Below, one piece after another: positions 1 through 64,000 of a stretch of 64,000 bases of DNA. The notes under the pieces were generated by a model. It did not search any database, was not told where the DNA came from, and saw only the letters and a program-made list of their open reading frames with translations. Every line of letters begins with the position of its first letter. Within the stretch, counting starts at the first letter, position 1. Both the position numbers and the translations under genes were made by a program. Origin of the DNA: Nemertoderma westbladi (lineage: Eukaryota > Animalia > Xenacoelomorpha); contig JAUCBJ010000128.1 in the NCBI GenBank assembly GCA_032718475.1, positions 1 through 64,000 on the forward strand, written 5' to 3'.

Positions 1-706
1 TTCAAACCACTTTAACATAAGTCACAATCGTTATTGGTAACCTTTCTCTCTTACCTTAGGTATATCAAGAATATTGGGTTGCGGGGTTATTTATCGTTAT
101 TCCAAATATAATAATTCATCAACCATATTATGAAGAACTGACAGTAAATAGCAGTATAAAACAACAACTGAACAGTTAGGTAAATCGGTACGTCAGTACC
201 GGTATGTCAGCAGTGAGATATTTACAGTTAAAGGATATATGCCCTTTATAATTAAACCTACTAGTGTACGACTAAAAAGCAGTACAGCACAAAATACTTC
301 CAAGCCGTTCTTTCTTTGGCTCAAGACTGAATGTAAACACTGCACATAGGCATTGCGTCATTTCTCGGAAATTTTCTGTACAAGGAGCCACAAAAACTCT
401 CTAATTGGCTGACTGAACTGAGAGACGCCGTAGAACAAAGGAAATCAACACGTATGAATGTCAGCTGTTAACCGTAGTCATAGTAACTACTGTTCAAGAG
501 TAGCTATCACCCCTTTGCGTCACGAATTGCCATAGAATCATAAAATATGCCTTTCACAGTACACATACGGAGGAAATAGGTCTTAGATCCTCTAAAAACA
601 CCGATACAGCAATAATACGGTCTCTTACACTTATTAAATCAACTACAGAGTATTTTAATGTAAAAGATAATAAAAATAACGGGGCAATTCAGCAAAGGCT
701 TTTACA
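1..706 (-). mobile_element. Partial LTR of a Bel/Pao family related to element A (runs off the window start)
   Basis: Colinear blocks shared with LTR 10581-11834: ACAGTAAATAGCAGTATA, GTGAGATA, TATAATT(T)AAACCTACTA, CTCT.ATTGGCTG, CAGCTGTTA, and the same terminus GCTTTTACA (TGTAAAAGC on minus) at 706. Confidence 0.7.
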
Positions 707-724
707 TAATTCTTGGAGCTGAAA

Positions 725-3700
725 GGGTGACCTTCCACATTAAACCATTACACTCTGTTTCCTAAAGGAATGCCTGTTCACCACCATGGGTGATCTTCTA
801 CATTAAACCCTTCCACTCTGGTTCCTATAGGAATCCCTGTTCACCACCGTGGGTGATCTTCCACATTAAACCCTTCCACTCTGTGTCCTAAAGGAATGCT
901 GGTTCACCACCATGGGTGATCTTCCACAGTAAACCCTTCCACTCTCTTTCCTAAAGGAATGCCTGTTCATCACCATGGGTGATCTTCCACAGTAAACCCC
1001 TCCACTCTGTTTCCTAAAGGAATGCCTGTTCACCACCATGGGTGATCTTCCACAGTAAACCCTTCCACTCTGGTTCCTATAGGAATCCCTGTTTACTACC
1101 ATGGGTGATCTTCCACAGTAAACCCTTCCACTCTGTTTCCTAAAGAAATGCTGGTTCACCACCATGGGTGATCTTCCACATTAAACCCTTCCACTCTGTT
1201 TCCTAAAGGAATGCTGGTTCACCACCATGGGTGATCTTCCACATTTAACCATTCCACTCTGTTTCCTAAAGGAATGCCTGTTCACCACCATGGGTGATCG
1301 TCCACATTAAACCCTTCCACTCTGGTTCCTATAGAAATCCCTGTTCACCACCATGGGTCATCTTCCACATTAAACCCTTCCACTCTGTTTCCTAAAGGAA
1401 TGCTGGTTCACCACCATGGGTGATCTTCCACATTAAACCCTTCCACTCTGTTTCCTAAAGGAATGCTGATTCACCACCATGGGTGATCTTCCACATTAAA
1501 TCATTCCACTCTGTTTTCTAAAGGAATGCCTGTTCACCATCATGGGTGATCTTCCACAGTAAACCCTTCCACTCTGTTTCCTAAAGGAATGCTTGTTCAC
1601 CACAATGGGTAATCTTCCACAGTAAACCCTTCCACCCTGTTTCCTAAAGAAATGCCGATTCACCACCATGAGTGATCTTCCACAGTAAACCCTTCCTCTC
1701 TGTTTTTTAAAGGAATGTCTGTTCACCACGATGGGTGATCTTCCACAATAAACCCTTCCACTCTGTTTCCTAAAGGAATGCCTGTTCATCACCATGGGTG
1801 ATCTTCCACAGTAAAACCTTCCACTCTGTTTCCTAAAGGAATGCTGGTTCACCACCATGGGTGATCTTCCACATTAAACCCTTCCACTCTGTTTCCTAAA
1901 GGAATGCTGGTTCACCACCATGGGTGATCTTCCACATTAAACCATTCCACTCTGTTTTCTAAAGGAATGCCTGTTCACCACCATGGGTGATCTTTCACAG
2001 TAAACCCTTCCACTCTGGTTTCTATAGGAATCCCTGTTCACCACCATGGGTGATCTTCCACATTATACCCTTCCACTCTTTTTTCTAAAGGAATGCTGGT
2101 TCACCACCATGGGTGATCTTCCACATTTAACCATTCCACTCTGTTTCCTAAAGGAATGCCTGTTCACCATCATGGGTGATCTTCCACAGTAAACCCTTCC
2201 ACTCTGTTTCCTAAAGGAATGCTTGTTCACCACAATGGGTAATCTTCCACAGTAAACCCTTCCACCCTGTTTCCTAAAGAAATGCCGATTCACCACCATG
2301 AGTGATCTTCCACAGTAAACCCTTCCACTCTGTTTCCTAAAGGAATGCTGGTTCACCACCATGGGTGATCTTCCACATTAAACCGTTCCACTCTGTTTTC
2401 TAAAGGAATGCCTGTTCACCACCATGGGTGATCTTCCACAGTAAACCCTTCCACTCTGGTTTCTATAGGAATGCCTGTTCACCACCATGGGTGATCTTCC
2501 ACAGTAAACCCTCCACTCTGGTTCCTATAGGAATCCCTGTTCACCACCATGGGTGATCTTCCACATTAAACCCTTCCACTCTGTTTCCTAAAGGAATGCT
2601 GGTTCACCACCATGGGTGATCTTCCACATTAAACCATTCCACTCTGTTTTCTAAAGGAATGCCTGTTCACCACCATGGGTGATCTTCCACAGTAAACCCT
2701 TCCACTCTGGTTTCTATAGGAATGCCTGTTCACCACCATGGGTGATCTTCCACAGTAAACCCTCCACTCTGGTTCCTATAGGAATCCCTGTTCACCACCA
2801 TGGGTGATCTTCCACATTAAACCCTTCCACTCTGTTTCCTAAAGGAATGCTGGTTCACCACCATGGGTGATCTTCCACATTTAACCATTCCACTCTGTTT
2901 CCTAAAGGAATGCCTGTTCACCACCATGGGTGATCGTCCACATTAAACCCTTCCACTCTGGTTCCTATAGGAATCCCTGTTCACCACCATGGGTCATCTT
3001 CCACATTAAACCCTTCCACTCTGTTTCCTAAAGGAATGCTGGTTCACCACCATGGGTGATCTTCCACATTAAACCCTTCCACTCTGTTTCCTAAAGGAAT
3101 GCTGATTCACCACCATGGGTGATCTTCCACATTAAATCATTCCACTCTGTTTTCTAAAGGAATGCCTGTTCACCATCATGGGTGATCTTCCACAGTAAAC
3201 CCTTCCACTCTGTTTCCTAAAGGAATGCTTGTTCACCACAATGGGTAATCTTCCACAGTAAACCCTTCCACCCTGTTTCCTAAAGAAATGCCGATTCACC
3301 ACCATGAGTAATCTTCCACAGTAAACCCTTCCACCCTGTTTCCTAAAGAAATGCCGATTCACCACCATGAGTGATCTTCCACAGTAAACCCTTCCTCTCT
3401 GTTTTTTAAACGAATGTCTGTTCACCACGATGGGTGATCTTCCACAATAAACCCTTCCACTCTGTTTCCTAAATGAATGCCTGTTCATCACCATGGGTGA
3501 TCTTCCACAGTAAAACCTTCCACTCTGTTTCCTAAAGGAATGCTGGTTCACCACCATGGGTGATCTTCCACATTAAACCCTTCCACTCTGTTTCCTAAAG
3601 GAATGCTGGTTCACCACCATGGGTGATCTTCCACATTAAACCATTCCACTCTGTTTTCTAAAGGAATGCCTGTTCACCACCATGGGTGATCTTCCACAGG

Positions 3701-4227
3701 AAACCCTTCCACTCTGGTTTCTATAGGAATGCCTGTTCACCACCATGGGTGATCTTCCACAGTAAACCCTCCACTCTGGTTCCTATAGGAATCCCTGTTC
3801 ACCACCATGGGTGATCTTCCACATTAAACCCTTCCACTCTTTTTTCTAAAGGAATGCCTGTTCACCACCATGGGTGATCTTCCACAGTAAACCCTTCCAC
3901 TCTGTTTTCTAAAGGAATGCCTGTTCACCACCATGGGTGATCTTCCACAGTACCACAGTAAACCATTCCACTCTGTTTCCTAAAGGAATGCTTGTTCACC
4001 ACAATGGGTAATCTTCCACAGTAAACCCTTCCACCCTGTTTCCTAAAGAAATGCATGTTCACCACCATGAGTGATCTTCCACAGCAAACCCTTCCCCTCT
4101 GTTTCTTAAAGAAATGTCTGTTCACCACTATGGGTGATCTTCCACAGTAAACCCTTCCACTCTGATGGTTCCTATAGGAATGCCTGTTCACCACCATGGG
4201 TGATCTTTCACAGTAAACCCTTCCACT
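725..4227 (-). repeat. 63-bp tandem satellite, about 55 units, forming the 3' extension of a SINE
   Basis: Unit on plus strand TTCCACTCTGTTTCCTAAAGGAATGCCTGTTCACCACCATGGGTGATCTTCCACAGTAAACCC repeated with point variants. Confidence 0.97.
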
Positions 4228-4402
4228 ATATTTCCCACGTTGCCTTGGTTCCCATTTACCGACCATCCAAGGGTGAAAGCCCGGGTTGGGCTAGGCTGCA
4301 GCATTTAAAGCAGAGTGCCCAAACAGTGCTGCCCCTATCTAGGGATCGAACCAGGGCTTCCTGAATGGAAGCCCAGGAATATAACCACTAGATCAAGCTG
4401 CT
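4228..4402 (-). mobile_element. tRNA-derived SINE (head and core)
   Basis: Minus strand GCAGCTTGATCTAGTGGTTATATTCCTGGGCTTCCATTCAGGAAGCCCTGGTTCGATCCC has an A box (TAGTGGTTA), a B box (GGTTCGATCCC) and a TCC anticodon-like loop, followed by core CTTTCACCCTTGGATGGTCGGTAAATGGGAACC; diverged second copy at 9584. Confidence 0.8.
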
Positions 4403-4731
4403 TATTAGTTATAGTAATTAGTTACTAATTATTATTTAATATATAGGCCCATGACTTAAAGAAATTATTATTATTTCATCTCCTAGAATTATTAACTGTC
4501 AATCATTTAAATGTTCAATGAGTAAAATAAATATTTTAAAATTTTGAAAAAATATTTTTAGTTATCGAAAATCATCAATAATCAATAGAAAATGTCAGAT
4601 AATCGATTGAAACATTTTATTATTTTTGCATGAAATTTTTTATATTAAAATCTAAATAAAAATTCGTCCCCTTTACCTCCACCAGGGCTACAGGGGTTCT
4701 GCCCCCCGGAATCCGCTGGGGCAGCGCCCTT

Positions 4732-5885
4732 ACGAATTACCAATAGAGATGCGTTGGTTGGCCAGCTGGCTTCACTCATACATGAGTGGTTTCTCTCAAT
4801 CGGTTAAATCTGGAAAAAACATATCTTCCTCTATTTCACTGAAAGTTGGTTTTCCCCAAGGGGGTCCTCTCTCCTCTCAGTGGACCTTTGTTTAGCTCAT
4901 CAGTAACAAGTATTACAAGTATTCTTAATGTTCTTAAATAATAAATTGTGAATATCCTTCAGTTTCTAGTTTATACTGGGGGATACTTATATTTCAACTG
5001 CTTATTTTTCTTTAGGACGATTTCCCTTTTGTATTGGCGGTAGACGTCTGTCATAGACACGGCTGGTGGACGCCACTGGATGGACCCATTACCATAGACA
5101 CAGGTGGTGGACATCACTGGGTGGACCCATTACCATCATAGACACGGATGGTGGACGCCACTGAACGGACCCATTACCATAGACACGGGTGGTAGACGCC
5201 ACTGGGGTTAATTAACATAGTCGGTTAATTATAATAAATATAAAAATAATTATTTAAATGGAAGGTCCGATTTTTCAAAAATGTGCCCTACCCCACTCCA
5301 GATGCTGCCTACGCCCATGAATGAAACCTACAGTATTCGCCATTGACATGGTTTATCATTGTGGTACTTGGTACTACTGTAGTATCTTGTACTGTACTGT
5401 AGTACCTTGTACATAAGTTAATTTTCTGTATCATTTGGGAAACCTGCAGATCCACCACAAGGATCAATGGAAAACAAATTGTGTTATTTTTATGTCAATA
5501 ATTTATCAGCGTTCTGGTGAAATTCTCATAGCATTGCAAAGTAAATCTATAGAAACAATCGACTTCTGGAACACCTTGAATTGAATTGAATAATTCGTTT
5601 AATTTGCTGTACATAATGGAGGAATGTAAATAGGAAACTGTACATAATGGAGGAATGTAAATAGGAAAAATACACTTAATTACCGTTAATCACAAACACA
5701 CATTACACATAAAACTTTAAAATTACAGAAATAATACGTTAAAATTAAAAGTTTAAAAGTATGATCAAATTCAACAAAGGTCCACTGAGAGGACCCCCTT
5801 GGGGAAAACCAACTTTCAGTGAAATAGAGGAAGATATATGAGTGAAACCAGCCGGCCAACCAGCGCATCTCTATTGGTAATTCGT
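4732..5885. mobile_element. Non-autonomous foldback/MITE-like element with long inverted arms
   Basis: 4732-4892 (ACGAATTACCAATAGAGATGCG...GTGGACCTTTGTT) is the near reverse complement of 5774-5885; interior has a ~42-bp minisatellite (5053-5205) and a 30-bp duplication (5608-5667); no clear TSD. Confidence 0.65.
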
Positions 5886-6527
5886 CTAAAAGTCTGTTTC
5901 AAAACTTGTTTTGTAACACTGTGTTAAAAGCAGATAGAGTAGTCTATGAATAAACATTTTACAATTGTGTGTCTTTCATCTATCCTATCGTTTCTGTAAT
6001 CTGATTAAGGAGGTAAAAGACCGCATCAGCTGTAGAATAACCTTTTTGTATGCAAATTGAAAAATATCATCAGTGGATTTACTTGCATTACGAAATACTG
6101 AAATATATCTAGAGCCAATAATGTTAAGCCAAAGTTACCTGACATTCTGAGTATTAATTATTATCCATTGTTGTGAACTTGTGATGCCACCTCACGCCGT
6201 TTTGGTGTAATTGCAAATAATGAGTGAGCAACCACAGTATCATCAGGTTGAACGATTGTTTAGTCTACTGCGTGATTCACACTCACTGCAGTACCAAACA
6301 GCCAGAGTACAGAATACTGCACTGAGAGTACAGGAGTACCGGTACTGCTGTACTGGAGTTGTACAGATACAGAGATATAGCAGTATACGGGTATAGCAGT
6401 ATAGGCCATAGGCCTACTCGACATCAGTATACAGTATACGTCTGCACGTTGTATATACCTGTATACTGATATATCATTCTGAAGATAATATAGAAACACT
6501 ACACTGCTACTGGCTGACAGGACTGGG

Positions 6528-7265
6528 ATGGCCGATGTCAATGGAATACCTGACAGTTGGGAGAATGAAAACGTACCGGTACCGGATCCAGAGCCGGCAA
6601 CGAAACCGGTCGCCTTGGTTTCCGACAAGTGGGAAGGAGAGGATGAAGACGACGATGATATAAAAGACGCGTGGGATGCCGACAGCGACTCGGGGGAGAA
6701 AAAACCGGTAGAATCGAAGAAAAAGAAACCGCTTGGCGAACGAATACGGGAGAAGGAAGAGCTAAAGAGGAAACTGTTGGAGGAGAAACGGGAGTCTCAG
6801 AAAACCGCGGAGCAACTGAAAACCGATAATTCCCTCCAACAAAAATACCAGGAGGAATCCGACTTCGAACTGACTAAAGATATGTTTCGCATAGACGATT
6901 TGGCCGCTAATGATTCAGACAGCATCGACAAGTTTAACCCTAGAACTGTGGAAGATTTCGATAAATTCCAAGATAATTTGGTTAAGAAGCTGCGAAGCCT
7001 AGAGAGTTTGCCCCTGTACCACCGATTTCTAATGAATCTCTGCAGGGATTTGTGTATTAATATGAGTTCCGAGCAGATTAAAGACATTGTCGGCACTACG
7101 ACGGCGCTGTTTAACGAGAAAAGTAAACTCGAGAGGAGCGCTTTGGGTAAAATTAAAAAGAAATCGAAACCCAGGATTATGGGAGGGAAGGCTGGTGCTA
7201 AAGATGGTGTTAATGAACTCAATGAGGACGATGTTGGATATGATGAATTCGACGATATATTCTAG
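6528..7265 (+). CDS. EIF3J: Eukaryotic translation initiation factor 3 subunit J, single exon
   Basis: 245 aa with DSWE, DKWEGEDEDDDDIKDAWD, QEESDFELTKDMF and C-terminal YDEFDDIF motifs typical of eIF3j/Hcr1. Confidence 0.92.
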   Translation: MADVNGIPDSWENENVPVPDPEPATKPVALVSDKWEGEDEDDDDIKDAWDADSDSGEKKPVESKKKKPLGERIREKEELKRKLLEEKRESQKTAEQLKTDNSLQQKYQEESDFELTKDMFRIDDLAANDSDSIDKFNPRTVEDFDKFQDNLVKKLRSLESLPLYHRFLMNLCRDLCINMSSEQIKDIVGTTTALFNEKSKLERSALGKIKKKSKPRIMGGKAGAKDGVNELNEDDVGYDEFDDIF

Positions 7266-9231
7266 AATATTTCCGTGTCACCCGGGTTGTGGGCGATTTT
7301 GTTGTGTTATGCCTACATATTTATAATTAATTAATTACTACAACTAATTATTGACAAGGAAGCTACAACATCTGTGTGGTAAAGTCATTGTTATCATTTA
7401 AACAATTATTTTATCGAACACGAACTCTATAATAATATAATATTGTTTAATATCAATAATTTTGTTATATTTCAAATATTTGGTTGTGTTTTCTCATATC
7501 TTCATGCAGCTTATCATATATTTATTGGATTGATTATTCGATCGCCTTCGCAATTATTAGTTAATCATTTGATAATTTTTGGAGTTTGCACAGTTTTAAC
7601 CGGAAGTAGGGTTCGAACTAGTTACCTTTAGGGCCGGTGTGTGTTGGAGTAGAAATTACATGGGGGGTGGGGGGGGGGGGGGGCTGGTGGTTGAATAGAT
7701 GAAACATATCGACCCTAACCTAGAAGTGAAATATACACACTTATTTTCTAAAATGAATAATTTAATTCAATATTCCTTTTATGTATTTTGCTAGAATGTA
7801 TATTATTTTATTATTAGTTACGAAATTGGCTTTGGAATACATTACAAAGTATTAGTTGAAAGCTTGAGTGGTACATTAGTATTAGGCAGTCAGGGTCAAA
7901 TTCAAGTTTCAATGTATTTATTAGGCGCCGAATCTGGTTGAATTTAATCTGCAACGTGCCGTCGGCGTCCCACCACGTCGGGCAACGTGGAATTAAAAAA
8001 CGTGAAATTTCATATAAAATTATATTAAATGTCTAAAAGGCAGGAAATTAAAATAATTTAGTTTTTCTATAAAATTATTAGCCCATGTAAAGTATACGAG
8101 ACTTTCTGCCGTTATATTTCACTTTGCAGTTTATCCCGATATGAATAATACTAAGTTTTCACTAAAACCACAGGTTTCAGAGGGGCTGATTCTAACCAAA
8201 ACAATAAACGATAAGTATCTGTACAGGTTGTAAGACAGAAATAAGCGCTATAAAACACTTAATAAGGGAGACAGGGGGGAAAACTCGACGCAAAACCCGA
8301 CTTGGCGAATTAATATCCCGCCTCAATATTAAATTATCAATTAAGGGAAAGGAACAGGTTACAGTGGCACGATATTTTAACCAAAACAATAAACTAAACA
8401 CAATAGAACAGGTTACAGTTTTATTTTTGAGAGTAATCAGCTGTTATTTGCGTCCAATTTCCCCTGGAGAGGGATGAATTTTTATTGCGTCCAGTTCCCC
8501 CCCTATCTGTAATAAGGATAAATTTGGAAAAAAAAAAAAATTCTTCATATACAAAATTCCAGAAGAATTTCGACTGCAAAGTGAAAACCTGGTATTCTTA
8601 ACATCCGGGCGAAATTATAAAATTAATAATGCTATTCTGATTTGCAGTTTAAAATATCTGCAGATAATAAATTTCAAAATTATGTTTTGTAAATACATAC
8701 ATTGAATATAAATTTACTTACACTTATAGCGAAGACTCCATTATTGATTGTTCGTAATAGTGAGAGACAGGGTTGGGTTGGGGTATTAACCACAGGGCTG
8801 AACGTATTTATATAGTTCAAAATTTACATCGTAATTAAAAACAGTAAACACCCAGGTCTCTCATCTTATCTTAATAGCGTGTAATCTTCGCTCGCTAATT
8901 TATCAATTAAGGGAAGACCAGGTTACAATGGCATGTAATTCTAACCAAAACAGTAAACGTGAGTTACATGTTACAGGTTTAAATCAGCTGACAATAACTT
9001 ATAGTAGAAGTGGCTACTGACCGGACGCTCTGAATACCGCTGAATATTGAAGCTGTATATTTGATTTATATTTTACGTGTGTATTATATCGACCGGACCC
9101 TTATTACCACAATTAAGTAACCTGCATTATTCAATTCAAATTAAGTTTATATTCCATTGATAATAATTATTAGTTAACAATATTATTATAGATGCACAAT
9201 GCAATCCTATGTAATAATGGAAATCGAAGCA

Positions 9232-9366
9232 GGACCTTATCGCTCCTGGAACTTTATCGCCCCTATAAATTGCATTTTTGTTGGGAACTTATCGCCCCCC
9301 AGTTTTGAGTTTTTAGGAACTTAACGCCCCTGGGTCTTTATCGCCCCCGAGTCGTTATCGCCCCTG
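9232..9366 (+). repeat. Array of TTATCGCCCC motifs (subterminal-repeat-like)
   Basis: About six copies with variable spacers; an inverted colinear copy lies at 37167-37310. Confidence 0.7.
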
Positions 9367-9583
9367 TCATTATATGCAGGATACTTTCCCAAACTTTCTC
9401 ATACTTCCTCTAAGTCACATATTTTACTGTAGTTATAGTTATACATTTACGTTTACATTTATATTTATACTCAAATAGTTTCAGTTAGAGGAGGCCTACA
9501 ATTAAAAATTATATTATTCATATTTTCATTTTCATATTCAATTCATAGAATTGATTTAGCAGCAAACATTTAGCTAATTGAGC

Positions 9584-9765
9584 AGCAGCTTGATTTAGTG
9601 TTAACAATCTGGGTTTTCATTCGGGAGGCTCCAGATTTGTTCCCTCGATGACGCATTTTTTTTTACTGTTTTGGCACAGGACTTTAAATGCTGCAGACTA
9701 GCTCTACCAAGGATTTCGTCCTTTGATGGTCGATAAATGAGAACCATGGTAACTTGGAAAACAGA
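9584..9765 (+). mobile_element. Second, more degenerate copy of the tRNA-derived SINE
   Basis: Aligns with the reverse complement of 4228-4402 (GCAGCTTGATTTAGTG...TTTAAATGCTGCAG.CTAG...GATGGTCGATAAATGAGAACC). Confidence 0.75.
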
Positions 9766-10387
9766 GTGGAAGGGTTTATTATGGAAGATCACAAATGGTG
9801 GAGAACAAGCATTTCTTTTGCGCTTTAGGAAACATAGTGGAGGGGTTTACTATGGAACATCACCCACGGAGTGAACAGGCATTCCTTTAGTAAAGAGACT
9901 GGAAGGGTTTACTGTGGAAGATCACCCATGGTGGTGAACAGGCATCCTTTAGGAACCAGAGTGGAAGGGTTTACTGTGGAAGATCACCCATGGTGGTGAA
10001 CAGGCATCCTTTAGGAACCAGAGTGGAGGGGTTTACTGTGGAAGATCACCCATGGTGGGGTACAGGCATTCCTTTAGGAAACATAGTGGAAGGGTTTACT
10101 GTGGAAGATTACCCGTGGTTGTGAACAGGCATTCCTTTAGGAAACAGAGTGTAAGGGTTTACTGTGGAACATCACCCATGGTGGTGAACAGGCATTCCTT
10201 TAGAAAGCAGAGTGTAAGGGTTTACTGTGGAAGATCCCCCATGGTGGTGAACAGGCATTCCTTTAGGAAACGGAGTGGAAGGGTTTACTGTGGAAGATCA
10301 CCCATGGTGGTGAACATTCATTCCTTTAGGAAACAGAGTGGAAGGGTTTACTGTGGAAGATCACCCTTGACAGCGTACAGGCATTCA
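9766..10387 (+). repeat. 63-bp satellite array, about 10 units, inverted relative to 725-4227
   Basis: Unit GTGGAAGGGTTTACTGTGGAAGATCACCCATGGTGGTGAACAGGCATTCCTTTAGGAAACAGA. Confidence 0.95.
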
Positions 10388-10580
10388 CTAGCCTACTAAG
10401 CCTAAATGTTACTATTTTAATCTATTCGATATATTTTAACGTATTTTTTGAAATAGACCGTTGTACTTACAGTATTATTCCTATTTTACCTATGCCAGTA
10501 TACATGCAGTTTAACTATTAGGCTCATTCCATGAAAAGGTCAACCTCCCCACTAATTTTGAAAAATGATATGTACTGTAG

Positions 10581-11834
10581 TGTACGCGCTTTTGAAGACC
10601 TTTAGCAGTTTAACCTGCCAAAATTTATATGTCTTTTGGTTTATAAATAGACTTTAGAAGTTGACAAATATTTAATACCAATAAACACAACATTAGCAGA
10701 AGCCAGCCTAGTGCGCGTCCATTCACCCGCTGGATATACCCGGGAGACTGGATTCTGAGGGCTTAGATTATTATTGCAGTGTAAGCTTACTGTATTATTC
10801 GATTGATCGTTAATAAATAATTTCTGACTAATATTATTCACTTTCGGGAAATATTAACAGTTCCTTTAGGACGTGGCGCTCTATCTAGGTAAACAGAGAT
10901 ATGACTTATACTAATCACAACGGCAAGTCGGTAAGGCTTATGATTCACGTATGAGGCGCATTCTTTAGGAAATGCTTAGTTATCAGTCACAATCAGGCAC
11001 ACTACCGGTAACACACAATACTGCTCACTAATTTGCCGACCGTCAATGAATTTTATCATATATAAAGCGAACAGCAACGGACTCATGTAGTGCTTATCAA
11101 ATAGCATTAAATTCACTACAAACCACAACAATATAAGTCGCAATCGCTATATATAACCCGTCTCTCTAACCTGTAGTGTATCAAGAAAATTGGGAAATTT
11201 GGGTTCTTTATAGATGTTCTCCAAATAATATTCAACCAACTGATACAAAATATGACAACAGTAAATAGCAGTATAATAATGTATGTTGAACAGATAATGT
11301 AAGACTGAAGTGAGATAAGATAACAGTTATACGCTCTATAATTTAAACCTACTAATGTTTCTTCTAAAGTATGAAAACGAGTTGACTCTAGAGCCGGTGT
11401 TCCTGGCCTAGATAGAAACAACACAACAGTATCACGAAAAACAGTAAGACTGAACACTCCTAGCATGATCTGCCAAAATATCTCCACATCGACAGAAAAA
11501 ATCGCTCTGATTGGCTGTTAAGCTAAAGAAAGAACCATGTGTCCAATGGCCGTTTCCATGTCAGCAACCAGCTGTTAGATGTCGTAAGCTGAATCATCAA
11601 GGCTAAGCTGTGCCAGGGTATTTGGTGCATTGCGGGTTTTTTGCCTTACCATGTCCGCCAAAGCACACATATAGAAGAATGACGTTTATGTCCGTTAAAA
11701 CACCTATAACGGTACCTTGCGGGCGAGGGGGATATATATATATAGTTAGAGAGCTTTTTAGAGTATTCCAGCGCCTGGGGGAAAACTGGATTGCAAAGCA
11801 AAAGGGCCAGTTATATCCCACAGAAGCTTTTACA
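10581..11834 (-). repeat. 3' LTR of element A (1254 bp)
   Basis: Direct repeat of 34132-35383 with only a handful of substitutions and small indels. Confidence 0.97.
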
Positions 11835-11912
11835 CCGCTCCCAGAAAATGGGATTTGAGTCTATAAAATATACAAAATCACAGTTTCTAATATACGTAAA
11901 TACTCTAAACAG

Positions 11913-13361
11913 TTAGTCTTTCTTACGCGGACGGCGTTTACGCAGTTTTTTAAAGCTAGCCAGAGTCTTTTTCTCTTTGGGGCGAGCCACTTTACAAGGA
12001 GGGCTATAACTCCTGGGTGAAGGGTGCAATATGATTGCATCAGAGGGTGTAGGATTATGGTCGGTGTATCCGCCAGACGAAGTACCGGGTTGATTGACAT
12101 CAACGTCGGGGGAGAGGGGTCTAACGGCTTTGAGAGCTCGCTTTAAGACAGCCGCTCTTACGGGTCCTTTACGAGTGGTCTGAACGAGAGCCGTGGGTGG
12201 ACCATAGGCAGTTCGAAACCTCTGGGGTTTAACGGTTCTTTCCAACTCGCGTTCGCGGGCTCGGTATTCGTAAGGCCGTCGATACACTTCCTGTAACTCG
12301 GGGTGTGAGTTAACAAATAAGTCTCCATAGTCCGGATCCTGACGGATATAATTGATTAAGTTATAGGAATGAAGGTCGCTAGGATTAACACTCCTGAGAA
12401 ATTTGCGTACGAACTTGGTTGAAATACATTCTCCGACGCGCTTCAGTAGTTCGTAACTCGATATGCGTGATTTCTGTTCGACAGAAGCGAATAGATAAGG
12501 ATGGAACGCATAAACTCCTTCGTAAGCGCGTCCAGGATAATAGCGATGGCGCGAATCACAATGTAAATCAGCGTTCGCTTCCCAAGCTCTGATGTAACGT
12601 AGTGTGATCATTTCATCTACGCTTTCTAAATCGTGATTAAAAGGGCAATCGAAACTGGCGTGTCCCTTTAGCCGACAACGGTGACATTGAGTCATAAATT
12701 GAGGGCAAACCGCAAAAATGTGCAAGTTATTGAGTCTACAATACGCGCAATAAATTTCCATCGCCGGTTGTTCGTGGAAATAGAAACAGCGGATGTTTGT
12801 GTCCATGGGCGTAACATGGTCTCTCGATGCGCATAACCGACAACGTTGCCGAGAAACATAGTTGGCATGGCGATAATCGTACGCAGTGAGACACTGTGGA
12901 CCTTGATACCATTCTAGGAGGTAATCGTTGTCGTTGTTCCGGGCGCGATAGGCTGAATCTCCTCAGATTCTAGGCATATTGGTTCGTCTTCCCAGTCTGT
13001 TACGAATAGAATTTTCGTGATCTATTCTCGGTTTATCGTTACGACTCCGCTGGGTATGATATTTAAATCGAACCATTTCCCTTTCGGTGTCTACATCGTC
13101 CGTATCATGTAAATCGATAGGATGGCCGGTAGTTAGGAAGTCCATATACGTACCATTATGATGCGTATAGCGAGTGGTGAATTTTCGATAGTCCAATTGA
13201 CGCGTAAGTTGCTCTTGGGACATCGGCGGTTCGATATAACGACCATCGTCCTCCGTAATGGTTGGATCGGCTTCACCGCATATCAAGCTATCCACAAATG
13301 CTTGTAAAGGTAGAGTATATCGCTCCCTGATACCAAGATCATCTTCTATCAACTCCGTCAT
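11913..13361 (-). CDS. Accessory zinc-knuckle protein of element A (about 482 aa, one in-frame TGA at 12963-12965)
   Basis: ORFs 12963-13361 and 11913-12806 share a frame and the 52 codons between them are open; motifs CRLCASRDH..C, CAYCRLNNLHIFAVC, CHRCRLKGHASFDC; basic tail KKLRKRRPRKKD. Confidence 0.7.
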
Positions 13362-14991
13362 ATCTGCTATCTGAGTTTATTAATATTGTAATGAGTTTAT
13401 GTTTAGGCGAGCGGGCGTCGCTGCCTACCTCTCTTCGCCCCCGGACAGTGGGATTCTCAGCGCCGATGTACCGTCGTCGCGGTGTTTACGCCAACATGTA
13501 GCAACAGCAAGACAACGATAACTGGCACAAGTCACTCCACTGTCCGTCCCAAAGGCTTGAATCCACTTTAGGTTCTTTCTATAGGAGAGTTGGGCTACTT
13601 TCACAATTGCGACTAGCTACTGTAAACATACTTTAGCAGTAACATTCACCTATAAATGCACAAATTCCACACAACTGTCACCAATTGTACACATACAGGC
13701 CATTTGTCTGTTAGTCAGTGCCTTCCAGAATGTCACGTTATTACTGTGTATCTTTGGATACTAACAGTGTGCTATGTATTCTCTATGCTAGGCAATGGGA
13801 CAAGCTTTCTATTGTTCTTTTAACTTGCTTCTAATTCTAGCGTGGGTGTTGCTATGGTGACATTATGGAATGCTAGCGGTAGAATTAGGGTAATTCTCAT
13901 GCATACAGATCTGGGATGCTATTTAATAATAATTCTTTAATTGTCAATATCCTCTTTATGCATGATTTTATTAATTTTATCGGCTATTGACTATATGTTG
14001 GGGATTCTCGCACTCTAATACACTCAATAGGATGAATCTCCGCTCCCATGATCTATTAATTAATGGAATTTTGGGAATGTTATAAATTGCACAAAATGAC
14101 AATTTGTGAAATTCATTTAAAATATGAATTTAAATTTATTCCCGTGAATTTTATTATTTGATGTTAAAATTGACACAATTTTTATTCCAGAGCATGTCCG
14201 GGGATTGAGGATCCTTAATTCTATAAAATTGTCTTTTAAGAGTATCGGTAAGTGCTGCGATATCTTAATTGACTAGAAATTTTAAAGGATCTGAATTTTA
14301 CAGATTTTAATAAATATTAAATTAATATTTAAGATGGGCACCGATTTATTTCAGAACTTGACTGGAGACGTTAACCATTGATTCTAGAATTTGTCTTTCA
14401 AGTATATCGGTGGGTGCCGCGATATCTTAATCGACTAGAATTACAGATGGTCAAAAGGTTTAACAGATTTATTTGCATTTACGCTACTGTTAGAGGGACA
14501 TCACGCTACTATATGTATTATTTAATATAAGGTAGAAGAGCAATATCGCACGAAGCAATGTCAGTGTGAAGAGGCAAGTCGTTTCCAAGGTCTACCCAGA
14601 GCTTGGTTTAGCTGAGACACGAGGATCTGAACTTTGCATTCCTAATACTCTGCCTACCAATAATACTTAAATATAGTAGGAGCTTTATTGTACTTTAATA
14701 AGTACGAACATTTCATCTTACTGTAGTCACGTATTTATAATAGGATACGGACAGTAAGGAAAGAGAAAAATAATTATTTCTCGCCGTCGCACTAATTATA
14801 TATTATAAGTAATTACGTACGTAATAAACACTAATATATTGCACTAATCTACTAAATAATCACTAAAATAACATTCTACTAAATAAAATTAAAGAAAACG
14901 ATTATAATAAAATTACATAATAATACATACATAATATAAAATAATAAAATAAATATAAAATAATATAGTCACACACCCACTCCATATGTTA

Positions 14992-17900
14992 TTACGTTAT
15001 GGAGTCCCTAGATATTTGTCGGATTAGGGAAGTGGTCGTAGGAAGAGTATCTTGCCTTCCATAGTTTCCGGACAGTTTTCGGTCTCTTTCCAGTAAACAT
15101 AAACGACCAGCTGGGCGATTGAGTTGTTGTGTTACTTTCTCCGCTCCCTTGGCCTGTCTAATCTCCGCCGTAGTAAGATGAGGAGGCCATTCTTCTTCTT
15201 CTTTACTTAAGAAGTCGGATCCACCTAACCAGCCTGGAGTATCTATCAGTTCTTGAGGAGTTGCTCCTCTGGAAGCAATGTCGGCTGGATTAATCGTCCC
15301 AAGACAATGTCTCCATTGATCTACATTAGAGTTAATATCGTCATTATCTGAGGAGTATGGTGTTCCCTCAGTTGGGTCGTCCACATCACTGCTCTCCACT
15401 TCCCATTCCTTTACTTGGTATACCTGTTGTTGAGGTAATCTCTCTTTGAGAGTTCTACGGGAAGGGCCAGTGAAGTACCAACCTACTCTAGTTCTTACCG
15501 CATAGGTTTGTAGTGGCTGCGGTTGAGCAGGCTGTTTCTCCAATGTCTCGAGCGCCTCATGCGCGTTTTGGCCGATGAGTATTTGCACTCCAGGATAATC
15601 TGTCTGGAATCGAGGTATCTTAAGCTGTTGGATGCTCTCGTCCTCGTCCCAGTTATAAGGTTCTACTTGGGTAGTAGCGAAGTTCTTTATAGCCACCATT
15701 TTTACTGACCTTATACTTTGTGCTCCTAATTTATCCTGGGGGGTGGACAACGCACCTACATAGTAATCTGCCGTTATGGTAGATTTCCAAACCTGCATAA
15801 TTCCGGACATATTCAACTTAGTTTGGAATTTGGGTTGTCCAGCAAAGATATCTTCGGCTAGTTCTTGATCGATGAATGTTCCTGTGCTGCCGGAGTCAAG
15901 GAGGGCGTTCACTATGTAACTTTTGGTAGGACCGTGAACTCTTACCTGCACTACAGGAAATTCTCTGATTCCTACGTTGGAAGTTGGAGCTTTCCAAGAT
16001 GGTTGTCTGTCAAAGGTAGTTGGGGGGAACTCATTGTCGGTGTCCCTTTCGTAAGTAAGTGCTCGATACACCGCGGTATTGATTAGGTAACAGGATTCGT
16101 TGGCGTCGGAGAATTCGTCCGTATAGAATCCTTCCATCTCAGATTCTTGATCAGTGTCATTTACATCACTGAATTGGACATGTAGTTCGGGCTCACTTAC
16201 CTGACTCGGGTTGTCTCGTTCGAACTCACTGTGTAACAAGATGTGATGTTTCGCGCCACACTTTGCACACTTTACGTCGGAGTAACAGGTTCGCCGTTGG
16301 TGTCCTGATCTGAGGCAATTATAGCATAACCGCTTATTCCACAGGACTGCACGTCTGTCTACAAGGGATTTCTTTAGAAATTCAGCACACGCACTCAAAC
16401 GGTGGGGCCCGTCGCACAGCGCACATTTTGGTTTGATGTTACTCACTTTACCTTGGGTAACGTTATGCACTCTCGTTCTTTCTTCGGGCTTTCTTCCGTG
16501 AATTCTCTTAGGAGACGTAGGAGGAGTTGTTGTTACCTGTTCTCTCCTGTCACTGGTTCGAGACTTGTATTTACTTACGTCTTTATAGGTCTTGTTGTCA
16601 TAGTAAGATTTTGCTGTGTCTTTCCCGCTGTCCTCTTCTTGAGAAGCTTGGCTTTCGCCGTCGTCAGTATAACACACTGGTATTATCCTTCTCCTAGAAA
16701 CGGGTTTCTCACTTACCTTATTTTCCGATGTTTTCTCTCTGGACTGCTTTATGAGTTGTAATTTTACTTCACTATCTAAGAAGGACATGAGATCAGCCAT
16801 GGTAGGGCTTCGTCGTTGCTGCTCATTCATATACAACACTTTCTTGTCCCAGCGTGTACATACTCCACCCTTTGGTAAAGTAGAGACTACTGCTCCAATA
16901 ACCATGGAACTCTGATATTCATGAGACTTACCCAACCAGTCCAATTGTCTACAGATCTCCTGAATCTCATCGGAAAACTCTATAATCCCGCTACTAAGGA
17001 AGTTTCGGGGGGCTACTAATTTTGCATACAAATACTTAGCTATGTTATCCTTGTTACCATACCTGATGTTTAATGTATCCCAAACTTGTCTTAATCCTTC
17101 TGGATGTCCAATGAACTTTAACGCCATTAACTTGGGAGGTCCTTCCAAGCACTTGATGAGGAACCTAAGTTTCTCACTGTTAGATAGTACAGAGTTCTGT
17201 ATGCTGTCTTTGTAATATTCATTGAAAGGTAACCATTTCATCACCATTGAATTTGACGATCTCTCCCACTTTGACCGCTTGGCGGGCTTCTGTTCTAGCC
17301 ATCTGACGCGTAAAGCTTTCTTGGGCCATCGTGTTATTTAATATCGAATTATCGGTATATAAATTTCTCGGATCATTATCAGGTCTATAGGGAATATCAT
17401 TAACAACAGGTTTATAATCACCCTTAATAGGGTTTGCTATAGGAGTTTCTACTTCACTAGCAGTATAGATGCGTGTAGGCTCCACACCTTGCGCATGTAA
17501 TACTTCAGACCTAACAGGTTGACACAATGTTACAGGGGGTATTGGTATCGCTTTTTGTATATTGACTAATTTGTCGCGTTCTAGAGCGATACTTTGCTGC
17601 ACTTCTTGCAATTCGGCCCTACCTTCCTTTACTGTTCCCTTAAGTTGGTGGACAGTCTCCTGCATCTGTCCGAGCAGGAGATTCATCCCCCGCCGTCCCT
17701 CCTCTACCCACTCGACCGCCGAAGCGGGAGTCGCCAACATTGTAGCGGGCTGACGCGGGACGACAGGAGACAAATCTTTGATTTCTCTCTCAGCTTCCAG
17801 GACAGGGATATTCTCATGGACTGTTCTACCGGGCACAGGCAGTGTAGTACTGTGTAAAGGGAATTTAGAGTTAAGCTCTGGAAGTACAGGGGTCTCTAGC

Positions 17901-18326
17901 ACAGGAGTGACTTTGGGAACGACAGGCCTAATTATTTCAGGCTCATCAACTATAGTAGGGAGTTTTTTGACCTTAATAATTTGGTCTGTAGGTTCTATAC
18001 TACTTAAGTCCGTGCTAGCTAGTTGTCTTCTAACAGCTGGGGGCAAATCAGGCAATTTGTGACGGTAAGATGTTTTTCTACGCCTGCTTAGACGAGATCT
18101 ATTTCCTCCGCCTTCAGGATCGGTGGTTTCGCTTTCCTCCGATGATGTATATCCCTGGCGTTTGGGAGTAGATCTTCTCATCATCTGCATGTGACTAGCA
18201 GTTAACTGTTTATTTATGTTGTCTTGCGTCTCTTGCAGATTTTCCAACTCTAGTTGGGTAGTCTCCTCAGACGCTCTCAGTTCTGCTTTTGCCACCGCTG
18301 CCTTTCTTTCTGCTTCTGCTGCTGCC
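14992..18326 (-). pseudogene. Element A gag-protease, 3' part (frameshift near 17230; RT/RNase H/IN deleted)
   Basis: KFNGD..WLPF DUF1759-like capsid region, three Cys/His knuckles (CALCDGPHRLSAC, CYNCLRSGHQRRTC, CAKCGAKHHILLH), protease LLDSGS, then only the RNase H tail WRHCLGTINPADIASRG..WLGGSDFL. Confidence 0.9.
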
Positions 18327-19597
18327 TGTGCCGGATACTGATCACAATACGATGTATATTAGATAGGTTATACAGTATGTTTTAGCTCGTATAGGTCGTG
18401 CCACCGGAAGTGACACGATGCCCGGGCTGATTCAGGCTTTGTGATAGCAGCTATCTGAGGATAGTAGAACAGGCTATCTATTGGCATTGCTTTTTTACCG
18501 CTCTGCTACATTTCCTGTTCAGTCAGTAGGTGAGCCTACCGACCGGTAGACTCACTGACAACTGTGCGACATTTATAGCTAGGCTTTGCCTTAGCTTACA
18601 GTCTTAAGCTAAGGGCCTATTTACCCGTAGGTCCGACAGACCGGCTTCTGTTTGCATAGTGCAGCAGTGGTTGGATGTGCTGTCAGGCTGTGTGTGTCTG
18701 ACATTTTGTCAGACACGAACTTTATCTGTGAGTTCGCTTGTAGAATATACCGTATGGTTTATGGTATATTTATATTTCTGTATTCGTGCCTTGTCAGTCA
18801 TTATATTATACGACCTGAGACCGCAGTAGTTTACATGAGTTTTTTCATATTAGATGGAGTCAGTAGCCTCAGCCTGACAGTCCCCGTAGCTAGCGCGTCT
18901 TTATCCATACTTCACCCCTAGCAATTGCCATCCTTTACCGATCCGCCGATAGGACATTCAGACTCAGGGTCTGACTATTAGACTGCAGACCCCGCGTCTG
19001 AATGTTGGACTATCGTTCCCAGTTATTGGGCCTCAGGATAGTCGGACCAAGCCGACTATCGGACTGTTGTATTTATTTATTGCCAGCGGTCGTTCTACTG
19101 TTCTAGTTAGCGGCCATCCGGCACAGTAAAAAAGCAACCTTTACAGCTTTAAACAGTCATTAGACTGTCTGACTGTTAGACTGTTAACAAAAAAGCATCC
19201 TTTCTGCCTTTAAACAGTCATTCTGTCATTAGGCTGTTAGTAAATAAAATAATTAGGGCCTAAGCATTAAAATACATTTCAGCATTTATATTTAGGCCTA
19301 AGTCTGTAAGTCTGAAAAAAGTGTATTTCTGTATTTTTACAAATAATTCCAGAATGTCAGGCTAAGCCTTTAGCCTTCTTCCGTCTTCAGCCTTAGTACT
19401 GAAGTACCGTAGTCAGCAGGTCAGGTAGTAACTTTTCTATTGCCCAGGCATATATCAGTAGCGCTGTAGCCTATATATTTGAAATTACCGGTAGGCCAAC
19501 ACTAAACTTTAAGTAGTACCGAGTTTTCGGTTGTTTAAATTAAATTGCCAAATTGTTTATTGTTTACTTGTTGCAATACCAGAATACCGGTACTAAA

Positions 19598-22500
19598 ATG
19601 TCAGCTCCAGGTGCCGAGAGCAGTAGTAGCACAAGTTCTGGGACAACAAACTCGGTGCTAGCGATGCAGCCACTTGATGAATCCCAGCCTCCTTCCCAAG
19701 GGGATATTGTCGGGTTGGATGGACTGGATATCCCTTCATTAAGATATAAACTACGTGCACATAAGGGTAAGTTTACCAAAATATATAGTGAATTTATGGA
19801 ATGTCACCAACGAATTACCGTAGAGCAGCGCAAAATACGGCTATTTACAGCCAAGCAAACATTGCATGATATTAATTGTATATGGTCAGCCTTACTTGTA
19901 AAATTTCAATTGCAAGGAAATGAGGACCAACATGCAATTTCGAAAGTGGAACGCGCAGAATATCATGAGATGCAGTGTGCCAAATTACGCGAAATATATA
20001 GCCATTTACAGGGACCAATAATTCCTGTACCGGTATTAGGAGACACACCTAGTCCCGTTCATATCGATGAGACACCATATTATAATGATACAGTCGAACA
20101 AGTCAGTCAGGGTGATTCAAGTAGACAGGGACACACATTTACCGCGAGTACACCTGCCAATTTTAATGATATGGATACATTGGTGGACATATCAACAGGG
20201 GCAGGCGCAGGGGGCATTAGTGAAGAGACACCAGTTTGTCCCATTGCTGTAGACATTTCTGCAGCAGTGTATTCACTGAATAAAGGCCCATTGATACCTG
20301 ATAGTGGTAGTGAACCAGTTAAATCACCCATAGACGCTGGTGTCGTTTGTACTGAAATGGTGATGGGGTCTAGGGCTGTACCAAATGACATTACTGCCAG
20401 GAATGTTACTGGTAGTGATACTAGTTCACAAATCAAACCATCGGATTCGGTTTCACAACATAGTTCACAGCTTTCTGAGAAATCTAAATCATTAAGGGCT
20501 CTCAGGAGGCATCAAAGGGCTTTGCTTAAGACTAAACAAATGGAAAATAACCTACGTTTAGCTGAGGCGCTTGATAGTGAAGAAACGAAACTCAAAACGG
20601 CTCAACTAGAGGCAGAGGCAGTTGCTGCTGCAAATAAACGTTTAGTCGATCTCAAACTTGAGCAACAGCAATCTAGGGCTAAACGCCAACTTGCTGTCAC
20701 TGAGTCTCATAATGACCTAGAACGGGCTACATTAGAGGTCCTTTTGTCGACAGATGAACCTGAAGTTTTAGCTGCTTTAGAGGCAGGTTCAGATCCATCT
20801 AACTATAGATCACCAATTATGGCTTTATTTAATAAGCCTAAAGTAGACACTAATCCTTGTATAGTCACATTTCAGCAAGATGGTGGTGAATTATCCTCTG
20901 TTGGTCCCATAAGACAGGAGGACACCTACATGCCTATAAACCCTAGGCCTAGGCCACTATCTCCTATTGTTTCTATTCTACACAACCAACCATTTAATTC
21001 GACTCAAAATCGTAATGACATGTCAGTTGAAGTCGATATGCAGGATTCTAGTCCTGAATATAAATTGACTATGCCAACTGTGGACGAGGGAATGCAAACT
21101 GATACTCACTTTGTTATTACCCGTTCTACACAGGTTACACCTACTGAAATTGTCACTGCATTGCCCCCTGGCCCCATGACACGGTCTTTGGACAACAGGG
21201 ATATCTCTGAATCCCAATATAGTGGCAGTCAACGATATCTTCACTATACACATACGAACAATGACGGTGATGATTATAGCCACACAAATATAGATAATGT
21301 AAATACATTTGTGCCCAGCTATAATCCAAGCACTACAATTTCAAATATAGCACAGCCATCACAAAAAACCCACAGAGTGGACCCAATAGTGACAACTGTT
21401 TCCCCCCAGGCCCAGATGTCCTCCCGCAGTTGGGCTGTACCTGATAAATTACTTGATAAATTGTCAGAGCCTATGTTTAACTCTTTATTGCAGGGCTCAC
21501 AACCTATGCCTATAAACCATTTAGGAGTAGGTGATGTGTTTAAGCCACCATATAAGGGTGGAATTAGAAGTGATACACCATCAAATGTACAAAAATTTTC
21601 TACACCTGAGAATTTTTACCATTTCGATTGTTTGAAAGCAAACCCTGTGCTTAATTCGAGTCCAGGATTCCAGATACCTGTTCCTGGGGCACAAAATTCA
21701 CCTGAATCGCCAATTAACAATTGGCCCATACCTGAACCATTACAGAACCCTTTTCATGATCCAGGTCACCGTGTGGGGATGGGATCTACTCCTAATATCG
21801 AATCACAGATGTGTGAAGTCATGACACAGGTTATGAATGTTAGTGCCATGAGTGTAAAGGCTATTGAAAGGCTAAACACTAAGCTTTCATTGCCAAAAAT
21901 GGAAGTGCCAAAATTTAATGGAGAAGCTAGTGGCTATATAAATTTTGTAGCTAGTTTTATTTCTTATATTGAATCTCAAGAATTAAATGAAATGGAAAAA
22001 TTCATGTGCTTAACACAATATTTGGGCCCAATTCCCCTTGGTCTGGTTAAAGGGTTTTTAGGTTTGCCAGGTGGGTATAAAGCCGCTTGGGATGCCTTGC
22101 ATGGAAGGTATGGCCATCCGAGTGTTATAGTTGAGAGAATTATAACAGAATTGACAGAAAAAGTTGATCTGAACTCTGGTTCAGAAACACAACGTAGGTT
22201 CAAATTGCAAAATTATGCAGACAAGATCTCACAAATGGTTTTGGTTTTGCAATATTTTAAATCAGCGGATGAAATGAATTCATCTACCAATCTGCGAAGG
22301 GTTGCCGAGAACCTCGACATTCGAATGTATGAGCGGTGGAAACGCAAAGTTTATTATATTAGACAAAACCACAACCGTGAACCTAGATTAACTGAACTTG
22401 CAGAATATATAAAATGTGAAGCACAGATTGTTAATGATCCTGTTTACGTTGATGTAGGTGGTGGCTACAGGCCAAACCAAACAGCTAATGTACCAGGGTC

Positions 22501-25500
22501 AAGTCAATCCAGTAAACCAAGTCCACAGCGAGTGTCCACAATAAATAACTTAAATTCAACACCAATGGCTACATTAAATTATGTGTCAACCACTGGTGCA
22601 CCATCTGGTTATAGAGGGACCAGCAGAACTAGGGGAGGTGGAAATCGACCTTTTAGGCCTGCTTCAGCTTCAGCACATGGACCTGACCCATCCACACGAT
22701 CAAACGATCCTATGAAGTCCCCAGAACCAGTTCAAGGAACTTCTAATGGAGCAGGCTATAAAGAGGAAAATACATCCACAATTCCAAAGCGAGTATTAAA
22801 TTGTTCTTATTGTGAACTAGAAGGACATACAATATCCCATTGCTCAAAGTTTAATCATTTGGACATTATCCATAAGGTGGCATGGTACCACAGTGGGGAT
22901 GTATGTCACTATTGTGTGGAAAGGGGGCATAGGAATACTGTCTGCCCAAAATATTCAAAAATAACACGCAAACCAATCTGTGAGCATTGCCAAGGTGCTC
23001 ACCACTCTGTCCTTCATTGGATTCTTGGTTATATAGAGGATACCAAGAAATCAGCTAAAATTAAAACATTTAGGAGTGAATTGGTTTCAAGTAATTCCAT
23101 GGCTGAGATTCCAATTTCAGCTGAAACAAATAAATCTGGTACATATAGTATCACAAATCATGATGTGACAATATTGCGTTGTGATAAGCAATCGCATATT
23201 AATATGGAGATGTGGTTGTCTGTAGTACCCGTAACTATTGACATAAATGACAAACGTCTTAGTACTTTTGCCTTGCTGGATTCAGGTTCAACTCATACAG
23301 TTTTGCATGCTAAGGTATTGCAGTTCATGAATGAAGTTCCGGATTCCCAATCTTTGATGACAATCAAAGAGGTATTATCAATTAGTGTGCATCCTATTGC
23401 TTCGATAGCTTGCTCTATTAGGCCTTTAAAAGGTCGCCCCGCAGTAGATGAAACATTTATTACTAAAGTTTCTAACACTTTGGTGTTAGACAACCTTCAA
23501 CAGACAAGAGTCCCAGATCTGGCAAGTATAGATTTGTCAGCATATCCAGATTTCCAGCCATATCTGGATCAACTAGTTCCTTCAGGTATTGAGTTACCAG
23601 AAGTTACTATAATCATAGGTCGGGATGCTGGTTACATTCATGAACATGCAATAGTTCAAGAAACAAGAGAAGGCCCTACTATTGTGCATACACCATTTGG
23701 GTATGCCTTAGTGGGACCAATTCCATCTGTTAAAGTGAATTGTGAAATCAGGCATCTTGAAATATCCAGTTATGATTGGGTGTCTGTAGTTAAACAACAA
23801 TTAGGTTTGGAAGGTTATACTAATGATGACAATCAGGTTCTGAAACCAATGTCCAACGCTAAGGATGAGGAAACCGTCTTATCACGGAGCGATGAACGAG
23901 CATTATCCATACTTAAGGAAACAACTACCTTAGATAATGGTCGGTATACTGTAGGAATGCTCTGGAATCAAAATCCTCCTCAATTAATAAATAACTATCC
24001 ATTGGCGAAGCGTCGACTGGATGGCTTAATACGTCGTTTAGAAAAGTATCCAGCCAAATATCAACAATATCATAATCAATTGTTAGATTATGAAACTGCA
24101 GGATATGCAGTAAAGTTATCATTGGAAGAATTTAAAACACATTCACCACAAACTTATTACCTACCTCATCATCATGTTGAACATGATAGTAAACCTGGTA
24201 AGATCCGCATAGTTAATGATGCGGCAGCCATCTATAAAGGGATGTCATTGAACTCCCAATTATTAGATGGTCCACCACAAATTATACCCCTCATTGGAGT
24301 ATTAATACGTATTCGTTTAGGGAGCATTGCTTTCTGTTGCGATATAGAGGCAATGTTCCACCAGATTGGTGTAACTAGGGAGGACTCCGACAGCCTTCGG
24401 TTTCTATGGAAGCCACCTAAGGGTGATATGGTTGTCTATAAAATGGTTCGACACCCATTTGGAGCGCGTGATTCACCTTGCATAGCAGGTAACACTGTTA
24501 AACAGTGTGGGAAAGACCATAATGACTTATTTGTTTCTGATGTTGCTAGAGTTATTGATGAGTCATTTTATGTTGATGATGGTCTACCATCAGTTGACTC
24601 AGTGGAAGAGGCCACTCAATTAGCGCATGACCTAATTGATTGTCTATCCTTAGGGGGTTTTAATCTTAGAAAATTCCAGTCAAACAGTAAAGAGTTTCTG
24701 GCTTCCATGGCTTCAGATGCTCTCAGTCCTAAAGTTGATCTAGACCTTGACCACTTGCCAGTGACTAGAGCCCTTGGTGTGGTTTGGGACCCACAAGCTG
24801 ATATATTTACCTTTGATGTGAAGGTTAAACAACGTCCTTATACTAAAGCAGGTTGTCTTAGTAAGTTTGCGTCAACATATGATCCTCTGGGGTTCCTTGC
24901 ACCATTTCTAGTTCAGGGTAAACTAATAATACAGTCTATCTGGAGAGCAGGGTGTGACTGGGATGATAAAATCCCAATGGAACTGCAAAGAGCGTGGATA
25001 AAGTGGGAGAATCAACTTCCTCTTCTTAATGATGTAGAGATAGACCGCCTCCTGCGGCAAGATCTTCCATCTAGTTGCAACTATCAATTGCACTTGTTTT
25101 CTGATGCCTCTGATTATGCATATGGGGCTGTGGCATATATACGTGCTGAGTATAATAGGGATGTACGTGTAAACATATTATACTCAAAGAGTCGTATTGT
25201 TAATATGGCTTCAATTACTTCTACACCTCGACTAGAGTTAGAAGCCGCCGTATTACTGACAGACATCATTGTGATGCTGCGACTTGAGTTGCATCTCGGT
25301 GATGTACCAGAATATTTCCATACTGATTCTACAGTAGTATTAGGGTATATTCGTAACCCTACATGTGTTTTGAAACGCTATGAAGCAACCCGTGTTAATA
25401 AAATTGTCTTGAGAACTACTCCTAACTCTTGGCATCATGTACCAGGAGTTTTAAACCCGGCTGATGATATCAGTCGTGGATTATCCGTCAAGAACTTGCT

Positions 25501-28500
25501 AAATAAATCCCTTTGGTGGCATGGCCCACCATACCTTACGGATTTACCATCCACTTGGCCACGGCCAATTACCGACATTGATATTCCTACAGGGGATAAT
25601 AATCCTGAGGTTAATTTATCCAATTTTGATCCGGGGGTCTATGTTGGTAACATTAACACCCTAGGACTAACTTCTTTAGATCGGCTGATCTATGAAGAGG
25701 GGGCTATCTGCCATGAGGGGGCAGATACATGCAACTTACAGTGTGCATATGTTGCAAACCTCTCATCTAGCATTGTCTATGACTGCGAGAATGAGACATG
25801 GCGCTCTGTAGTTGACTTAGACATCAATGACAAAGATGACGTCACGCTAGAAAATGATCATCTAGCACCCATTGAGATAAATCTTCACAAAATTAACTTA
25901 GCTAAGGATATGTCTATTGATGATAGACTTAAGTATTTCATCAATAAATATTCATCCTGGTATTTGCTGTGTTTACTTACAGCGTGGCTTATACGGTTGT
26001 TTGATTGGCATGTCTGGTGCCTCGGAGTCAAACAAAAGAAAGTATTAGAAACCGAAATGAGCGTAAATGCACGTGTGACAATTGCAGAATTGCGTAAATC
26101 TGGCTCATGTATCTTGCGTTATGTTCAGAAACAGACATTTAGTAAGGAATATGAATGCCTTAAGAGAGGTCATTCAGTCCCAATAAATAGTAAATTACGT
26201 AACTTAGTACCACATATAGATACAGATGGTTTAATTCGAGTTTCCAGTCGTATAAACGCATCTAATAAGCCTTATACAACTGCAAATCCAATCATTCTGC
26301 CAGCGCGCCATCCAGTGACCTCAGCGATTATTCGTTATACACACACTAGAATGGGTCACTTAGCAACCAATGCAACTCTGTCAGAAATTAGGCGGAAGTA
26401 TTGGATCATTGCTGGACAGAGTCAAGTACGACAAATTATAGGGAAATGTTATCGCTGTAAACAAACACGCGCAAAACCAATGACACAAATTCAGGCTAAT
26501 TTGCCTGAAACCAGAATACAACCATACCACCCACCTTTTGAACATAGTGGGTGTGATATGTTTGGTCCTTACACTTTAGAGCGGAGAGCAACACGTTCTA
26601 CTTTGTATGACATTCGTTATGGCATGATATTTACATGTCAAGTAACTCGTGCCGTACACCTGGACCTTGCAGCAGATGCATCATCTGATGCATTCATTAA
26701 TTGTTTACGTCGCTGAGCAACAGGTATGAGGCTCTTGCCTCTGAGGCGGCAGATCACTGTGAGGGCTATACTGCCTTTACAGAAGCAGTTAAGTTAGCAG
26801 CTGCAGAAACAGTTCCTGTATACCCTCGAAACAGGAAAAGGGCCCCCTGGACTGACAACAAAATTCAGAAGTGCCGAAATGACCTTCATAAGGCGCAGAA
26901 AGAGTCCCGACTCAAACAGACTACAGCGGCCAAGAATGCAGTTAAAGCTGCATCTAGGTCCCTGAACAGGCAGTACTCTGCTAATCTACAGGAGCTAATA
27001 AACCAACAGGTTGATGCCATCAATGATGCTGACGACAGCAGGCAATCATCCCAGGCATGGAAATCGATCAATCTGCTTACTGGGCGGAAAAGCCAACCAA
27101 CCACCAAGGTTAAGGCTGAATCACCAGCCGATCGCCTCAATGGTTGGAAAGCCCACTTTGAAAAGCTCCTCAATAATGACAGGGTATTGCCTGATAACTT
27201 TATAGAAGTAAAAGTGTCTGAGTCTGTACTCCCAGATATTCCCATTGGCGATATCTCCTTTGCAGAAGTGAAGGCTGCTGCAAAGAGCATTAAGACCAAT
27301 CGTGCCAGTGGTGTAGATGGTGTTCCCCCTGAGGTCTTTAAAATACCTGAGTGTTTAAAGCTCATCTATCCCATCATAGTAGACATGTACCGTACAACAA
27401 GAGTCCCACAAGAAATGAAAACAAATAAGTTGGTGCCAGTTCCCAAGAAGGGCAACCTAACACTCTATGGTTCTTTTCGGGGAATCTCATTGATCTCGAT
27501 TGCTGCAAAACTATACAATAGAATTCTATTAAATCGCATCAGGGATCCCATTGAGAGACTGCTACGTGGAAATCAGAATGGGTTCCGTAAAGGTCGTGGG
27601 ACCATGGAGCCCATTTTGGCACTTAGAAGGATAATTGAAGAGTTATCAAAAAAGAAAGACAGGCATCTGGCTGTTATCTTTGTTGACTTCTTCAAGGCCT
27701 TTGATTCAGTCTCTCGCTCACGTATGTTCAGCATACTTTCATTATATGGGATTCCTGATGAAATTATTGCAGCAATCAGATCAGTATACGATGGTTCGAC
27801 AACATTTGTGTCTACTGTTGACGGTGACACAGAACCATTTGAAGTGTTATGGGGCGTCCTCCAAGGAGACACACTTGCACCATTCTTGTTCATTATTGTG
27901 GTTGACCCCAAGCTTGACACTAGAACAAAATCGCCTCCGCTTTGCAGGACATTGCTTTCGCCGTGAGGACCAGCCAGTGCATAATCTTGTACTTTGGCAG
28001 CCTCATGGAGTGAATAAGCATGGAGGACAGCCCATGACTTTCTTGAGACGCATCTTAAAGGACACTGGCCTTAAAGATGCGGATGATCTAGCAAATGTCA
28101 TGGGTGATAGGGAGTTGTGGCGGTGCAATTTTGTTGACAAGCCGGCATAGCATTCTTAAAAATGCAGCTGCAATGCAGCATGCCGATCCTAGTAGTAGTA
28201 GTAGTTTACGTCGCTTCACAGGACGTAGAGGTGGAGTATCCCATATGTACTCAGATAATGGCTCAAATTTTGTGGGCGCCGAGTCACAACTGGGATACTA
28301 TAGAGCTTTAGTGAGTGAACCTGGGGTTGCAGATTTTCTTCGTAAAAGTGGTATAGAATGGCACTTTGGAGACCCTTACGCTCCCCACGAACGAGGTTTC
28401 ATTGAACGCCTTATTGGCATAACTAAACAAATTTTAATGTCAACATTGGGTGACCGGCTTGTAACCGAGGATGTGTTAATGACATTCCTCGTTGAAGTAG

Positions 28501-28946
28501 AGAATATTCTTAATAGTCGGCCTTTGACAGCATTATCTGACGACGCAAATGATTTTGAGCCACTCACACCCAACCATATTCTCTGTAACAGACCCGCAGA
28601 GAATGCACCAATAGCTGAAACAAATGCTTCAGATTTTGGTAGTCGCCATACTTACCTTCAAACTGAGGTTCTCCGTGACCTTTTTTGGAGAAGATTCAAC
28701 ACGGAATACATTACATTACTCCAAAAGAGACCGCTCTGGAATAAAGTTGAGCGAAACATTCAAGAAGATGACGTTGTTCTTATTACTGACCCCGACAAAC
28801 CTAGGTCCAGATGGTCTTATGGTAGGGTAATATGTACATACCCAGATGCCAATGGGATTGTACGCAATGTGCGTGTGCGTGCCCAGAATGGACATGAATA
28901 TAAACGTCACATTCACTCATTGTGTCTGCTGGAGCAGGCAGAGTAA
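19598..28946 (+). CDS. Element B gag-pol polyprotein (2615 aa after removing the LINE and one TSD copy)
   Basis: PKFNGE capsid region, zinc knuckles, protease LLDSGS, RT DIEAMF..YVDD, RNase H FSDAS..PRLEL..TDS..NPAD, integrase H..H..C..C and D(MFGP)-D(NGS)-E(RLI); rejoining 26714 to 28216 restores CLRRFTGRRG in frame. Confidence 0.95.
26715..28203 (+). mobile_element. 5'-truncated, internally deleted RTE-clade LINE inserted in the integrase of element B
   Basis: TSD GTTTACGTCGCT (26703-26714, 28204-28215), (TAG)n tail, RT motifs VPKKG, RGISL, QNGFR, DFFKAFDSV, GVLQGDTLAPFLF, then a jump to the C-terminal RLRFAGHCFR..LVLWQP; the YADD region is missing. Confidence 0.92.
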
Positions 28947-29129
28947 TGAGGCGATTACAAAGTCTTGTTAGACGTATTTACTTCAACACATTTCGTTTTT
29001 TAAATGTACGTTTAAATTTGTCAACTGTCAGTGGTATGCATCGCTGGCACAAATTAAAAGGTAATAATAAGTTAGTTTAATTAAGCTTTATTAGTATAGG
29101 CCATGTAGAGCTACTAGTAGGGACTGCTA

Positions 29130-29322
29130 GGGCGCTTACAAGCCCGAAGATAATGTGGGTATGGAGAAAAGGGGCGTTTACAAGCCCAAAGATATGTGGG
29201 TATGGAGAAATGGGGCGTTTACAAGCCCAAAGATATGTGGGTATGGAGAAATGGGGCGTTTACAAGCCCAAAGAAAGATATGTGGGTATATGGAGAAATG
29301 GGGCGTTTACAAGCCCGAAGAT
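29130..29322 (+). repeat. About 40-bp minisatellite in the 3' UTR of element B
   Basis: Five copies of GGGCGTTTACAAGCCC separated by AAAGATATGTGGGTATGGAGAAATG-like spacers. Confidence 0.9.
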
Positions 29323-31007
29323 ATGATAGGGACTTCATATGGGTCACTTAAAAGTACAATAGAAACCCATCAAATAATGGAGATAATGATATGATACAAT
29401 ATGGGCTAAAGGATACAACTAATTGTTGAAGGATGCCTAGCTCATATATACATATATATTGCTCAGATGATTGAATTTGCAAGTTATTTTATATTTATGT
29501 TTATAATGATGAAATATAGACAATTTGATCTTTCGGGCCATACTAAATTCCTTTGGAACCGTTAGCATTAGGATTAACTGCTTAAGTCCATTTTTTTTTA
29601 TTGTGTTCATTACTTAATTTCAAGTAAATCATCTTTACATGTCCTACTACTTGTAGTTTAGAGTTGCCTTTATTATTACAAATTTGTGTATGGTGGTGGG
29701 ATATATTTTGTTTACAAGTGATCTCACAGCTCACAATTTTTGTAAAGTTAATCGAAAACATATTTGTAATTTAAAACGCCAACCATGTGTTTTACACACA
29801 TGAGCCATATGTAGCCTGAAATATTTTTAAATAGATAAAAGACAGTATGGTGATCATTAATCTTGCGCAATACTCCTTTGGAAGTAGTGTGCGATTTATC
29901 TCTTGCGAAATATATTTTATATATTATTTGGGATACTAAAGGAGCTGAGTATTGCTGTGTTGATTCTTATCAGATTTTAATTATATGTTTCTAATCTACC
30001 TATACATCTTGGTCCCATTGTGGCTGGTTGTGGATTCTTAAACGATACCTGACAACCCAATGTCATTGTATGTCCGCCCCTTACATTTAAGGATCTCTAA
30101 ATACTAACTGCTGATTGGGCAACACAGCATATACTTAGAAAGCAATATGTATCCTCGTTTTTATATATTTTGTCATGGTTGGATTTCATTCTACGCCTGC
30201 AAATCCAGAGGGGGCTGTGCCGGATACTGATCACAATACGATGTATATTAGATAGGTTATACAGTATGTTTTAGCTCGTATAGGTCGTGCCACCGGAAGT
30301 GACACGATGCCCGGGCTGATTCAGGCTTTGTGATAGCAGCTATCTGAGGATAGTAGAACAGGCTATCTATTGGCATTGCTTTTTTACCGCTCTGCTACAT
30401 TTCCTGTTCAGTCAGTAGGTGAGCCTACCGACCGGTAGACTCACTGACAACTGTGCGACATTTATAGCTAGGCTTTGCCTTAGCTTACAGTCTTAAGCTA
30501 AGGGCCTATTTACCCGTAGGTCCGACTGACCGGCTTCTGTTTGCATAGTGCAGCAGTGGTTGGATGTGCTGTCAGGCTGTGTGTGTCTGACATTTTGTCA
30601 GACACGAACTTTATCTGTGAGTTCGCTTGTAGAATATACCGTATGGTATATTTATATTTCTGTATTCGTGCCTTGTCAGTCATTATATTATACGACCTGA
30701 GACCGCAGTAGTTTACATGAGTTTTTTCATATTAGATGGAGTCAGTAGCCTCAGCCTGACAGTCCCCGTAGCTAGCGCGTCTTTATCCATACTTCACCCC
30801 TAGCAATTGCCATCCTTTACCGATCCGCCGATAGGACATTCAGACTCAGGGTCTGACTATTAGACTGCAGACCCCGCGTCTGAATGTTGGACTATCGTTC
30901 CCAGTTATTGGGCCTCAGGATAGTCGGACCAAGCCGACTATCGGACTGTTGTATTTATTTATTGCCAGCGGTCGTTCTACTGTTCTAGTTAGCGGCCATC
31001 CGGCACA

Positions 31008-31866
31008 CTGCCGCTGCCTTCGCTGCTTCTGCTTCTGCCGCTGCCTTTGCTGCTTCTGCTTCTGCCGCTGCCGCTACCTTTGCCGCTTCTGCTTCTGCCG
31101 CTGCCGCTACCTTTGCTGCTTCTGCTTCTGCCGCTGCCTTTGCTGCTTCTGCTTCTGCCGCCGTTACTGCTGCTGCTTTTCAGTCCTCTATCTGTTTTTT
31201 CTTTACTTGTTCTTCTTGGACTCTAGTGAGGCGGAGTTTTTCATCAAATTCAGCTTGGTTTGCAGCTAACATTTCCGCATCGATTGCGTCCAACACAAGC
31301 TTGGTTCCTTCACTATTGGGGCGAAGTCCAGACAGTCGTCTCCTCAACTCTTCGTCTCCTAGGAATCGCTGATAGTCTGACAGATAGATGTCAATGGCGT
31401 CTCTAGTTCGCGGCTTCTCTGCTGTTAATTCGCTTTCCACTTCGCTTTCCACTTGAGAAGAAGTGGCGTCGGTTGATTCTTCATAGGTTGGCCGTTCATC
31501 ATAAACCGTATCCGCCATCTTCGCTCCGCGTTCGGGCGTCCGCTCAGCAGTATCCGAACTACTGGAGCTATCGGGCCGCTGAGAACTAGGTTCTAGGCTA
31601 GGATGTTGCTGCTGTTTGACAGCTGCTTCTTGATCCCGCTTGACTTGGGCCCGAGTACCGATGATAGACCTACGTTGTTCTACTAGCCTAGGGTCTGACA
31701 CTATTACTGTAGGGATGGCCTTTTTGACAATAGTAGGTGACTTCGACTTGGATCTAGGATGTTCTATACTTGGATCTGGGTCACTGATCTTTTTAAGACA
31801 CTGTCTAACAGTCATTCTAACACTTTCTAAGAGACTATCCGACAGTGATTGGGTTGTGTCAGACAT
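31008..31866 (-). pseudogene. Element A gag, 5' part
   Basis: ORF from ATG 31866 with an in-frame TGA at 31180-31182, then (AEAEAAK)n repeats that join in frame across the CTGCC TSD to ...RKAAVAKAEL at 18326. Confidence 0.88.
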
Positions 31867-34131
31867 GTTTGTTTGTACAGTTGAATGCCTACTGCTATGA
31901 TTATAGCTAAAGCAAGTCTAGCAATTCAGTATCACTGTTAGCCTAGTAATTAATTACCGATACTGCTACTCAGTGTAGCGTGATATATATATAATATATT
32001 AGAATACCGGTATGCTTATAGTATATATATAAGTATTATTACAGACTAGATTTGTTACAGAGTACCGGTATATAATTTTAGCACAAATATATAAATATAT
32101 AATAGGCCTATCGTGAATACCGGTATGCAGCTTACACTTATAGTATATATAAGTATAATTATGAACTAGAATTAATTACAGAATACCTGTATGATTTCAG
32201 CCCAACTTTATAGAAATAAATGTAATAAGCCTATGGTAAATACCGGTATGCCAATTATTTTAGAATAATTGAATTTCTGAATATTTTAGGGTTACTTGGT
32301 TACTTTAACTCACTTTATTACTGTTATTTAAGCAGTAGACCAACTGATATTGGGACCTAGTTGTTGTATAGCAGGCCTACTATTTATAAATCGTTTGAGT
32401 TGATTTATAATATATATATACCCGTTTAAAATGGGTCTTGTCAATATTTGAAATAAATGTTATTATTTCTGGGGGAGTCACTACACAGAAGCTTTGCGCT
32501 CTCAGTGAAGTGCTACTTATGGGACACTAAAACAGATTATTCTAATTTACCTAAGTTACTTAATACTACAAATTACTTACGATACGGGTGAGATTAATTC
32601 TCTAATTAAAACACAACAAAATATTACGTATGAAATTTTAGGGTAATTTTACAGGAAGTCTACAAACCAGTCTAACAAAGGGTTAGAACTTCTGGTTATT
32701 ACAACGGACAGGGTACTACGGTATTTGAAAATAATAAGTAGTAGTAAATACACTGTGTTGTCCAGATAGGAAAATACCACCGTCTGACGACCTATAGCCG
32801 TATCGCTATAGGTACTACGTTATGTATCACGGAGTGTCCCTACCTAGAAGTTAATTACCACGGTCTACCAGAACCAACGTGCCTATTAACCACTTTACAA
32901 CACAAATATACTGCCTACACACTAATTACCTTCGGAAAGCACTGTACACTAAACCCTAAATTAGGTACAAGTACTGGTACAACAACAATTAGTAGTTAAA
33001 TATACTTGAACAGTTAAAAGAACCACGGCATCTGCTGGAGTGACCGAAGCACAAAGTCACCAGTCTTTTCCTACGCAAAGCAGCCCGTGTAGTACCGGGG
33101 TTAATTTAACTATAACGGTATGTGTAACAAGCACAATTACTGTAGGAATAAACTTGGGGACATGAATGTTGCGAATAATCGCATAAACTCTGAATAATAA
33201 ATATTACGCTACCCGTACAGAATACTCAAACAAAATACAAACCAAACGCTGGCAGACTACCACCAAGCCTAAATAAACTACAGTATGTGCAGATTCCGAA
33301 ACGGTTAGTTAGTATGCGTTCTAACACGGTAGTACGACTTATTCTTTAAGAGGGGATTGACCTTACAGCTATGGCTGCCCCAACTTACTAACTGGCACTT
33401 TATCAGACAAACTCTACACACGCAGCAATCTCTTCAGACCTAATAATAGCTAGACAACAATCCAGCCTACAAAATATCTGGGTAATAACTATTACGGTAC
33501 CTGAACAGACCACACAAACAAACACAGGCCAAAACGCTGGCAGAATACTGTCAAGTCTAAATAAACTACAGTATGTGCAGATTCCAAAATGGTTAGTTAG
33601 TATGCGTTCTAACACGGTAGTACGACTTATTCTTTAAGAGGGGATTGACCTTACAGCTATGGCTGCCCCAACTTACTAACTGGCACTCTATCGGACAAAC
33701 TCTACACACGCCGTAATCTCTCCAAACCCAACAACAATCCGACAACAGTCCGGCCTACAGTTATCTGAACAATCTGAGCAGACTTACACGTCTTCAGCTC
33801 AATATTAACTTACTAGGAAATAAAACTGACAGAAATAGACCTAAGTAAAATCCCAATAAAAACCAGGCGTTCCCGATTTAATATCGAGACCTACCGGTAT
33901 ACAATAATCAAATAGAATAATACTAATGTACTTATACTGGAAGTACCGGTTAGGAAAGTTGGGCCTACGGACCTACAGAAGTACCGGTTCTGGCAGTTGG
34001 ACCTACGGACCTACAGCAGTACCGGTTCTGGCAGTTGGGCCTACTGACCTACAGAAGTACCGGTTCAGGTTTACCGGTCGACCGGTACTTTCAACTTTAT
34101 TGCTTACTGCAATAAAGTCAATAACTGTTAT

Positions 34132-35383
34132 TGTACGCGCTTTTGAAGACCTTTAGCAGTTTAACCTGCCAAAATTTATATGTCTTTTGGTTTATAAATA
34201 GACTTTAGAAGTTGACAAATATTTAATACCAATAAACACAACATTAGCAGAAGCCAGCCTAGTGCGCGTCCATTCACCCGCTGGATATACCCGGGAGACT
34301 GGATTCTGAGGGCTTAGATTATTATTGCAGTGCAAGCTTACTGTATTATTCGATTGATCGTTAATAAATAATTTCTGACTAATATTATTCACTTTCGGGA
34401 AATATTAACAGTTCCTTTAGGACGTGGCGCTCTATCTAGGTAAACAGAGATATGACTTATACTAATCACAACGGCAAGTTGGTAAGGCTTATGATTCACG
34501 TATGAGGCGCATTCTTTAGGAAATGCTTAGTTATCAGTCACAATCAGGCACACTACCGGTAACACACAATACTGCTCACTAATTTGCCGACCGTCAATGA
34601 ATTTTATCATATATAAAGCGAACAGCAACGGACTCATGTAGTGCTTATCAAATAGCATTAAATTCACTACAAACCACAACAATATAAGTCGCAATCGCTA
34701 TATATAACCCGTCTCTCTAACCTGTGGTGTATCAAGAAAATTGGGAAATTTGGGTTCTTTATAGATGTTCTCCAAATAATATTCAACCAACTGATACAAA
34801 ATATGACAACAGTAAATAGCAGTATAATAATGTATGTTGAACAGATAATGTAAGACTGAAGTGAGATAAGATAACAGTTATACGCTCTATAATTTAAGCC
34901 TACTAATGTTTCTTCTAAAGTATGAAAACGAGTTGACTCTAGAGCCGGTGTTCCTGGCCTAGATAGAAACAACACAACAGTATCACGAAAAACAGTAAGA
35001 CTGAACACTCCTAGCATGATCTGCCAAAATATCTCCACATCGACAGAAAAAATCGCTCTGATTGGCTGTTAAGCTAAACAAAGAACCATGTGTCCAATGG
35101 CCGTTTCCATGTCAGCAACCAGCTGTTAGATGTCGTAAGCTGAATCATCAAGGCTAAGCTGTGCCAGGGTATTTGGTGCATTGCGGGTTTTTTGCCTTAC
35201 CATGTCCGTCAAAGCACACATATAGAAGAATGACGTTTATGTCCGTTAAAACACCTATAACGGTACCTTGCGGGCGAGGGGGATATATATATAGTTAGAG
35301 AGCTTTTTAGAGTATTCCAGCGCCTGGGGGGAAACTGGATTGCAAAGCAAAAGGGCCAGTTATATCCCACAGAAGCTTTTACA
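34132..35383 (-). repeat. 5' LTR of element A (1252 bp)
   Basis: Direct repeat of 10581-11834, upstream of gag on the minus strand. Confidence 0.97.
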
Positions 35384-37166
35384 TGTAGCTTTGAATTTAT
35401 ACTTATTGTGGGTCAAAATTTATCGTACTTCATGAATTCTGTGCTAAAAATTGTATCAACACAGGCGGTTTCTCAAAAATAGTCGAATTACAAATTATGC
35501 ACCTGCTCTGCACAAAATATGAATAAAAGTGTGCAAAAGTTTCGTTTCCTGTAGGCACTTCCCATGACCAATAAATTAACATTTCTGAGCCTGTACCAAA
35601 TCAAAAACAAACCCTTTTTCGAATTTTTTTGGTTTCATTTAATTTCACCAGTGTTTAATTCCTCTGTAATGAAATCGATAAAGTTAATGATGTGATGTCC
35701 CATACTTTACCTAAAATAGTGAAATTTTTAGTTTATTCACAGAGATGTAAATCAGCCTAATCACCCAGTGGAATGCAAAGCACGTTTGTGTTGCGTCATC
35801 GTATAAAACAATTAGTTTCATCTTCACTCCCTCAGAAATATCATGGCGGCCAATTTAAAATTGTCCCATACTTTACCATTAAAATGGCGATTATATTAGT
35901 GCACTCTATTAATGTAATATGTGAAGCCAGGAGTGTTATAATACTCTAAGGTCATAGTCGGCCGTAAGAATATGAGTCTATATTTGAACTGAGAATCATT
36001 CCTCAGTCAAGAAATCTTTGGGTTTATGCATGTAAAGTCCCATACTTTACCAAAAAATAGTGAAATTTTTAATTTATACACAGAGAAGTACTGTAGTCTA
36101 ACTCAGCCCAATCACCCAGTGGAATGCAAAGCACGTTTGTGTTGCGTCATCTTAAGAAACAATTACCTGTAGTTTCATAATTTACTCCCTCAAAAACATC
36201 ATGACGGCCAATTGAAAATTGTCCCATACTTTACCATTATAATGGCGATTACATTTTAGTGCACTGTATTAATGTAATACTGTATATGAAACCTGGAGGG
36301 CAGGAGTGTTATAATGCTTTAGGCATTTAGCTTGGTAATGCTTTTATAATGCTTGGGGAAGCATAGAAGTTTGAACTAAGAATCATTCCTCAGTTAACTA
36401 ATATTTGAGTTTATGCATGTAAAGTCCCGTACTTTACAACAAATTTCAAAAAATTTAGTTTTTTAGCAGATAAGAAGATCGGTAAGTACAGTAATTGATA
36501 CATTTTCAGAAAAATTGAAAGAATTTCTAAACTTTTCACAGACTACATGTGTACCAAGTTTGGTTATATTTCATCAATGATTGGCGGACTTATTTCGGTT
36601 TTTATCACAATTTTGAAACTATCGGTACCAACAGACAGACTGTCTGATATGTGACCTTTGATTCCTTAAACCTCAGATTCTTTCAAAACTTTTGACAAAC
36701 TTCATTCATCCCAAGTTTTGTTTAATTGCATCTTTAAATTACCGAGTTATACAGTATTAGCGATCAAAAATTAGACAGATGACAGATAACTCCTCAACGG
36801 CACCCATCCATATGCATAGGCACCCATGTGCTGTGGATAACATTGTACATGTACAGGCAATCAAAGTTCAAAATTGTGTACGAATGACCCGTACTTTACT
36901 TTGGAATGAGCCATTAATGATTTTAAAATACTCTATTTTTCGCACTAAAACTGTGTACAGTACATACAGTATGTGGCGTTAAAATATTAAATAGTTATTT
37001 ATACAAATCTTATTTCAAATAACATATTATCTTTATTTATATCATTTGTACTTAGGCAATTCAATGTATGTCATGTGTCTCTTAATTTAACTGCCAAACT
37101 CTTATGACACTAATAACCAATACCAACATTTCTCCCATTCAAAATTCATACTGTATTTGTCACAGT

Positions 37167-37310
37167 GACGATAAGTTACCAGGGGCGATAAAGACCCGGG
37201 GGCGATATGTTCCCAAGGGGCGATAAAGGACCATTTGAGGGGCGATAAGTTCCCAGGGGGCGATAAGGTCCAGGGGCGATAAAGGCGCAAGGGGCGATAA
37301 CGCCCTACAA
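37167..37310 (-). repeat. Array of GGGGCGATAA motifs, inverted relative of 9232-9366
   Basis: About eight copies, ending GGGGCGATAACGCCCTACA. Confidence 0.75.
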
Positions 37311-37615
37311 TCATGGAAATATGGTCGGACTGGAGACATGTAGTATGTACGATGATGTATGTTGTATGACATTCTTGTATGGTATTACTTACTTTACTTT
37401 AGTCCACACAGTCTGGCAGTATACTGGTATAGATACAGTTACTACAGTATACTGTACTACTGTCTGTCTATAGTTAGATACTGTACAGCTGTATGTAAAG
37501 TACAGTATAATAATAATTGTTTTTTGTTCCATTTGTTTGATCTGGTAATTGCAGTACTACAGTCTGACAGTTCTGCAGTAGGCCAACCTCAGTAGGCCAA
37601 CCTCATTAGTTGATA

Positions 37616-38308
37616 ATGGCGACGGTAACACCTCTTGTCGGACTCGTATTGGGTGGGACAGGGGCTACTGGCAAGGCTCTAATAACCCAACTATTGGAGG
37701 ATTCCAATTTCACTAAGGTCATAGTCGTCGGCAGAAGAACAGCGTCGTTGTCGGACGATAAAGTCAAGGAGATTATTATAGACTTCGACCGAATAAAGGA
37801 TCACTCCAGTGCGTTTACTGGAGCGGATGTTGCGTTTTGTTGTCTCGGTACAACGCGCGGAAAATCCGGCGTTGAGGGTTTTAAAAAAGTTGATTACGAG
37901 TTTGTAGTTAATTCAGCCGAGGCGTTGAAAACAGGTGGATGCAAACATTTCCATCTGGTCACTTCGGCAGGTGCGAACGCCAACTCCCGACTGCTGTACC
38001 CCCAGACTAAAGGTCGCGCCGAGGAGGCGGTCAGGGCGCTAGGGTTCCCCCGAGTTAGTGTCTACCACCCCAAAATGTTGCTGACTAAACGCGATGAATC
38101 CAGACCGGCGGAGTCCCTCTTCCAGTCTCTGTTGGCCCCGGTCGCCTGGGCCTCTCCCACCCTACTCACCACTAGGTGTAGCACTCTCGCGCGCGCTATG
38201 ATTAACAACTGTTTTAACTCCCTCCCCGGTGATGATACTTACGAGGTTGTTGACAACGCGAAGATTCACGTTTTAGCTGACGGTTCTAGTAAAGATAAAT
38301 CCACATAA
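37616..38308 (+). CDS. HTATIP2: Oxidoreductase HTATIP2/TIP30/CC3-like atypical SDR, single exon
   Basis: GGTGATGK Rossmann motif, VGRR, AFCCLGTTRGKSG.EGFKKVDYEFV, HFHLVTSAGAN..S.LLYPQTKG, RDESRPAE. Confidence 0.9.
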   Translation: MATVTPLVGLVLGGTGATGKALITQLLEDSNFTKVIVVGRRTASLSDDKVKEIIIDFDRIKDHSSAFTGADVAFCCLGTTRGKSGVEGFKKVDYEFVVNSAEALKTGGCKHFHLVTSAGANANSRLLYPQTKGRAEEAVRALGFPRVSVYHPKMLLTKRDESRPAESLFQSLLAPVAWASPTLLTTRCSTLARAMINNCFNSLPGDDTYEVVDNAKIHVLADGSSKDKST

Positions 38309-40207
38309 ATTTGGCATTATTCCTGTAGGCGCCTATTCAAACATTATAAGTTTTAAAACTTCGTTTTCCTTACAACATAAGTTTTAAAACTTCGTTTTCC
38401 TTACTAACCTTACTTCTTTTCCTCACATCCTACGTTTCTTATAATTAATATCTTTCAAGTCACCGGACCGTGACAGGATACGATACGATACGAAATACAA
38501 TTTACGTATCTTGCTTGGTATTTTTTCGTAAAGGCCTAATCTAAATCTACATGTAATACGAATAACTACTGTACTTTTCGTACCAGAATTGTTTCCTATT
38601 TTTAACGATAACAGTCTTATCATAAATTAGTTATTTATCCGTTTATTTATTAAAAGGCAAATAACTATAATGCAACATTTCTACACCAGCAGTATACAGT
38701 ATTTATATAACCCATTATAACTATATATTATAATTTCTTTCAGTTTCAGATACTCCTATTCAACCTAGTGTTTGGATGGTTGTTTAATTAATTACTTAAA
38801 TATTTTATGGTGATGTTTATTCTTAAATGGCGGTTGTGTCGGATGGTAGGGTGGCTAGTTAGTAGACTAGACATTAATGTGCTGGATCGTATATCTAACC
38901 AATTAAATAATTTCTTTATTTATTCGTAATTAACTGCTCCCTAATTCGTTTGGATTTATGTGCTGTCTTGTTTATTGTAATTATTATGTACATTTTGTTG
39001 TTATTAAAAAAGTATATATATTATGTTGCTTCTTGATTTGTTGAATAATATAATTACTGATTTACAGTTGTCTGGAGTGCTCTTTCTTATATCCTGTTGG
39101 GATGGTTAGGCTTCCCGGATTGTAACATTAATTTGTCGCTCGGGTCGTATATAGGTGGCAAGAAGGCTAATACGTACCGTGTTAACCGGATCAGACATTT
39201 CCCACTACAGGATCAATCCTGCTCCTAAATATAAAAATCTTAATATCCTCCAGTTTAACCTTCTGAACTCTCATCAAGTTGCCCTACGAACACACTCAGA
39301 CTACTCTATTCCTAAAGTAAGATCTCAAAGGAAAGACCCATGAGTTTTCAAGGCTCAACAATATGGAACTCAGTCCCCTCTGACTCTCTGACTTAATATA
39401 TAGAAATTTATTATTGCTTATCAACCTGTAAAGTAACAGTCACAGTCTCTTGCTTAGCTCGTATAGTAACATTTGCCCCCCCAACCCCTGACCAACTCCC
39501 CCCCCCCCCCCCCCCCCCCCACCTCCGCACGCCCGTGGCTATACTAGCCACGCTATTGCTCTTTCTATAGTCACTACCTATCTTGTAATATGTATCATTA
39601 TTATATGACGTCTTATTGTCATTTAGTGTATACTGTATGCAATGGGAATATCGGATTACCAAATCAAACTTAAACATACATTTCGGATTTCCAGGATGGT
39701 CACTCTCGGGAACCCTACTTTTTTTTATCAAAGTATCCAGTTCGGTATAAAATGAATGTTGGCCCCGAACTCGTGTTTTAATTGTCTGATTTGTTTTCCC
39801 AACTTTCACAAAATCGTTCTGAAATCTAATTGGCGGGCTAGTTTACAGTACTGTCTCTCTAACAACAAATGTACTTATAGGCAGGTGGTTCAATTGGCGT
39901 GATAAACGCACACGAAATTCATCTTTGTTCGACTTTGGAAAGGATCGCAGATCAATAACTATTCTACAGTAATTGATACATTACGATGTAACAACATGGA
40001 GCATGGAAGTCAATCTCCCTTTGAGCCGCCACACAAATGCCCTTGTTTGTAGAGTGAGTCAGAATCAGAAGCCATACTTAATGGCTTCCAACGCACACCG
40101 TGGCTTCTGAAACATTTGGGAACTGCACAGTACTGCTGTAATTAATAGGTACCGGGCTGTATAGTAGATTACTGTAATTTCTTTCAGTTTAAAAATAACG
40201 CCGAAGG

Positions 40208-40233
40208 CAAGGACTACTATATAGTAGTCCTTG
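40208..40233. other. Probable P-element excision footprint
   Basis: Perfect 26-bp palindrome CAAGGACTACTATATAGTAGTCCTTG between GCCGAAGG and GCCGTAGC (6/8 match, degenerate 8-bp TSD). Confidence 0.55.
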
Positions 40234-41115
40234 GCCGTAGCTTATCTGAGCCGATATTCAAATCCAAATACTTGTGTATATTAATTAACTTGAATATAAT
40301 CCTGTTATTATTAGAGAAACTATAAATACGACAATATAATATTGAATTTAAAAGCAATTACAGTAATTGAATTGTGTTGTAGGTAAGCGGGAAATTTAAA
40401 AAGTATTACAGTTCTCGGTTTTATTTTTCTATTTAGAACTACCGGTACCGGTAGGGTAGTCAGGAAATGCTTAGTTGTTAACTTTATGGACCGGTATACT
40501 AGCTGTATAGGCAGGGCCTTATCAAACCTTGTCTAAAGGTACTTTTATCGGTGTCCGAACGCGAACTGCCGAATTCGCTATGAGAATTTGGGAGTCAGGG
40601 GTGGGACGTACTAGGTAGCGGTACTAGCATTAGCGTAGTTGTACCAGTCTGCCATTCAGCAGTTCAGGCTGTCAGGAGTACAGGAACGGGAGTAGATATA
40701 GTCTTTTCTAACCAAAACTTGCTCACTGAAGAACTAGCGATTAACAACTTTAACAGGGTGGGTATAAATTAAACGCTGCGCCTACTACCGACAACCAACG
40801 CCGACAACCATTATTAAAGATAATTAATGTTATTTATTAATTTACTGATTGAGGGAAATGAGCAGGTTACAGTGTAAGCTTATTCTAACCAAAACGATAA
40901 ACGAGAGTCACGAATTCAGGTTACATTTTCATATTTGCTGTTGTCGGCAGTGGTTGTTGGCGAGGCGTTCACACCCATAACACTGTAACAGGTTGACTTT
41001 CGTATATATTCTGTACAGCTTCTGTAGATCTATCAGCCTATATCTGTATATGTTCGTGCATATTTGAGCTTGAGCCTTCGTTTCTTTCCACTTAAATCTC
41101 ACCATTCCTGCAATC

Positions 41116-42780
41116 ATGGTTGAGAAAAATGTTTTAAAACGAGGAAAACCAACTATCGGTGCTTTCTCTAACAAACGGAAGAAAAACCGTTACTTTATAT
41201 TAAAGAAAAATGAAAACAAGACAAAACTTTCAGCCTTGAAGACTCGACACAATAAATTACTGAAACTCCGCGATAAAGCGCTTCTTACAGCCCACGAGAA
41301 GGCCAATAAACTAAAAGTAGCGAAACACTCTAGGGGCGAACCGGTCCCATTGGACGAGTTAGCAACCGCCAGTTTACGTTCCAGCGTGCGAAGCCGCGAG
41401 GATAAATACACCAAGGCGGTGAACCAACTGGTGCGAGCGGATATGCTTCTGACGGAAACATCGGGCTATTTAATACCGGATGAGGGCCAACAAACAGCCG
41501 AGATATCGCAGGAAGCCATTAGGGATGCTGTCGACATCGCCAGCGCAAATAAATCATTTAATTTACAGCTGCAATTCGGACCTTATCACCTGGATTACAC
41601 GCGCAACGGTCGCTTTATGTGTCTCGGCGGCGCAAAGGGTCACGTTGCTGCGTTCGATTGCCTCACAAAGGATTTACTATTCGAGATTAACGTTATGGAG
41701 AGCGTTTCGGACATTAAATGGCTTCATCAGGAGACCATGCTAGCGGTCGCGCAAAAAAAATGGCTCTACATATATGATAACAATGGAATCGAGTTGCATT
41801 GTCTTAAAACCTTCCCGGGAGTAACTCGTATGGAATTCTTACCTTTCCACTTCCTATTGGCCACGACTAGCGAACGCTCTTACCTTAAATACTTAGACAC
41901 TTCTATAGGACGTGAAGTTTCCTCTATAAACACTAAACTCGGTCGTTTATCCGTTATGTGCCAGAATCCGGACAACGCCGTGGTCCATCTCGGACACGCG
42001 AACGGCACTGTGACGTTATGGAGTCCGAGCGTGGCGACGCCGCTCGCCAAGATGTTGTGCCACAAAACCCCGGTGCGAGGGGTCGCGGTAGACCCCACGG
42101 GTCGTTACTTAGCAACCGCGGGTCAAGACGCTAAATTGAAATTGTTTGATATTCGAGGTTTTAAAGAACTTAAAGAGTTTCGGGTTGTTGAATCGGTTTC
42201 GTGTTTGACTTTTAGTCAGCGGGGGTTGTTAGCCGCTTCCAGGGGGTCTGTAGTCGAGGTTTACCGCTGGGAGACTGATCAAGGTTCGCCGTACTTACGA
42301 CACGAATGTGACGACACTGTGGCCTCATTGCGTTTCTGCCCGTTCGAGGACGTTCTCGGGGTTGGGCACCGACGTGGGGTCGATAGTCTGTTAGTGCCGG
42401 GGAGCGGGGAGTCCAATTACGACGCGTTGGAAGCCAATCCGTACCGGGGAAAGAAACAACGACAGGAGATGGAGGTTAAACAGTTGCTGGATAAACTGAG
42501 TCCGGATATGATAACTCTGGATAATACGGTGCTCGGAAAGGTTGATGTACGGGAAATAGGGGAGGAAACTGGGGTTGTTAAACGTCCGGGGAAGTTCGTA
42601 CCGCGTTGGAAGAAAAAGGGGAAAGGGTCAGCGGGAAAACGTGAGAATATAAAGCAAGGAGTTAGGGAGAAGAGAGTTAGGGAAGAGGTTGATAAGGTTG
42701 TGGATGTTACTGAGGGAGGTGGGGGGAGTGTAAGGAAACCGTTTGTTCCGTATAAAACTACGTTAGATCGTTTCCTGTGA
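41116..42780 (+). CDS. WDR46: WD repeat-containing protein 46 (UTP7/BING4), single exon
   Basis: FGPYHLDYTRNGRF, AVAQKKWLYIYDNNGIELHCLK, MCQNPDNAVVHLGHANGTVTLWSP, FCPFEDVLGVGH, BING4CT VPGSGESNYDALEANPY, terminal LDRF. Confidence 0.95.
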   Translation: MVEKNVLKRGKPTIGAFSNKRKKNRYFILKKNENKTKLSALKTRHNKLLKLRDKALLTAHEKANKLKVAKHSRGEPVPLDELATASLRSSVRSREDKYTKAVNQLVRADMLLTETSGYLIPDEGQQTAEISQEAIRDAVDIASANKSFNLQLQFGPYHLDYTRNGRFMCLGGAKGHVAAFDCLTKDLLFEINVMESVSDIKWLHQETMLAVAQKKWLYIYDNNGIELHCLKTFPGVTRMEFLPFHFLLATTSERSYLKYLDTSIGREVSSINTKLGRLSVMCQNPDNAVVHLGHANGTVTLWSPSVATPLAKMLCHKTPVRGVAVDPTGRYLATAGQDAKLKLFDIRGFKELKEFRVVESVSCLTFSQRGLLAASRGSVVEVYRWETDQGSPYLRHECDDTVASLRFCPFEDVLGVGHRRGVDSLLVPGSGESNYDALEANPYRGKKQRQEMEVKQLLDKLSPDMITLDNTVLGKVDVREIGEETGVVKRPGKFVPRWKKKGKGSAGKRENIKQGVREKRVREEVDKVVDVTEGGGGSVRKPFVPYKTTLDRFL

Positions 42781-42904
42781 GTAAATAGTTTCGTTTACTT
42801 TGACGTCAATCGATTATTTTATGGATTAAAATTTCTTATTACATAAAAACAAAAATCCAAATATATTTTTTTTCCTCCCAATTATACTATTTTACTATGT
42901 TATA

Positions 42905-43518
42905 CACCATGACCCGTAATATTATGTCACTTGCTGATGACACGGACCCACCCCCCAAATTTTTCTACAGATCTGGCTCTAGCACAATACAGGCGCTACT
43001 TTTTATATGGAAAACATACAAACATACAGCGTTATTTTAACTTGGCTGTCTGGGGTTACTTAATGACTTGGTTATTGGGGTGTTTTGTAGGTACTGACTG
43101 GGATATTGATTTGTTTTTTAGGTTAGGGTTTGTTACAGCGTTATTTTAACTTGGCTGTCTGGGGTTACTTAATGACTTGGTTATTGGGGTGTTTTGTAGG
43201 TACTGACTGGGATATTGATTTGTTTTTTAGGTTAGGGTTTGTTGGTCAGGCACAAACAGTAATTAAAGCAGTAATTTAACCCTAACCCTAAGTCATGAGG
43301 CTTTAATCCAAGAAATTTTGTGGAATTTTGGACTTTTTCATTTTGCTATTTTAAAAGTGTCTTTTGCGAAATCGAACCCTCCCTTCATGGGGCCAACGAC
43401 GGTGAGTTGGACTAGTTGTGTTCCAAATTTCAAGCAATGTGATAAAGACTTGTAGAAAGATTTGGGGGGGGGGGGGTGCGTGTTATCAGCAAGTGACACT
43501 ATATAATGGGTCATGGTG
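42905..43518. mobile_element. MITE with about 65-bp imperfect TIRs and TA flanks
   Basis: CACCATGACCC...GTCACTTGCTGAT.ACACG versus CGTGTTATCAGCAAGTGAC...GGGTCATGGTG; internal 109-bp tandem duplication 43025-43243. Confidence 0.75.
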
Positions 43519-44384
43519 TATTATTGTATTCAGTAGCTCTTCGTACATTAACAAACTGTTCTAGAATTTGGGGTATTTATATATAATCGGAAATTATATA
43601 AATTAAGCCGGGATTTGGAATAGCAAGTAAAATAACAATTAAATTGGTAACTGCTACGACTATATGATGAAAGTTTGACTTTAAAATAAATAGAAATTAA
43701 AATAAAATTATTAAAAACCCACCCAGAATCATAGCTGTTTGCTGTTGTGGGGAGTGGGGGCAATGTCGTGTGATGCGTGGTGGCTGAGGGAGGACCCAAG
43801 CAAATACAGTCAATGGTAGCGCTTTGAAAATAATTAATGTTTTATAAAAACTGCAGTGGTGGAAACTATGGATGGCGAATCGAGTTACTATGTGGTAGGT
43901 GTTTGATAGCGTCCATTAATTGTTCCGAAATGCAGGTGCTGTCCAGAAGTCGGGTGGTAACTGCGCAACTTTAAGGGGGGGGGGGGGGGGTATACACCCC
44001 TCAGGTAAAATTTTCAAATTATTGTTTCTTTATTTCATCTAGAGCAGAATTTAATGAGGATTACAAATCTGAAAACCGCTTAGTGAGATCTATTTCAGTT
44101 CTCGAGTTATCACTGTTTTTCCATATGACCGTCTGTCCGTCAAATTGTAAGAAAGACAGAAGACCGACAGACAGACAGATAGACTAGATTCCGGCAAAAA
44201 TTAAAACTGACATCGGAAATGAAATCAACGAGATTATCGCCACTTTCAATCTTAATTACACTAAATTTCAGGCGGTTGCTAGGGAAAGGTAACCTTGTTG
44301 CTATGGAAACGTGTATCAGCGCCAATGTCACTATTACCATCTTCTCTATCTGATGGATCATTTCGTCGGAGCCCCAAAAACATC

Positions 44385-45860
44385 GAAAATGTACTGCATT
44401 CATAGACCTACGAAAAGTTTTTGACTCTGTAGATAGATCTGCTATGTGGGTTAAACTTACTGGGCTGGGATTCAGCGGAAAAATTGTTGATGTCATAAAA
44501 AGCATATACAGTACAACACAGTACAGTACATTACAGTCCTGTGTCCGAGAAAATGGAGTCTGCTCGACGGATTTCTGGTGTTTGATAGGTGTTAAACAGG
44601 GGGAGTGGTTATCGCCGCTGCTATTTAACTTATTTCTGAATGACTTGGAAGATGAGTTGGGGAGGGGGGGGGGGGGGGGGGGTGGTACAGGGCAGGGCAT
44701 TTCATTAGATACATTTAGATTGTTTTTACTTTTATACGAGGATGACATAGTTATAGTAGCAGAAACAGTTGAAGATCTCCAATAATCATATTTTATAACT
44801 ACTGTAAATACTGGGCATTATCAGTAAAAATATACAAGTCGAATATAGTTATTTGCCGCACAGGGGGGTATTGTCGCGGCCATAGAAATGGGTTTATGGT
44901 GGGGCGATGATTAATGTAGTCAGCAGTTATACATATTTTGGTATATTACGTATTTACCAGCGGGTGTAAATTTAATGCCGCACAAAAGGGTGAGAATAAG
45001 CCGAACGTGTTAACTTAAAGTTTATCAAGATATTTTTGTACGTAAAGCCTTCGACACCAAATTTTATAGTGTGCGGGGAGTCGGGTATATTACTGTACAG
45101 TAGTACCTTTAAGTTTGAAAGGAAGATCCGCATTGTGAAAATGTGGGCTGCGGCTACTTAGGCCTAATAGTAACCGGTTAATTAGGTAGGCGTATAATAT
45201 ACAGTTAACTAACTTAGAGGAAGGAAACGGTGGTGATAACTGGGCGACGAATGTTAGGAACTTATTGAATTATTTGGGATTCAACTGGGTATAGAACATG
45301 GCCTACTACACAGTGTAGTAGGCCATGGTATAGAACGACCAGGAGTTAGTCAGTAAGAGGGAATTTTTAATGGCAGTGCGAGAACTGATGTCCGCACAGT
45401 TTGTGCAGTTGTAGTGGTCTGAAATCTCGGGGTCACCGAAGGGAAGGTACTATGTGAAGGAATCATTGGGCGTGGAAAGCTATCTGCGTGTCCTGAGTGG
45501 GCACCCGTCATTTAAGGAGGGTTGTGGCGAAGTTCAGTTGTTCGGCGCATAGACTAATGATAGCAGTACGGAAGGTGGTACAGTATAATGTTGTTGAGAC
45601 ACATGAATTTACATTTTGCTAGGGTGGATACGTGGAGGACGAATTTCATTTTTTAATTGTGTGTAGAAGATATCGGGACGGACATTCGGACCAAATATTT
45701 CAGTAGCAGTACCAACAATTGAAAAGTATGAGGAAATTTTGTCGGCCAACAGTAAAGAAAAATTAATTAAACTAGGAAGATTTTTGTGGGAGGCTTTCGG
45801 GCGGAGCGAGAACATATTATCCCTAGGATAGCATCCATTCCTTATTTCTTCTTATTATTA
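44385..45860 (+). pseudogene. Decayed 5'-truncated non-LTR retrotransposon (RT, RTEX-like)
   Basis: DLRKVFDSVDR, GVKQGEWLSPLLFNLFLNDL, LLLYEDDIVIVAE, later SAHRLMI and EFHFLIVC remnants; many stops and insertions. Confidence 0.75.
45297..45327. other. Probable P-element excision footprint
   Basis: CATGGCCTACTACAC-A-GTGTAGTAGGCCATG flanked by a perfect 8-bp duplication GTATAGAA (45289-45296, 45328-45335). Confidence 0.7.
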
Positions 45861-46372
45861 TAATTTTTTTAATCTCTATTTTTCTAGTTGGTTTTTATGG
45901 GATGGGGGCGGGGGGTGGGGGTGGTAGTACACGTACCATTATGTCAATAATAGTTTCAATTTGTAGTGGTGCGTACAGTACAACCTCAAGTTTATTTGGT
46001 GTAGGCCTATATTACAGTGCAGTTATTTCAAATATTCCATTAATTTGACAGAATTTGTGGTATATTACACACTAAATTAAATCTATTACTAAACTGGTTG
46101 ATTACCCCATGTTTCAATCATGATTTAATTGAATATACTGTACAGTGGTTTCTAGGGAAAGGTCATCTTGTTGCTATGGAAACCGTGAACCGAACCCCAC
46201 TTATATTTCTAAACTAACCAAGTTATATAATATGAATTGTTCTTCATATGGCTGTTGTATTGTTCAGTATGTAATGACGATAATGTCTATTCGATGATAA
46301 AACATTGTGTCCGACAACCGGAACCTTACCCTTTCCAAACCCCCGTACCACGGGTTTCCCACCCAAGCCTAA

Positions 46373-49300
46373 TGTGGGGCGAGCCACGAAGTGAGTGAGC
46401 CTTAGCGTAGTGGTACCATTAATCAACCTGTGGGGCGAGCCACGAAGTGAGTGAGCCTTAGCGTAGTGGTACCATTAATCAACCTGTCGTTCTGTCGTTC
46501 TGTCGTTCTGTCGTTCTGTCGCGTTCAATTTTAAACGTTAATAACTCGGCCAATCTTTGATGAAATCTATCCAAACTTGGTACACATGTTGTTTGGCAAA
46601 AGTTTAGAAATTTTCCAAGTAGAATTTCAGTGTGGCCTTCGAGAAGCTAAGATAATAGCAGTTAATTAGTTAATTAAGTTATTACGGTAAAAACACCATT
46701 TTCAACCTGCCTTTTAAAGGAAATTAATTGTTTTACAGTATAAGATTTAAATAATTATAATTAAAAATTATACAGATGTAATCCCCATACGCCATTCTAT
46801 TATAGTTTTTAATTAGTTCAAGTGATTTGCTTTAATAATTGTGTCTTTAATTGATCTAAAGTAATTAAAACGGCAAAAAAAATTTATTCTCATTAAATAC
46901 TGCTCATTTATTGGCCAACATGCTGGTACATAGATGGGATGTGTGTGTCATTCCCAGTTGCTGGGAATGATTATTGGTCAAGTCTCTGCTGCTGGCTGGG
47001 AGTTGTTGCTAAGACTAACCAGAGAGGAATAGTAATAGACAACCAGTATTGCTATTCCAGCCCAGACAGCATTCTTTAAATTCACTATAAATGTTGTATT
47101 GCTATCTCAGGTGAATGACAGATATCATAACATAAATACTATCCATGGCATGGCTGTTGTGTAGGCTTCTGAAATAGTTTATTCCACAATGTATATGTCT
47201 GGTTATTTTTTAATTGAATTTTTGCAAAGTAGTAAAATTAATGTTCTTAAAAATAATATTATTATTTTATATGTAACCTAGGAAATTAGCTACATTTTTT
47301 CGCTGCAGCTTTAAGAGTGTACATTAATTTAATATTATTTCAATACCCATATTACTACATCGGCATAAGATGCGTTGGCGTTGTATCACACATCTCCACA
47401 TATCACACATATCCACATAGATGTATCAACAGTTACTCGCACAGTTTCGAAACTTCGCATAGTTATAACTGTATAAAGATCGTCAGTCTGCGTTTAGGAA
47501 AAATATTTTATAACAAAACTGGACAAGCGACGAGCGCAACGAGGCATATAATGAAGACGAGTACTGCGTTGACTAAATTATTATATAAACCACCTGGCTT
47601 CACATATTGATCGCATCCCTAGTTATTATTATTATAAAGAACGTCCTAGCCTGCGTTTAAGAAATATATTTAAATACAAAACAGGACGAACGCAACGAGG
47701 CTTATAATGAATACGAGTACTGCGTTTATTATATTCCTATAAACCACCTGGCTTTGCATATTGAACGTGCGATTGGAAATAAGTTCGTGCTACCCTTCCG
47801 TGGGTGGTAGATGTCGCGGTTATGTATTGGTGGTTGGGAAGGGTGGGGGGGGGGGGGGGGATTAAAAGGGGTGAACACGTACTGTCCCCCTTTCTTTGAT
47901 TGATTGGTGGTGTGGGTAAATTTCTCAAAACCTGATTTTGTGATACAGTCGCTCAATTTTAATTTGTATCTCATAACTGGGCCTCGTGCTGCGCGAAGGC
48001 CCCACGAACGTGTCGTTCTGTCGTTCTGTCGTGTTCAATTTTAAACGTTAATAACTCGGCCAATCTTTGATGAAATCTATCCAAACTTGGTACACATGTT
48101 CTTTGGCAAAAGTTTAGAAATTTTCCAAGTGGAATTTCAGTGTGGCCTTCGAGAAGCTAAGATAATAGCAGTTAATTAGTTAATTAAGTTATTACGGTAA
48201 AAACACCATTTTCAACCTGCCTTTTAAAGGAAATTAATTGTTTTACAGTATAAGATTTAAATAATTATAATTAAAAATTATACAGATGTAATCCACATAC
48301 TCCATTCTATTATAGTTTTTAATTAGTTCAAGTGATTTGCTTTAATAATTGTGTCTTTAATTGATCTAAAGTAATTAAAACGGCAAAAAAATTTATTCTC
48401 ATTAAATACTGCTCATTATTGGCCAACATGCTGGTACATAGATGGGATGTGTGTGTCATTCCCAGTTGCTGGGAATGATTATTGGTCAAGTCTCTGCTGC
48501 TGGCTGGGAGTTGTTGCTAAGACTAACCAGAGAGGAATAGTAATAGACAACCAGTATTGCTATTCCAGCCCAGACAGCATTCTTTAAATTCACTATAAAT
48601 GTTGTATTGCTATCTCAGGTGAATGACAGATATCATAACATAAATACTATCCATGGCATGGCTGTTGTGTAGGCTTCTGAAATAGTTTATTCCACAATGT
48701 ATATGTCTGGTTATTTTTTAATTGAATTTTTGCAAAGTAGTAAAATTAATGTTCTTAAAAATAATATTATTATTTTATATGTAACCTAGGAAATTAGCTA
48801 CATTTTTTCGCTGCAGCTTTAAGAGTGTACATTAATTTAATATTATTTCAATACCCATATTACTACATCGGCATAAGATGCGTTGGCGTTGTATCACACA
48901 TCTCCACATATCACACATATCCACATAGATGTATCAACAGTTACTCGCACAGTTTCGAAACTTCGCATAGTTATAACTGTATAAAGATCGTCAGTCTGCG
49001 TTTAGGAAAAATATTTTATAACAAAACAGGACAAGCGACGAGCGCAACGAGGCATATAATGAAGACGAGTACTGCGTTGACTAAATTATTATATAAACCA
49101 CCTGGCTTCACATATTGATCGCATCCCTAGTTATTATTATTATAAAGAACGTCCTAGCCTGCGTTTAAGAAATATATTTAAATACAAAACAGGACGAACG
49201 CAACGAGGCTTATAATGAATACGAGTACTGCGTTTATTATATTCCTATAAACCACCTGGCTTTGCATATTGAACGTGCGATTGGAAATAAGTTCGTGCTA

Positions 49301-49521
49301 CCCTTCCGTGGGTGGTAGATGTCGCGGTTATGTATTGGTGGTTGGGAAGGGTGGGGGGGGGGGGGGGGATTAAAAGGGGTGAACACGTACTGTCCCCCTT
49401 TCTTTGATTGATTGGTGGTGTGGGTAAATTTCTCAAAACCTGATTTTGTGATACAGTCGCTCAATTTTAATTTGTATCTCATAACTGGGCCTCGTGCTGC
49501 GCGAAGGCCCCACGAACGTGT
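46373..49521 (+). mobile_element. Helentron-associated non-autonomous element (HINE/DINE-1-like), head-to-tail dimer of a ~1.51-kb unit
   Basis: 5' TGTGGGGCGAGCCACGAAG (56-bp head duplicated), (CTGTCGTT)n microsatellite, 3' CGTGCTGCGCGAAGGCCCCAC with GTGGGGC/GCCCCAC subterminal inverted repeat; ~46500-48012 nearly identical to ~48013-49521. Confidence 0.7.
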
Positions 49522-49599
49522 TTGTACTGTAGGGGTAATTACTGTAGCGTTTGTACTGTAGGTGTAGGTAAACTAGTTACAGGCACACGGGGGGGGGGG

Positions 49600-52500
49600 G
49601 GGGGGGGGGGACTGGGCTGCAGTGATTTCCAGGAATATTAGTATTAGGTTACTACGTACGCCTTCCACCAAGTCAACTCTCAAGGTATCAATACACACAT
49701 GGGGCTAGGTGGATTACAAACGAGGTATACAAAGAGCACGTGATCTGGGATAGGCTGGCTGCCTGGCCGCACCTGTGGCAAGACATAGGTAGCAGGGAGA
49801 TGGGATATTGGCCTTGCCGGCTGGAGGCAGGGACAGGAATGTGCAATTAGGCGGTCAATACGTACTACATTATGTACTAGTTTATTGTTATATTGGGGGG
49901 GTTTCAGTAGGTTTTAGTTTTAGGTATTAGGATTATGTACTTAATTAGGGTTTTTGCTACGTATGGGTGCCAGGCTGGGGTCTTAAACCCCCATTCTGGC
50001 TCATTACTAGGGAATATTCATCCGCGCTACCAGGGTACATTATACACAGACTAGCACTATTGGTTCAGTTGGTTTGGTGACAGAGTGGAAGGTGATATTG
50101 TTGTTTTATGGCACATAGTTCTTTAGTAGTACAGATTCCTTATTCATTTTACGTATTCACTTATATTATTGCCTTATTTACTTATGCATATCTGATTTAT
50201 TGTTTGTTATCTGTTTACATTCTGTTTATATTCTGTATTACTATGGTGCTGTGTAGGGATCGGCCTGCACAGACACCACACTGGAGCGTTTAGTTATCAG
50301 TTTCCTTTCCACCGGACGGGCGGGTTACCTGATTTGGGCGGTCCAGTGGGGAACTCATCATTACATGATATTTACGCCACTACACCAACCCAAAAATAAA
50401 ACAACATCACGAGCGGGGGCTGTCTCAGAAAACGACAGCCTCGATAACGACACTACAAAGACCCGCGACGCGGCTTCCCGCGAACCGGCAGACTGGCCTT
50501 AAAAAACTGTAAGATAGGCCAAAAAGGTATTCCATTATTCTGTAACTCAGACCTGTCAGTCCCTCCATAGGCTACCGTACCTAGGATGTCAGACAGTCTA
50601 CTTTCTGGCAGTCAGCCAGCGACAGCACCTGGCCAGGTTGAGCCCAGGGCTCAACCCGCCACTGGCGGGGCAGCAACGGCTGTCCCAGCTACAGCCTCGA
50701 GTCCCTTCTCGGACCTGAGGAACCCGGTATCGGGATGCGGAAGCCCAGTGGGCCCGAGCTCCCAGGAATCCCCACCTATCCCGTCGACGGAAGGATCCGT
50801 CGGGCGGCCGGCCGGGACCACGACACCCGATGAAACACGGACGTGGATAGACGAGTTAACCACGGCAGCGACGCAGTCACTCCCGACTGAGTTACCACAA
50901 CGAGGAGAACCACCACCACCTCCCGCCGGTCCGGCACGGTTCCCAGAGGAACACCAACGCCGGGAGAGATCGAGATCACCTCCCTCCAGACCGGAGCCGG
51001 CGATAGATGACGACAAGGGAAGCGGGGTGGACCCAGACCGGGAACCCTCGCAATTAATCCCAGCACTACCCAAACATCCAGCCCGAGGACGCTCGCAAGA
51101 AAGAAGCGATCGGACGAACCCGATGGGACGGCCCAACGGGACAACGAACCGGAGGAAGCTCCGTTCTTCCTCGGACCCCAACCGGCCCCTAGCGCAGCTT
51201 GACACAGGGGTGATCGAGCGAGCGGGGCGACATTTTCGATTACAGCGAAGACGATTGGAGACCTGGGCGACTGCCAGACGACCGGATATCGACCTGGCGG
51301 CAGCCTTAGAGGTAGTCAACGACTACGTCAGGATTCTTGGAGAGCAAGGCGCCGAGGAGGAAGCCAAACACTGGGAGACGGACATCGGGGGAATATTGGA
51401 CGATGCGTTTGATAAATGTTTATTCAACCAACAGGTAAGGGTGGGAAACATTTTTATAGGGACACCCAGCCAGCCACAAAACGGCTGGACTGGCATAACC
51501 CTAGCCGGTGACGGCAGAGACCAGGATGAGATACAACCTGGGGACAGTGCGAGTCAGCCGCGTGGTTCAAATTCGAACGCGTCTGACTCCATTCAAAACC
51601 GAGTGGAGTATGAAGAGGCTCTCTTTGAGATGGAAAGGCTCGACCGAGAGGAAACTCTTGAGCGAGAATTAATGAACCAAAAACTTGAATGTGAGAGGGT
51701 TGCGCGTGAGGCGGCCCAGAGAGTGATTGAGGCGGCCCAACGAGCGGACAGCGAGGAGATAGCGAGAGAGAAATTGCGGGCTGATAATAAAGTGAGAGAC
51801 GAGGCGCGTTTATTAGCGATACGTAAGTTAGCGATGGCGCAAGCGCGCGGGGTGAAAGGGGGCTCCACTGCGGGTAGCGGTGTGGGATCCAGAGTGAGCA
51901 ATAACAGTGTATGTTCAGCGAGAGCGAGTTCGGGCCAATGAACTAGCGAATTGAGCAGACCCGCCTCGGTAATCGGGCTCCATAGGGGCCCAGCTCATCC
52001 GGCTAGAAAACAGCCGGTTGGGCCGGGTGGAGCCAGTGTGCCAGGGAGTGGTGAATTTGGGGGCGTACCTGTAGGAGTAGCTGCAGCAACTATAGCACCC
52101 ACAGTAAGCACCCCACCGATAGTTGTAGTACCTACGGTAGTAACTACACACACCACTACACCTACTATAAGCACTACACCTAATATAATTCCCACAGTTA
52201 TAAGAGGAACGAGTTTTTATGGCGGCCCGGGTATTTTTACGGGTCCGCCTCCGCCTGGCGCTACCAGGAATGGCGGCCCGGGTATTTTTATGGGTCCGCC
52301 TCCGCCTGGTGCAACCAGGATCACAGCGATACAGGAGCTGCCTCCGGCTACCATGAAACCTCCTCACGTAGTACCGGCCGTAGTGGTCGTCGATACTGAC
52401 GAGGTAAACGAACCGAGAGGATCAGCAATGTATTACCCCACCCAGAATCGGGGTGGGCCTCCAGCAGAGGAGGCGACACAGGGGGAGCGAGAAGGAGAGC

Positions 52501-55093
52501 TCCAGGTTGGACAGGGGGAGCCTGCAGTAGGGTTCCGAGTAACACAGGGGGAGGCAGACACCGCCTCCACACACACACAGAGCCACGCCTCGAGGGAGGC
52601 GGACCACCAGGGCTTAAGAGTGCTAACCTCCCTCAAATTTCTGCAAGATAATACTGGTAAGTTAATTATCGCAGAACAAGGGGAACAGGGGAGTTCCCCT
52701 ACAGCGAACTCGAGGGGACTTCGAGTAGGGGCCCCAGAATTCGCGCCGGCGGTAGGTAACACCACCAGCCGGGGGAGAGTAAACAGACAGAGCGGGACCG
52801 TCGGATTTGCCCCGCGAACGGTGCTGACAATCAGTGAGACTGCAGCCCGAACAGGGGACCTGCAGACGGACAGAGGGGATGGACGGGAGTCAGCCTCCGA
52901 GAGGCCCGACTCAACCGCCCACAGGAGTAGGCCAGAGTCGAGGTATCTGGCGGAGCTCTGCAGAAAAGGGGGCTCACCGAGCCCCCCCCCCACGAACAAC
53001 AACGCGTTCATTTGGGAACTCTGAATGGCCCCAACAGAATTCCATATATGAACGTATAACTCACCCAGACCCTCCCCCTTCAGGGAGGCGAACGGGCGAG
53101 TCCCCAGGTAGAGAACAATACCCGGATTACCCACGCCCGGGAAGTCGGTTGGGTGAACCGGGGTTTGAGCTACCTCCACTTGCGTACCCGACCAACAGGG
53201 TCGGACGGTATATAGACCCCTTCGGACCGTCGGAGGAGCCTACGTCAACACGGGCGGACTCATCACCGCGCGTGTACAATGACACAAACTCAACCCACGA
53301 CAACGAGGCGGTTTCGACAGCGAAAATGCTCCACATTATACGTGAGCAGAATGAGCTGCCAAAATCCTTAGCCTTTTAAATTCGACGGGAAACACCCCGA
53401 GGAATACATACAATTTCGGGCTCTGTTTTCCAACGAAATTCTAACAAAGGAAATGTCAGACACCCGTCGACTAACCTATTTGGCGACTTATCTAGCGGGT
53501 GACCCGAGGAAACTCGTTAATCGTTTCCAGGGCCAGTTGAATGGGTTCAGGAAGGCCTGGAAGGCGATAGAGGATCGGTATGGCGATCCGGAACGGATCA
53601 TTGATGACGCCATATTCCACCTCACTGATGGGGTGAGGGTTGAAACACCCGACGAAATGACTGAATACAGCGATCGAATAAACCAGCTGATTAATTCCAT
53701 CGAGACGATGGGCGAGACCTACCATCTCAAGGCGGGCGGGCTGCTGAATCAAGTGGTTGATGTATTACCACTACATCTGCGTCGCAGCTGGGCACAGCAA
53801 GTGACAAAGATTACAGCTACGCAACATCGCCGAGCAACGCTAGGAGAGTTTGCTGACTTCATGGAGTACAAGTCAGCGAGTGCTAATCAGCGCTGTTTAA
53901 AATACCCCAAGGATAAAGGGCGAAGTCGACAGGAACAGGGAGACCGGGGAAAAAGGGAATACCCCACGGGTCGTTTCAAATCCAATTGGAAGTCGAGCGA
54001 CACCCAAAAATTCGCCTGTAACAACGTTGGGGACAACAACTACAGGGGTAGGCCATCGGAACCGGCGCATAATTGGGCACCGGGCCGATCGCCTTCGCGG
54101 GAGAGCAGTCGGGGCGGGTCGACCCCACCAACTAACAGTCGACAGGTCCGCTTCGAAGAATCTAAAAGCGGAAGCGCCCCACCCACAGCGAGCAGGGGAA
54201 GTGGGCAATGGGTGAAAGATGTCTTCCGTATAGACATCGGGGAGTTCCCTTTCAACGAAGAAAGGTATTGCCAGTTCCATAGGGGAACGTCTCACAGAAC
54301 GATTGAGTGCAGAAACTGGCAGAAGATGGATGCCGACACACACAAGGCGTATGCTAGGAAGCATCACTTGTGTTGGACTTGTGCTCGAACAGGGCACTCT
54401 GGGCGGGCATGCCCATACGATAGTAAGAACACAGAGGGGGATGGTAAGTCCACCGAGCAGCAGGCGCATAAACAGGCGGATAGTAGCACAGCGGGGGAGA
54501 GGGTGGCCGATAAACAGGTGGCCTTCCCTGTCTTTCCCATGAGACGGAGGTTGCGGAAACCACCGAAGATTAAACCCTATGTGTACCTGAGGATTGTTGC
54601 ATTAGCGGTATGTGATAACCACGGTCAGCAGGTAACCACTTTGGGGCTCTTAGACGGAGGTTCAGCGATAACGATGATGGACAGAGTGGTTGCAGACCGC
54701 CTTCAAGTTAAACGAAGGAAGGCATTTATGCAACTCTGTACCATCGCTAATCCGGACAGAGACGTAGAGTACGACTTGATTCTATGTCGATTAAAATCTA
54801 TTGTGACATATTCCCAATATAAGTCGGACCTTGTTGAGGCTCGGGTTCTACCCGAGCTCAATGTACCGGCAGACCGGCCCTCGGCCGATGAAATCCAGCA
54901 ATACACATACGCCCGAGGACTGAACTTTAACATACCCAATGACCTGGATGTACCCTATTTATCAGTACTTATTGGTATAGATTGCCCAGGTTCTCACCGG
55001 CTACTGCAACCTACCATCGAAGGACCAGACCCCGAAAGGGACCCTCAGGTCATGCTAACCCCATATGTTTGGTGTATGACGGGACCTGTCTGA
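49600..55093 (+). mobile_element. Bel/Pao element C, decayed and truncated after the protease
   Basis: gag from ATG 50586 broken by a TGA at 51939 and frameshifts near 52990 and 53375; FKFDG..RLTYLATYLAGDP capsid region, CQFH/CWTCARTGHSGRAC knuckles, protease LLDGGS, ends at TPYVWCMTGP; probable LTR end ...CCACTACA at 50384, LTR start uncertain. Confidence 0.85.
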
Positions 55094-55230
55094 AATCCGT
55101 CTGAAAGTGTTTGAAATTTCTGTTGGATGTTGTTGGAAGCTATCTGAAGTTGTCTGAAGCTGTTTGAAATTGTCTGAAACTGTTGGAAGTTGTCTGAAGA
55201 TGTTTGACGCCATCGGAATTTGTTGGAATT
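55087..55230 (+). repeat. Decamer array (TGTYTGAARY-like) at the truncation point of element C
   Basis: TGTCTGAAGC/TGTTTGAAAT/TGTTGGAAGT units; the same repeat recurs at 59092-59210. Confidence 0.8.
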
Positions 55231-56284
55231 TGCCAATGCGTTACAAAAGCGTAGTTCATTAACAAAATGTCAATCACTTTTACTCTCAATTTGAAGTGAT
55301 TGTGAGGGTGTGCTATTGTCAATTATAAACCGAAACAAAGATTTGTTTCATTTAACAATTTTTATTTACATAATTATGTCGTTAATTATATCAATTAATT
55401 AACTACAATGCATAAACGAATAATAAATTCCTATAATATAAATTCCGATAAATGAATATAATAACACCAACCATGGAATACTAAATATACTAAATTTAAT
55501 TCCTTAATTTAATTAGAAATGTAAATAATGCTATAAATATATTAGTTTCTTTGACGTAGGGCACTAAATACTGCACATAAACAGATATAAACACAAACAG
55601 ATTAAGCAAACAGTAAATATAATTACAATGAGTGAAAAAAATATTTTTGGTTAATTTTATTAGTTGTGTTGAAAGAGCATCGAAATGAAAAGGTTTGCAC
55701 GTAATACTTCTAGCCCAACTATTTTTTCGCGCACCTACCCTATTTGAGTAAATTACATTCACACACTCAAAAGTTATTGCAACTTTAGTCTCTGCAAGGC
55801 GAACTTCGAAACGGAACTCCATATCCAATATTGGTTTATAGTTAAGCGGTTCCCTAGTTACGAAATAAATATTCGAGAACAATAAATTATTTAACATTGA
55901 GTAAGGCAGCATTTAGGCAGAATTTAGGAACAAACAAGTACATATTTAAGAATAAAATTACGTATACATGGGAAAACTTATTTTGAATAATAATTATCAC
56001 TACCCTTTAGTAATGATGGGTCGAAAGTCCCCCCTAGCCCTTCACAAGGGAGGGTGGACGTAGGGACGGGGCTCAACGCCAACATATCGTGATAGTTTGT
56101 CACATTGGAAGGGGAGGGGGGGGGGGGGGGGGGGGGTGTGATGAAACGTGGCTGTTAATGTTAAACGTGAATGAATTAATATCATAAAGTAGTATTGACC
56201 ATTACGCACAACCATAATAGATTAGATAGAGAATTGGGAATGTGAAGGCCCTTGTTTTCACGTGACTGCCATGCCATATTATGA

Positions 56285-58171
56285 TGTGGGGCGAGCCACG
56301 AAGTTGGCGGAGCCTTAGCGAATTGACACTGTTAGGGGGTGGGTCAATTTATGCAAATAGTTGTCGTCGTCGTCGTCGTCGTTGTCGTCGTCGTCGTCGT
56401 TGTCGTCGTCGTCGTCGTCGTCGTCGTTACGATTTTGACATGCTAATAACTTTGTCGGATTTAAAGCTGCCAAGTTGAAAATTTGTAGGTATCAATATGA
56501 GCAAAAGTTGAGATTTTTGAGAGACTTTCAGACACCATCAGTGCAATGGTCTCCCGCTAGAGGGCCACATGTCTAAACATTAAATGCCCTCCCATTTCTT
56601 TGCTTTTAATCCGTTTAAGCTGAAACTTGGCAGATATGTATTAGACCATTAGCTGTGACTTTCAAAGGAGGCGAATCCATCTGCAGTTCTCCAGTCTGCC
56701 GCTAGAGGGCCAAAGGTCTGAAAGTGAAATCGTTGTCGTCGTTACGATTTTGACATGCTAATAACTTTGTCGGATTTAAAGCTGCCAAGTTGAAAATTTG
56801 TAGGTATCAATATGAGCTAAAGTTGAGACGTTTGAGAGACTTTCAGACACCATCAGAGCAATAGTCTCCTGCTAGAGGGCCACATGTCTAAACGTTAAAT
56901 GTCCTCCCATTTCTTTGCTTTTAATCCATTTATGCTGAAATTTGGCAGATATGTACTAGACCATTAGCTGTGACTTTGAAAGAAGGAATTGAATTGAATT
57001 GAATTGAAGGCTAATCCGTGTGCAGTTCTTCAGTCTGCCGCTAGAGGGCGAAATGTTTGAAAGTGAAATCTTTCTCCCATCTCGTTATTTATGATCCGTT
57101 CAAGCTGAAACGTAGCAGATATGTAGTAGAAGTCGGCCTGAGTCTTTGGTGGGCAGTAAACGGTCTGGAGTCCTCCAGTCTGCCGCTAGAGGGCGAAATG
57201 TATAACTGTCCCCAATTCCTTGATATTAATTTATTTAAAGTGAATATTGGCATATGTACTAGAGCACATGCTGCGTCTTTCTGAGGAAGGTGGTCGATCT
57301 GCATTTCTCCAGTCTGCCGCTAGAGGTAAGCGGAAATTCAAGACGCTGGTCACACTACTAAACGCATTATTTCAACATTCTCAAATATACGCTCCATAAA
57401 TATTTCATGTTAATATTTTATTGATAATCAAGATATAAACCAAGCGGAATTGGGGTGTAAACGTTAAGCAGACACCTGGTGCAGACACCTGGTGCAGACA
57501 CCTGGTGCAGACAACTGGTGCAGACACCTGGTGCAGACACCTGGTGCAGACACCTGGTGCAGACACCTGGTGCAGACACCTGGTGTAGACACCTGGTGCA
57601 GACACCTGGTGGGTGCAGACACCTGGTGGGTGCAGACACCTGGTGCAGACACCTGGTGCAGACACCTGGTGCAGACACCTGGTGCAGACACCTGGTGCAG
57701 ACACCTGGTGGGTGCAGACACCTGGTGCAGACACCTGGTGCAGACAGTTAGGCAGACCGGTACTGAAATGAATTACACAATAGCCTACATTCGCAGAAAA
57801 GCCTTTCTAGAATTATCACTTATGACTACTTATTTGCGTGCATTTTTCACTGGGATTGGCTGCGTGCGTGTCTAGCGTCGTCTCTTTGATTACGTTGAAC
57901 CATTGGCAATATACAGAATGTTTTGATTGGACCTATAGGACTATGAACTTTGCGTGGAAGAATATAATGGTAGAAATCATAACAAATAATACTCATATAA
58001 CTTATATTTCGGCAGTTCTTTTAAATATGTAAACCTCTACCGGACTGCTGATTCATATACATTCCTAACATTCCACACCACATTCCAATAATATCCTAAT
58101 ACAGTAATACTTTCGAATTAGTACTTAAATTAAATTTAAGTCACGTGCTGCGCGAAGGCCCCACTTCGTGT
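56285..58171 (+). mobile_element. Second HINE/DINE-1-like element with the same termini and a different interior
   Basis: 5' TGTGGGGCGAGCCACGAAG, (GTC)n microsatellite 56363-56427, ~140-315-bp internal repeats, 3' CGTGCTGCGCGAAGGCCCCAC. Confidence 0.72.
57468..57746 (+). repeat. 13-bp minisatellite (GCAGACACCTGGT)n, about 21 copies
   Basis: Direct tandem repeat with occasional GGGT insertions. Confidence 0.97.
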
Positions 58172-58187
58172 AATGTATATCCGCCAT

Positions 58188-58274
58188 GGGAGAAAACGAA
58201 ATTGCGACAACTATGGAGAATCGGGAAGCCTGGAAGGATGTCATTTCCACTGTCCGAGTTCGCTCGACTTAGTA
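58188..58274 (+). mobile_element. 87-bp 3'-end stub of an RTE-like LINE
   Basis: 13-bp TSD GTATATCCGCCAT (58175-58187, 58275-58287), encodes MENREAWKDVISTVRVRST*, short TAG tail. Confidence 0.8.
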
Positions 58275-59091
58275 GTATATCCGCCATTGACGTACTGTTG
58301 TTATGTAAAAGGTAGACCTAATCACACCAGTTACTAATTAAAATAATGTCTTAATAACTAATTATATTCATTCATACAATAAGCAATGTAGCCAATTAAG
58401 GCTGTGATTGACAAAGGCTGTGGTTAACCGCACAATTAATTAATTGAAAAAACAAAAATCAAACTAGTAGAGATCATATCCAAACCTGTATAAATATAAA
58501 TAAACGCAACGATATAACTAACACATGTACATACACTATATTAACTGTAGAGGGGGATACTGTCTCTCCTGCGAAAAGCAAAATATATTTATCAGTATTT
58601 TAATTAATGTAACTTAAAGAAATTGAGCCTTATTCGAAGAAATTCTACATGGGCATTTTGGACCTATACCGCCACTGCTTGGCTCTTTGGAAGTGTATTT
58701 CCGTAAAGCTCTATTGTATGGCTCTAGACAAACCCAAAGCAACATTAGTATGTGAACACAGAATTCCATTCCCCATTCATTTCAATGGTAGCCAACTTGT
58801 CTTTCTTGTATTGGGGGTAGACCACTGGTTAGCTTTCTGCTATTGTGTTATTCAAAGATAGCGGCAGGAATAAAGAGAAATACCGACCTCACTAATGGGC
58901 TGTTCCTTCAGGTCAGCTTAAGTTACAGTGTGAATGTTCAAGGGCGCCGCCAGTGGCCAGTCCACTCTGTCGTTATTGTGGCTTTATGAATGGAGTTCCT
59001 TTAGTAGTTTCAAAAGCTTTCATTCTATCTGCGCGCAAGAAGATGGGAGTTGAGTTGGGGTTGCGGTTGAGTGTGGGTGGAGTGATTGACA

Positions 59092-59260
59092 GGTTGTTGG
59101 AAGTTGTCTGATTCTGTTTGAAACTGTCTGAATCTGTTTGAAACTGTCTGAATCTGTTTGAAGTTGTTGGACTGTTGGAGTTTGTCTGAAAGTGTTTGAA
59201 GCTGTTGGATCCGATCGGTTCAGATCGGATCCGATGGCACTCTGTTGGTGAGCTGGACTG
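59092..59260 (+). repeat. Decamer array plus hairpin, possible DNA transposon end
   Basis: TGTYTGAAWC repeats, stem GGATCCGATC-GGTTCA-GATCGGATCC, ends GAGCTGGACTG followed by TA. Confidence 0.5.
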
Positions 59261-62200
59261 TAGTATTAGTGGGGGCAGGAATTGGGTTAGTTAGGAAGCC
59301 TAGATGTACCCGGGAGGGGCCTGCATACCTTACAGTAAGTAAGTTGCGAGTAAGTAGATTGCGAATTAGTCAATTGCGAATTATTATGTTGCGAATTATA
59401 TAATTGCAGATTGTATAATTGCAAGTTGTACTATTGTGATCTGTGATTGCTGACGCTGATTGGTGTGTTACTGAAGTGTGCCTATGATTACGAATACTTA
59501 GGTAGGCGCCCCTTTTCTCTTTGATTGATTTCTATTTCTTAGTTACAACAAATAATTACTGATTAGGTCAAAGTAATACGGCATTTTAGGCTATTACTAG
59601 CGAAACCTGTTGTGTAATAAATTAGAATTACGCATTCTGGAATTCTTAGTAATTAGTACGCTGTTACATATTTGTGACTGTAATTGATTAGTAAAATTAA
59701 GAATTAGTACGCAGCATAGCGGAGAGTAGCTAAGGTAATAATTTAGAGTACCGTAAACTATTCACGCTAAGCGGTTATTTGCATTAGCGGGCAATAAACT
59801 AGATCGCAATAGTCAGTACGCAAGACACTAGTGAGTTGCTGGCCTAAAGCCAGCTGCAGGCAAGTTTAGACCCAGAGCGGTATCACCTACGAAAGACATT
59901 GTACTGTACCATTTTGATTATTTTAAATATTCTCGCATTCACATATTCCGTTAGGGAACCCTCAGTATTCGCGATTAGAAAAGACGTAAGCATTGGCGTA
60001 TTTCAGTAGTAAAATTAGGCGTAAGAATATACTCTGAGTGTAAAGCCCCTCGCACTCGTCTTAAGTAAGCTTAGGGAGCCGACTCGGGTTTATTGTTTTG
60101 GTTATTCCCGCGTGGCTCATAGATTCGAACAGTTAGCTCTCTATCGAGCGATCGGTAGAGAAAGGAACAAGCGATTTTGCAGGAGTTGTGTAAATTTAGT
60201 AAAATATATTAGCGGACGGCAGATTAGCGCCATCCAACGGTAAGTAGCGGTTTTGTATTTAGCAACCCTTACAATTTAGTAATAGCACACTCCTGATCCC
60301 CTTTACTTAACAGTAGAGCAGTCTTTGTGTCTTATTGGTTAGGCGAGAGCTCATTAGGTTGGCAGAGAGGTATACGGGTATTTGTCTGTTCAACAGTTCT
60401 GCTGTTAGTCAGTTAGTATAGGTGTCGCGGTTGTTTAACAGTAAGGTATGTTTTTATTGGCTGTTGCTTGCAGCGGTCAATAGTGTATTCTTTTAGGCTG
60501 TTAGTTTAGATTACTGTATTCACTGGTTGCGTACAATAGTACAGTAGTACATTAGGCTGATTGCTGTTACTGCGTACGGTAGAAAGGACATTTGTTTTGC
60601 CGTACCACACACAGTATCATTAGGCTGTTAGGTTGGTGTACTGTTTTACTTACTGTACTGCGTACAGTGGAAGTACGGTAGTGCGTTTTTGCTAATTGCG
60701 AATACAGCAGTTCCTTAGGCCTTAGGGCAAATTGTAATTAGTAAGTTTTTTGAAAATTTTAGCTAGGTTTGCGAGAATTCAGTTTCGGTCAAAATTATTT
60801 TGTAAAATTCTAGAGTTTTGTACCGGTATGTTAGGTAACCGCTTAGTTATTTTATACCATCTGGAGATACATGGCAAGACGGAACTTCTGAGCTTGGGGT
60901 TCGTGTGGGTCTGCGGGTTCGGTTTGCAATCAGCGAAGGGACTGAATCTTTGGACGCGGACGTGGAATCTCACAGCAAACAAGGTTAGTTGTTCTGTTGG
61001 CACCATTGTGTTTGTGGAAGCAGTAAAAAATTACTGGTTGTTTAACTGCGAAGCTGAACTCAATTTATTAGTTAGGATAGTTAAGTTTAGCCGGCCATGG
61101 TTTTTTGAATCGCTCAAGTTAGAGAGAGAGTTAGAGAGAGTCGCAACCCGAAGATGTAGCCACGCGCTAGTGGATACATATAATATTTGAAATTAAAATT
61201 ACGTTGATTAGAGCTATATATGCAAAATTGGAATTATTTGGGTGGCAAATTTATTCTGAATATTTTGTATTAGATTCAGAAATTATTTTGTGTCATACCG
61301 GTATTTAATTGCTATAATAGCTATATAATAATATTTTTGTTTAAATATTGTACTAGTATTTGCTATACCCCATTAAATTCACAATATTGCATTGCGAATT
61401 TATTTGACATTTTGGACCAACTGATTATTTGACAAATAATTTGACCGTATTTCGGTTAAATTATAATTATATCTCGAACTTTTGCGAGATATTTTTGCCG
61501 GAAGGCAAAACATTATTAAGACTATGAGTGTCTCAGACAAAGAGGCACTAGAGGACAGCTATGAGACGGCGGCTGGACCGCCGACTGACGATAGCGTAAA
61601 TATTACTGTTGACGACAATGCCGACTATGACGACGCAGCGAGCGATGCTGACGTAAGTGAACAGGAGGACGAGACAGTGACTAGTGAGGAAGAAGAACTA
61701 CCTCAGATAATAGTATTAGGATCCCCTACCGCTACTGTAAGGAAGGATTGTACAGCAGCCCGGACGGAGGTGAGTGATAGGGAGGGTAGTGTAGCAGAAG
61801 CGAGAGCCCGGAACCCGGTTTCCAGACCTGTGGGTATGGTAAGTGCCGTGGTCCCAGCGGCTGTTAGGAGTACCCGTAGTTCCCGAAATAATCCTTCAAG
61901 TCCACCAAGTGTGAGTCAGGTAAGCGAGAGAGAACTTGATATCGCGATAAAGAAGAAACTTCGCGCGCATGCCGGACATATAACTCGGACGACGGACAAG
62001 GTAAGGAAGATGTTAGCCGACTCAGCGAACATCGGACGGGAAGGGTTAGTAGAGATTAGAAGAGGATATAACTCAGCGTTATTCAAGCAGACGGAGGAGC
62101 TTGCAGTCCTAGTGAAGAAGGCAGTAGAGTCTCAGTCGAGCGACGTGGCGACGAGGATTTACGACAGGGTTTTAGCAGCCTTGTTAGAGCACCGCGAGTT

Positions 62201-64000
62201 ATCGGAGCGATTCCGACGAGTTAGGACGGAGAACTGGCTGCTATGGGCATCACAAGTGCAGGCGACTCAGGTAAGTGACGCAGAGTTGAGAGACTTAGTG
62301 GAGCGGGAAGAGATCCAAGATAAAGAAGAGCGCCGTTATCAGAGGGAAGTTACTAGCTGGCTGATGCAGAATGGAGTGGTGGTACCAAGCCAGGTGCTAC
62401 CGACGACGGAGAACATTCAACAGAAGACGTTGACTCCACCCGACGACGCATCCAGAGACAGTGGCGATTCCCAGGTTAGTCACGTGCGAGGGAAGGTTAT
62501 ATGTGCTAGATCCCTTGTTTCTCACAACTCGGCGGAGGAGAGAAGACGCCGACTGGACGAACAACAGGCGGAAGTTTTGCGTGCATCGGAAGCACGGAAG
62601 GAAGCCGAACGAGAAAGGGAGCGAACACGTAAGTTAGACGCAAAGTTGCGGGAGTTGGAAGAGAAAGGTAAGCGTGAGCAAGCGGAACGCGAACAGAAGG
62701 AACGCAAACTCCAACTTGAACGCGAACTCCAACTTGAACGCGAACAGAAAGAACGCGAACGGGAAGCGAAGAAACGCGAATTCCAACTTGAACGCGAACG
62801 TAAGGAACGCGAACTCGAGATCGAGAAAGAGCGACAAGCGTTGTATGAAGAAAAGGCGCGTGTGGAAGAAGAGAGCGCAGCGAGACGAGCGAGGGAAGAA
62901 GAAGAACGTAAACTGGCGCAGTTGGAAAGTGCGAGATTAAGTTTAGAGAGCGAAGAACGGACTAGGAAGGCGAACGAAATCGCCGAGAAGGGGATGTGAA
63001 TGATCGAAGAATGTGGGGCGAGTGTAGGGACCGAGTTGCGAGAACTGTTCGCACTGCAGAAGGCCGAACAGGAAGCGAGAACTCCGGCTATACGCGAGTC
63101 TACGACGACCAGAATTCCTATACCCGGTCCAGCTATTACGAGTACACGGATCGCTAAACCATTCTCTACATATCGCACGCCAGTTGGTATTAGTGCTTCA
63201 CCCATCGCCCAGGATCCACGTCATCGGAACACCACACCACTATACACCGAATGAGAGAATGAAGAGTTTAGAGAAACTCCGATGGGATGAGTATTTGGCG
63301 AACCGAACCCGCGGGTTTGGAATACGCGGACGGAGCGCCGACCCAGTTCGACGGAGAACTTCCGGGTTAAACCGGAAGAGGGATCATATGAGAGACAGCG
63401 GATTACTCAGATAGAGCCGACTATACAACAGAACCCTAGCCAGGAATTTATTACGAGGGATGAGTTAAGTGCTAGTTTAGCGCAAGCTATATCGCCGCAC
63501 ATCCAACCTATAACGGACATGCTTAGTAACCTACGGTTAAAGGAAGCAGCCCAGGTAAGAAGTAATTCTAATCCTAGCAGGCCTGAGTTAGACAAAGTCC
63601 AGCCTAGTCAACGAGTACGCATATCGGAGGAGACTATACCACATAGACCTCAGGTAAGGACGCCTGTCCCGAATATTCATAATCCCAATTTCGAAAATTC
63701 GGCGGAAAGATTTATTGAGGAGGCTTGGGTCAGGGCCTCGGCGCGCAAACCATCGCGAGCGCTAAGGACTGACACCGAGTCAAGCGATGAAGAGGAAGAC
63801 ATGAGACATCAGAAGTCCCGAAACTATAAGGAAAGAAGGACCGACGCGGAGCAGGTAAGTTGGAACCACCGGGAAAGGACCAGACTTAACAACCCTGCGG
63901 AACTAAACCATTTGTTAACCCGGAACGACGCAACCCTTAGGGACATAGGTAAGTTTGCTGCTAGGCAAGGACTGCCGACGCAACAACCCCAGAAGTTTAT
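59261..64000 (+). mobile_element. Bel/Pao element D: partial LTR/leader and gag running off the window end
   Basis: gag from ATG 61524; KKKLRAHAGHITR resembles element B YKLRAHKGKFTK; E/R/K coiled coil; same frame continues through TGAs at 62997, 63252 and 63288 to ..RQGLPTQQPQKF (start of capsid region); LTR limits uncertain. Confidence 0.75.

Follow-up and report, generated by a model that had tools for sequence, protein, structure and literature searches.

The window, by which we mean the whole 64,000-nucleotide stretch of DNA analysed, carries the host genes eIF3j (6489-7265) and WDR46/BING4 (41074-42780) together with retroelements that we call A, B, C and D. Each gene consists of one long open frame with no apparent intron, which may reflect either an intron-poor host or retrocopies. 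Comparison of the window with itself revealed an 800-nt direct repeat (18326-19125 versus 30215-31007) that includes the long terminal repeats (LTRs) of element B. This element occupies 18327-31007 on the plus strand and is bounded by a target-site duplication (TSD), CTGCC at 18322-18326 on the left and at 31008-31012, directly after the 3' LTR, on the right. Its 5' LTR (18327-19125) is 799 nt long, runs from TG to CA and has an 8-nt terminal inverted repeat; a polypurine tract (30207-30214) lies ahead of the 3' LTR (30216-31007). One substitution and one 7-nt indel separate the two LTRs, and a single contig from the public run X1 that spans 30246-30973 has two differences and no gap.

The gag-pol frame of B (19598-26716, plus strand) stops at a LINE-type insertion. 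Domain searches with the 2390-codon frame matched Peptidase_A17 (E = 1.6e-40), DUF1759 and Integrase_H2C2, and the frame beyond the insertion, which holds the remaining integrase and DUF5641 (28204-28946, plus strand), matched DUF5641 and rve. Within gag-pol the motifs run in the order CCHC-type, protease, reverse transcriptase (RT, with YVDD at 24569) and RNase H, with an integrase zinc finger after them, roles that we take these motifs to have. The closest of the homologues listed have identical Pfam domains and are 37-43% identical to B. The LINE-type insertion itself (26715-28203, plus strand; RVT_1), which splits the integrase, is truncated and flanked by a 12-nt target duplication, seen as direct repeats at 26703-26714 and 28204-28215. 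Because contigs from X1-X3 join 26702 to 28204, the insertion is particular to this copy of B.

Element B is a young Bel/Pao LTR retrotransposon. Like Belpaoviridae/Semotivirus, it has a single LTR-flanked gag-pol in the order protease-RT-RNase H-integrase with the Bel/Pao-type domains Peptidase_A17, DUF1759 and DUF5641, TG...CA LTRs of 0.8 kb (0.2-1.2 kb in Bel/Pao), a polypurine tract, a 5-nt TSD and a metazoan host, the best matches of the window's WDR46 being to animals at about 50-56% identity. Unlike the family as profiled by the ICTV, which gives an 18-nt primer-binding site (PBS) for the 3' end of tRNA-Arg or tRNA-Gly and priming by host tRNA (PMC8742986), B has no such PBS. Since its membership in Bel/Pao rests on the pol domains, we file B as a variant in priming. 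The B LTR holds no AATAAA, ATTAAA or TATA hexamer, so that R has no definable limits; Rfam gave 0 matches over 18000-36000, ARAGORN found 0 tRNA genes in the window, and a search of viral contigs produced no relative.

Element B is inserted in the gag of element A, which lies on the minus strand at 10581-35383 (5' LTR 34132-35383, 3' LTR 10581-11834, TSD CTACA). A bears DUF1759, has 1.25-kb LTRs and a long leader of ~2.2 kb, and its contig cover in X1-X3 is very deep. Its ORFs in the window give DUF1759 and a weak protease match, with no RT match, and A is possibly a non-autonomous high-copy family. Element C (49700-55093, plus strand) is a broken and truncated, Bel/Pao-like, DUF1759-bearing element with gag near 50571. 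Element D (59244-64000, plus strand) is cut by the window end and has gag near 61467, with a gag-like frame from about 61526, and a candidate LTR at 59244-60440. No second LTR of either C or D is present in the window.

Complementarity between the primer-binding site and the LTR

The initial annotation held that the 12 nt adjoining the 5' LTR of B (19126-19137, GTAAAAAAGCAA) do not begin with TGG and are the exact reverse complement of 18487-18498 within the LTR. The sequence bears out both points, and the position of the LTR edge follows, without recourse to the pairing, from the TG...CA termini, the CTGCC TSD and the purine tract ahead of the 3' LTR. When the LTR was shuffled with its dinucleotides preserved, 12 flush matches arose in 2 of 5000 shuffles and at least 11 in 6 of 5000, and Markov models put the expectation for B's flush match at about 1e-4. 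Among 2970 start positions in the internal region of B, the PBS itself was the sole one to reach 12 matches.

Position 19137 is A in the window and T in one contig each of X1, X2 and X3, which represent two samples; among the X1-X3 rows listed, beyond which there are at least 636 more, no change appeared at the partner site. T also stands at the position equivalent to 19137 in a partial, 9-nt duplicate of the PBS within the leader (19189-19197, plus strand). On the strength of these T residues we take the family duplex to be 11 nt long, likely 18488-18498 with 19126-19136, and 18487 gives a 12th pair in this copy only. The 12-nt duplex originally described is thus exact here and probably one pair longer than is typical of the family. 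We annotate 19126-19136 (plus strand), flush with the LTR end and without TGG, as the candidate PBS of B, and 18488-18498 (plus strand), contiguous and without an intron, as its predicted self-primer. In the leader (19126-19240) the PBS and the stretch that follows it are locally duplicated, the second copy, at 19189, being partial. The A at 19137 could, speculatively and in this one case, be a copy made from the primer during plus-strand synthesis.

Element A shows the same arrangement. Its PBS position (34121-34131, minus strand) is flush with the LTR and lacks TGG, and its 11-nt complement lies at LTR positions 503-513 (34871-34881, minus strand); 6 of 5000 shuffles get to 11 nt. The first PBS base of A (34131) is G in about 40-57% of the contig depth in X1-X3. 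No compensating change is listed for this A-to-G variant, and cover at 34871-34881 is thin; a G here could in any case pair with U. We also looked at the LTR edge for a spliced alternative to the PBS of B or of A, and none was found. Candidates in the other two elements carry no evidential weight: a 10-nt one in D (60441 with 59324), after a CA, is one among 1113 candidates, and an 11-nt match in C, 3 nt off a CA, is one among 644.

Split complements in related elements

We aligned the RT-RNase H of B with 40 of at least 120 homologues listed and fetched 80 metagenome loci, the best 80 of 548. Inspected by eye, the sites that follow the LTRs of these relatives lack TGG, and their complement is often split by an intron-like segment of the LTR. 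For an automated test, each A[CT]A of the upstream non-coding piece served as a starting point, with 0-6 nt allowed as a spacer, and the score was the length of the best match within non-coding DNA of the same locus, either contiguous or across GT[AG]...YYNYAG. Ten of the 80 loci had no candidate or testable upstream sequence and are left out of the counts. Among the 70 tested, 21 had a spliced match of at least 11 nt and 9 a contiguous one, giving 30/70 with either. Controls for the spliced class yielded a mean of 2.6 (maximum 6, 30 draws) with candidates from coding regions and 2.5 (maximum 5, 12 draws) with shuffled targets, and the targets of other loci were matched in 29 of 828 cross-locus pairs. 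The contiguous class, with 9/70 observed against control values of 3.5-3.7 (maximum 7), is modestly above control and weak alone, and three of the nine look like chance.

Grouping at 85% RT identity reduced the 70 loci to 55 families, with a spliced match in 17 and a contiguous one in 9. Nearly all spliced sites (20/21) start with GT, and 11/21 use a GTAAGT donor; at locus L040 the donor chosen automatically is probably wrong, and a GTAAGT donor yielding 11 nt is present. The 40 of 70 loci with no match of at least 11 nt have a median of 773 nt of non-coding sequence versus 1561 nt, and several of them hold over 1500 nt. At matching loci the PBS lies 0-6 nt from the LTR end and is flush in some families. 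Among L013, L024, L038, L041, L079 and L002, it stands 2-6 nt from the LTR's CA in some and flush in others. Spacers of 2-6 nt would give integrase extra bases to trim from the DNA end. For six relatives the right end of the LTR is fixed by two copies: none of the six has TGG within 3 nt of that end, and in five (L038, L065, L018, L040 and L077) a self-complement of 11-12 nt starts 0-2 nt from it. The sixth, L073, has no self-complement match in spite of its two LTR copies; neither L073 nor L077 has an LTR that finishes in a clean CA.

Changes between families bear on whether the pairing itself is conserved. We curated by eye a set of 24 families (19 spliced and 5 contiguous), each represented by a single locus and two of them with a match of 10 nt; B is 35-44% identical to these families. 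The check for covariation in related families came out positive, the first ten PBS bases taking 18 forms among these 24.

Loci L004 and L007, which belong to the same family, differ at the predicted junction. L004 lacks a segment of exactly 168 nt that begins with GTAAGC and ends in TTTTAG; the 27 and 30 bases to its two sides are identical between the loci, and the PBS of L004 matches contiguously. In L007 the intron-like segment is present in both LTR copies. Whether L004 is an intron-loss DNA copy or assembled RNA, its halves were joined at the predicted bases, which speaks for real splicing in at least this family, and the pair connects the split arrangement with the contiguous one of B and A. 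A poly(A) hexamer stands 0-89 nt past the acceptor in 14 of 19 intron-bearing loci. In a quick tree of unnamed relatives only, B sits on a branch of 1.91 and groups with the spliced family L079 among others. B is probably an intron-less descendant of an intron-bearing ancestor, a reading that its long branch and its 35-44% identity to the curated families weaken. At L065, one LTR has an acceptor before the second half of the primer and the other has the halves joined (LTR copies at 1-326 and 6700-7103); the assembly here may be a chimera of intron-bearing and intron-less copies.

Predicted folds and the start of the RNA

Beyond the core pairing, the 24 curated families show a second helix of 2-6 bp, set off by a small bulge, in which the order of G and C is swapped between families. 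In a test devised after the pattern had been seen, on families that are related and picked by eye, the second helix scored 184 versus a permutation mean of 135, none of 2000 permutations reached 184 and 19 of 24 families scored at least 6; an energy version was weaker (27/2000). These results suggest that the transcript reaches 5-9 nt beyond the core on its upstream side. The second helix of B would have 2 bp only, GG at 18483-18484 being predicted to pair with CC at 19138-19139 (plus strand) with a probability of 0.61 for an RNA that starts at 18483 and 0.17 for one that starts at 18475.

The core duplex of B is predicted with a mean probability of 0.78-0.96 for 5' ends at 18475, 18483 and 18488, and of 0.01 or less for 5' ends at 18460, 18430 and 18400. 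Folded from 18486, it reaches 0.95 in two of three lengths and 0.47 in the shortest, and in the shortest fold of B the leader duplicate at 19189 competes for the primer. The duplex of A is predicted at 0.97, down to 0.03 with a longer fold. As for the relatives with a contiguous match, folding yields the duplex in L004, L046 and L077 and, for short 5' extensions (0.96 without any upstream base, 0.0 once 49 or more are included), in L016; it is not predicted in the fold of L002.

Folding favours a transcript start for B at about 18475-18488, and the second helix makes a start at exactly 18486 doubtful. The start at 18486 that had been predicted is near the favoured range, which is wider than that prediction, and the supposed initiator there appears to be a motif resemblance only. 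The further proposal that the primer consists of the first 11-12 nt of an mRNA beginning at 18486 is not established: the second helix of the relatives points to a start further upstream, and most of their partner sites span a junction.

Source of the primer

The reading that we favour, with a probability of roughly 70%, is that B primes its minus-strand DNA in cis with a piece of its own LTR RNA and not with a tRNA. That B primes itself at all, whether in cis or in trans, we regard as highly probable. Many relatives likely use Tf1-like self-priming with a primer built by splicing. Transcription would start shortly upstream of the primer (for B at about 18475-18488), and in intron-bearing families the host spliceosome would form it by joining exon 1, which supplies about 4-9 nt, to exon 2, which supplies 4-7 nt. 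The 11-mer would fold back on the PBS, aided by the 2-6 bp second helix past the small bulge; by analogy with Tf1, the RNase H of the element's RT would cut directly 3' of the 11-mer, which in B means after 18498, and the RT would then extend from the LTR edge. By the logic of LTR replication, the intron would survive through the 3' LTR copy because it is the primer, not the template, that contains the junction. Should the 3' LTR copy also be spliced, the intron would be lost, which would account for contiguous forms, L004 for one and probably B and A as well. On balance we lean towards a wider scenario in which a broad animal Bel/Pao lineage has replaced tRNA priming by a spliceosome-built primer, such that only spliced RNA primes, the intron is inherited via the 3' LTR, and B and A descend from this lineage without the intron and with the pairing retained. 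The initial proposal of Tf1-like, tRNA-independent priming in Bel/Pao gains from the recurrence of the pairing, with changed letters, in A and in related families above controls.

The same LTR-derived primer could instead act in trans, supplied by a short, spliced and polyadenylated LTR transcript or by a second packaged genome. The poly(A) hexamers that follow the acceptor within 89 nt make short junction-bearing transcripts plausible, and a fold-back over 640-750 nt is sensitive to the span that is folded. We nonetheless consider priming in trans unlikely: the LTR of B has no poly(A) hexamer, its R-U5 is predicted to fold into many local stems that would bring both sites together, and the precedent in Tf1, as given in the available text of PMC5341516, is a fold-back within the RNA. 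A slightly less probable reading is that the duplex is kept for packaging, dimerisation, translation control or the sensing of splicing, with priming by another route. Covariation indeed says that the pairing matters and not what it is for, and the PBS of matching loci, at 0-6 nt from the LTR end, is not always flush. This reading sits poorly with a duplex whose end coincides with the LTR edge or lies no more than a few bases away, at the place from which minus-strand synthesis has to begin, with the lack of TGG at the six ends fixed by two copies and in B and A, and with a length of 10-12 nt that matches Tf1.

Priming at B's site by a tRNA of the host, whole or as a fragment, or by another small RNA would agree with the 18-nt PBS complementary to tRNA-Arg or tRNA-Gly that the ICTV gives (PMC8742986), and half-tRNA priming is known in Ty1/copia (available passages of PMC6317226). 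It is very improbable here, since without TGG a mature CCA end cannot pair, and since the PBS changes in step with the LTR between families, which a fixed host RNA leaves unexplained. The complement of B's PBS also contains six U in a row, and a run of six U normally terminates a Pol III transcript. Least probable of all is a chance match in an A/T-rich, hairpin-rich LTR. The site in B is of low complexity (six A), and the LTR has other inverted repeats of 10-11 nt; the shuffle and Markov figures for B, the independent case of element A and the 21/70 spliced matches in relatives against about 2.6 in controls all argue against coincidence.

Self-priming by B would resemble that of Tf1, in which, according to the accessible part of PMC7175516, the first 11 bases anneal to the PBS, with RNase H cleavage falling between bases 11 and 12. 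Like Tf1/Tf2 of Schizosaccharomyces pombe and Tf1/sushi elements, as these appear in partial texts of PMC7175516 and PMC5341516, B lacks a tRNA PBS, has at the LTR edge a PBS that can pair with about 11 nt (11 in B) of the LTR, and encodes an RT with RNase H motifs, whose roles we presume and whose activity is predicted. Unlike these members of the Ty3/gypsy chromovirus lineage (Metaviridae), B has Bel/Pao domains, and self-priming in B is predicted from sequence; in mechanism B would resemble them without being one of them. The available passages of PMC6317226 describe self-priming for Tf1/sushi and predict it for Tcn1 and the copia TAR lineage. In the Tcn1 clade (Ty3/gypsy) and the plant TAR lineage Houba/Osr-1 (Ty1/copia), as in B, the prediction comes from PBS-LTR complementarity; unlike the Bel/Pao relatives, these belong to other superfamilies and hosts, and in those passages no splice-built primer is described for them (PMC6317226). 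The ICTV profile presents Belpaoviridae as tRNA-primed and their replication as 'poorly understood' (PMC8742986).

Among the titles and abstracts searched, a scope that subscription journals, Repbase and GyDB lie outside, no report of self-priming or of a splice-built primer in Bel/Pao appeared. For the BEL-like elements of the Cer7 group in C. elegans, which we take to be Bel/Pao, an element's own primer has presumably been proposed; as we understand it, this is a tRNA-like RNA inside the element, unlike the LTR fold-back and splice junction of B's relatives. Looked up by term, papers on Sinbad, on metazoan and mollusc Bel/Pao elements and on LTR networks (PMC554778, PMC3118150, PMC6238403 and PMC2774666) yielded no passage on a PBS or tRNA. 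If the favoured reading is true, a third LTR superfamily primes itself, beside Ty3/gypsy (shown for Tf1) and plant Ty1/copia (predicted), which would bear on whether tRNA priming is ancestral or late, a question raised in the accessible part of PMC3601003. A splice-assembled primer would tie reverse transcription to host RNA processing, and the elements would presumably be out of reach of silencing by 3' tRNA fragments. It would also explain why PBS finders based on tRNAs would miss such elements.

Elsewhere in the window, a tandem array of units of about 63 nt extends over about 600-4240, with a related inverted array at 9754-10387, and at 46501-49521 a 1.5-kb segment is duplicated in tandem with 99.5% identity.
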